From Lytechinus pictus (lineage: Eukaryota): a stretch of DNA of 64,000 nucleotides. The notes beneath the pieces were generated by a model, which worked only from the letters and a program-made list of their open reading frames with translations, did not search any database and had not been told where the DNA came from. Positions 1 to 64,000 of the stretch are shown piece after piece. Both the position numbers and the translations under genes were made by a program. The stretch lies in the NCBI RefSeq assembly GCF_037042905.1, contig NC_087250.1:13952001-14016000 (forward strand), given 5' to 3'. Position 1 is the stretch's first letter. Each line of letters begins with the position of its first letter.

Positions 1-256
1 TAGTGTTCACAGTGTAAGCGTGTTGCAGAGTGTGTTCAGTGTTGCACAGTGTGTTTAGTGTCCACAGTGTAAGCACGTTGACAGTGTTGCAGAGTGTGTT
101 CAGTGTTGCACAGTGTGTTTAGTGTCCACAGTGTAAGCGTGTTGACAGTGTTGCAGAGTGTGTACAGTGATCACAGTGTTTTTAGTGTCCACAGTGTTGC
201 AGTGTGTTTAGTGTCCACAGTGCTGCAGTGTGGTCAAAGTGTTGCACTGTGTGGTA
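1..256. repeat. Tandem repeat built from CAGTGT(G/T)-rich subunits
   Basis: Repeated cagtgttgcacagtgtgtttagtgtccacagtgt blocks; runs off the left edge of the window. Confidence 0.85.
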
Positions 257-794
257 AAAGTGCATTCAAGGAACCAATCCTCCCAGGTACCCGAACCTGT
301 CAACCTTCTACAACCCCAAAAAGGTATTCTTATAAGGAAAAAAAGTATTTTTTGACAAAAAAGAGTATATTTAAAAACTTGTCTCAACATAACAATCGCC
401 AGCCTGTTGTAATGAGATCGGCGAAAGAACATGTGAAATGAATCAACTTGAAAACTTGATAATTCACCCTGTTAAACATGTGCTCGTAGGCAAGAATTTA
501 CTTGTTCTTTTCATGCAACAAATTACTGGCCCGACAGTGATTTTTACCGGTCTGGGACTGTCGGACTGGCGCTAGTGTGGCGCGCTATGTATAATACATA
601 CTCCATGATCAGAAATTATTTTATAAAGTAACAAGTCATACAAAAAAGTATTGGTGTATTTATAGCAAAAAAGAGGAACAAATACTCTAAAAAGGGAACA
701 GTTGGCATGTCTGGGTACCCATTTACTTCCTCTAGGAAGTAAATTAATTAATTTATGTTTTATGAGACAATATTAATAATAGCTGGATCTTATG

Positions 795-1165
795 CAGCAC
801 TTTTCCCATAACAGCTCAAACTGCTTTATTGCATATCATTACCCCGGTCATTGGATTAATTTCAATCCCACGTGAAAAGTGCACGATTTCCTTTCACTGG
901 AGGGCATTCCTTGCATTCATCGCAGCCTCATAATGGCGCTGTCAAATTCAAACATACAATAATTTCCTTCAGCGAGATATTTATCCTCATTGTGCTGCAC
1001 TCAACCCAAGTGAGGTGAATGGGTACCCGGTAGGAAGAAATTCCTTGAATGCCTGAGCGCCTAAGCAGCCCGGGTAAAGCTGGGGTAATAATAATAGCAG
1101 GGCCCGCTGTTAAAACAGTTTTCAGAACTGAAGTGGCTTCCCTGGGTAAATATACCTATATTATA
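795..1165. mobile_element. Nested SINE-derived segment, paralogous to 44128-44510
   Basis: Near-identical to 44128-44510. Contains the SINE core-like motif gcactcaaccca.gtgaggtgaatgggtacccgg, also seen at about 27560-27600. Continues at 4586 after an insertion. Confidence 0.65.
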
Positions 1166-4100
1166 GGTTTTCCAGGTCAAATGTCCGCCGTGTCAGAGCA
1201 AGTGTCCGATTAGGTAATTCAAATGTCGATAGGGAATTCAAATGTCCCATTAACCAGAATTGTATCCCAATAGATGAATACAATGTCCTTAGGGAAGTCA
1301 AATGTCCGCACAATAGAATTCATTTTTTTATACGTAAATCAAATGTCCTAATAGGTAAATAAGATGTCCGTAGGGAATGCAAATATCCGTTCAATAGCAA
1401 TTGTTACATAATCATGCATGAATTAAGGCATCAAGTCGTACATAGGTAAATCAAATGTCGTTTAGATAATTCAAATGTCCATTTGCTAAATGATGCTGAA
1501 AAGAGATTGAAATTTTCTTATAATGTATGACAAATGTACGCATTAAGTATCGAAATTCTGTTCAGTAGTAAAGATTATTCAAACAATAGGGTAAAACCAA
1601 TTACAATTTGGTTTATTGAAATAAAAAGGGGAAAAAATACTTGATCATTTGTTGAAAGCTTAACAGAAACAAACATGCTTCATACCAAGAGTGTAACATA
1701 AATAACATATTTATTTAAAATAATATGCGTTGAAATTGATTGTTATGTCTAAATATTTGTTCTCATCGAACATTGACAATGTAGGCATCACTCTGCTAGT
1801 CTTCCATATAGGGTCCAAAACAAGGTAAATAACAAATGATGAAAAAGATATGAAAAAATGAATAATTGTTAATAAAGAAGACAGAACCTTTGTTTGAATT
1901 AATTAAGGAATAAGAGGTACTTCTAATAAATCAAGGTTAGTTGCATAATGATGTTTTTTTAAGTACAAGAATTCGAAATACTATCCTGCCTGAGTGAGAC
2001 TTTTGAAAATGAAAACTTCTTATCGAGCTAGATACACCCTACCCACCCCCTCTAATAAAATCGACTTAAAGTAATTAAAATCCACCCCAGCATTGAAAAT
2101 TATATCGTCTAAGAGGTTTATCTGAATTACCAAAATATAATTTAAGTGGATTTCTGACAGCACTGCACGTTATGCCTCAGGTAATGCAAATGAGTGTATA
2201 AAATGTAACCGTTATGAATTAACATGCATTTTCATGAAGAGATGGTTTAGCATATGGCACAAAAAATAAGGTTGTAGATTTATTCATGATAAAAATACAG
2301 ACATATTAATAGAAATAATTTTCATTTGTGCCTGCAAGAAGATAAATTACATGTTTGGGATGGGTGAGAGACTGAGGAAATTTATCTATATATAAACTGA
2401 TACTTAGAAGAATTAAACAATTATTTTTATGAACTTGAATAGGTTTCATAACTTAAGGAACAAACATTTTGACAAATAATGAGTTTTTCATATGAATTAT
2501 GAAAGTAAATGCCATGTTAAGATTTATATATTCTGGGTTTGAGTAAATCAATGTAAATAATATCCGTAATTTGTCCGTAGATCATGTTGTGTGGCGTTCG
2601 ATATGTAGTGGAAGGAATACAATTTGGTAAATAAACAACAGAATATGTAAGAAAAATTACATTTTACACCCATAGAGACTATTGAAACCACTATGACATT
2701 TGTTTGATTGCCTATAACAAATGAGTAGAGAAGGAAAAGTTGAAAAGGTGGAATGAATGGAAGGAGAAAAGAGCCTGATACAAAAAGGCGCTCAATCTCC
2801 ACCAAGAAATAAACGGCTCCAAAACAGGTGCGGGGTAGAATGAAAAGGGAAGAAATATATGAATGTGTAAAAAAACTAGAGATGCTCGGCGGGTCACGCA
2901 GCCGAGCACATGTATTCCCTGAACCCACCGCATCATCCGTCATTGCCATATATAGAGCTCACACAGAAATTTGACAAATAAATACAATTATCATGGCGAC
3001 AATGACCCTAGCATGCAGGCCCCCAAGTCCATCTACCATCCAAGTTTGCTTGAAAAGTGACTTACTGTTGCGGAGTTAGGTATCTTAGAGAGTCTTGCAT
3101 GTAAACTTTAACATTCACTTGAAAATGACCTTCGACCTTACCATGTGACCTCCGACTGCAGCATAACATGCAGGTACCCCAAATCCATCTACCATCCAAG
3201 TTTGGTTGAAAAGTGACATATGGTTGCAGAGTTAGGTGTCATAAGAGAGTCTTGCATGTAAACTTTAGCGTTGACCTGAAAATGACCTTTGACCTTACCA
3301 TGTGACCTCTGACTGCAGCATAACATGCAGGTTCCCCAGGTCCATCTACCATCCAAGTTTGGTTGAAAAGTGACTTACGGTTGCGGAGTTAGGTGTCATA
3401 AGAGAGTCTTGCATGTAAACTTTAACGTTGACCTGAAAATTACCTTTGACCTTACCATGTGACCTCGAACTGCAGCATAACATGCAGGTCCCCCAAGTCC
3501 ATATACCATCCAAGTTTTGTTGAAAAGTGACTTACGGCTGTGGAGTTGTGTCATAAGGTTTGTGACGGACGGACGGGCGACGTTTGGATCCCTCAGTCTC
3601 GCCTTCACCTCTGGTGGGTGAGACAAAAACTCTTGTTACCATGGCAACACTGTCTCCGCCCACACCAAAATCAATGGGCGGCTTTGCTTTACCATAATGG
3701 ACCTTCATGCCACATTAAAAGATGATCGGAGAAGAAATGCAGCTGGTAGAGTGCTCACAAGGACATCTCTGCTATATTTCCACAAAAACTCTTGTTACCA
3801 TGGCAACGATGTCTCCGCCCACACCAAAATCAATAGGCTTCTTCGCTATACCATACTCAACCTTCATGCCAAATTTGAAGATGATCGGAGAAGAAATGCA
3901 GCTGATAGAGCGCTCACAAGGAAATCTCTGCGGCGGACGCGGCGGGACGAGGCCAAATCCATAGTATCCTCCGAACTCTGTTTGGGGGATACAATAAATA
4001 AATAAGACAAATACAACATACAGGGCCAAGACCCCCCCCCAAAAAAAACAATAGACAAAAAATGAATAAATCAATAAATAATAATAAGGATAAAATCAAG

Positions 4101-4585
4101 GAGGTCAGCAAATTTGTGAAATGAGGGGGGAGGGGAATCCCTTGCCTGACAAATGGATAGATCGAGCAGGAAGGGAAAGGGAAAGCTGAGTGACGGAAAG
4201 TAAAAAAGCGACAGATGAAAAAATGAAGTTATCATGTTCGAATAATCTTTATTTCAAACCGTGGACAATTGAGATCCCTATACGACATTTGTTTTCCCAA
4301 GTGGGATATTACACTCTCTCATTGGTCATTTAGTTCCCTATGTGACTTTTGGTTTCCCTGATCGGATATTTGATATAGCTATATGGACACTTTAAACCTA
4401 CGTGGACATTTGAACTTCCTAATCGGATATTTGATTTAGCTATGACACTTTGAACCTCCATGGACATTTGAAATCCCTAATCGGACATCCATATTCTTAT
4501 GCGGACATTTGTTCATGTACACGGACATTTGAAATACCTATATGGACGATTGGTTCCAATCTGCGGACATTTGACCAGGAAAACC
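1166..4585. mobile_element. Non-autonomous DNA transposon (about 3.4 kb) with TIRs and subterminal caaatgtcc repeats
   Basis: TIRs ggttttccaggtcaaatgtccgc / gcggacatttgaccaggaaaacc (1 mismatch), tata on both flanks. Absent from the paralogous site near 44495. Confidence 0.85.
2874..3995 (+). mobile_element. Helentron/HINE-like composite element(s) with internal tandem repeats
   Basis: Starts AACTAGAGATGCTC. Four ~157-bp units with tgacctttgacc (3013-3560), a (ggac)n tract plus hairpin gtctcgcc...ggtgagac, two ~160-bp units (3625-3925), and a terminal hairpin gtatcctcc...gggggatac. Confidence 0.65.
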
Positions 4586-4755
4586 TATATCATTATTATA
4601 ATAAATTTTGCATCCTATCGGGTACCCATTTAGCACCTGGGTCGAGAGTGGCAAAGTGATTAACGCCTTGGCAAAGGACGCTACACTGCGGCGGGATTCG
4701 AACACATGACTCTCTGCTTACAAGGCGACAGTCAGAACCACTACGCCATGGCTCT
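4586..4755 (-). mobile_element. 5' head of a tRNA-derived SINE
   Basis: Minus strand has an A-box-like tggcgtagtgg and B box gttcgaatcc, followed by the SINE core cactctcgacccaggtgctaaatgggtacc. Confidence 0.75.
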
Positions 4756-4837
4756 ACCTAGATGCTTTACCACATTGATCACATGCACAGGGCTTCTCAC
4801 CTGTATGGATTTGATTGTATCTCATGAGAGAAACCTG

Positions 4838-5451
4838 GGCCCGTATTCCATAAACGAGATAAGCTTTTTGCTTAAGTTTGAGCAATTTGCCTTAGCATTT
4901 TGCTTGTCTAAAAAATCTTCCCTAACGATATTTCATAAACTTTAAGACATTTTTCTCAAGTCAGAGGATATGGCTAAGCCAAAGTCTCAAATTCTATGAC
5001 GTCATGAGAATATTGCAATGTCGCATAACTTTTGTCGCAAACCTAACAGCTGCTCCGCGGTAAAAAGTCTATGTGTTTTATGTGTTAAAGCAAAAATCGC
5101 ATCATAAGAAATATCAAGATGGAGGCTGAGAAAAAAGGAAGGCCAATTTCACTGAAGGAGAGAAAATTACGCTAATAGCAAAAATAAGAGAAAGGGAAGA
5201 AATCTTGAAACCCACGTCTAATTTACGTATCACGTTTCAGGATAAAGAAAAGGCGTGGGCCAAAATTGCCTTGAAACTAAAAAAAATTAAGACAGCTCAC
5301 AACTGCCTCAATGTTAGGGCAAAATTCTTAGCCATGTTGAATTTATGGAATACGCGTCTTGGCTAAGAATTTTGTCTTAGATAGAAAATAAGACAAAATG
5401 CTTAGATTTTTTACTTTTAAGTATGCTTATCTCGTTTATGGAATACAGGCC
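4838..5451 (+). mobile_element. PIF/Harbinger deletion derivative carrying a Myb/SANT-like fragment
   Basis: TIRs ggcccgtattccataaacgagataagc / gcttatctcgtttatggaatacaggcc with CTG duplication. About 5138-5282 reads KANFTEGEKITLIAKIREREEILKPTSNLRITFQDKEKAWAKIALKL, resembling the Harbinger Myb-like protein. Inserted into degenerate zinc-finger sequence. Confidence 0.8.
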
Positions 5452-5619
5452 CTGAATAGCAACCTTACCACATAGATCACAAAAATATGGCTTCTAACCT
5501 GTATGGTATAGGATTGGAAGACAATTGCCTTCGATCACATAGGAAATCTAAACTCTTAACCTGTGTGGATTTTTTTAATGGTTTTGTGAGATGGTGGGGT
5601 CGATACTTTACCACATTGA

Positions 5620-8418
<2,799 letters not shown>

Positions 8419-8428
<10 letters not shown>

Positions 8429-11400
8429 TTAAATGCCTTACCACATTGATCAAACACATAGGGTTTCTCACCTGTATGGAATAATTTATGCCTTCTGAAA
8501 TCCCTATATTTATAAAATGCCTTACCACATTGATTACATACATGGGTTTTCTCACCTGTATAGATTAGTTTATGTGTTGTGAGACTATGTTTTTGATTGA
8601 ATGCCTTACCACATTGATCACACACATACTGTCTCTCACTTGTATGGATTTGTTTATGTATCGCGACACTATCAATTTGATTAAATGCCTTACCACATTG
8701 ATCGCATACATAAGGTTTCTCACCTGTATGGATTCGTTTGTGTCTTTTGAGGTCACTAGCTTGAATAAATGCCTTACCACATTGATCACATACATACAGT
8801 TTCTCACTCGTATGGATTCGTTTATGTGCTGTTAGACCATAAGATCTGGTAAATGCCCTTCCACACCTATCACATACATAGGGCTTCTTACCGGTATGGA
8901 TTTGTATATGTCTAGTGAGTTGGATAAATTCAGTAAATGTCTTGCCACATTGATCACACACATGGAGCTTCTCACCAGTATGTATGAGTTTATGTCTTTT
9001 GAGGTCACTAGCTTGAATAAATGCCTTACTACATTGTTCACATACATAGGGTTTCTCACCTGTATGGGTCCGTTTATGTGTTGTGAGATTCCATTTGTAA
9101 TTAAATGCATCACCGCATTGATCACATACACAAGGATTCTCACCTGTATGGATTTGTTTATGTGCTGTCAGATTAGATTGCCGAGCATATGCCTTACCAC
9201 ATTGATCATATACATAAGGATTCCCACCTGTATGATTTAGTTTATGTGCTGTTAGATCATAAGATCTGGTAAATGCCCTTCCACATTGATCACATACATA
9301 GGGCTTGTCACCTGTATGGATTTGTTTATGAATTCTGAGATTCCATTCATATTTAAATGCCTTATCGCATTGGTCACACACATAAGGTTTCTCAACTGTA
9401 TGGATTCGTTTATGTCTTATGACACTCTGTTTTTTGTTAAATCCCTTACCACATTGATCACATACATATGGTTTCTCACCTGCATGGATTCGATTATGTC
9501 TTATGAGACTCTGTTTTTTATCAAATCCCTTACCACATTGATCACATACATAAGGTTTCTCAACTGTATGGATTCGTTTATGTCTTATGAGACTCTGTTT
9601 TTTGTTAAATCCCTTACCACATTGATCACATACATATGGTTTCTCACCTGCATGGATTCGATTATGTCTTATGAGACTCTGTGTTTTATCAAATCCCTTA
9701 CCACATTGATCACATACATAAGGTTTCTCAACTGTGTGGATTCGTTTATGTCTTATGAGACTCTGTTTTTTGTTAAATCCCTTACCACATTGATCACATA
9801 CATAGGGTTTCTCACCTGCATGGATTCGATTATGTCTTATGAGACTCTGTTTTTTATTAAATCCCTTACCACATTGATCACATATATAAGATTTCTCAAC
9901 TGTATGCATTCGATTATGTCTTATGAGACTCTGTTTTTTGTTAAATGCCTTACCACATTGATCACATACATAGGGTTTCTCACCTGCATGGATTCGATTA
10001 TGTCTTATGAGACTCTGTTTTTTGTTAAATCCCTTACATTGATCACATACATAAGGTTTCTCACCTGTATGGATTCGATTATGTCTTATGAGACTCTGTT
10101 TTTTGTTAAATGCCTTACCACATTGATCACATACATAGGGTTTCTCACCTGCTTGGATTCGTTTATGTCTTATGAGACTCTGTTTTTTATTAAATGCCTT
10201 ACCACATTGATCACATACATAGGGTTTCTCACCTGCATGGATTCGATTATGTCTTATGAGACTCTGTTTTTTATTAAATCCCTTACCACATTGATCACAT
10301 ACATAGGGTTTCTCACCTGCATGGATTCGATTATGTCTTATGAGACTCTGTTTTTTATGAAATCCCTTACCACATTGATCACATACATAAGGTTTCTCAC
10401 CTGCATGGATTCGATTATGTCTTATGAGACTCTGTTTTTTATGAAATCCCTTACCACATTGATCACATACATAAGGTTTCTCACCTGTATGGATTCGTTT
10501 ATGTGCTGTGAGATTAGATTGTCGAGCATATGCCTTACCACATTGATCACATACATAAAGATTTTCACCTGTATGGATTAGTTTATGTGCTGTTAGATCA
10601 TAAGATCTCGTAAATGCCCTTCCACAAGGATCACATACATAGGGCTTGTCACCTGTATGGATATGCTCATGAATTCTGAGATTCCATTTGTATCTAAATG
10701 CCTTATCACATTGATCACACACATAGAGCTTCTCACCAGTATGGATTAGTTTATGTCTTGTGAGACCATTAGATTGACTAAATGCCATACCACATTGATC
10801 ACATACAGAGGGCCTTCCAGCGGTATGGATTTGTTTATGCCTTATGAGACTCTGTTTTTTATTAAATGCCTTAACACATTGATCACATACATACGGTTTC
10901 TCACCTGTATGGATTCGTTTATGTCTTATGAGACTTTGTTTTTTATTAAATCCCTTACCACATTGATCACATACATAGGGTTTCTCACCTGAATGGATTC
11001 GTTTATGTCTTTTAAGACTCTGTTTTTTGTAAAATGCTTTACCACATTGATCACATATATAGGGTTTCTCACCTGTATGGATTCGTGTATGTCTTATGAG
11101 ACTATGTTTTTTGTTAAATGCCTTAACACATTGACCACATACATAGGGTTTCTCACCTGTATGGATTCGTTTATGTCTTATGAGACTCTGTTTTTTATTA
11201 AATCCCTTACCACATTGATCACATACATAAGGTCTCTCATCTGTATGGATTCGTTTATGTCTTATGAGACTCTGTTTTTTGTTAAATGCCTTAGCACATT
11301 GATCACATACATAGGGTTTCTCACCTGCATGGATTCGAATATGTTTTATGAGACTCTGTTTTTTATTAAATCCCTTACCACATTGACCACATACATAGGG

Positions 11401-12608
11401 CTTCTCACCAGTATGGATTAGTTTATGTCTTGTGAGATTACCAGATCTACTAAATCCCTTACCACATTCATCGCATACATAAGGATTCCCACCTGTATGG
11501 ATCCGTTTATGTGTTGCGAGACTCTGAGATCGATTGAATGCCTTACCACATTGACCACATACATAAGATTTCTTACCTGTATGGATTCGTTTATGTGCTG
11601 TGAGATTAGATTGCCGAGCATATGCCTTACCACATTGATCACATACATAGGGTTTCTCACCTGTATGGATTAGTTTATGTCTTGTGAGACTCTGAGATTG
11701 ATTGAATGCCTTACCACATTGACCACATACATAGGGCTTGTCACCTGTATGGATATGTTTATGACTTCTGAGATGCCATTTGTGTCTAAATACCTTATCG
11801 CATTGATCACACACATAGGGCTTCTCACCAGTATGGATTAGTTTATGTCTTGTGAGATTACCAGATCTACTAAATCCCTTACCACATTCATCGCATACAT
11901 AAGGATTCCCACCTGTATGGATCTGTTTATGTGTTGCGAGACTCTGAGATTGATTGAATGCCTTACCACACTGACCACATACATAGGGCTTGTCACCTGT
12001 ATGGATATGTTTATGACTTCTGAGATTCCGTTTGTATTTAAATGCCTTACCACATTGATCGCATACATAGGGCCTTTCACCGGTATGGATATGTTTATGT
12101 CTTGTGAGATCATAAGATAGACTAAATCCCTTACCACATTGATCGCATACATAGGGCCTTTCACCGGTATGGATTTGTTTATGTCTAGTGAGATGATGTT
12201 CTAATTTAAATGCCTCACCGCATTGATCACATACATACAGTTTCTCACCTCTATGGATTCGTTTATGTCTTATGAGACTCTGTTTTTTATTAAATGCCTT
12301 ACCACATTGATCACATACAGAGGGCTTCTCATCATTAATTACTTCATGGCATGATGCAAAATATGAATCAATACTGGACTTACACTCAAGTATCATATTT
12401 CCTTCTTTTAAAATCCCCATTTCACCAAGTTCAAAGTCATTAGATTTACAGGGAGGTCTTTGTATTTCTCCATCAACAAACTGTAGAATGCCCTCCTGCG
12501 ACCGCATGTAGATACCACGTATTCCATGTTTGTACTTGAGATGCCTTGCTAAGATGAGAGGAATAGCATAGAATGATCCACAGTACTCACATCGGTAGAT
12601 CCCAGAAT
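8419..12608 (-). CDS. Gene A last coding exon: isolated C2H2 finger, spacer, then ~46 tandem C2H2 fingers
   Basis: Acceptor ctttttcaatAG|ATTCT, phase 1. Reads DSGIYRCEYCGSFYAIPLILARHLKYKHG in frame with the 1362-aa ORF, with TGEKPY linkers. Confidence 0.93.
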
Positions 12609-12737
12609 CTATTGAAAAAGAAATTTACATTGTCATATTATCATTAAATGATTCAGAGATTATATTAGGCCCGTAAAGACTCAAACATGATCGAAAAAGA
12701 ACATGGCAAAAAAATGACTTCAGTGTAAAACATACAT

Positions 12738-13047
12738 GGCCCGTATTCTGATAGCAGGTTTAACTTAAACTCTGGTTTAAAGTTGTGGTTTAAGTATGGA
12801 GAGCCAATTGTTACATAAATCACTAACAGTAGAGATATCATACTTCAGCTCATTTGGCTCTCAAATCATTCATAATTGTCTAGGAAGTATAAATAGATGA
12901 TTGTCTTCACCATCATGAATAAGGAAAGAGCATAGTAAACATAAGAAACATACAACTTAATAAAAATTTTGATACTTTTGGCTTCCCATACTTAAACCAC
13001 AACTTTAAACCTGAGTTTAAGTTAAACCTGCTATCAGAATACGGGCC
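12738..13047. mobile_element. Harbinger-like MITE in the last intron of gene A (shared with gene B)
   Basis: ~60-bp TIRs beginning ggcccgtattctgatagcaggtttaac; same element at 49536-49845. Confidence 0.8.
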
Positions 13048-13724
13048 ATGGGGAGTCTTAGGATGACAGTCGCATCATCGTTTGCATGCAGATACATTGC
13101 CAAGTGGCTTGTTCCAAATCAACATATAACTCGGGATGACATGATATATCATCCATGACTAGACAAGCCTTACATTGTATAACATGTACATGGAAGCAAG
13201 GATTAAAGTTCAGCAACCAAGACAACTGCCCCTACCCCTATACTTTTCAAGTAGTGAAAGGGGGGGGGGTGTGGATAACCAAAAGGAGAGAAGAAAATCA
13301 GAGATGTATAGATTATGTCAAGAAAATAAGACCATAAGCATTTATAAGTTTTAAAACAGAATGACTGTAGAGCTTTATTCTACATTATCCATCGGCGTAA
13401 AATGTGCCTATATTAATATGGACAGATGTTTGTTGACTGCAGTCTGTATGTGGCATTTATGTCCTTCATGTATACACTGGTGTTAGTATATAGATTAACA
13501 TAAACTTTAAATTCCAGTATACGGTCCTTAAGAGTGAAGAAAGAAGGTACTATTTCTCTCTTTTTAGGTAGTATCCAACTATATCAAGATACCCTACAGA
13601 ATTGAGATGGGAATGTAATTGATGTACAGAATTTTTAGGGAAGATCTATTTATTTCTTCACTGGTTAAACATAACCACTCATAAAAAAAAGAGGTCAAAT
13701 ACATATTGTTTTTTCTTTTTTTAC

Positions 13725-14142
13725 CTGAGCCCTTTCTTTCCTGCCAATCATCTCCTTCCTCCACTTTTGAACAAGATGGTTGGGATTGCTTGGGGGTCTG
13801 GTTGCCCGCTGAAGCTACTTCTGTCAAGGTCTGTTCAGTCTCCAGATCACATGACTTTGTTTTGAGATCCCCTGACTGAGTGTTGAGATCACCCAATTGC
13901 TTGGGAGTCTGGTCTCCCCCTGAAGCTACTTTTGTCAAGGTTTGTTCTGCCTTCAGATAACCTGACTGAGTGTTGAGATCACCTGACCTCTGATCACCTG
14001 ATGATGTTAGATTGATTTGTGTCTGGATAGCCTCATCATAGTCCTCAATTGCAAGGAGTGCAATGATTCCTTCTCCTTTGATTTCATGAGCATTTAGCAG
14101 ATTCCCATCATCATCATACTCAATCTCCACTTTAATAGTGAC
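13725..14142 (-). CDS. Gene A coding exon 4: acidic linker with internal repeats
   Basis: ttttaattAG|GTCACT ... GGCTCAG|GTaaaa; 418 nt, phase 0 to 1; VTIKVEIEYDDDG...ERKGS; conserved in gene B. Confidence 0.85.
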
Positions 14143-14617
14143 CTAATTAAAAAGAAAAAGGGACAAACTTTCACATATAACTGATGACATGACATACATG
14201 TTTACTTTGACACATGATCAGATTCATCCTATTCTTAGTGTGCCATCATAATGCAACCTGTGTTAAAAGACAGTTGGAGAACTATACTGTCTAGATTTTC
14301 CCTATGATATACTTTTGTTTATGGACTTTAATTACTCTATTGATCTCCAATATACCATTTAAAAGTCAATGAATGAGGACTTTGCATTGTTCTGTTACAG
14401 TCCATGGATGATTCAAACATGACCAGCTTGGCCATTCCTCACTAGAAACTAGAAAGAGTGATTCACTAGAACGGTAAAAGAGCTTGTGCTTCATCAAAGT
14501 AAAAGTTCACCATATAAAATGCAAAAATAGCAGAAAAAATTATTAAAAATATTGGTTAAGGTTTTAGGAAAATCCAGCAAGGATGAAAAAGTTAATATAA
14601 TTATTTTTTATTTGTGA

Positions 14618-15785
14618 CTGTTTCGATGATCGAAACTATTTATTTGTTGCAGATACCATAATATATGTTTATAGGTAAAAATCGGTTTCAGCCTAAAATT
14701 TTAGCTTCGAAACGTCATAAAACATCGAGCAATAAGTTTTGACAGAGTGCTTGAAATTTCTCAAAAAGTACCAGATTCCGTCTAGGATGAAGCTTGGCCA
14801 ACTAGTATTATGTAAAACAAAGTTCGTAGTTCCTGCCAAAGAAGTAAGTGTGCTTAGATATTGTTTTAAAAGGTTTTCTAAACCAATTATCTAAAATGTA
14901 AAAATGAAAGTGAAGAAAACCTTCACGTGGTTAAATGTTCATTTGCATAAATTTTGCATATTGTGAGGTCGCCGTATAGATAACAGAATGCGACACGTCT
15001 TGTATGAAAAAAGGTATAAAATTCATTGTGTTATACTTGTCAAGGAAAAAGAGAACGGAAAGAAATAATTGAGTTGAGGATAAATTATTTTGATGATAAT
15101 TATTTAAGAAATAACATTAGTTTCTTTGGATGAAAGAGGGATATGTAAGTTACGTAGATTTGGGACATGAAACCAAAACCGAAGTTACCACACTAAATTT
15201 GCATTGTTTATATTCAGCAATGAGTAGTAATTTCCAGGGTTTATGAAAGCTCATATATCTATGGAATATTATTTAAAGAGATATTATACAAGCATTTCAG
15301 ATTTATAAAATAATTTATGAATCAAACTGGACCAAAGCAATTTAATGTGGCTAGTCAAAGGAATTTAAGCAAACTTTTAAAGAGTTGTTTTGAGTAGGAT
15401 TTACAATTTGTCAAGTGAAATATTTATACTGAAATTCAAGTTGAATTTATTGTATTTTCCTGGAGATTTATTTTCCAGTACAAACATCAAAAGGATTACT
15501 GATGTAGCTTTTTTTTTAATATTTGCTAGGAAAATAATGCGGATATTTCATGAAGATATTATGATTACTACTGATAATTTTATGGTCCTTTTGCAAGTTA
15601 AGATAGAGCTGTCAAAAGTCAATAATCACACAAAGAGACATGGTTTGATGTTCATTCAGGTTCATCATTTATTTTGAGAAAGTACTATTGAAAGTGTGAT
15701 TTAATTAGACAAAATATGTTGAATTTCCGGTTCAATTGTTTGTTCTTTACAGATTGAATTTTTTTCTTCATAAACCTTAAACCAG
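14618..15785. mobile_element. Gene A-specific intronic insertion, possibly an old P/THAP9-like transposase remnant
   Basis: Absent at the gene B site near 51577; flanked by a (g)tga duplication. Only weak plus-strand motifs (FDDNYLRNNI, GYVSYVDLG). Confidence 0.5.
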
Positions 15786-16699
15786 TGATGCTTTATCATA
15801 ATTTCTGATGACTTTGATATTTTTTTTGTCTCAGGGCCCGATTCCATGCTAGAAAAATCAGCCATTTTCACAATATCTTTCAACCTGCTGTCCAAACGAA
15901 TGAAGAACAGAAAAATAATATATTGGCGATAGATAGGTAAGATGATGAGCCTTCTTGATGGATTTGGTTCAGTCGCTAAACTGTGTCTAGATTAGAGTCT
16001 GTTTTGACAGGTTAATGGCTGTAGAGGACTAATCTCCTATTCTTAATCTTATTTGTGGTTAGACAATGCCCAGAGTAGGTAAAGATCATCCACTCTTATA
16101 GGCTGCAGACAGTGAAGGCTCTACAAGGTGCATTCAGGGTCAAGTCAATCTCTGAAGTATGGAATGTCCTAAAGCAGTTCAGAATGAAGGGGGATTATTA
16201 GACCTGTTATATAGAAGAATTGTAAGAGCAATTACATTCATTTATTTAGTTATTTCCTCTTTAAGGATATCCATAGCCAAGAATGATAAAGAACATTCGA
16301 GAACGTGTTTGTAAAAGCTTTTGTTCTGCAGGCCTCATGCCTATTTAAAGGCCAAGGAATTTTATTTTTTAATAGGGAGAAGCAAACAATAGGATTCCAG
16401 TGGTAGTGGAAATGAACAATATGATTAGCTACATTGATTTCACTGAGGTCATTCAAGAATGTTTTAGAAATGAAGAATGCTCCAGAAAGGAGAATGTTCT
16501 AAATAATGGTGAATACTAGAAGTCTCTAGAATAGTTGAAATGTGTATAATATAAACTGCAGTTTCTTCAAGGACTTCATCACATCAGATCAGAACTCAGA
16601 GTTTCACGCCAGACTTTATGTCAGAGCAGAGTTCATTTCCACCTCGAATATTTATCTTCTGTGGAATTATTTGCCCGCCATCGATGAACTGTTCCACTG

Positions 16700-17644
16700 A
16701 CTGACTGAGCCAAAGAGATATCAGCCTTTGTTACACCTGGAGGCTTATTTCAATGCAAAGTCATGCCTTTTGGAATGAAAAATGCACCAGCAACCTTCCA
16801 AAGAGTAACAAATCAAGTGATTGTGGGACTTGACAATTGTGTCGTATACATAGACGACATCCTAGTGTACAGTGATACTTGGAATGATCATCTGGATCAT
16901 TTGAGAGCACTGTTTGACAGGCTGGATAAAGCCAATCTAGAAGGGAATCTGATGAAGAGTGAATTTGCCAAGGCAAAGGTCACATATCTTGGTCATGTGG
17001 TTGGTCAAGGGCAAGTGCTACCAAGAGAAGCCAAGATACAAGCTATCTTACACTTCCCAATTCCCACAACTAAGAAAGAATTGCTCAGATTCTTAGGTAT
17101 GAGTGGCTTCTACAAGAAATTCGTTCCAAATTACAGTACAGTGGTTAGCCCACTGACAAACCTGCTGAAGGCAAAAGTGAAGTATGTTTGGTCTGACGAA
17201 TGTCAGAGATCATTTGAGAAATTAAAGGCCATTTTGGTGAATGAGCCTGTTTTGGCAGCTCCAAACTTCACAAAGCCGTTCAAAGTAGCTATTGATGCTT
17301 GTGATGTTGGAGTAGGAGCAGCATTGCTCCAAGAAGATGAAGAAGGCATCGAAAAACCAGTGTGCTACTTCTCTACGAAACTAAATCAGCTTCAGAAGAA
17401 GTACTCAACTATTAAAAAAGAGGCCCTGAGTCTCGTACTAACCCTTCAGCAGTTTGAGGTGTATCTAACCAATGGAGAGATTACAGTCTATACAGACCAC
17501 AATCCTCTTGTGTTTTTGGAGAAATTCAGAACAAAGAACCAAAGACTGTACAGATGGAGCCTAATGCTCCAACCATTCCCTTTGAAAATTGTACACATAA
17601 AGGGAAATAATAATGTAATTGCTGATGCTCTTTCAAGAGTATAA
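16700..17644 (+). pseudogene. Partial pol (RT C-terminal half + RNase H), copy 1
   Basis: MPFGMKNAPATFQR, YIDD, DAC/EALS/YTDH/ADALSR motifs; 5' truncated and fused to a partial LTR. Confidence 0.9.
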
Positions 17645-18335
17645 AAAGTGAAATTATCTATGCTTTTGACCAAGTGTGTCATTTGAAGAAAATGTCTTTG
17701 ATGTCCATTTAAACATGTTTGTTAGTATTATATCTTTGTACACGATAATATAAATGATTTATCAAGATGATTTTGGAAAGTTAAAGGAAAAAATGACTCT
17801 TAAAGAAACCTTTACTACGGTAAAGCTTTCTTTTCCCCGGTGGGGGAGGTGTTATATATAAGAATTGTAAGAGCAATTACATTCATTTATTCAGTTATTT
17901 CCTCTTTAAGGATATCCATAGCCAAGAATGATAAAGAACATTCGAGAACGTGTTTGTAAAAGCTTTTGTTCTGCAGGCCTCTTGCCTATTTAAAGGCCAA
18001 GGAGTTTTATTTTTGAATAGGGAAAAGCAAACAATAGGATTCCAGTGGTAGTGGAAATGAACAATATGATTAGCTACATTGATTTCACTGAGGTCATTCA
18101 AGAATGTTTTAGAAATGTAGAATGCTCCAGAAAGGAGAATGTTCTAAATAATAGTGAATACTAGAAGTCTCTAGAATAGTTGAAATGTGTATAATATAAA
18201 CTGCAGTTTCTTCAAGGACTTCATCACATCAGATCAGAACTCAGAGTTTCACGCCAGACTTTATGTCAGAGCAGAGTTCATTTCCATCTCGAATATTTAT
18301 CTTCTGTGGAATTATTTGCCCGCCATCGATGAACT

Positions 18336-19289
18336 GTTCCACTGACTGACCGAGCCAAAGAGATATCAGCCTTTGTTACACCTGGAGGCTTATTTCAATG
18401 CAAAGTCATGCCTTTTGGAATGAAAAATGCACCAGCAACCTTCCAAAGAGTAACAAATCAAGTGATTGCGGGACTTGACAATTGTGTCGTATACATAGAC
18501 GACATCCTAGTGTACAGTGATACTTGGAATGATCATCTGGATCATTTGAGAGCACTGTTTGACAGGCTGGATAAAGCCAATCTAGAAGGGAATCTGATGA
18601 AGAGTGAATTTGCCAAGGCAAAGGTCACATATCTTGGTCATGTGGTTGGTCAAGGGCAAGTGCTACCAAGAGAAGCCAAGATACAAGCTATCTTACACTT
18701 CCCAATTCCCACAACTAAGAAAGAATTGCTCAGATTCTTAGGTATGAGTGGCTTCTACAAGAAATTTGTTCCAAATTACAGTACAGTGGTTAGCCCACTG
18801 ACAAACCTGCTGAAGGCAAAAGTGAAGTATGTTTGGTCTGACGAATGTCAGAGATCATTTGAGAAATTAAAGGCCATTTTGGTGAATGAGCCTGTTTTGG
18901 CAGCTCCAAACTTCACAAAGCCGTTCAAAGTAGCTATTGATGCTTGTGATGTTGGAGTAGGAGCAGTATTGCTCCAAGAAGATGAAGAAGGCATCGAAAA
19001 ACCAGTGTGCTACTTCTCTACGAAACTCAATCGGCTTCAGAAGAAGTGCTCAACTATTGAAAAAGAGGCCCTGAGTCTCGTACTAGCCCTTCAGCAGTTT
19101 AAGGTGTATCTAACCAATGGAGAGATTACAGTCTATACAGACCACAATCCTCTTGTGTTTTTGAAGAAATTCAAAACAAAGAACCAAAGACTGTACAGAT
19201 GGAGCCTAATGCTCCAACCATTCCCTTTGAAAATTGTACACATAAAGGGAAAGAATAATGTAATTGCTGATGCTCTTTCAAGAGTATAA
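18336..19289 (+). pseudogene. Partial pol (RT C-terminal half + RNase H), copy 2
   Basis: Duplicate of copy 1 at offset 1645; starts VPLTDRAKEISAFVTP. Confidence 0.9.
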
Positions 19290-20515
19290 AAAGTGAAATT
19301 ATCTATGCTTTTGACCAAGTGTGTCATTTGAAGAAAATGTCTTTGATGTCCATTTAAACATGTTTGTTAGTATTATATCTTTGTACACGATAATATAAAT
19401 GATTTATCAAGATGATTTTGGAAAGTTAAAGGAAAAAATGTAATCTTAAAGAAACCTTTACTACGGTAAAGCTTTCTTTTCCCCGGTGGGGGAGGTGTTA
19501 TATATAAGAATTGTAAGAGCAATTACATTTATTTATTTAGTTATTTCCTCTTTAAGGATATCCTTAGCCAAGAATGATAAAGAACTAACGTGTTTGTAAA
19601 AGCTTTTGTTCTGCAGGCCTCTTTAAAGGCCAAGGAGTTTTATTTTTGAATAGGGAAAAGCAAACAATAGGATTCCAGTGGTAGTGGAAATGAACAATAG
19701 GATTAGCTATGTTGTTGATTTCACTGAGGTCATTCAAGAATGTTTTAGAAATGTAGAATGCTCCAGAAAGGAGAATGTTCTAAATAATAGTGAATACTAG
19801 AAGTCTCTAGAATAGTTGAAATGTGTATAATATAAACTGCAGTTTCTTCAAGGACTTCATCACATCAGATCAGAACTCAGAGTTTCACGCCAGACTTTAT
19901 GTCAGAGCAGAGTTTATTTCCACCTGGAATATTTATCTTCTGTGGAATTATTTGCCTGCCATCAATGAACTGTTTGCAGTTATTTTGAGAGGAATTCTCA
20001 GTTCTCATCGAGATCATCAACATCATCAACCTGTTCAATGAACTTTTTTCAACCCATGGATTGCTGAAATTGACTGTTAATCATCAACACGTCTTTGCGG
20101 ACATTTCAACTCGTTACAGTTTCTCTCTTTATTCATCGTGCTTCAACATCCGTTTCATCGTCGCCATCATTGTGAACTTTCATTTATCCAACCAACTTGG
20201 ATTATTACTTGGATACAGTATCATCACTTCGGAATTTTACCTCTACCACTTCAAGAAATGTACATGTAAGACCAATATATATATATTTATTTATGTTTTA
20301 TTAGTTTTTGAGTGTTATATTTCCTGTAATAAAAACAAAGAGGAAATCAAATCTAAATTTTAAATTATTTACTTGTTATTTGTTGCAGTATCGTAACAGA
20401 CCATGTAAAACGAAACCACACAAGAAGTAAACAGGAAGAATTAAAATGTTTTGATTACAAATATGGAATTTCAAATATAGCATGCTATGTAATTCATTAT
20501 TTGACAGGTACTTAC

Positions 20516-20595
20516 ATGATTTGGACTGTCTTCGTGTAACTTGTTCTCGTTTATATGATCTGGCTTTTCGTACTCGACAGGTACTTGGAAGGGTT
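20516..20595 (-). CDS. Gene A coding exon 3
   Basis: aattcAG|AACCC ... AATCAT|GTaagt; 80 nt, phase 1 to 0; EPFQVPVEYEKPDHINENKLHEDSPNH; conserved in gene B. Confidence 0.8.
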
Positions 20596-20809
20596 CTGAA
20601 TTTTGATTAAAATATTTGAAAAGAAAAAGGATATCAACATTTTGTCCTCAATTCACTGTATAACTTATGAAATGCCTATGATTTTAAAAGTTGTGCGGGA
20701 CTTGAAAGAAAAGTGAAAAAAAAAAGAAAAGTGGATCACTTTTTGGTTGCAAGGAGCAAGGAACAATGAGTGGGGCCATAATACATGTACCTTCGAGTGC
20801 CAGACGTAC

Positions 20810-20872
20810 CTAGCATCATTTCCTCATCCTCGCTGTCATTCTCCTCTTTGATCTCTATTTTTATTTCTTGCT
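20810..20872 (-). pseudogene. Partial duplicate of coding exon 2 (lacks its 5' part and acceptor)
   Basis: Encodes QEIKIEIKEENDSEDEEMML with donor GTacgt; homologous to 21323-21385 and 53382-53444. Confidence 0.75.
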
Positions 20873-21322
20873 CTTATTATTCATCTGTATCACATTCATA
20901 ATCTGCAATTCACAATCTGATCATGTAGAATGCCTTTCTGATATCTTCTCCATAAAACTGTCTTGTATCTAACTATTGAGAAGTAAATGAACACCTGAAC
21001 ACCTTTAGGCCTTCCCTCAAGGCTACAAACATTGAAAACTAAATGGCTTTCCTCCCTTAAGTCACCAGTTGATTCACTGCCGTGTATTTCGTCAGCACTG
21101 GTGACTTCTTTCCACTCCCATTACCTTGGAAATGTTCTGGTGTTTAGTATATATACATGTGAAAAAAAAAGGACGTCAACAGTTTATTCTCATGGACACA
21201 AATTCATTGCACTTCTCAAAAGCAAATGATATTAAAAAGTTGTGCAGGACTTGAAAGGAAAAATATGAGCGTGCCACAATACCCTCCAGTGCTTCCAAAA
21301 GAAAGCTTATTCCCAAACGTAC

Positions 21323-21421
21323 CTAACATCATTTCCTCATCCTCACTATCATTTTCCTCTTTGATCTCTATTTTTATTTCTAGCTGACGTTGCATAAACA
21401 TAGGTGGATTGACCTGTAATC
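21323..21421 (-). CDS. Gene A coding exon 2: C-terminal part of the ancestral KRAB plus acidic/SUMO-consensus segment
   Basis: tttcaaacAG|GATTA ... TTAG|GTacgt; 99 nt, phase 1 to 1; GLQVNPPMFMQRQLEIKIEIKEENDSEDEEMML. Confidence 0.85.
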
Positions 21422-22024
21422 CTGTTTGAAAAAAAAAACACACCATGGGTTAATAATACATCTAAAAAGTTTTTAAACAGAAACATGACATCATGGTAAA
21501 TTATGTGTCTCTGCAAGTATCCTGCTCTTGGCTAACCTTTCAGCTCTTATTATTCATCTGTATCACATTCATAATCTGCAATTCACAGTCTGATCATGTA
21601 GAATGCCTTTCTGATATCTTCTTCATAAAATTGTCTTGTATTGAACTATTGAGAATATATGGTTTTCTCTTGTAACACCTTTACCCTCAGGGCCGCAAAC
21701 ATTGAAAACTGAATTCTGTAGGTCCCCACAAAAGAAAAATAGCAATCTAAACTTAATCATTTTTTGAAAGACGACATTTCATTATTTTGTGTATGGACCC
21801 TGTCCTGACTGTAAGCCTACATTTATAAGCAAACAATTCTGAAATCATCATACCATTTTGTAAAAACTTACAATCTCCTCTGATATTTCTTTTAAATTTC
21901 CATTTGGGTTGTATACCCATTTCACGATAATTAATCCTAAAACATAAAAAGTAATAATTCTATTATTGCAAGAATGAAAATAGGACCCCAAAATTTTATA
22001 ACATTGATATTATTGAATAATGAA

Positions 22025-22390
22025 CAGGTTGCTACATAACTTTTTGAAGCACTTGCGCAGTCGGGCAAGTAAATGTTTGAATAGTTGGAAGAATATACTT
22101 GCCCAAAAAATCTATATCACTTGCCTGAAAAAATCATTACAAAAAGTTTTACCTCTTCAAAAGAAAGTTTTGTGGTTTTATAAACCATTGACCTTTTTCT
22201 CTCTTTTGACATGAACTGATCTACTTTATTATTGCATTTCTTCTTTTTCCAAAGTGATTTTATTAGGGTCAATATAATATCAACCCTAATTTTGTGAGAA
22301 TTTTGCTTGCCCATTTAGGGCAAATAGTTTTAGTCTTTAATTCAAAACACTTGCCCCGGGCAATCAGGCAAGTGCTTATGTAGCACCCTG
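22025..22390. mobile_element. hAT-like MITE
   Basis: TIRs caggttgctacata / tatgtagcaccctg, atgaa on both flanks, subterminal cttgcc repeats. Confidence 0.7.
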
Positions 22391-22411
22391 ATGAACGTCG
22401 ACTATACCTAC

Positions 22412-22556
22412 CAACTTTGTTCATCATCTCATAGTTTTCTTTGACGTTCTTGATACAAATTCTTTCATAACTGCTGAACTGTGCCCATTCCGTGGCTGTG
22501 AAGTAAACCTGGACGTCTAAAAGATACTGATCCATCTCTGACTCTGGCAAAGACAT
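22412..22556 (-). CDS. Gene A first coding exon: ancestral (PRDM9/SSX-type) KRAB-A domain
   Basis: MSLPESEMDQYLLDVQVYFTATEWAQFSSYERICIKNVKENYEMMNKV|G; donor GTTG|GTaggt, phase 1; candidate acceptor ttttcttccAG ahead of 22644. Confidence 0.85.
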
Positions 22557-22899
22557 GATGTGATGTAATAATGATGATGCGATGGTGGCTTGCTTGCAAA
22601 CTGAAGGCACAAATATTTTCCCGTTCCAAGAGGCAAGATTGCGACTGGAAGAAAAATACAAAGTTTTTGTTTAAAGATTACATTTGATCTGCAGCTAAGG
22701 CTTCATGGACTGGTCTCACAGTCACTGTCTATCTCAGTATAACTCAATAAATAGACTGAGATTTACTTTTTTTAGATTGTTATTCAGACCTGATGTTGCA
22801 ATCATAAAATGATGAAAAGTGGCCCATCACTGCCACAAACAACCATAATTAAATTAATAACTACAAGGTCTTACATCAAGCTAGTTAAATATGAATTAA

Positions 22900-23255
22900 C
22901 AATATTCTTAAATCTGTCCATGTTGGGAGCTAAAGGGAATGTGTTGGAGGGGAGTGAATTCCAAAGCCGAGACATCCTTCGACTATATGAAGATTGATGA
23001 AGAAAAGTATTTGACTCTGGGACAGTGACTCTGTAGGTATCAAACGGACATTGGGGGCCAAGGGGGGAAGAATTCTAGACAACTCAAGGGATGGTTTCAG
23101 GAAGAAGTGACAGTAGAAGGTACAGAGAGAAACAACATTTATCCGGTGCTTGAGAGGATAAAGCCCAACTTCGGAAGGGTCTTCAATTCTCAGGAAGCGG
23201 AGTGCTTTCCGCTGTAACCTATCAAGAAGTGTGAGTACACTGGTACCAGCTCCAG
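22900..23255 (-). mobile_element. 3' fragment of a non-LTR retrotransposon ORF2
   Basis: LLDRLQRKALRFL...LYPLKHRINVVSLCTFY resembles the LINE post-RT C-terminal region. Confidence 0.6.
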
Positions 23256-23579
23256 CCCGGTCAGCCCTTCCACAACTTAAAACTGAAATCATTTTTTGAG
23301 CTTTGAAAATTCCTTAGATTTGGTTAAAATTCCTTAAATTTATGTTTTGAGTCAAAGTGACAGCTTTATGAGCCAAAACTTTACAAAAGGGACCCAGATA
23401 AGTCGTATGGGGCAGACATTTTAAAAGACCTTTTTACTGTAGAAATATAAAATATAAATTATATATATGTATATATATACATATATATATATACACGTAT
23501 ATATACACACATATATATTCATATTTATTGTCATAAATTTTAACACATTATTCAGAAAATGTTTCCCCCTTCTCCATTC

Positions 23580-26500
23580 CAGGGTTGGGTTCAATTACAT
23601 AAAATTACTTTTTTGCAAGTAATTTTAAATTTGTAATTGAAATTTTCAAAGGGAAAGTAATTATAATTAACTTCAATTACTGTCAATACATTCAATTACA
23701 TTACTTTACTACTTAATTTATTGATTAATTTACTCTGGATTGCATATTTTTCTTTTCCCGTAGCTATAGGTGCATATCTCTTGCATGCAACTGTATTCTT
23801 TCCCATGATGTGGAGGAAACAGGAAACAATATTGCGATAAAGAAGTGCACAAATTGACCATTTGAAATATTTGTGAAAATTTGCATAGGTCATAGGTTCC
23901 AACAAGAAATCAAACTATGTAAATTTTCATACTAGCAAAGTTGCAATTCTTATAAACTCATACAGTGGCCTCATTTTTTTATGTAAGAATAAACGTAAGA
24001 TCTTTAGACTACATGTAAGTTGGAAACACCCCCTCAAAAATTCGGGGAGAATGTGGATGAAAATATTTTGTCCTGCCCCCCCCCCCCCTATAGGCGAAAG
24101 CTTGAACTGCCCTTGATGAATGAGGTCGCGACTCATAAGTAAAGTTTACATGATGTACATCATGATCTTTATAAATGAAGAAAGCATGCGGATCAACATA
24201 TTGTTGAGAATGTCAATTGACTTTAGCATTAAACGGAGCGATAGGCAGGATCAATGCTGTCTAAACTAATTAACTTCATCTTGTCAGTTTATCTCTAACT
24301 TTTAATAGAATTATGTTGAAATGGGTGGCACTACACACAAAATATTTCATTTATGACTATATAATAATAATAATAATAATAATAATAGATGCTTATATAG
24401 CGCATAATATTCTACAGAATCTCTATGCGCTTTACAAAAGAGGTAATTAAGTCTAATACAGGTATACTTAGAATAAAATACTAAATGAAAGATTAACAAA
24501 ACATTGTAACATACCGCTCCTAAACAAAATTATCTAACATGAGAACAAGTACGTTTTTAAAAAATTTAGAAAGGTGGAAGTACATGTGATGGCCCTCAGA
24601 TTATTAGGCAGTTTATTCCACAGTACAGGTGCCGCTGACTGAAAGGCACGATCCCCAAACGAACATGTTTTAGACGTTGGTACAGTTAAAAAATTATGGC
24701 GAGAAGAGCGGAGATTTCTTTGTGGGACATATTCAGTAATCAGATTATACAGGTACAATGGGGACTTACTAACTAATGTTTTATGACATATTGCTATTAT
24801 CTTGAAAACAATTCTCTTCTGTACAGGCAACCAATGCAAGTGCGACAACAAGGGCGTAATGGGATCTTTACCTTTAGCACGCATGATAAGTCTGGCTGCG
24901 CTGTTTTGCACTATTTGTATCTTTCTTAAATCCTTTTCAGGCAGGCCATATAAAAGTGAATTGCAAAAGTCAATTCTGGAAGAAACAAAAGCGTGAATTA
25001 ACATTTCAGTGGTCTTTTTACACTTGAAGTAATTCCGAATTTTTGCAATTCTTCTCAATGAACACATTGCAATTTGAGTCATAATCCTAACAGGTTCTTT
25101 TAATTGAAGGTGTTGATCCATGTGAACGCCAAGGTTGCGTGCTTTGGTTGTCTCATGTACATCCACCCCATCTATTTCAATACAAGCAGGTGTTAAAGCA
25201 GGATTCAACTGAGATGAAAAATGAATCACTTCAGTCTTCTGTGGGTTGATTTTCAAACTATTTCTTCAGCGAGACAAACATTAATCCTGCTTGTAGCATT
25301 CTGCAGATCATGTGGTTTGAATGCTAAATACATTTGAGTGTCGTCAGCATATAGCATTGTTTCCAGGCCATGGGACTTGATAATTGCTGATATTGGAGAG
25401 CTGTATAGCGTGTAGAACAATGGACCAATTATCGATCCCTGAGGCACCCCGCATAAGTCAGTGATTGGTTTGGAAACAGCTTCCTTCACCTTCACAACAT
25501 GTGTACGTTGTGAGAGGTAGGATGATATCCACTTCCGTACAGACCCATCGATACCATACAAATGTTTCAAGCGATTTATCAAAATGTCATGGTTAATCAG
25601 ATCAAATGCAGCACTAAAATCTAAGAGGACCTGCAGAACTTCATTTCTATCATCGAGAAAGACCAATATGTCATTCTGTACCCCGAGCAGAGCAGTTTCA
25701 ACACTGTTGTGTGGCTTATAAGCTGCCTGAAAGTGGTTGTGCAGATCGTTTTCGAACAGGTATTCCTGGAGTTGTTTGACAACAGCTTTCTCAATTAATT
25801 TTCCCATGAAGCAAAGATTAGAAATTGGACGATAGTTAGACAGATCATCGGCCGAAACATTGGATTTCTTGATGAGTGGTGTCACGACTGCTCTTTTTAA
25901 CTAAGAAGGAAAGACTCCGGTTTCAAGACTAGTGTTAATAATCTTCTTCATCAATGGTAGTAATACTAGGGCACACTTCTTGGTAATAGTAGTAGGCATG
26001 GGATCTAGAGGGGAGGTTGCAGATGATGACGACTTAATCAGTTTCAGAACATCAGCTTCATTGAGTTTCTAATTTAGACAGTGAAGAATGGCATGTTTCA
26101 TTGTGCTCAATAGAGCCATGATCACCTGACTGTGCCTTATCCACTTCAAGCAACAGATTAGAGATCTTCTGATGGAAATAGTCAGCAAATTCATTTGCTA
26201 ATGATTCTGCACAAGTATGGGGTGGCAGAACGTTTGGTTTTACGGTAGCTAGCTTCTCCACAGTCTGAAATAATTTACGTGAATCGCAAGAGTCTATCTT
26301 ATCATGGAAGTATGATGATTTCACGACTGCTAATTTATCGTAGTAACGTTTACTCCCAGTCCTGTAAATCTGTCGATCAATCTCAGTTTTAGACTTCAGC
26401 ATTCGCCGCTCACAGTGACGTCGCTCCTGCTTTGCAACCCGAAGAGAATCATTGTAGTAGGGAGCGTTTGGGCGAAGAATGACATGTCTATCTTTCACTG

Positions 26501-27224
26501 GTGCATGTTGATTCAATACATCCTCCAGAGACATGTTATACAGGTCAACTAACAAATCGATACCATCTGGATCGTTCCCCTCAAGCCTCTTTGACAGATC
26601 CCGCTGGAGTAGATTGAAGTTGATATTTTTCATGTTGCGTGAGAGAAGATGTTCCTAACCTCTTGAGGCCGACCTAGGCGAAGATTACATGTAACCGCTG
26701 CATGATCTGAAGGCAGATGACTGTGTTTCTCTAGACCTGAGATGATATGATCACCTGCATCAGATATAACAAGGTCTAATGTATGGCCGGACAAATGGGT
26801 TGGGAAAGACACATGGTTCTGGAGGTTGAAAATGCCTAAGACATCTTTAAACGCCAAACTTCCATATGGAAATTCAAGTCTCCTACCAAAAGTATCTTTT
26901 GTGAAGTTACTTGTAGACTTTCAAGTAAGGAAGTAAACTCATCTAGGAAAACGGCTGGTCTGCTTCCCGTCCTCTTCCGGCTGTATGGAGGGCGGTATAT
27001 GACCAGTAGGCGAATGACATGAGATGGCGAGTTAGGGGACATAATACAAATGTCCATGTATTTAAAGGAATTCAATTATTCATATAGAAAGTAATTGAAA
27101 TTGTAACTGACAAAAGTAATTGGTATAATGGAAATTGTAGTTGAAAAAATGTAATTTAGCTGAAAAGTAATAGAACATTTCTTCAATTATGTAATTGTAA
27201 AAAAAGTAATTAAGCCCAACCCTG
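23580..27224. mobile_element. hAT-like non-autonomous element hosting the L2 insertion
   Basis: TIRs cagggttgggttcaattac / gtaattaagcccaaccctg, with multiple subterminal aattac/gtaatt motifs. Confidence 0.65.
24360..27075 (-). mobile_element. 5'-truncated L2-clade LINE (endonuclease + RT, disrupted)
   Basis: IYRPP, VGDLNFH, THLSGHTLDLV (APE); YRPISNL, GVPQGS, YADD (RT); HAFVSSRIDFCNSLL and HWLPV; (TTA)n tail; several frameshifts and stops. Confidence 0.92.
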
Positions 27225-27299
27225 CCCCTATCAGTATTCCTTATCTTCCATATTCTTTTTTTTTTGGAGGGGGGTCCGGGTTCCACCCGCTAATCTGTA

Positions 27300-28206
27300 G
27301 GACCACTGGTCATAATACCCGCTAGTCATAATAGTTGTAAGGGCCGCTATTCATAAGGGTATAAGTTCATAGACGTCACTAGTCATAATCAACAATGAGG
27401 GTCGTCATTTATAATCAAAGATGAGGGTCACTAGTCATGATCAAGGAAGAGGGTCGCTAGTCATAAGGGGGAAAGGGGTTTGTTGATCATAAGGTTCGCC
27501 AGTCATAATAGTGGATGAGGCCATGGCGTAATTTTCTTCGGCAAGAAATTTATCCGCATTGTGCTGTCCTCGAACCAGGTGAGGTGAATGGGTACCCGGT
27601 AGGATTTATTCCTTGAACGCTTTAGCGCCTATTAATATGGCGGCTCAGCTACAGCCGGGGTAATAATAAGATACCAAGTAACCAAGTGCAGTTGAGTATA
27701 AGGCACATAGTAACTGCGCTATATAAATGGACGTATCATTATTACTATGAGGGTCGCCAGTCATAATAGTAAAAGAGGTTCGCCAGACATAATAGTAGAA
27801 GAGGGTCGCCATTCATAATAGTAAGAGGTTTGCCAGTCATATAGATGAGGGTCGCCAGTCATAATAGTAAAAGAGGTTCGCCAGTCATAATAGTAGATAA
27901 GGGTCGCCAGTCATGATAGTAAGATGTTCGCCAGTCATGATAGTAGATGAGGATCGGCAGTCATGATAGTATGATGTTCGCCAGTCATGATAGTAGATGA
28001 GGATCGGCAGTTTAGTAAAAAAGGTTCGCCAGTCATAATAGTAGATGAGGGTCGCCAGTTTAGTAAAAAGAGGTTCGCTAGTCATAATAGTAGATGAGGG
28101 TCGCCAGTCATTATAGTAGAGGAGGGTTGCCAGTCATAATAGTAGATGAGGGTCGCTAGTCATAATAAAGGGGTTTGCAAGTCATTTTGGTAGATGATGG
28201 TCGCTA
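27300..28206. repeat. Minisatellite (~24-27 bp unit, agggtcgccagtcataatagtagatg) interrupted by a SINE fragment (~27520-27745)
   Basis: About 17 clear units at 27750-28206, degenerate units to the left. Confidence 0.85.
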
Positions 28207-29016
28207 GCCCGAGGGGGGGGGGGTGGGGCACGCACATATATTAGTGTGGGACGTGCTGCTTTGATGACCCCCCTTTTCAGACCTAATTTTCAGTCCTCTA
28301 GATACTCCAATGTCAGAAGTGCTGTTCAGAAGCAGCCCCATCCCGCTCGCAAGACCGCAGTTACGAAACATCTCAGTTCCTTAGCCCTGCCAAAGTTTCT
28401 GCTTTCTGCTTAGAAAGGCAATTTAGATTTGATTGGACGCATTCCTCTTCCCCGAGACTCTGATGACCTCACATATCTGGGTGTTTAGTTTCATCAATCA
28501 TCCAATTCGATGACCATTCACTGATTTTGTCAAGGTCATCTTGGACAGTTGGAGCTGCTGTATTTACCACGTTACTAGTACTACAGAAGGAATAAATTCA
28601 TCCTCAGCTTCATCAATTATTATAACGTTAAAAACATGAGATCACTGCTGATAGATATCATTCATTGACATTGGCTTTTCGGCACTAATGCAGTTTCGCA
28701 CCGGCTGATTACCACTATACCTCACAACCAGTTATTGTACACAAATGTCACAGCATATCTCTCAGTCGCATTTCAAGTCAATATACCCAGAGATGCCAAC
28801 CTCCAAAAAGCAAAAACAGTATTCTTAGAGGAAAAAAACGGTATTTTGATTTAAAAAAAAGTATTTTGTAAAATATAACGAAGCGAAGCGGGGGCAATTT
28901 TCTGGAACCAGGGGCAATTTAAAAAAAGAATGTAACGGTGAACCACACTGTAAATTTGTTTATAGTAAGCACAGCTCCTGCAATTTTTTAATTAGTACAT
29001 GAATAGCATGCTAAGT

Positions 29017-29700
29017 AATGAATGAATGAATGAATGAATGAATCTTTATTTCGTTTCAATTCCGATATCAAACAACAATAATAACAACAGTAAATTATTG
29101 GGATACAACTAAATAGCAAAGAACAAAAGTAAATAATTACAGGATAATTACAGGATAATATACATAATACATGCACTACTTTTTATGAAACATTAGTAAC
29201 ACCCATGAGAAGAGATGGAAATGAAACGTGGTGACCTACTAAGAAGCTTAGCTTGTGGGCCATAGGCCACCAGAATGTTAAAAACTTACATTAGCAATCA
29301 TTTTAAAACATCATAGAACAAGCAAACAAAAAATTGGAGTAAATAACCAAAGTACAGATATACATATTTACAAAAGATACACTAAAAAGTAACAAAAAGG
29401 TGAAATGCAGAATGCAAGCATTCTATTAGACCTAAAGTATAAGAATCTGAAATTCGAAAAGAAGAAAGAAAAGAGGAAAAAATAAAGAAAATAGGCAGAG
29501 CTCTATTTTTGCATAGATAATTGTGGGAAGAATACAATTTATAAAGTTAGACGAGATATAACAAGCAGGCATTTGTTTACTGATCTAAGCATTTCTTCAG
29601 TAAATCGGTCTTTAACTTGTTTCTAAAAACACTAAGGCTAACTGATTAATAGGCTTATTCAAACATTTAAGAAATCAGATTTAAATGTTTAAGAGTGTTT
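29017..29700 (-). mobile_element. Probable LINE 3' end with (ATTC)n tail
   Basis: (gaat)n directly followed by ctttatt, i.e. AATAAA plus tail on the minus strand. Confidence 0.45.
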
Positions 29701-29810
29701 TGACACCCTCACTCCACATCCCCTTTACCACACACACATGGGCTTATTTATTTTTCATCTTTAATTAACCACGAACAATTAACCCCCCCCAAAAAAAAAT
29801 CTAAATAAAT

Positions 29811-30102
29811 AAAGATCGTACTATTGACAGAGCTCATTGCGTTACTCTCTTACATCGTTTATGATGATATACATTTTATTTTCAACCTCGTGGTGATAGC
29901 GGACGCCGCCGTGAACTTTTAAAGATCGTGCTACTGACGGAGCTCATTGCGTTACTCTCTTACATCGTTTATAATGATATACACTTCTTTTTAACCTCGT
30001 GGTGATAGCGGACGCCGGTGTGAACTTTTAAAGATCGTACTACTGACGGAGCTCATTGCGTTACAATCTTACATCATTTATGATGATATACATCTTTTCA
30101 AC
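29811..30102. repeat. Tandem repeat, ~110 bp x 2.7
   Basis: Units starting aaagatcgt at about 29811, 29921 and 30030. Confidence 0.85.
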
Positions 30103-30529
30103 ATCAATTTATTTGTCTTTGCAACTTCGTCGGGAGATGCTTCTTTTATATTTCTTCTTAGATATCAAAAGTTCATTTCTCAAGATAGTAATAAATTGAT
30201 TTGAAAATGCTAGCTCCCCAAAACATTTTAATAACATATTCCGAATCATTGTGCGTGCTTGCGACTTCTACTACATTTTAATTACACTTGCGACTTTACT
30301 ATGATGCGTCGTACGAGATCAAGAGATCATTCCAATAATTCTAAATCGCCAGCACCTAAAAATACTTATAAATGATGTCCCGCCGACCGTTCATTAACCT
30401 GTGATCTATGGGAATTATTTTTATTTTATTTTCCTTTGCGCCTTTGCTCGGAAGATGCGTCTTTCGTTTATCTTTCTAATAAAAATCACTCGGTTTATTT
30501 TAAGCAATAACACCTCAAAACCCCTTTAA

Positions 30530-30924
30530 AGGTAAATGCTAGTTTTGGTAACGATTTCAAAATGAGTTCGTACAGAATCCAATGAAATGACCACCAAAGT
30601 GTCTGTTTGTATAAATAAAACGTATGTGCCAAAGGATTTTGGAAGAAATTGCGTAATTGCTGAGAAATCAGCAAATAAGCTCAGGACTCGGGTAGAGCGT
30701 CGGGCCCGACATTCAAAGCAATAATTATACACTGTCCCACGTGCGCTTATCTGTGTTGGGGATCTTCAGTCTGAACATTTTTCAGCGTAGATTTCAAGAT
30801 TTCACAAAGTTCAGTTTATGTAACTGTACCAGATCTAGATCCTCGATGATATACTGACAATTAAGCCTTGTTTTACAGACTTTCTCATGAAATTAGTGTT
30901 TACTGCAACTACTGGAATTTCTCT
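30530..30924. mobile_element. TTAA-flanked MITE (Kolobok-like)
   Basis: TTAA-aggtaaatgctagtt ... actactggaatttctct-TTAA; imperfect TIRs. Confidence 0.6.
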
Positions 30925-32954
30925 TTAAAACATGTTCCAAACGATCGCGCATGTTGGCGACTTCCATTTCAATGCATTTGTCTGTCAGGAAGATGCGCGT
31001 GACCGCGAACAAAATTTTGATGTATTCCTTTGTTTTTAAATTTAAACATCGCCGATCGATTTCAGCTCAACTGCCGATCCAAATTTCGATCTGATTTTGC
31101 AACATTAAATTTATTCATGATATGATATTATAAGAAAAAATCACGCAAGTTTGTTCTTAATCTTACATCATTAATCAAGGATATCTTTACCCGTCCGGCG
31201 CGGCGCGCATCCGGAATCATGATGTAATTTGTCACGCACAAAATTAATTGTTTTTTGTATGGGTATGGAGCCATGGCAAGGTACGCCACTGATAATTCAA
31301 ATCTTCATCCAAATCTGTTGAAACTTACCTCAACATAAAGAAAATGTGTCACCCATTACGATGATGCATTGATTAAGACATATGATGAAGAATAACTCAA
31401 GTTATGATTTTTTAAAGAAATGATTTTTAAGTATTATCCATTCCGAACGAATTGTCGACCATCGAGTATCAATCACCACCGCGCATGCGCATTCGGGGAT
31501 TGCCAATTCGGGGCGGAGATTTTACATCGCGCATAAACGCTTCTCGCGGCATGGTGACGAAGCGTAAGTGCGCATCATTTGTGAATGAGATTGGTCATTT
31601 TCGCGGCGCTCATAAATATGCATGTGCGTTCATGATACGCAAATATCAGAGTATTTTGTTGTTTTGCAAGGCACAGTGTGCAAGACGATTGATTTGAGAC
31701 TTGAAGTTAATTTCACATGTTTTAACTAGATTATCTGAATTACAGTGCACAATTACGACATGGAAGACCATTGGGATGGATTTCAAATATAATATGTAAG
31801 TGAGTTGATAACATTTGGTTTTGCATCTTTCTTTTTTCAAGTTGTTTTGAGATCGAGAATTTTTTCTTTCATTTTAATCATCATTTCTTGTTTCTTGTCT
31901 GTCCACCGCAATTTTTTGTAGTCCTATGTTAAATGTTCCCCTTCAGTACACTGATGCCTGAAAGTATGAATTCGAAAAATGCACCCCCCCCCCGCGTTCA
32001 TCCTTTCTCTCGATCCCTAACAATAACATTAAAAAGGATAATAACATAAGCTGATACTAGATAGTGTTTTGACAAGTTAATTATTAAAGTCGTTTTTTTT
32101 TTTTTTTTGGAGAGGCGGGGTGGGGGGGGGGGGTGATGTAATTCCCATTTCCCCCCCCCCTCATTTTTTGTTTTAATTCGTGACTTGATATCCTTGCCTT
32201 TACGTGATTTCCTATGCATGCTCAATCCTTGAAACTTTACATAATTTTAAAATATTTTTACAGATCCATAGTACACCATACAGAACTTTTTTTAAAGGAG
32301 CTAGTCTCAAGTTTGTCTCTCTGTTTTGTTTCCTTTTCTGTGAGTTCCTTTCTTCTCATTTTGTTCCTCTCCTGTACTAACTTTACAACCATTTGCTTTT
32401 GTTTTTGCTCCTCTAGCCTCACTTTTTCCCAATTTCATTGCATTCATTATTTTGTTTTCTCTTTCATCTACAGGAAATTTTTGTAGCCAGGAGGCTGTAT
32501 CATTTGATGAAAACATCAGTTTGGATTCGACCTTACCACAGAAATGTTAGGGGCCCTATGAAGCATTGCATCCGCTCTGCCAAACTGCCTCTCACCCGAG
32601 ATATTTGTAGAACTACACGATGCACTTTCTGCAGCAAGATCCAGCTAAAGTTGTGATGAACTAGCATATAATAGATTTCTTATATTCATAACATTCATCA
32701 TTCCAGTTCTTAATTGATATTTCAAAAGTTTAATAAATCACTTTAAATGCATTTAATATATTTCTTATATTCATATCATTCATCATTCCAGTTCTTAATT
32801 GATATTTCAAAAGTTTAATAAATCACTTTACATGCATCATATTGAGCTGTACACTGAATCTTGCCTCATAAGATCATTTGGCTTCAGCTCTACATAATAC
32901 CCCCCCCCCCCAGCAATAAAAAATGAAAATCTAATAAAACAATAGAGCTGCAGG

Positions 32955-33283
32955 CAGTAGCGTACCTAGGATTTTCCACGGGGGGGGGGGGGGCAAAATC
33001 GTCCGCCCAAAAATTTGACAAGCAAAAAAGTCTTCAACCACAAATAAAGGATTTCGTACCAGAAAAAAAAATTACAAGCCAAAAAAAAAAAAAGGTCCTC
33101 AACAGGTTATTAAGTACATTTCGCAACAGAAAAAAAATTACAAGCAAAAAAAAAGGTCTTAAACTTCAAAGGAGGGGGCCACCGGTGGCTCATCAGGGGG
33201 GGGGGGGCAGGGATACGTCCCTTGCATGGGTTGTGACTCGTCGGGGGGGCAGTCTGCCCCCCCCCCCCATAGGTACGCTAGTG
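32955..33283. mobile_element. hAT-like MITE
   Basis: TIRs cagtagcgtaccta / taggtacgctagtg; perfect 8-bp TSD gctgcagg. Confidence 0.88.
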
Positions 33284-35203
33284 GCTGCAGGTCCACCCAC
33301 CCATCTGTATCAACCATTACCTCCAATGAGAATACCTCATTTTAAATTTTATTGAGCAACTTCATTAATACTGATAAAATATCCAATTTATATTTTTATG
33401 TGGAGTTAATTAATGTAACCAATGCCAACAAGGAAAAAAAATAAAATGAATACTTTCATGTGTCAGTGTGGATTTGTCATTTCTTTTTTAAATTTATTTT
33501 AATATTCAGATCTGTATGTGTATCCTTTTTTAACACTATGTTCCTTCTCTTCTCTACTGCATGTACCAAATTGTTTGTTTTTTTGCTCATACTTCTTAAA
33601 TAAATCATGAAAAAATTACATAAAGTCTAAATAAAAATATTTAAACAGACATACAAGAAAAAAAGTGTTAGTTTGGGGTGATAGAAAATGTTAGAAGACA
33701 GTTGGGGGGGGGGTGAGATAAATCAATTGTTTCTTTCTTGTCAATTTAAAAGCTGCAATTCACATTTGTGAATAATTAAGTAGTTGGTAGAACAATTCCT
33801 GCTTAAAGTTGCAGTCTGAATGGAATGCAGGATCGCCAAGAACAAAGCCCAGAGGCAGAGGTGGGGTTGGTTTTTTTAAGGCGGCATTTCCATCACGCTT
33901 TCTTGGAACCACAGATATTCGACGGCTCATGCAGCCCAAGTCTGTTCATTGTTGGGCCCCTCGACTTCAGATCAGTAAGTATTGCCATGCTCAAATGGAG
34001 GTAAGAAATTAATCTGAATGAAAATAAAAATATGAAAACAAAAGAAAATTAAAATGATAATGAATTAAATTAGATCTAGGCCATTCATTTTTAAAATAAT
34101 AAAAAATTTAAGTTTGATTAGGCCAAAAGAAATCATGTTACATGAATTTTCAACAGAATATAATCATCAAATAATAAATCAAGACTAAAGTAAATTACCT
34201 TAAGTAAAGGCTAAAATTAGGTTCGAGAAGATTCAGAAAGTTGTTGCGTCATTTGCCATTTTTTTTTCAATATTTTATTCAATCAAAATGAATGTGTGTC
34301 AGTGTGGGATGTATTTCTGATTTCTACATTTGTGTCTGGTTTTCAATTCCTAATTTATAAAAAAGAAAAAGTTTTTTTTAATCAAAGAAATACCAGACAT
34401 ATCACGGTAGACGGTCTGCTACACAAATTCCAATGCGCAGGACTACACACCGCGGGCAACCAAAAACCCTAGCAGCCGCCATAAATAAGCCCGCGAAACG
34501 CGTCGCCAAACTTAAAAAAAAATCCCACGAAACAAATAGCAAGGGCGTTTAACATTCGTCCGTGGCAAATGGTGGCAAGAAATGCTGCCATGAATGAGGT
34601 AAGAAATGAAAGCTTACGACTTCAATTTTCGAGTAGCATATATGTATTTTTAGCGTAATATGTCTGATAATTCCATGAAAATAACATATAATGATGATTT
34701 GATGCATACACTGTACTTACAGACTGTTTTAGTGCAATTTTTGTTCCGATCTCGATCCTCCGTCGCAAAAGCTTACCGTGCAGTATAGCTGAATGCATTG
34801 GGAAGATGATGTCATCGTTTTCATTCCCATTGATATATGTTTACCATCCTAGACAGGAGACTCAAGTAGGGCTTGCCGTTATTGCTCGCACCGGCTCCCG
34901 AAGCAGCTTGTCGCCATTTTCGTACGCGAAAATGATGACGCGAAAATCGCGCCCTCTCGCGCTAGAGTAGCGTACCTATGGTGCCCATGCTGCCTGCTGG
35001 TATGTGGCAAGTGCGATGCAATTGAACTTAGTTAAGTTAGAAAATGGTTGGTAAATATAAAATATCATAATAATTTTCATAATATTTGGAATAGCAAGTG
35101 CAATTTTTCTTAATTTATTTGTATTTCCTCTAGTTTTTTTTTTAATCACTGAAATAAAGGTGTCCGGCAATAGGATACACTGCCATACCTGCATCATGGA
35201 CTC

Positions 35204-35603
35204 GCCGGTAAACGCGGTAGCCGCAGCGCGTAGCGGCCTAGCCTGCCCGCTCCGATCCCCGGGCCCGCTCTGGCTCTGCCGACAATTGGCCAGTTGGCTG
35301 GCAGGCTGGAGGAGGCGGAGCACGGACCACGCTTACCTCTGACTCTGAGGCTCTGCATCTGGATGAATATTGCAGGTCTGCAGTTTCATTTACTCACCAG
35401 AATTATCGCAGTGCTAATAAAATCGACATTATCCTCCTGGTTTTCTTTAAGTCACCAGTCCATTCACTGCTGTTTATTTCGTCAGCTAGCGCTGGACTCG
35501 GCCTCGGTCCCGTCCAGACGCAGTACTTTTTTAATTCAAGTTTGTATTGTTAGTAATACGGTAATGGATTATGGAAAGCTATTTGTGCCTTCAGTTTCAG
35601 CCA
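35204..35603. promoter_or_regulatory. GC-rich inverted copy of the gene B upstream/5' region (61805-62197)
   Basis: Long co-linear reverse-complement match that includes the KRAB-exon UTR motif tatttgtgccttcagttt; minus-strand donor-like CAGAG|GTAAGC at 35337. Confidence 0.6.
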
Positions 35604-35869
35604 CAAAAATTATATAGGTGCCACGGGCCTAATTACAGGGGCTAAAGATATTCGTTCGACCCAACCCATCCGAATTTTTGTCAATTTGATATTGCTGATT
35701 GACAAAAATGTATGAATATGATTCAAAATCTAACATTGATTCTAGAAATAGTAACTACTGAACTCCTTCGCCCAGATTGGGAAGATAACAATAAGTGACT
35801 TGGAACTATTTTTCGACTGGCGGAATATATAATTATATGAGGCGCCGATTGTACCAATATTATATAGAA

Positions 35870-36372
35870 CAATTATTTGTTATAAATTATAATCATTATT
35901 TATTAAATAATAACTATTATTTATATATAATTTACATTTTATTTGTGAATAATTATTATTTTATAAAATAACATTTCTAATTATTTATTTATAATTCCAA
36001 GTAATACTTCATTATTTATAAATAATGATTATTTGTTTTTCATTATTTATAAATAATGATTATTTGTTTTTCATTATTTATAAATAATGATTAGCCCTAT
36101 GTGATTTTCATTATTTATAAATAATGATTATTTGTTTTTTATTATTTAAAAATAATGATTTTCGTTTTTCATTATTTATAAATAAAGACACTACATACTT
36201 CATTATTTATAAATAATTGCAATTCGTTTTTCCATTATTTATAAATAAGTTTTCTATTATTTCTAAATAATAATCATTTATTAACAATGCCAGTGCACAT
36301 TTCTTTATTTATAAATAATTTGTTGAGTTTCCCATTATTTATAAATAATGATTATTTGTTAAATAATGAAAA
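35870..36372. repeat. AT-rich tandem repeat of the palindrome cattatttataaataatg (~30-bp unit)
   Basis: More than ten units visible. Confidence 0.8.
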
Positions 36373-37089
36373 CGCCCTCCACCCCCTTTATTTCTCCTGG
36401 ATGGTATTAAAAATTAAATTAAAAACTTCAATGCCTCGTGACTTATTGTTGATGCATAGAGCTATTAGCTCCATGGTTGATGGGTCTTTCTTTTCCATTG
36501 AATGATTATTAAGAACTTGACTGATTATGGTGATTTATGAAATAATTTACTGAAAAATCTGAATGTTTGATTGATGATTTATTGAAAAAGGTGAATATTT
36601 GATTGATCACATTGAGTTGATTTACTAACAAATTGTTGATTGAATGATTGATTAGTGAACGTTGATGACCTAATTTTCAGAATTTATTATCAAATTGACA
36701 GTCCACTCTGGACTTAATACGTGCATGTAATAGCAGTCAGTCTCAATCTCAACAGGAGGGGGGGGGGGGAGGGAGGGACGGACCTGAAGGAGGGAGGCTA
36801 AATGTTCTGTTGACCCTTTCCCGTCAGCTTACGTATTCACCAACTGAAGTCCTATCTTACCCCTATTCTCCTGACTCCAATGAACACACTGCTGAGATCC
36901 ACATTGTTAAGTTAAAATGCTGCACTAAATATTGCAATTCACGCTCACTAATGGATGAAATTTCCGTATAATTCATGAAATTTGCTCCAACAATTTAAAT
37001 CGATCATGAATGACCATTAATTTAATTTAAATTAATTTAAGTTCCGAGGGACTCGCCTCTCAAAAACTGACAGAAATCGAAAGGCTAAT

Positions 37090-37287
37090 TCCTGCCCACC
37101 CTAATTTTCATACCCTTTGTTTAAGTGGGTAAAGCTCACTCAAGCATGAACAGTTTTCCAACCTTTTGGTGTCATCTGAAAGTTGACTTCATTGGCTTTC
37201 CATTTATATAAGTATATTCCCCCATAGTGACATATTTTTTGTTTGGTAGCCCTTTCAAAAGTGTATAGTTTTTTTTGAGACGCACTG
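37090..37287. mobile_element. Tc1/mariner-like terminal fragment
   Basis: Ends ttttgagacgcactg-TA (reverse complement TA-CAGTGCGTCTCAAAA); partner TIR not found. Confidence 0.5.
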
Positions 37288-38620
37288 TATACCGGTACTG
37301 TATTGTTGTAATACAAAATGTTCATGTCAAGTGAATGATTTAAACATTGTTCTATATTAATATATATGTAAGGGTAAAAGATGCATGGGGGGTAATTTTT
37401 ATTACCATGGAGTCATGTTCAGTTTTCCAGAGCCAATTTCTTTTTTAGCTCTGGGCATGGTTTCGCATCGCAGTTTCCAGGTGCATTTACATAATGTTCA
37501 ATACTGTTCAATTTTTATTCATTTTTTTAATTGATATCAAATGTTAAATAATTATTCAATTAATTGTTCACATATTGTTAATTATTTCAACATCTGTAAC
37601 TGTTAGGATTAGATCACGGGTGTCGATCGGTATTCTTGGTTGGGGGGGGGGGGATGATTGACACAAATGTTCTTGTGGATGGGGATCTTTCAACACTACC
37701 CCCACTAACATCACAAGTTAGGACATTTGGGAGTCGTTGACATGCATGGTGTTCTTGGAAATTCCTTCATTGTTGCAGTGTGCTGTACTTCTATAATTTT
37801 TTTGAAAATTCAATTTGTGTTACAAGTAAGCCTATTCTAAACTCATACGAAAGAAAAAATGACAAAAATTGTCTGGACCATGTACAAAGTGATCTGTTTA
37901 TTGAGCATGATGTATGCAACTTCTCTTAAATCTAACCCGTCTGGCAAATATGTTTTTTCTTCTTAATGCATGATGATGAAATGCAGATTCGGACAAATTA
38001 AGACTAGCACAAATTACAAACTGTGTGGCTTCTCGTGCGCCATCGGGCTTACCGTCATTCTTTATACGATTTTCAACCCTGGATTTTTACATGTTTTAAA
38101 TGCTTTATAAGTGCATGAAACAAAAAAACAAACATAAAAACAATCAAAACTCAGTTGTCATGTTATGATATTTCTCCAACATTTTCTTGAACCATCAGTG
38201 TGTAATATCAGCTAATATATATGTGTTAAAATGAAATATATGTACCGCATGAGTGTGCTCATTTAGAATGCAAAACTGTCATCCCCTTCCAAACCCAAAA
38301 GAGAGTTCTTTTTGCCAAAATGAGAAAAAAATCAATCAAGTTTAGTTATTCAAGTCCATAATAATAACAAGAATAACATGAAAAAAACATCCGATGTTCA
38401 TATCCGAAGATACGCTTTAGAGAGAAATGAATGATTATTCTTTCTGAAACCATTAATTGATTTCACTTATTAAAAATTGTAAAAATATGATCATATTATA
38501 TTGAGCTCACTGAACCTCAATATTTTCACGAGAGGTATCTGATGGGGTCACATGATAAAATGTTCAATATTAATTACATCCAACCGCATACAACGAAAGC
38601 ACCATACATTATGAGCTACT

Positions 38621-40182
38621 CAGCGGCGTAACAGGGGTCGGTGGCCAGGGGGGGGGGGGGGGGGGCAAGAGCCTAAAATTTCCTGGTCATATCATGCATT
38701 GAACAGGCGTAATGGTGTAATGAGGCGACTATTTTGAGAAGGCCAGATATCGCGTATTAGGCAGAATTTATCTTTAAAAAAAGTTGTGAGCGAACAAAAT
38801 TTTTGACCTTTTTAATACAAAAATCCAATTTTGTGATAGATTTTGACATGATATCCAGAGAATAATATATTTCACTCTTCTCTCTTTAGATTCCTTTTTT
38901 TGTGGTCTGTACGCCACTGTGAACATGATTCTTTGCGGCAGTGAAGAGTAAAAAAAAATAAAAAACGAGGGGTGCAGCTACAGCACATGTGCTAAAAAGC
39001 TGTCCCGAGCGAGCGAAGCGAGTGAGAAAAAATCACCACTTCATGAGAATCTAACTTTGAGCTATTTTTTGACATATTCAGTAAATAAAATCATATCCTA
39101 CACTTTTCCTTTGCTTTTCTTTCCTCCTTTTTTTGTTTGTTCTTTGTAGAACTTTTGGGGCCATGGCCCAACCCTTCCATACAAAGTGCTGTGCGGTCCG
39201 GGGCGGAGCCCCCGAACTTCATGATATCAAAGCCATTTAAACCTCGCAGATTGCCGCTATTTTAATCAAATCGCAGGTATATATAGAATACAGCTTTTAC
39301 ACAACACATAGATTCAACCTAGTTGCGTAATTAACCAAATATTTTGATGGGGCAAATCATAGCAATGTGGGAAAACTTTGTAAAAAGTGCTAGCGTGCAA
39401 AGCGAGCTGGAAAAAAATTGCCTATTGAAATTAAATTCTAATTATGTGATATATTTTTCCATTATATATTCAGCAAATAACACATTTCATTGTTTCCATT
39501 CATTTCATTATACGTTGTCTCCTATAATTTCTTTTATTTCCTCTTGGGTGTGGAATTAACCAAGACCCCCCCCCCTCGCGCCTGTATGCCAGTGATTGAA
39601 CATGATTGAACGGGGGGCGTTATAGAGCCATTTGAAGGTTATAAATAAAGAGCCTGCTTGGGGTCTGGGGCAAAGCCCCGGTAGCTTATTTGAATATAAT
39701 TTAGCAAACTAATAGCACAATGTTGTTTGCAGTCCATCTTTCTTCCTACTCATTAATTTCAATCATCGGCAGCCCGGTCATGTTATTATTTTTTTCTTGT
39801 CCCTTTTCTTTGTTTTCCAATTTAGCTTTTGACTAATCCCATTCTACCTACGTTTCCCGCTGTTGTTTGCCATTTTTTCATCTTTTGATTTATTTCCCAC
39901 GGTGCTATTGCATTACATAGGCCTTTTTCGGAATGATTTGTTCTTTTTCAATTGTTCTTTTTTTGTACATTTCCCGCTTTCCTTCCTTTCCCATTAAAAA
40001 AATTCTTCGTTTTCTTTTCCCTGTACCTTTCCTTTCCCCTCTTTCCTTTTCCCCTTTCCTTCCCCTTTCCCTTTCTTTCTTCCTCCTTTTTTTCTTTTCC
40101 CCGCTTTTCTTTTATTTTCCCGGTGAAATCCGCCAGGGGGGGCAACTTGCCCCCCCCCTGCCCCCCGCCTGTTACGCCACTG
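38621..40182. mobile_element. hAT-like non-autonomous element
   Basis: TIRs cagcggcgtaacagg / cctgttacgccactg; perfect 8-bp TSD gagctact. Confidence 0.88.
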
Positions 40183-40876
40183 GAGCTACTGATCACCAAA
40201 CGACCATTATGACTTCTTAAAAGTGAAATTTTTGCATTTGATATGGGCTCACTCTTTCATGACTATAGGCACCTCATTTCCACAATAATGAGGACATCAA
40301 TGCTCTCCTGCAAAATATTATTGACCAAAACGTATCGTTCAAGTCAAGGTATTTGGATATACAAGTAGGGGTGACTTTCGTTTTGTGCACATCTTTCTTT
40401 TGGCATATTTTCTTGTTCAAAGGTTTACTGAATGCCGAACTTAATATATAACAATACTACCATGACGTACAAGTGTGTATAACCAGGCAAATAAATGAAG
40501 TGATTACCCTATACTCTATAGAAACGCAAAGTTATTTTTCTTTGAATTTTCTGGGAATGAATAAGAAAAAGGGTGAAAAACCCCATCTATTTCAGGAGTC
40601 TCAATAATGTCCGAAAATCTTTCGCCTCATGTTAGACCTTATTGCAAATAATTTTTTATGACAGCGATGCCTGGCGATTTACTTTTTTTACATAACAAAA
40701 ATGAAGTGATATACAAAAGGATTGTAGATTAAATGGGACAAACATCATGCACTTGGATGTGGGGAGGCGTAAATCTGAGAAGTTATTTATACTTTTTCAA
40801 GATCTACCCCTCTGGGATTTACGTCAATGGGGTTTTCCCCGTTTTTATTGCCACCATTTTACTCCCGTTTATTCTT

Positions 40877-42577
40877 GGCTCGGTGTAAAAATGGCAGAGG
40901 TAAAAATGGCAGAGGCAAAAATGGCAGAGGTAAAAATGGCAGAGGCAAAGATGGCAGAAGTAAAAATGGCAGAGGTAAAAATGGCAGAGGTAGAAATGAC
41001 AGAGGTAATTAATGGCAGAGGCAAAAATGGCAGAGGTAAACATGGCAAAGGTAAAAAAAAACAAATCCCCTCCATGCTTATAGCAGATTAAATAAGAAAG
41101 GTTCTGAGAAGAAAATTTGAATAATAATGTTTGACTAATGGAAAGGGTAATATTTTCAAATGATACTGTAAATATTATGCCCCAAATTGAAAACACTTGA
41201 GCTGGTATTTTTTAATTTTTTCCTGGACTTACATGCACGGCCTTCTCATGTCAAATCGTTCATCTTATATTCAAATTTGAAGCACACTTTGGATCCCAAG
41301 TATTATCCTTAATTCATTACAGGGGAAATTCACACTGACATAAAGTTTATTGTACAAATAGTAGAAAATAATTAAAATGATATTGGTGGGGGTTTTAGAG
41401 AATCCATCAAAGATTTATAAAGCTGTTATTTCCGAGCAGTTTTTCCCACATAATTATGGTGTAATAAAAAATATAAATGAAATGTCATTTTCTTTTAAAA
41501 AATTAAAATGGTTTTTATTGTATACCTTAAGTATATCAACATACGAATATTTCACATCCGCTCCTGAAAGAATTTTTTGGCAATCATGAACCACTGATTA
41601 AAAACTTGGAAAGTATATATTTTGGTGCATACGTGGCAGCTGCTAGTATATGACGTCACAGATCAAAAACTGAAAATTCTAATAACTTTCTTAATCTTTG
41701 ATGGACTTTCTGCAAACCACCAATATATTTTTCTGCTAATTTTACAGTAAACCATTTGTCAGGGTGAATTTCCATTTTAAAAATCTATTTAAAAAAAAAT
41801 CTAAATCCCTGATTCGCTACACATTTCAAAATTCATGCGATAACTGTTACCATATAGAAACTAGTTTAGGAACCTGACATCCACTTGGACTAGGTGTAAT
41901 GAGGTATTGCTCTGAAAACTGAACACTAGTTAATATTATTTTATCATTTACACCAAACTACATGCGTATCATATCAATATCTATTCGGATCCATTATGAT
42001 GTATAAAAATTACTTTTATTACAGAGCGTTTTGTTACAATTTGTTCAAAGAAATCCCGAACTTGCCTATTTCAGTGTGTTAATGGTAACGCAAATTGTTG
42101 TTTACATTAAAATTTGTTGGGTATGTATGGGATGAAGTGCTGTTCTACTATACGAACTGGCCAAGATAAATCCTTTCATCAATCACTAATTAAAATCATT
42201 TTGGCATGAAAATATCATATCAACGATAAAGTATAGACCTAAAATGATGACAAAAATGCATATGATATCTAATCAGTTCATAATACTCATTTCGTCGAGA
42301 GGGTCGAGTCCATTCAAGTTCAATAATTAGGACTGATATTAACCGAAAAGGCCCTGTCTTCCTCGTTGATGTTGCATGTCATGATCTTTACCTCTGTCAT
42401 TTATGCCTCTGCCATTTTTACCTCTGCCATTTTTACCTTTGCCATTATAACCTCTGCCATTTTTACCTATGCCATTTTTACCTCTGCCATTATTACCTCT
42501 GCCATTTTTCCCTGCCATTTTTACCTCTGGTATTTTTACCTCTGCCATTTTTCCTTCTGCCATTTTTACCCGGCACC
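40877..42577. mobile_element. Foldback (TU-like) transposon with TIRs made of 15-bp tandem repeats
   Basis: (aaaaatggcagaggt)n at 40887-41055 and its inverse at 42385-42570; 8-bp TSD ttattctt. Confidence 0.85.
41321..41777. mobile_element. Kolobok-like MITE nested in the foldback element
   Basis: ggggaaattcacactgaca / tgtcagggtgaatttcc inverted ends; TTAA on the right, TTAC on the left. Confidence 0.6.
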
Positions 42578-43567
42578 TTATTCTTCCACCCTTTTGAATT
42601 AATTGATTTATTAAAATTAATTCATAATGGTTAGTTTTGGTCATGTTCGCTCATTTGGTTTACGTAGCAGACGATGCTAGCCTGCTAGTATATAGTATAC
42701 TTACGCAGACCCTATTGCAAATCAAAATTAATTTCGGACTCGATATTTGCTTCCTCAAACGTAGCTATATTATAAATATCAGTAGGCAAAGCTTTATAGT
42801 ACAAAAACATTGTTACTTTCAACATTAAATGCGTTAATTAAATTTGTTTGGACTGTATTAATTGTTTCAAATAAAAAAAGGGTCTAGGAACGGACACTAT
42901 CATACGTTAGTCACGTGACCTTGTACTCAGAAATATGCCATTTTCTGCCTGCTTGGTCTCAAAGTTTGGGAGAAAAATGAGATGTAACTATTATACCAGT
43001 CATAAAGTATTATACATCAAACTGTAGGTAATCTATTTAGCATTGAGATGACAATCAAGCTCGACCCATGACATATTCCAGGGGGAAACAAAGGTGTCTA
43101 GGTCTCGAAAATATGGGTGGTTAGTCGGACCGTTTGCCATAGCAAGAGTTGTGAATACGGACACTTTCGAATGAACAGCGAGACGTAAATAGTGAATTAT
43201 TTGTAATAATATTTACATCAAATTAATGGAATTAGATAAAATTTTCACACTATTATCAATCTGGTGTGAGATTATTGATAGTTATAAAGATATACCCGGA
43301 TTTCTGCAATATTACGTCCATGAAAACCACTGTTCCCTGTGTTGAAGCTGTGTGTGTGTGTGGACTTTCGGACACTCAAATGCACGCGACTAAGGATGAA
43401 ACACCCTATCAACAAAAGTAATTGTTTTCCGTCGGGGTCCGGCCTTTTATGTCATGTGTTAAAAAATATCATATACAGTACATAAACCTTTCATTCTTTT
43501 TCATCTTGAATCTCCACCCATCTGTTTAAAAGTCCTGGAAAAGAATGTTTTTATTTAATAACAATAT

Positions 43568-44123
43568 CCCGGGGGGGGGGGGGGGGCCACTTCCATTCAC
43601 GAGTGGATACCATGCGCGACCATGGGGTCTTGAAAAGCACCCTAAACACGTAATTTCCATATTCTGAAAATGCACCTCTTAACAAGTATTGGCGTGTGAA
43701 ACCCTACCCTTAACAAGTATTGGAAACAAAACGACACTCTTGGCAAATATTCCCTGAAATGAACCCCTAAACAAGTACAAGAATGTTTTATTGTTACGGG
43801 TCCTTCGGTACTTTACCTTATTTGGTGTAGTACAACCCAACCTTCTACACCTCGCGCAAATTGGACTCTAAACACGAAGTGTTGGGGCAAAAAGGACATC
43901 CTTTATAAAACATTTTAATTTTGTTTTATCATCCCCGCAAATTCGACCCTAAACACGTAATTGCCCTAGCGAAATAGACACCCTTTTTTCATTATTTTTG
44001 TGTTTTTGACACCCTTATCACGTTACGTACGTAACGTGCCCTATCGTGAAAAAGACATCCTTTTTACGTGTTTTTTTGGTCGCGCATGGTATCCACTCAT
44101 CAATGTAAGTGGCCCCCCCCAGG
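43568..44123. mobile_element. Non-autonomous TIR element with CCC/poly-G ends (EnSpm-like)
   Basis: ggccactt.catt...gagtggataccatgcgcgacca and its inverse at 44077-44120; tat on both flanks. Confidence 0.8.
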
Positions 44124-44127
44124 TATA

Positions 44128-44533
44128 CAGCACTTTTCCCATAACAGCTCAAACCGCTTTATTGCATATCATTACCCCGGTCATTGGATTAATTTCAATC
44201 CCACGTGAAAAGTGCACGATTTCCTTTCACTGGAGGGCATTCCTTGCCTTCATCGCAGCCTCATAATGGCGCTGGCAAATTCAAACATACAATAATTTCC
44301 TTCAGCAAGAAATTTATCCTCGTTGTGCTGCACTCAACCCAGGTGAGGTGAATGAGGAACCCGGTAGGAAGAAATTCTTTGAATGCTTGGGCGCCTAGGC
44401 AGCCCAGGTAAAGGCAGCCGGAGTAATAATAATAGCAGGGCTCACTGTGAGAACAGTTTCAGAACTGAAGTCGCTTCTCTCGGTAAATATACCTGTATTA
44501 TTATTATTATAAATTTTGCATCCTATCGGGTAC
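44128..44533. mobile_element. Nested SINE-derived segment, 3' flank of gene B
   Basis: Matches 795-1165 joined to 4586-4626. Confidence 0.65.
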
Positions 44534-45282
44534 GGGTCATTCCATGCCAATTCACCCAATGAATGTGCAATTTTGCACCCTACCCTCTCGGAATTCGTTG
44601 TAAATTGGTACACATAAAATTCACAATGGCCCACGCACAAAACAAACAAAAAATAATTCCAATTGGTCCGTCGGTTCTCGCGCTACGGCCCGCCCTTTTC
44701 TCCTTGCTTTGACAAAAATGGGCGTGACCTTCAACTTTCAATGGCCACTGCGTCGTAACGTGTTCACCAATTTTCATGAAACTGGTACCATTTATTAGGA
44801 AATTTAGAGAGGAATCCAAAACGTGCATCAAATAATGTATTGGAGCGATTTATAAGGTCGTGACCTTTGACCTTTACTTTTGACCTTGAGTTTGACCCCC
44901 GGACAAATAATTTTTTAACTTGATTTTCGTGTATGTCAATTATTAGTATGATATTGACAAAATATGTTAAAATCAATGATGATATTTTATTTCTTCACCT
45001 TTTAGAACTCTTCCAAAGATACCATGAAATTTCACTCTAGTCCTACATACTGATATTCATGTTAGTAAAGTGTTTACCAGTTACATGATTTCTTCCAATC
45101 TTAAGTTACAGTATGCATGCACATGAAAGGAAATTAAGCTCATCAGTTCACAAATGAAACATGAAACATTTATGCTCATGAATAGGTATCTGTTTAGGCA
45201 TTTTGATGTTCAGCAATATATATCATATATATATATATATATATTCTTGTTAGTAAAGTGTTTACTTTTATGGGAGCCTTAA

Positions 45283-45878
45283 AGGGGAATCCAGCCTCGG
45301 CCATAAAATGTTGTGTTGGGAAGGAGAAAAATAGATTAAACAGAATGGTGAAAGTTTGAAAGAAATCGGACAAGCTATAAGAAAGTTATAGCTGCTTTAA
45401 AATTGAGATCACTAATACTATGTAGATTTCAAATTGGCAACTGGGTTAGTAAATTATGACAAGGGGCAAGGACAACTTACCCATAGGCCATGTACTTTAT
45501 TATCAGGGATTTGTGGTTTTCTCCTAAGTACCCATTCCCCTGGGGCAGTAATCTAAATATAACCCAGGTAGTATATTGTTTTTATGTCCTCATGAAAGAA
45601 AAATATAATTTGAAATAAAACTTTTAGGAAAAATGACATTTTAGCCATAATATGTATTGGAGTACATGGAAGAGTAGTCCTTGCCTTACATCACTATGAC
45701 ATCCCATATGCGGCCAATTTGAAGTCTCCATGGGTATAGTGATTACCAATATTTACAACTTTTAAAAATTCATAACTTTCTTGTTATTTGTCCAATATTG
45801 TTCAAACTTTCACCTATCAACTTGTCTGATTTTTCTTTTCCTTATAAAAACAAGTTTTTATTTGGGTTGGATTCCCCT
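45283..45878. mobile_element. TTAA-flanked Kolobok-like MITE
   Basis: TTAA-aggggaatccagcc ... ggttggattcccct-TTAA. Confidence 0.85.
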
Positions 45879-45985
45879 TTAAATAGGCATATACTCAACA
45901 ATTTGATGATAAAAGTAAACACCTGTGTTGATTTTTTTATGTTTTGTGAGATGGTGGGGTCGATTGGATTATTTTACCACATTGA

Positions 45986-47313
45986 TCACATACCTAGGGC
46001 GTCTCCCGTTGTATGGATTTGTTTATGTTTTGCGAGATTACTATATTGAGTAAATGCCTTATAACAATAATGACATACGTACGGTTTCTCCCCTGTATGG
46101 ATTTGCTTATGTCTAGTGAGATGGCTTAATCGAGTAAATGCTTTACTACATTGATCACATACATACGGCTTCTCACCGGTATGGATCCGTTTATGTTCTG
46201 TGAGATGATGTTCTGATTTAAATGCCTTACCACATTGATCACATGCATAGGGCCTTTCACCGGTATGGATTTGTTTATGTCTTATGAGACTCTGTTTTTT
46301 ATTAAATGCCTTACCACATTGATCACATACATAAGGTTTCTCACCTGTATGGATTCGTTTATGTGCTGTGAGATTAGATTGTCGAGCATATGCCTTACCA
46401 CATTGATCACATACATAAAGATTTTCACCTGTATGGATAAGTTTATGTGCTGTTAGATCATAAGATCTCGTAAATGCCCTTCCACATGGATCACATACAT
46501 AGGGCTTGTCACCTATATGGATATGCTCATGACTTCTGAGATTCCATTTGTATCTAAATGCCCTATCACATTGATCACACACATAGGGCTTCTCAACGGT
46601 ATGGATTAGTTTATGTCTTGTGAGACCATTAGATTTACTAAATGCTTTACTACATTTATCACATACAAAGGGCTTTTCCCCTGTATGGATCCGTTTATGT
46701 TCTATGAGATGATGTTCTAATTTAAATCCCTTACCACATTGATCGCATACATAAGGTTTCTCAACTGCATGGATTTGTTTATGTCTAGTGAGATTATGTT
46801 CTAATTTAAACACCTTACCACATTGATCACATACATACGGTTTCTCACCAGTATGGATTCGTTTATGTATAGTGAGAGCGTTTAATCGAGTAAATGCCTT
46901 GCCACATTGATCACACACACAGGGCTTCTCACCGGTATGGATTCGTTTATGTCTCGTGAGATCACCAGATTGACTAAATGCTTTACTACATTTATCACAT
47001 ACAAAGGGCTTTTCACCTGTATGGATCCGTTTATGTTCTATGAGATGATGTTCTAATTTAAATCCCTTACCACATTGATCGCATACATAGGGCCTTTCAC
47101 CGGTATGGATTAGTTTATGTCTTGTGAGATCATAAGATAGACTTAATCCCTTACCACATTGATCGCATACATAGGGCCTTTCACCGGTATGGATTTGTTT
47201 ATGTCTAGTGAGATGATGTTCTAATTTAAATGCCTCACCGCATTGATCACATGCATACAGTTTCTCACCTGTATGGATTCGTTTATGTCTTATGAGACTC
47301 TGTTTTTTATTAA
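45986..47313 (-). pseudogene. Detached but still open 3' half of the gene B zinc-finger array (15 full fingers plus half of the interrupted one)
   Basis: Uninterrupted frame ending TTGDALGM*; separated from the 5' half by a MITE. Confidence 0.88.
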
Positions 47314-47897
47314 AGGAGAATGAAACCCTTGAAACCAGCTGAATCCATATCAAAGAGAAAAATCAAAGAAACATATTGTTGAAAGTTTGAGGAAGATTGA
47401 ATGAATAATAAGAAAGTTATGAGCATTTGAATATTGAGATCACTAGTGCCATGTAGATCCTCCCATCGGCAATGCGACCAAGATCTGTGATATCACACAC
47501 GTACAACTCCCTCCTTACTTTAGTACTTATTTCACTTATATTCTCACTTTTACTAGAGTCTATCACAAGGTGAGGTGTTCTCTTTATGAGATGACGAGTA
47601 CAGAGGTTTCACAACATTATATCATTGATGAATCGTTTGTCATATGATTAGAATGAGCAAAAAGAGATGTTTTGGGGTATATTTTCAGTGTCCAAATGGG
47701 AGAGTTGTACGTGTGTGACATCACAGATCTTGGTCGCATTGCCAATGGGAGGATCTCCATATCATTAGTGATCTCGACATTCAAATACTCATAACTCTTT
47801 TATTGCTAGTCCTATTTTACTCAAACTTTTGTTGATCTTATTCTTTGATTTTTCTGCTTTCACAAAAGCTAACTTGCTCCAAGAGTTTCATTCTCCT
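47314..47897. mobile_element. TTAA-flanked Kolobok-like MITE interrupting the gene B array
   Basis: TTAA-aggagaatgaaac ... gtttcattctcct-TTAA; internal inverted repeats; supplies the stop FKGE*. Confidence 0.9.
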
Positions 47898-49401
47898 TTA
47901 AATGCTTCACCACATTGATCACATACATAGGGTTTCTCACCTGTATGGATTCGTTTATGTCTTATGAGACTCTGTTTTTTATTAAATGCCTTACCACATT
48001 GATCACATACATAAGGTTTCTCACCTGTATGGATTCGTTTATGTGCTGTGAGATTAGATTGTCGAGCATATGCCTTACCACATTGATCACATACATAAAG
48101 ATTTTCACCTGTATGGATAAGTTTATGTGCTGTTAGATCATAAGATCTCGTAAATGCCCTTCCACATGGATCACATACATAGGGCTTGTCACCTATATGG
48201 ATATGCTCATGACTTCTGAGATTCCATTTGTATCTAAATGCCCTATCACATTGATCACACACATAGGGCTTCTCAACGGTATGGATTAGTTTATGTCTTG
48301 TGAGACCATTAGATTTACTAAATGCTTTACTACATTTATCACATACAAAGGGCTTTTCCCCTGTATGGATCCGTTTATGTTCTATGAGATGATGTTCTAA
48401 TTTAAATCCCTTACCACATTGATCGCATACATAAGGTTTCTCAACTGCATGGATTTGTTTATGTCTAGTGAGATTATGTTCTAATTTAAACACCTTACCA
48501 CATTGATCACATACATACGGTTTCTCACCAGTATGGATTCGTTTATGTATAGTGAGAGCGTTTAATCGAGTAAATGCCTTGCCACATTGATCACACACAC
48601 AGGGCTTCTCACCGGTATGGATTCGTTTATGTCTCGTGAGATCACCAGATTGACTAAATGCTTTACTACATTTATCACATACAAAGGGCTTTTCACCTGT
48701 ATGGATCCGTTTATGTTCTATGAGATGATGTTCTAATTTAAATCCCTTACCACATTGATCGCATACATAGGGCCTTTCACCGGTATGGATTAGTTTATGT
48801 CTTGTGAGATCATAAGATAGACTTAATCCCTTACCACATTGATCGCATACATAGGGCCTTTCACCGGTATGGATTTGTTTATGTCTAGTGAGATGATGTT
48901 CTAATTTAAATGCCTCACCGCATTGATCACATGCATACAGTTTCTCACCTGTATGGATTCGTTTATGTCTTATGAGACTCTGTTTTTTATTAAATGCTTC
49001 ACCACATTGATCACATACATAGGGTTTCTCACCTGTATGGATTCGTTTATGTCTTATGAGACTCTGTTTTTTATTAAATGCCTTACCACATTGATCACAT
49101 ACAGAGGGCTTCTCATCATTAATTACTTCATGGCATGATGCAAAATATGAATCTATACTTGACTTACACTCAAGTATCATATTTACTTCACTTCCTTCTT
49201 TTAAAATCCCCATTTCACCAAGTTCAAAGTCATTAGATTTACAGGGAGGTCTTTGTATTTCTCCATCAACAAACTGTAGAATGCCCTCCTGCGACCGCAT
49301 GTAGATACCATGTATTCCATGTTTGTCCTTGAGATGCCTTGCTAAGATGAGAGGAATAGCATAGAATGATCCACAGTACTCACATCGGTAGATCCCAGAA
49401 T
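47888..49401 (-). CDS. Gene B last coding exon: isolated finger plus 14 tandem C2H2 fingers, truncated
   Basis: Acceptor ctttccaatAG|ATTCT; in frame with the 470-aa ORF; paralogous to the gene A exon. Confidence 0.85.
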
Positions 49402-49535
49402 CTATTGGAAAAGAAATTTACATTGTCATATTATCATTAAATGATTCAGAGATTATATTAGGCCCGTAAAGACTCAAACATGATCGAAAAAGAACATGGA
49501 AGGCAAACAAAATGACTTCAGTGTAAAACATACAT

Positions 49536-49845
49536 GGCCCGTATTCTGATAGCAGGTTTAACCTAAACTCTGGTTTAAAGTTGTGGTTTAAGTATGGAGA
49601 GCCAATTGTTACATAAATCACTAACAGTAGAGATATCATACTTCAGCTCATTTGGCTCTCAAATCATTCATAATTGTCTAGGAAGTATAAATAGATGATT
49701 GTCTTCACCATCATGAATCAGGAAAGAGCACAGTAAACATAAGAAACATACAACTTAATAAAAATTTTGATACTTTTGGCTTCCCATACTTAAACCACAA
49801 CTTTAAACCTGAGTTTAAGTTAAACCTGCTATCAGAATACGGGCC
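49536..49845. mobile_element. Harbinger-like MITE (copy shared with gene A)
   Basis: Near-identical to 12738-13047 at the same intron position. Confidence 0.8.
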
Positions 49846-50523
49846 ATGGGGAGTCTTAGGATGACAGTCGCATCATCGTTTGCATGCAGATACATTGCCA
49901 AGTGGCTTGTTCCAAATCAACATATAACTCGGGATGACATGATATATCATCCATGACTAGACAAGCCTTACATTGTATAACATGTACATGGAAGCAAGGG
50001 TTAAAGTTCAGCAACCAAGACAACTGCCCCTACCCCTATACTTTTCAAGTAGTGAAGGGGGGGGGGGGGTGTGGATAACCAAAAGGAGAGAAGAAAATCA
50101 GAGATGTATAGATTATGTCAAGAAAATAAGACCATAAGCATTTATAAGTTTTAAAACAGAATGACTGTAGAGCTTTATTCTACATTATCCATCGGCGTAA
50201 AATGTGCCTATATTAATATGGACAGATGTTTGTTGACTGTGTCTGTATGTGGCATTTATGTCCTTCATGTATACACTGGTGTTAGTATATAGATTAACAT
50301 AAACTTTAAATTCCAGTATACGGTCCTTAAGAGTGAAGAAAGAAGGTACTATTTCTCTCTTTTTAGGTAGTTTCCAACTATATCAAGATACCCTACAGAA
50401 TTGAGATGGGAATGTAATTGATGTACAGAATTTTTAGGGAAGATTTATTTATTTCTTCACTGGTTAAACATAACCACCCATAAAAAAAGAGGTCAAATAC
50501 ATATTGTTTTTTTCTTTTTTTAC

Positions 50524-51103
50524 CTGAGCCCTTTCTTTCCTGCCAATCATCTCCTTCCTCCACTTTTGAACAAGATGGTTGGGATTGCTTGGGAGTCTGC
50601 TCGCCCGCTGAAGCTACTTCTGTCAAGAATTGTTCTCTCTTCTGATCACATGACTGAGTGCTGAGATCCCCTGATTGCTTGGGAATCTGGTCTCCCCCTG
50701 GAGCAACTTCTGTCAAAGTTTGTTCAGTCTTCAGATCACATGACAGAGTGTTGAGATCACCTGACTGAGTGTTGAGATCACCCAATTGCTTGGGAGTCTG
50801 GTCTCCCCCTGAAGCTACTTTTGTCAAGGTTTGTTCTGCCTTCAGATAACCTGATTGAGTGCTGAGATCGCCTGATTGCTTGTGAGTCTGGTCGCCCGCT
50901 GAAGCTACATCTGTCAAGGTTTGTTCCGCCTCCTGATCACATGACTGAGTGTTGAGATCACCTGATGGTGTTGGATTGATTTGTAACTGGATAGCTTCAT
51001 CATAGTCCTCAATTGGAAGGAGTGCAATGATTCCCTCTCCTTTGATTTCATGAGCATTTAGCAGATTCCCATCATCATACTTAATCTCCACTTTAATAGT
51101 GAC
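50524..51103 (-). CDS. Gene B coding exon 4 with expanded internal repeats
   Basis: Same splice sites as gene A; 580 nt, phase 0 to 1; four (E)QTLTEVASxGDQTPKQ-type units. Confidence 0.8.
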
Positions 51104-52189
51104 CTAATTATAAAGAAAAAGGGACAAACTTTAACATATAACTGATGACATGACATACATGTTTACTTTGACACATGATCAGATTCATCCTATTCTTAGT
51201 GTGCCATTATAATGCAACCTGTGTTAAAAGACAGTTGGAGAACTATACTGTCTAGATTTTCCCTATGATATACTTTTGTTTATGGACTTTAATTACTCTA
51301 TTGATCTCCAATATACCATTTAAAAGTCAATGAATGAGGACTTTGCATTGTTCTGTTACAGTCCATGGATGATTCAAACATGGCAAGTTTGGCCATGCCT
51401 CACTAGAAACTATAAAGAGTGATTCACTAGGACGATAGAAGAGCTTGTGCTCCATCAAAGGAAAAGTTCACCATAAAAAAAAAAGCAAAAATAGCAGAAA
51501 AAGATTATAAAAAATATTGGTTAAGGTTTTAGGAAAATCCAGCAAGGATGAAAAAAGTTAATTATTTTTTAATTTGTGATGCTTTATTATAATTTCTGAT
51601 GATTTTAAAAAAAATTTGTCTCAGGGCCCTATTCCATGCTAGAAAAATCAGCCATTTTCACAATATCTTTCAACCTGCTGTCTAAACGAATGAAGAACTT
51701 CAATTTGCTTTGTGGTAATATTAAAGTACTACTGGGTAACATGCAAAAACTGGTAACCATCAAAGATATGTTGTCCAGAGCTTAAAATGTAGCGTGTCGT
51801 ACGGGACATTTCTGCGTCCTGTACGACACACAATATTTTCACCTATAATTTACCCATAATAATTTTTTTTGTGTTGGTTTTTAGTTTTTCACATGACTAC
51901 CCACTATAGAGCTTTTATCATTGGCAAAAAAGAAAAATTTATTGCTCAAGCATTCGGCTAGGAAACTAAAAATTGTTGTCAAAATGTACCGTTTGACACA
52001 TATGAAATCACCCCTGGGTAAGCTTCCCCTTTAACTGGAGAGGGCTAGACAATTAAGTGATTTTTAAGCTGTAGGGTAGTGCCTTCAAGGAATTCAATTG
52101 AATGCAGAAAATTGTGTCTGGACTGACTTCTCTTTATACGAGACGGGTAAACAGATCTAAGATCTGGCTTGGTTTTCTGAATGCGTGCA

Positions 52190-52725
52190 GAGACCTCTCT
52201 CATGATGTATGGGTGAGGCAACACGACATTATAAGTAAGAGATTGGTGGTGGATAGACTAGACTGTGATCCTTCAACTGTTGGTGAAACCATCAACGTGT
52301 GAGGAGATCTCTCTTGTTATGTATGGTGAGGCAACACAGGATAATACGTAAGAGATTGGAGAAGGATAGACTAGATGGTGATTCTTCCAACTGTGGGTGA
52401 AGCCATCAATGTGTGCTGAGATCTCTCTTCCTATGTATGGTGAGGCAACACAGGATAACAGGTAACAGATTAGAGAAGGATAGACTAGATAGTGATTCTT
52501 CCAACTGTGGGTGAAGCCATCAACGTGTGAGGAGATCTCTCTTGTTATGTATGGTGAGGGCAACACAGGATAACAGGTAAGAGATTGGAGATGGATAGAC
52601 TAGATGGTGATTCTTCCAACTGTGGGTGAAGCCATCAATGTGTGCTGAGATCTCTCTTCTTATGTATGGTGAGGCAACACAGGATAATAGGTAACAGATT
52701 GGAGATGGATAGGTAAGATGGTGAG
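52190..52725. repeat. Intronic tandem repeat, ~115 bp x 4.5, with alternating A/B variants
   Basis: Units gagatctctctt...gtgaggcaacacagga at about 52303, 52418, 52532 and 52647. Confidence 0.85.
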
Positions 52726-53094
52726 CCTCCTTGATGGATTTGGTTAGGTCGCTAAACTGTGTCTAGATTAGAGTCTGTTTTGGCAGGTTAATGGTTGTAG
52801 AGGACTAAGCTCCTATTCTTATTTGTGGTGAGTCAATGCATACCCACAATAGGTAGGCTAAAGATCATCCACTCTTATTGGCTGCAGAGATTAAAGGCTC
52901 TGCGAGGTGCTTTCAGGATCGAGTCAATCTCTGAAGTATGGAATATCCTAAAGCAGTAGAGGATGAAGGACGATTATTAGACCATGTGAAATGAGACTAC
53001 ACAAGAAAAAGACAGGAAGAATTGAAATGTTTTGATAACAAATATGGAATTTCAAATATAGCATGCTATAATTTATTATTTGACAGGTACTTCC

Positions 53095-53174
53095 ATGATT
53101 TGGACTCTCTTCCTGTAACTTGTTCTCCTTTATATGATCTGGCTTTTCATCTTCGACAGGTACATGGAAAGGTT
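53095..53174 (-). CDS. Gene B coding exon 3 (donor mutated GT>GG)
   Basis: EPFHVPVEDEKPDHIKENKLQEESPNH followed by GGaagt instead of GTaagt. Confidence 0.7.
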
Positions 53175-53381
53175 CTGAATTTTAATATAAATAGTTGAAA
53201 CGAAAAAGGATATCAACATTTTGTCCTCAATTCACTGTATAACTTATGAAATGCCTATGATTTTAAAAGTTGTGCGGGACTTGAAAAAAAAATGAAAAAA
53301 AATGTGGATCACTTTTTGGTTGCAGAAAATGCTGCAAGGAACAATGAGTGAGGCCATAATACCTTTGAGTGCCAGACGTAC

Positions 53382-53480
53382 CTAACATCATTTTCTCATC
53401 CTCGCTGTCATTTTCCTCTTTGATCTCTATTTTTATTTCTTGCTGACGTTGTATGAACATCGGTGGAGTGACCTGTAGTC
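53382..53480 (-). CDS. Gene B coding exon 2 (KRAB C-terminal part)
   Basis: 99 nt; GLQVTPPMFIQRQQEIKIEIKEENDSEDEKMML; canonical AG/GT. Confidence 0.82.
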
Positions 53481-53791
53481 CTGTTTGAAAAACAAGAAAA
53501 ACAAACAATCCATGGGTTTATAATCAGAAATTTGACTGTGCAGTCTAATGTTAGAGCCTAGTAGAGGACTTTTAGATTATAGAAACAGGTTTCATTTGTG
53601 ATTGAGCTACACGGTCTTTACAACTTTTATTGAAGAAACAAGGATTTCTATGTGAGCCTGAGAATTATTTATTGAAAAAAACATCTAAAAAGTTTTTAAA
53701 CAGAAACATGATCACCGATCACCAATAATAATGGCAAATTACATGTCTCTCCAAGTATCGTGAACTAGTAAGCTAGTGAACACTTTTTGCG

Positions 53792-56478
53792 AGAGTGCGT
53801 ATAGAAAAAACGGGACAGATATGAAAAGTCTATAGAATTTTTGTTTCAAATTATGATGTCTATATTTTGGTGTTAATAGGTGCTCTGAAGTCTTGTGTTT
53901 CAAATGCCATTAAAATATTGAGTTTTGTTCATGCTTGAGCGAACACGGAATGTTTTTGTCTGGGGTTAAAAAAGGAGGCTTGTCCCAAAATGGCCTAAAA
54001 TGATAAATATGATGATTGGACTTCTTTCTAATCAGCAGACTTCCTCTTAACCTTTCATTATCTATGCCATAATTTTTGAATCATGTGGTCAAAATTCATT
54101 TTGCTTGAATTTGTCTGTTGTTGTTTCTTTTAGCTTTAAATATTCCTTCTTTAAGCAAAAACAAAAAAATTCAACAGAGGTATGGGAGTGTGTGTATTTT
54201 TTTTCAAATCCTTTCATTGTGTTATACAAAGGTTATGGTGCCTTTGAACACAGGCGCGTAGCTAGGGGCGGTGGGAGAGGTCGCCCCCCAAAAAGAAAAA
54301 AAAGGGGAAAAAGAGAGGAGAAAAGGAAAAGCGAAGGAAGGAAAGGGAAGAAAGGTTGCTTTGTGGGTTTTTCTTTTTATTCTTTTTTTTTTTCTAAAAA
54401 AAAGAAACTTCTTCACTCTAATTGCTCTAAATTTATATGAATTTTGCTTCCGCGCTGCGCGCGGTTAAATGACAATATTGCAGTTCTCCTCTGTTTCCCT
54501 CACCCTTTCTCTAACCCAGTTTTTCCACCTCATCTATGTGTGTTTCTTGCCAGTCAAAGTTCAAATATATACATTAGGGCATGAAATTAGAGTAAGGATA
54601 GGCCGAAGTATCTGAAGTTATCTTTTTTTAAATTGATCGCGCAACTTCTGGTCGGGTCGGCTCCGGGCTGGTAAAATCTTTATATCAATTTCTGCCGTCA
54701 CCTCCATATAGACAACTTCTCCCGCTTTTCAGCTCATTACTAAACAACCATAATTTGGGGGCAAACAGGTTCTTAATTTAAAAAGAGGAAGGTATAAAAT
54801 TCGTGTCGTATTAAATAAAAAAAGTACAATATTTTTTATCAAATTCTACTAAACTTCATGTCATTTCCCTGCACATTCATCTCCTGTCCTGTTTTGCGCC
54901 CTCAGTTTGAAATTTTGACACTTATTAAAGTTTCTTTATCATTCAAAATGAAGCGCATTAGGATAAGTCAAATAAATTATACATCATCCTGTTTTATACA
55001 ATTTCAATAAATCACAGAAGTTTCAACTTTTTGCGCACTATTTTCCTTGTAATTAATTTCAATAATCTTAGAAGAAAACCAATTGAATTAGAGCCGATGG
55101 TGGTATTAGAGATATCTGCATTTGATGAAACGTCCGCCCTTTGAAATTTCAGAGTTTCATTGCTCAGCACGGGGAGGAATATCTTCCTCCTGGCATATAT
55201 CCTTCTTCTCCTCTGTTTTGCGAATTAAGATATGCACTGTCGCTAAATTGTTTGTATTCAAATCTGATCTTTCCAAGGGAAGTATTCAATATAACTTGGA
55301 GGATACCCTTTTCTCGGGACCCTTTTCTTTGCCAAAAAAATGATAAAACGCTTTAGCTTCCGTGCTTTGCGCGGGGTTAATATTATTTTAACTTCCTCCA
55401 TGTTATCCCTTTTTTGTGCGTTCACAATCACTTTTGAAAACAAGGTTCAAAATCACAATATAGTCAACTGAATTGGGGCTGATATAGGTACTAGAGACGG
55501 CTCCTTTTCATTTCAATTTATGAAACACCGAAAGCTTCGCGCGGGAGGGGGAAACTCCCCCTCCCTGCACCCACCCCCTAGGGAGCGCAGCTTTGTAAGT
55601 GTTGTCACCTTTGGTTGTCACGCTTCGCGTGCATTTACCGCCCCCTCCAAAACGAAATCCTGGCTACGCGGTTGTTTGAACAGTGGCATACAGATGAGCG
55701 GGGGCTCGGGGTGTTCCCCCCAATAAAAAAAAAGTGGAAAGGAAATAAAAGGAAAGATAGAAAGTGAAATATGATTTATTTTCTGAATATTATGTCAAAA
55801 TCTATTACAAAATTGGATATCTTAATAAAAAAGTAAAAAATTTTGCTTACTCGCTTCGCTCGCTCACAACTTTTTTAATACATTTTATCCAATCTCCATA
55901 TCTAGCTCCTTCGGAATTGACTAAATATACCATTGCAATTGAAAGATATGAATCCTTTCCTGTTTGTCCTGTCAATCACATAATTAAACTTGGACAAGGA
56001 AGGTACCATAAAATAATTTTTTTTAAATAATAAAATATGATTTGAATAATTACAAGTTCTCCCAATCAATAATGCAAATCTTCGGGCTTGGATTGACAAA
56101 AGTCTTCTTTTCTTACTTATGAAGGAAAATTCAAAGGTTAAAGAAGTTTCAATGAAAAAACAAAATAATTCAAGTAAATAGATTTGTAAATGAAATTTGA
56201 CAGCATAATTCGAAAATCATGGCAGAGATAATGAATAGGTTTAGAGGAAGTCTGATCATCAAATTTCTAATTTCTGCCATTTTGGCGCAAGCCTCTTTTT
56301 GAACCCCCGACAAAAACGTCCTGTGTTTGCTCAAACATGAACAAATTTTTTTTTTAAATGGCATTTCAAAGATTAGATTTCAGAGCATCTATCAACATCA
56401 AAATATAGATATCATAATTTGAAACAAAATTTTTATAGACTTTTCAAAACTGTCCCGTTGTTTTTTTTATATGGACTG
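53792..56478. mobile_element. Tc1/mariner-like non-autonomous element with long TIRs
   Basis: aaacgggacag.t.tgaaaagtctata.aa.tttt.tttcaaattatgat.tctatattttg and its inverse at 56370-56478, ending actg-TA. Confidence 0.75.
54251..55674. mobile_element. hAT-like element nested in the Tc1-like element
   Basis: caggcgcgtagctagg / cctggctacgcggttg; 8-bp TSD tttgaaca. Confidence 0.82.
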
Positions 56479-57146
56479 TAGATCTAGATCTGAGCTTCCA
56501 TTTTGAGTCTTGTTGTGATTGGTGCAAACTTGTAATGGGATGAGAGATGCCTGTGTGTGATGCCACGATGTTTCATCTAATTTTAAAGTTTGACAATGTT
56601 CCACTTTGAAATTGTATTCATTTCTAAAACATTTTATTTTTTTAAATTTAAAATATGGATTTTTGTTTGTTTGCTTGAAGTTTGAAATTTTCCCCCTTTT
56701 CTATCCTTCTTTCTTCATCTTTCTATCATTCCTGCTTGCCTTTTTTTTGTTCCATCTTTATTTCCAATCTTTCCTTACAATTCATAACAAAAATGGCTGA
56801 TGGAGACGGGGGTAGAAGGAGAGAACTTTTCGTTTTTTGAGGTTCCAGTCTGTGCCCAGATGTCAGGAAACTGCCACTCGTTAGACCTTCATCCATATAA
56901 TCGTGGCAAGTGCATAATTTCTGTTTTCACAATTCATTTGGAAAAATATTTAGACCATAAGTCACCCTAGTCCCGTGAGTATGGTAAAATACACGGTAAG
57001 CCCCTGGGCTCCCGCCCGCGCTCCCTGGGTTAACTATTCTTTGACGTCTTTGAAATAAGGTTGGCAATGTTTGGCATATTTTCTCTTTGTCTTTGTGACC
57101 AATGCTTGATATTTTGACACTGTCAGTTTCCATTACAGCTATTTAT

Positions 57147-57688
57147 CATACGACTTGGCTCTTAAATAAATTTGATTCTTTAGATTATTTTTTCTTAATT
57201 AAAAATAGAGATTGAAAAATGACAATTGTCTTGCCATATTACTTTCCACCAATAGAGGGCGTACACAAAAATATGCCCAAAATTCAAGTTTTCGGGCGCT
57301 CTGGTGAATAAAAAAATTACTTGCAAGTTACTAATGAAAAATAAATTGCAACTGTATGAAAATTAGTATTTCTTGGCACAAAAGTGATATTTTAATGATT
57401 TTTAATGAAGTGTGTGCTGTGTACAGCATTGGCATACTCCTAGTCCTACCTCAGATTCCCCACACTCCACAGGCAGGATATTATGAACCCTTGAATGCAG
57501 TTCTAGTCCACCCAAGGGTTCATTACATGCCGCCACGCACAGAAAAATCAAGCCATAGAAGTCGTGTGTTGTGGACCCAAGAAGTGAGATCCCAGCACGC
57601 GCGACCCACTAGTTAGAAATCCACTGCCATACGCGGTTCGTGGTGCGAGGTTAGTATACTAATACTAACCTCGCAATACGTGTGAGTG
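57147..57688. repeat. Left arm of a long inverted repeat
   Basis: Reverse complement of 62423-62605 plus 62800-63146. Confidence 0.88.
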
Positions 57689-57706
57689 GTTCTAGTCTAC
57701 ACCTAC

Positions 57707-57857
57707 CAACTTTGTTCATCATCTCATAGTTTTCTTTGACGTTCTTGATACAAATTCTTTCATAACTGCTGAACTTTGCCCATTCCATGGCTGTGAAGTA
57801 AACCTGGACGTCTAAAAGATACTGATCCATCTCTGCCTCTGGCAAAGTCAAAGACAT
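57707..57857 (-). CDS. Gene B first coding exon: ancestral KRAB-A domain
   Basis: MSLTLPEAEMDQYLLDVQVYFTAMEWAKFSSYERICIKNVKENYEMMNKV|G; donor GTaggt, phase 1. Confidence 0.82.
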
Positions 57858-57869
57858 GATGTGGTGTGT

Positions 57870-60800
57870 ATGATGGTCTGTGGTGTGTATGATGGTGTGT
57901 ATGATGGTCTCAAGGTCTGCTTCATCATATTCACAGCCCCCCACAAACACTTCTCTGCCACATCCCAGTAGCAGTGCCTCTGAGCGGAACCCACCACATC
58001 CTCCTCCTGCCCAACGAGTGACAATCCATGCAGCTCCTACTTCATCAATGCACCGCCCAAACTCAACCCCTTCGGGTTTTCACCAGGGCAGAGCATCGGC
58101 ACTGACACATGCGTCTCTCCTAGAATCACTCCAGTTTGCCGCATCAAAAGCTCTCTACCTTCTCTCCCACCCAAACTTTCCACAGGATCAGGTCGTTCTG
58201 TCCAACTTACACGTCCTTCACCATCAAATAATCCATCTAGCTCAAAGCAGCCGGAGTGCTCTACCTCCTGCACGATCAATGTAGTCACGTTCAACTCTCG
58301 AGGCACCACCAGTAGCACTCCTTTCATCCAGCACCTTTTATGCACCTCAGATGTTACCTGCATCCAAGAGCACTGGGCAAACCAACATGGGCTCCACTCC
58401 CTCTCCCGTCTAGACTCCCATTTTCTCACTTTTGCCAAAGCACATGAAGAGGAGACTTACCCTGGTATTCCCAAATTTGGAAGAGGCAAGGGAGGTCTCG
58501 CCATCTTCCTACGCAAAGCACTCTTCATAGATTCCAAAGATCTCAAAAGCACCACACCTCGGGTTCAAGCCATCTCAACCAAGCATGTTTCAACATCAAC
58601 AAACCTCCTCATCATTAACTGCTACCTTCCTTCAGGTACCTCTCATGATGAAGTGAATGAATACCATTTATGCTTGTCCACTATCTTGTCATTTTTGAGT
58701 TCCGTGGACACACGTAACCACATTAAGATTGTTGCAGGAGATTTCAATGCTGACCCCATGCAGACCTCTCCCAGGAAATGCACGGCTGACATTCTCAAGA
58801 ATTTTCTTGCTTCAGAAGATTTGTGCAGTCTTACTTCACTTAGCTGCTCTCCTGGTGATTATACCTTCATGTCTGATGATGGCTCTAAGAAATCCAGGAT
58901 CGATGGCTTTATCATCCCCCCACAGGATATAGGGCTCTATTCTCAACATAAAATTATTGCAGAACATCCCCTCAACTTCTCCGATCATCGTCCTGTTCTC
59001 ATCACAGCAGAACTCCCTACTTCCAAGTCTCCAGCTGGACTAAAGCGCATGCCTGAGGCAACCGCTAACCATCTCACACCAATCCAGAGATACTCCATCT
59101 TGTGGCCCAGTGATCGCAATGAAATTGCTTCACTTTACACCAACCCACTGGAACTAGAAGCAGCCACCATCTTCCGAAACCTACACTCACTATCTCTGGA
59201 CCATGCCACTGTGGATCTGCTCTTTGGTCGTCTTCAAGATCAGATTCTAGAGCTCTCCTTGAGACTCCTTCACAAAGCCCATAAAGACAAGAAACAAGGC
59301 AAACCAGTGTGTACTCAGGACGTCAAATCTGCCTACTCCCACTCCTTAGCCCACTGGAAGAAGTGGAAACAGGCAGGTAAACCAGTAGATGGGCACCCTA
59401 CGTAGAAATCCTATTTGGAAGCCAAAAAGGACTTCAGGAGAGCCCTGAGACAATCTGAAGCCTCCAACAGACTCAAAGTGCAAGGAAAGATAAAGATGGC
59501 AAATGACATGAACAGCTCCTTGTTCTACAGCCTGGTAAAGTCAAACAAAGCAGGCAAACCCTCAACAGTGGACCTCCCATTCATGGTACACAAGGAGACC
59601 CTGTTCCAGGGCAAGGATGTCATCAAGGGCTGGAAATCTTATTTTCAAGATCTCTCTTCAGATCCTACTGCACCCAACTACGAATGAGCCAAACACATGA
59701 CTGAGCACTCCCCTTACCTGCCCTCCATTCAATCAGAAGGTGCAGAAGAAGTCTTGCTTACTCTCACCTCGCATGATCTTGACACAGCCATTAGGAAACT
59801 CAAGCTTCACAAAGCCCCAGGCCTCGACAACATAACTTCTGAGCATCTGGTTCATTCAGGTCCAATTTTCCGTCGCCTTCTTCTCCTTCTCCTCCAAAAC
59901 TCCATCAAACTGGCACATCTTCCAGCGTCATTGAAGGAAGCAGTGATCATCCCACTGCACAAAGGAGGGAGCAAACCAGTCAGCGAACCCTCTAGCTACA
60001 GAGGCATCTCCCTGACCCCAACTCTATCAAAGCTCTTTGAAATTGCCTTAAAACCTAAGATTGAGGACTCCTTGGTTGAAGTCAATACACCTGACGAACT
60101 TCAGTTTGGATTCCAAGCCTCAAAGTCCTGTATTCTCGCCTCACTGACCCTTGAGATGCTTATTGAGCTGAATACATCTCGGAAGAAGCCAACATATCTT
60201 GCCCTCTTGGATGCTGCTAAAGCTTTTGATTGTGTCTGGCACCCTGGCCTCTTTCAAAAGCTAGCTGACACTCCTATACCACTGGAAGCTCAGTCTACAT
60301 TGGTGGAAATGTACAATGGTGCATCCAGCAGAGTACTATGGAAAGGAGATGCCAGCTGCTCCTTCCCTCTTCAGAAGGGTGTGAGACAAGGAGGAATCCT
60401 CTCCCCTCTTCTCTACAACATCTTTATTGATGGCCTGATTAAGTTGCTAAGAGACAAAGATCTTGGATGCCACTGCCAAAACCTGTATGCTGGGGTAATT
60501 GTTCTAGCTGATGATGTGGCCCTCATAGCCTCCTCAGCCAAAGAACTTCAATGCATGCTGAATCTCATCCATACCTATGCAACCACATGGAAGTACAAGA
60601 TCAACCCATCAAAAAGTGCAACCCTCGTCTTTAATGGGCAAGACCACCTCAAGCACACTTGGTACCTGAATGAAGAGGAAGTTCAAGAAGTCAGTCAGCA
60701 TCCCCATCTTGGTGTCACCAAATCTTCAAGATCCTGCGCCGAACATCATTGCTAAGGGATATAACTCCATATTCGCTCTGCTAGGTGGTTCGGCTTCAAG

Positions 60801-61797
60801 AAACAACTTCTGGCCTCCAACCATTGCCAAGTTGTGGACCACCTACTGCATTCCTAGGATGCTATATGGCATTGCTGCCATTAGAGTTACCAAGAGGTCC
60901 AGGGATAAGCTAGACTCAGCGCAGGCCCTTCTCTTCAAAAAGTTCCTAGGGCTCCCCAGAAGCACAGCAAACGAGGCAGTCTTTCTCCTTACCGGAATCA
61001 TCCCTCTCTCTATGCAGATCGACCTGAACACCTTGATGACTCTCGGGCAACTGGTTACTTTACCAAGCGATAGGTTTGAGCACAGAATACTTCTAAATGC
61101 TCTCGCTGCCGATGTCCCTTTCATCTCCTACTGGAAGCAGCTAATCGCCAAATACAGCTTGCCTGCCATCCTGTCTGGCTCCCTGAGCTTCGACTACCTC
61201 ACCTGGAAAAGACTGTGCCGCCAGGCCATCTTCAAGAAGCACAATGCTGGCCTAGTTGATGCCACTCAGGAGAAGCACACTCTTGCCTTCTGGAAGCAAT
61301 GTTCAACGTTTCCAAGCCCTAGCAGTCTATTCCCCCCTGCACTACCTTCACACCTCCGTACTGCTGCAAGACTTCGCTCCCAACTTCTGACAGGCACCTA
61401 CCTAACACAACAAAGACTGAAGACCATAGGCAAGTCTCCCAGCGCCACCTGTAGACTTTGCTCAACGGAGGAAGAAAGCTCCACCCACTTCCTTGCTTCC
61501 TGCCCAACCCTCAAACCCCAACGGTCTGTTCTCATTCAACATGTCCTATCTCTAACCCTCCCTGCTTCAGTTAGCCAAGCCTTCACCTCTGCTCATCCCC
61601 TCATCCTTGCCACTAATATCTTATTACCCTCCTCGCACCTTATCTGTCACTCTTGCTGCCAATGTCATGACCCACTGCCTCAGATACATTCTTAAAATTA
61701 ATCATATTCGCTTAGAAATTGCTTCAACACAACAACCAACCTGCGGATAGCCGCTGATCCTCGAATACCGGGGGAAGAACAACAAAGAAGAAGAAGA
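57870..61797 (+). mobile_element. RTEX-like LINE (APE + RT + C-terminal Cys/His motif) inserted in the 5' UTR of gene B
   Basis: INVVTFNSRG, IQEHW, YLP, AGDFNAD, SDHRP (APE); SYRGISL, GVRQGGILSP, LADD (RT); CRLC..EE...HFL..C; (AAG)n tail. Stops at 59403 and 59685, frameshift near 60740. Clade assignment tentative. Confidence 0.9.
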
Positions 61798-62200
61798 GGT
61801 GGTGGCTTGCTGCAAACTGAAGGCACAAATAGCTTTCCATAATCCATTACCGTATTTTTAACAATACAAACTTGAAATAAAAATTTTACTGCGTCTGATC
61901 TGGAGACTGGACGTGACTGAACAGTCCAGCGCTGACGAAATAAACAGCAGTGAATGGACTGGTGACTTAAAGACTTAAACCAGGAGGATAATGTCGGCCG
62001 ATTTTATTAGCATTGCGATAATTTTGAGTTAATGAAACTGCAGACCTGCAATATTCATCCAGATGCAGAGGTAAGCGTGGTCCGTGCTCCCGCCGTGCTC
62101 CGCCTCCAGCTCCAGCCTGCCAGTGCCAGCCAAATGTCGGCAGAGCCAGAGCGGGCAGGCTAGGCAGCTGCACGCTGCGGCTACCGCGTGACCGGCGTGC
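61798..62200 (-). promoter_or_regulatory. Displaced 5' UTR and putative promoter region of gene B
   Basis: 61798-61840 matches gene A 22581-22621; GC-rich segment follows; inverted copy at 35204-35603. Confidence 0.6.
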
Positions 62201-62422
62201 TTCCGCATGCAATTAATTTTCCTTGTTTTGGATAATTTTAACGAAATTATGAAACTAAAGGAATTGCAAGGAAAATGGAAAAAGTTAAAATAAGGGATTT
62301 TCAATTTCAAGGAAATGAGAGTAGAATTCAAGGAAAATTAAAATGAGAATTGGTTATTGGATTTGTACTAATAATATATTTTACTTTAACTGCTAGCTGC
62401 AATTATAATATTGGGCATGGGG

Positions 62423-63146
62423 CACTCACACGTATTGCGAGGTTAGTATTAGTATACTAACCTCGCACCACGAACCGCGTTTGGCAGTGGATTTCTAACT
62501 AGTGGGTCGCGCGTGCTGGGATCTCACTTCTTGGGTCCACAACACACGACTTCTCTATGGCTTGAATTTTCTGTGCGCGGCGGCATGTAATGAACCCTTG
62601 GGTGGGCCTGGGGGGACGAAATGCAGCAAAAAATGCGAGCGCTAATGCAGTTTCGCACCGGCCGATGTCCAGCATACTTCATCGCAAAAAATTGTTCACA
62701 AATGTCATATGAGTTATGACAAGTCTCTCAGCTCAGACCTCAGTTATATTTCGAGGTCAATATACCCACTCATTTAATGAACCACTTGTCTACTGCAACC
62801 ATCCTGCCTGTGGAGTGTGGGGAATCTACAGGTAGGACTAAGGTATGCCAATGCTGTACAGAGTCAGAGCACACACTTTGAAAAATCAATAAGATATCAC
62901 TTTTGTGACCAAAATTACTAATACTAATTTCCTTACAGTTGCAAGTTATTTTTCATTAGTAACTTGGGAATAATTTTTGTATTCACCAGAGCGCTCAAAA
63001 ACTTGAATTTTGGGCATATTTTTGTGTACGCCCTCTATTGGTAAAAAGTATTTATGGCAAGAAAATTTTCATTTTTCTATCTCTATTTTAAATTAAGAAA
63101 AAAAAAATTTAAAGAATCAAATTTACTGAAGAGCCAAGTTGTATGG
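62423..63146. repeat. Right arm of the long inverted repeat, with a ~190-bp interruption
   Basis: Reverse complement of 57147-57688; the interruption 62640-62768 resembles 28684-28788. Confidence 0.85.
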
Positions 63147-64000
63147 CTTATTATAATCACTCGGGTCGCGTTCGCGTTCGAAATCAATCGGGTCGCGTTG
63201 AAATCACTCGGGTTTTGGATTCATGGCGATTTTTTTTATTTGGATGCGATTTTTTTTTACGGTGTCTTCAATGGGACAAACACGCTGGGAAAATAAAATG
63301 AAATTGAAATTCTAGTTTCGTTTTAAGCCGGCAAGTGCCTCAAATAAAATGCACTCGCCTACTGCTTAACATAACAAACAAGCAAATCAGCCATGTGGCT
63401 CAACTATCCTAGAATACATCCAGACTTCTACTGTTTTTATACGAGGACTCCGAGTCGGAACTTGCCATATCTGCCACATCGATATCACATCGTCATTCTC
63501 ATGTGCGGACATGCATGCCTGCATGCAATGCCTGCATGCAATGGCCCCAAGGCGGGACCCGGCCACGGTCGGACACGGCGTGCATCGGTAGCATGGAGCA
63601 AGGTAACGTGAGTCGAGCCGAGTTAGATCCCACGTTACAGTGCCAGTCAGTCCGCAGCTCGTCCGAAAGTATTTAATACAGCGGTATGCATAGCCAGCCA
63701 TCCGTGGTTTAATGCATATATACGTAATTAAACCAAAATCTTCGGTCTCTGTAATGTTCGTTGTTCCGCTGAACTCCGTTAGCTCCACTCACCAATACAG
63801 AGACCGAAGTTCTAGCTCGATCTGTACAGGGACTCAATGGCCATATGTTTATGCATTAAGTTCCAATAAAACGGGGAAGTGAAGTTGCGCGACAGCCGAA
63901 GCAATTAGTTACTGTTGTTTCCCCTTTTAAGTTTATTTTCCCTTTTTTGGTGCATTTTAGGACAAAACGGAATAATAATCTTTATTTGATACAGTTCTTT

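Follow-up and report, generated by a model that had tools for sequence, protein, structure and literature searches.

How the KRAB domain of meiotic PRDM9 turned into the effector of the largest family of vertebrate repressors is the question raised by a 64,000-nucleotide stretch of Lytechinus pictus DNA (the window). A sequence-only reading of this stretch had described a KRAB domain intermediate between the PRDM9 type and modern KRAB-A, lacking the MLE motif linked to TRIM28 binding and followed by several SUMO consensus sites. We therefore asked what class of KRAB this is, what gene carries it, and how that gene might act.

A transcribed and spliced KRAB-zinc-finger gene

The gene concerned, gene A, is encoded on the minus strand, with its KRAB exons at 22556-22412 and 21421-21323. 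Its parts are the following (window positions).

22557..22644, minus strand: 5' part of the KRAB exon, either 5' UTR or a short N-terminal extension; preceded by an AG acceptor and matched with 0 differences by a piece of an RNA contig
22412..22556, minus strand: coding exon 1, ancestral KRAB-A of PRDM9 type, with a gap at A32, E24, K33-E34 and C27 (22457-22455)
21323..21421, minus strand: exon 2 (phase 1-1), aKRAB-B with PxxFM, then IKIE, IKEE and an acidic tail (NDSM-like)
20810..20872, minus strand: incomplete copy of the 3' portion of exon 2, with both SUMO-type motifs and a GT donor kept
20516..20595, minus strand: exon 3 (phase 1-0), acidic, in place of the PRDM9 basic stretch; has junction reads
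13725..14142, minus strand: exon 4, encoding a linker with homology to that of urchin PRDM9; it contains IKVE, IKGE and LKAE and is predicted to be disordered
8419..12608, minus strand: exon 5, lone post-SET PRDM9 finger (12591-12526), spacer and 42 canonical C2H2 fingers; an insertion ends the frame
5550..6675, minus strand: rest of the finger array past the insertion, with 8 fingers split over two frames

When the five coding exons are joined they give an open frame of 1643 residues. The first 322 residues of this spliced model are identical to RefSeq protein P0001 (LOC129263773, Lytechinus pictus), a model that stops upstream of the finger array. Exon 1 runs from the ATG to the first base of a Gly codon and encodes DVQVYFTATEW (22517-22485) and KNVKENY. 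The phase-1 intron at this Gly, as proposed from the letters alone, has GT-AG borders, and three stranded RNA runs cross its junction (22412/21421) with 16, 32 and 22 reads. In the same runs the later junctions had 6, 10 and 0 reads (exons 2-3), 17, 12 and 14 reads (exons 3-4) and 11, 27 and 9 reads (exons 4-5), and a further joint, from exon 2 to exon 4 and spanning unknown letters, had 7, 10 and 11. The linker-to-finger intron (1.1 kb) is removed whole in RNA, with exon 4 joined directly to exon 5, and contigs from a fourth RNA run agree without difference with parts of exons 1, 4 and 5. Gene A is transcribed and spliced. The evidence comes from raw RNA reads mapped to 12300-23400, which covers only the first bases of the finger array, and the mapped reads are mostly 95-99% alike, such that alleles or paralogs may contribute. 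No exon was located upstream of 22557..22644, and the duplicate at 20810..20872 has no good acceptor and is absent from the RNA joints listed. Two tandem Ty3/Gypsy-like RT-RNase H frames lie in the third intron (window 16709-19289), and fragmented LINE RT frames are present upstream of the KRAB exon (window 24534-26654).

The KRAB domain belongs with ancestral KRABs of the PRDM9 subgroup

To classify the domain, we built an alignment of 161 KRAB stretches taken from 162 proteins, the library matches being the best 150 of 178. The groups were assigned by us: PRDM9 by a SET match, modern by the A32 insertion, coelacanth-type by motif (two of the five are named Latimeria) and SSX-like likewise by motif. 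P0089 was left out as a false match, and P0082, P0087 and P0097 were counted as PRDM9 rather than modern. Consistent with the earlier by-eye alignment to the PRDM9 pattern, the KRAB of gene A scored 57.4 bits with a PRDM9 profile built with urchins excluded, compared with 30.8 bits for the modern, 27.9 for the coelacanth-type and 27.7 for the SSX-type profile, all of these subgroup profiles being our own builds and not those of Lorenz 2022. KRAB-A identity is 0.58 to urchin PRDM9 and 0.36 to modern KRAB. A published comparison treats the S. purpuratus PRDM9 with this KRAB as a PRDM9 ortholog, with E values of ~1e-20 for the PRDM9 profile and ~1e-3 for the modern one (PMC8835667, Table S1).

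The residues taken earlier as typical of modern KRAB-A (DV.V.FT..EW and ENY) are indeed present, but they are no modern hallmark. Among the matches listed, V8 is found in 8 of 10 urchin PRDM9-type proteins, and F12, T13, E16 and W17, as well as K33, E34, N35 and Y36, each in 10 of 10. Since V8, FT..EW and KENY are already found in urchin PRDM9, these residues are inherited; DV versus DI is described as irrelevant to repression (Lorenz 2022, PMC8835667). The absence of MLE had been read correctly: gene A has gap-K-E in place of M-L-E at A32-34, and the alignment confirms the gap at A32 that leaves the domain one residue shorter. This one-residue gap occurs in 16/16 members of the SET-less family to which gene A belongs, and M occupies the position in 22/22 modern KRABs, among the matches listed. 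E24 is likewise found in 16/16 family members, gene A combining E24 with C27 rather than Q24 with L or V27, and its B region reads PPMFM (PxxFM).

In a KRAB tree (42 of the 161 rows, picked across groups; 49 columns, a short alignment under a simple model), the Lytechinus SET-less family (98/97) is nested among the PRDM9 proteins of echinoids and hemichordates, with modern and coelacanth-type KRABs placed elsewhere (99/96). AU tests, run after the tree had been seen but on a hypothesis taken from the sequence-only reading, rejected grouping the family with modern KRAB (p-AU 0.005) or with modern plus coelacanth-type KRABs (p-AU 0.028) but did not reject the grouping with urchin PRDM9 (p-AU 0.45). 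Overall, profile, alignment and tree place the KRAB of gene A with the ancestral KRABs (aKRAB), in the PRDM9 subgroup, and not in between that subgroup and modern KRAB-A.

There is some resemblance to modern KRAB. Relative to urchin PRDM9, 4 of the 12 changes in the family consensus (D7, V10, R25 and V31) are to the modern residue and 0 are away from it, D7 being also the commonest residue in other PRDM9. With the modern profile, gene A reaches 30.8 bits versus 18-24 for urchin PRDM9, although this profile favours an urchin query because its members were retrieved with that query. The Pfam KRAB model (PF01352), which is independent of this bias, gave 21.7 bits for the exon alone and 17.4 for the whole protein, against a cut-off of 20.4; at E<0.05 it detected 13/15 of the SET-less but 0/9 of the camarodont PRDM9-type proteins, all below the cut-off. 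We interpret these changes as slight parallel drift toward modern KRAB rather than descent. An evolutionary intermediate on the way from PRDM9 aKRAB to modern KRAB-A would also account for the four matching changes and the modern-profile score; with the AU tests and the identities against it, and a linker and lone finger specific to urchin PRDM9, this is hardly credible. The 'missing link' reading of the urchin KRAB is corrected accordingly.

Arginine at A27 is replaced in the SET-less family

Position A27 separates the groups. Among the matches listed, it is Arg in 10/10 urchin PRDM9-type and 42/47 other SET-bearing PRDM9 proteins, Cys in 16/16 family members, Val in 5/5 coelacanth-type and Leu in 21/22 modern KRABs. 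The five SET-bearing proteins with S27 are all from insects, four thrips and one spittlebug. Further SET-less aKRAB gene models were found in thrips (P0100), abalone (P0143), sawshark (P0028) and spiders (P0145 and P0159). Three of these five have finger arrays, the two short spider proteins do not, and Cys stands at A27 in 4/5, including the thrips and sawshark models. Loss of R27 with loss of SET is not universal, since abalone P0143 and S. purpuratus P0018 are SET-less yet retain R27. The C27 codon of gene A is TGT, which may be a single CpG-type change away from an Arg codon. According to the accessible text of Lorenz 2022 (PMC8835667), R27 to V was the most important step besides MLE, and A27 and A34 are named as likely TRIM28 contacts.

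Gene A derives from an urchin PRDM9

The same profile also found full-length, PR/SET-bearing urchin PRDM9 proteins (P0017, P0019, P0021 and P0022). Residues 1-46, 43-76, 122-223 and 432-487 of P0021 match exons of gene A and of its paralog B in collinear order, and the start of the lone-finger exon is 71% identical to P0021. In a tblastn search of the 64-kb window, P0021 residues ~225-430, which comprise SSXRD, the zinc knuckle and PR/SET, had no match below E 1. By these matches gene A is identified as an urchin PRDM9 duplicate minus the SSXRD, zinc-knuckle and PR/SET exons. In a lone-finger tree (15 rows, 58 columns), eight SET-less Lytechinus proteins fall together (89/96) beside camarodont PRDM9, and Diadema PRDM9 stands apart from them. 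By this placement the SET-less family is younger than the Diadema split, and by its close L. variegatus counterparts (P0003, P0010 and P0014) it is older than the parting of L. pictus and L. variegatus. A search with the lone finger matched 4 proteins and is little informative on range.

Two candidate features were rejected. Intronic duplicates at 21543-21714 and 20870-21044 had been taken by eye for decayed SSXRD, and three PRDM9 queries gave no match to them. A P0019 match that continues past the lone finger into intron sequence (12756-12609) was judged a chance extension, scoring 87.0 versus 86.3 for the unextended P0021 match, and SET-bearing P0017 has no match there.

SUMO-consensus sites were gained in the linker

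The linker of gene A (210 aa) contains five psi-K-x-E sites (IKIE, IKEE, IKVE, IKGE and LKAE), in agreement with the several sites noted earlier after the KRAB. Shuffled linkers are expected to have 0.33 (P=0.0002) and 30-residue local shuffles 0.36 (P=0.0001). IKIE (21377-21366) and IKEE (21365-21354) are both in exon 2; IKVE (14136-14125) is in exon 4, 7 kb off and beyond the two KRAB exons to which the sequence-only reading was confined, in the same protein. Four of the five sites are followed by an acidic tail, the NDSM pattern (as defined in PMC3816760).

Across 15 family linkers, [IVL]-K-x-E was observed 57 times versus 4.2 expected (maximum 11 in 1000 shuffles). Since the family members are related, these 57 sites are not independent and go back to roughly six site origins and to the repetition of exons; the exon-2 unit is repeated in paralogs P0003, P0009, P0012 and P0013. 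Six control motifs all remained within the shuffle range (observed/expected): psi-R-x-E 0/1.8, psi-K-x-D 1/3.2, psi-Q-x-E 1/5.5, psi-E-x-E 9/5.8, small-K-x-E 9/6.6 and the inverted motif 10/4.2. Per 100 residues, and among the matches listed, psi-K-x-E occurs at 1.82 in the family (15/16 proteins), 0 in 10 urchin PRDM9-type proteins, 0.08 in 47 other PRDM9 and 0.39 in 22 modern KRAB proteins. At least one site was found in 14/14 SET-less sequences tested and in 0/8 urchin PRDM9-type sequences; P0008 has a single site (P=0.11). The sites align to motif-free positions of PRDM9 (IVEE to IKEE, VTSG to IKVE), and a basic PRDM9 stretch has become acidic, K+R falling from 19-21 to 6 and D+E rising from 8-9 to 19. 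That the psi-K-x-E cluster is a specific gain of the SET-less family is strongly supported by these comparisons.

A tandem paralog shares the layout

Paralog B lies in tandem to gene A on the minus strand (57857-47888). Its parts are as follows.

57707..57857, minus strand: KRAB-A exon (RefSeq P0002), with a LINE insertion immediately upstream
53382..53480, minus strand: exon 2, aKRAB-B, IKIE and IKEE
53095..53174, minus strand: exon 3, with a GG donor in place of GT
50524..51103, minus strand: linker exon, with PRDM9 protein matches
47888..49401, minus strand: finger exon holding the lone finger and 14 more, interrupted by an insertion

Between A and B, dN/dS is 0.12 for exon 2 (P=0.006), which indicates purifying selection, and 0.31 for all non-array codons (P=0.008). 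In the 46 codons of the KRAB-A exon the two genes differ by 3 non-synonymous changes and 0 synonymous ones, which does not demonstrate purifying selection on the KRAB itself. Comparing A (12612-13720) with B (49405-50520), the linker-to-finger intron shows 99% identity, and identity in the 5' introns is ~90%; together with the lack of synonymous differences in KRAB-A, this makes patchy gene conversion between the two genes possible. Part of the paralog B array (1104 bases) is duplicated at 99% identity at ~45920-47315, representing either a tandem duplication or an assembly artefact.

Mobile elements have entered both genes. A LINE at window 57984-61695 (endonuclease and RT frames, high GC) splits off the 5' part of paralog B exon 1, the remaining piece of which is at window 61800-61831, and insertions interrupt both finger arrays (window 6700-8418 in gene A and 47363-47887 in paralog B). 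An inverted 400-base element, 79% identical between window 35203-35601 and 61809-62197, reaches the conserved 5' leader of the KRAB exon; it is possibly the promoter or 5' region of a third, truncated copy, or else a repeat.

Finger arrays and predicted structure

Fingers of the SET-less arrays are 0.48-0.62 identical to one another (gene A 0.62) versus 0.73-0.83 in urchin PRDM9, with a contact share of 0.24-0.29 (gene A 0.24) versus 0.41-0.62. By these measures the SET-less arrays resemble those of ordinary multi-finger regulators and not the hotspot-defining arrays of PRDM9. Within the otherwise mixed array of gene A, 17 of the 42 fingers, 11 of them consecutive, have an identical contact set, a recent minisatellite-like expansion.

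AlphaFold2 on P0001 gave a confident model for ~residues 30-90, in which the KRAB is predicted as a short helix plus a long helix (pLDDT above 90), and placed the psi-K-x-E sites in low-confidence coil. The KRAB model aligned with a solved KRAB (7z36_D) at Z 3.5 over 36 residues (rmsd 2.8), a score equalled by unrelated helices. Foldseek returned no match at E<=0.001 for both models, and the best VIA-align scores (Z 4.5 and 3.7) fell on unrelated helices.

A proposed model of TRIM28-independent silencing and its alternatives

Taken together, we favour, at a probability of roughly 60%, the reading that gene A is a transcribed SET-less PRDM9 duplicate, likely a DNA-binding repressor, whose gained psi-K-x-E sites would be SUMOylated and would recruit silencing enzymes independently of TRIM28. 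The finger array would bind DNA, possibly repeats or transposons, and Ubc9 would SUMOylate the acidic-tailed sites in the disordered linker. SUMO would in turn recruit corepressors that carry a SIM (SetDB1 or NuRD, for example), as in fly Bonus, for which SUMO-dependent SetDB1/NuRD silencing is described (PMC10672805). The KRAB, released from its meiotic role (R27 to C), may have been retained as a secondary docking or folding module. Predicted transposon matches have been reported for urchin zinc-finger motifs in aggregate, a result that is not specific to the SET-less PRDM9 family (PMC10547256), and the isolated PRDM9 aKRAB gave no repression in HeLa cells (PMC8835667, PMC3912051). Since TRIM28 is reported, in the accessible part of PMC3912051, in tetrapods and lobe-finned fish only, independence from TRIM28 is to be expected in an urchin.

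The absence of MLE is also compatible with a partner from the TIF1 family, since the aKRAB-ZNFs of the coelacanth, which lack this motif too, bind its TRIM28 (PMC8835667). It is conceivable, if unlikely, that the KRAB was re-tuned for an urchin TIF1-family corepressor, with the SUMO sites being auxiliary. C27 and E34, both at likely TRIM28 contacts and present in 16/16 family members, would fit this, as would R27 to V as a key step (PMC8835667) and the slightly shifted Pfam KRAB score. However, E34 is inherited from urchin PRDM9, C27 would need only the CpG-type change noted above, the A32 insertion and the modern B box are absent, E24 is retained, and the reported range of TRIM28 (PMC3912051) again speaks against it. 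The retention of the KRAB and lone finger, the presence of full-length PRDM9 copies in L. pictus (P0019 and P0021) and the binding of CXXC1 by the mouse PRDM9 KRAB (PMC5688218) would suit catalytically dead germ-line modulators of PRDM9, whose KRAB binds CXXC1 or EWSR1, or whose arrays occupy sites, such that hotspots are damped or redirected. We consider this quite improbable: R27, conserved in SET-bearing PRDM9, is lost, the arrays are without the PRDM9 homogenisation signature, and the gain of SUMO motifs and the basic-to-acidic switch are left unexplained. Very little credence is given to a reading as birth-and-death debris of PRDM9 duplications, with a drifting head and functionless motifs, although truncated copies of PRDM9 occur commonly (cnidarian preprint 10.64898/2026.09.07.749791), lesions are present in paralog B and synonymous differences are absent from the KRAB-A exon. 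Spliced transcripts, the dN/dS of 0.31, the close L. variegatus counterparts P0003, P0010 and P0014 and the exact psi-K-x-E specificity against six control motifs all argue against this reading.

Relation to known systems

Gene A is closest to camarodont PRDM9/Meisetz (P0019 and P0021; L. variegatus P0022; S. purpuratus P0017, the W4YDS2 type of Table S1 in PMC8835667), with which it shares the A32 gap, V8/FT/EW/KENY, PxxFM, the linker, the post-SET lone finger and the domain order. It differs in the loss of SSXRD, knuckle and PR/SET, in R27 to C and K25 to R, in an acidic in place of a basic patch, in having five psi-K-x-E sites versus 0, and in a heterogeneous array. Like the coelacanth aKRAB-ZNFs (lcha KZNF, PMC8835667; P0033 and P0161), it combines an aKRAB with a C2H2 array without SSXRD or SET, and has the A32 gap, a non-Arg A27 and E34. 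In contrast to them, its origin is separate (p-AU 0.028), it has five coding exons where coelacanth genes are usually single-exon, it reads PPMFM rather than PKPDFM, its family is small versus >200 in coelacanth, the five coelacanth-type linkers have 0 psi-K-x-E, and the coelacanth has TRIM28, of which none is reported in invertebrates. The tetrapod KRAB-ZFPs (ZNF10, ZNF93 and ZFP568) resemble it in a KRAB, disordered spacer and tandem C2H2 fingers, in clustered young paralogs and in the KRAB-A helix pattern, but gene A is without the M32 insertion, Q24 and the modern KRAB-B and shares no descent with them beyond PRDM9. Cyprinid FiNZ (PMC10547256) offer a non-tetrapod case of TRIM28-free repression with an acidic N-terminal module, FiNZ being unrelated to KRAB. 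Drosophila Bonus (PMC10672805) recruits SetDB1 in a SUMO-dependent manner, but is a corepressor rather than a DNA reader and has a single SUMO site.

What looks like an independent invertebrate origin of the KRAB-zinc-finger layout has few counterparts in print. SET-less aKRAB-ZNFs are stated for the coelacanth only in the accessible text of Lorenz 2022 (PMC8835667), a 2015 review, in the part available, gives invertebrates Prdm9 only (PMC4327956), and the truncated paralogs of the 2026 cnidarian preprint are, as far as its accessible text goes, defined by having SET. No published account of a SET-less Lytechinus PRDM9 family was found in the literature covered, subscription journals lying outside it. 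We tentatively suggest, at less than even odds, that urchins rebuilt KRAB-ZNF silencing from PRDM9, with each reader carrying its own SUMO platform, multiplied by exon repeats, and no TRIM28 dock, and that loss of R27 is a repeated first step when a KRAB leaves PRDM9. Such a step would be seen in Lytechinus, in coelacanth and tetrapod KRABs, in SSX and in the thrips and sawshark SET-less copies. Lytechinus would then be a living test of the beginnings of KRAB repression, a young, independent replay in a tractable sea urchin in which the parent gene is still present and a before/after comparison is possible. The SUMO-site hypothesis would also indicate how non-tetrapod zinc-finger families could silence without TRIM28.

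Variant domain architectures

In two Lytechinus family members, P0014 and P0016, a PHD finger occupies the exact place of the SET region of PRDM9; a writer domain has been swapped for a likely reader domain. This PHD finger presumably resembles the DIDO1/PHF3 type. A THAP domain precedes the same KRAB head in RefSeq models P0004, P0005 and P0011, which are without a finger array and could be real fusions or model artefacts. S. purpuratus P0018 is a separate SET-less PRDM9 model that retains R27 and a stretch resembling SSXRD and has its exon 2 repeated but is without psi-K-x-E, and thus provides a natural control in which SET was lost and the SUMO motifs were not gained.
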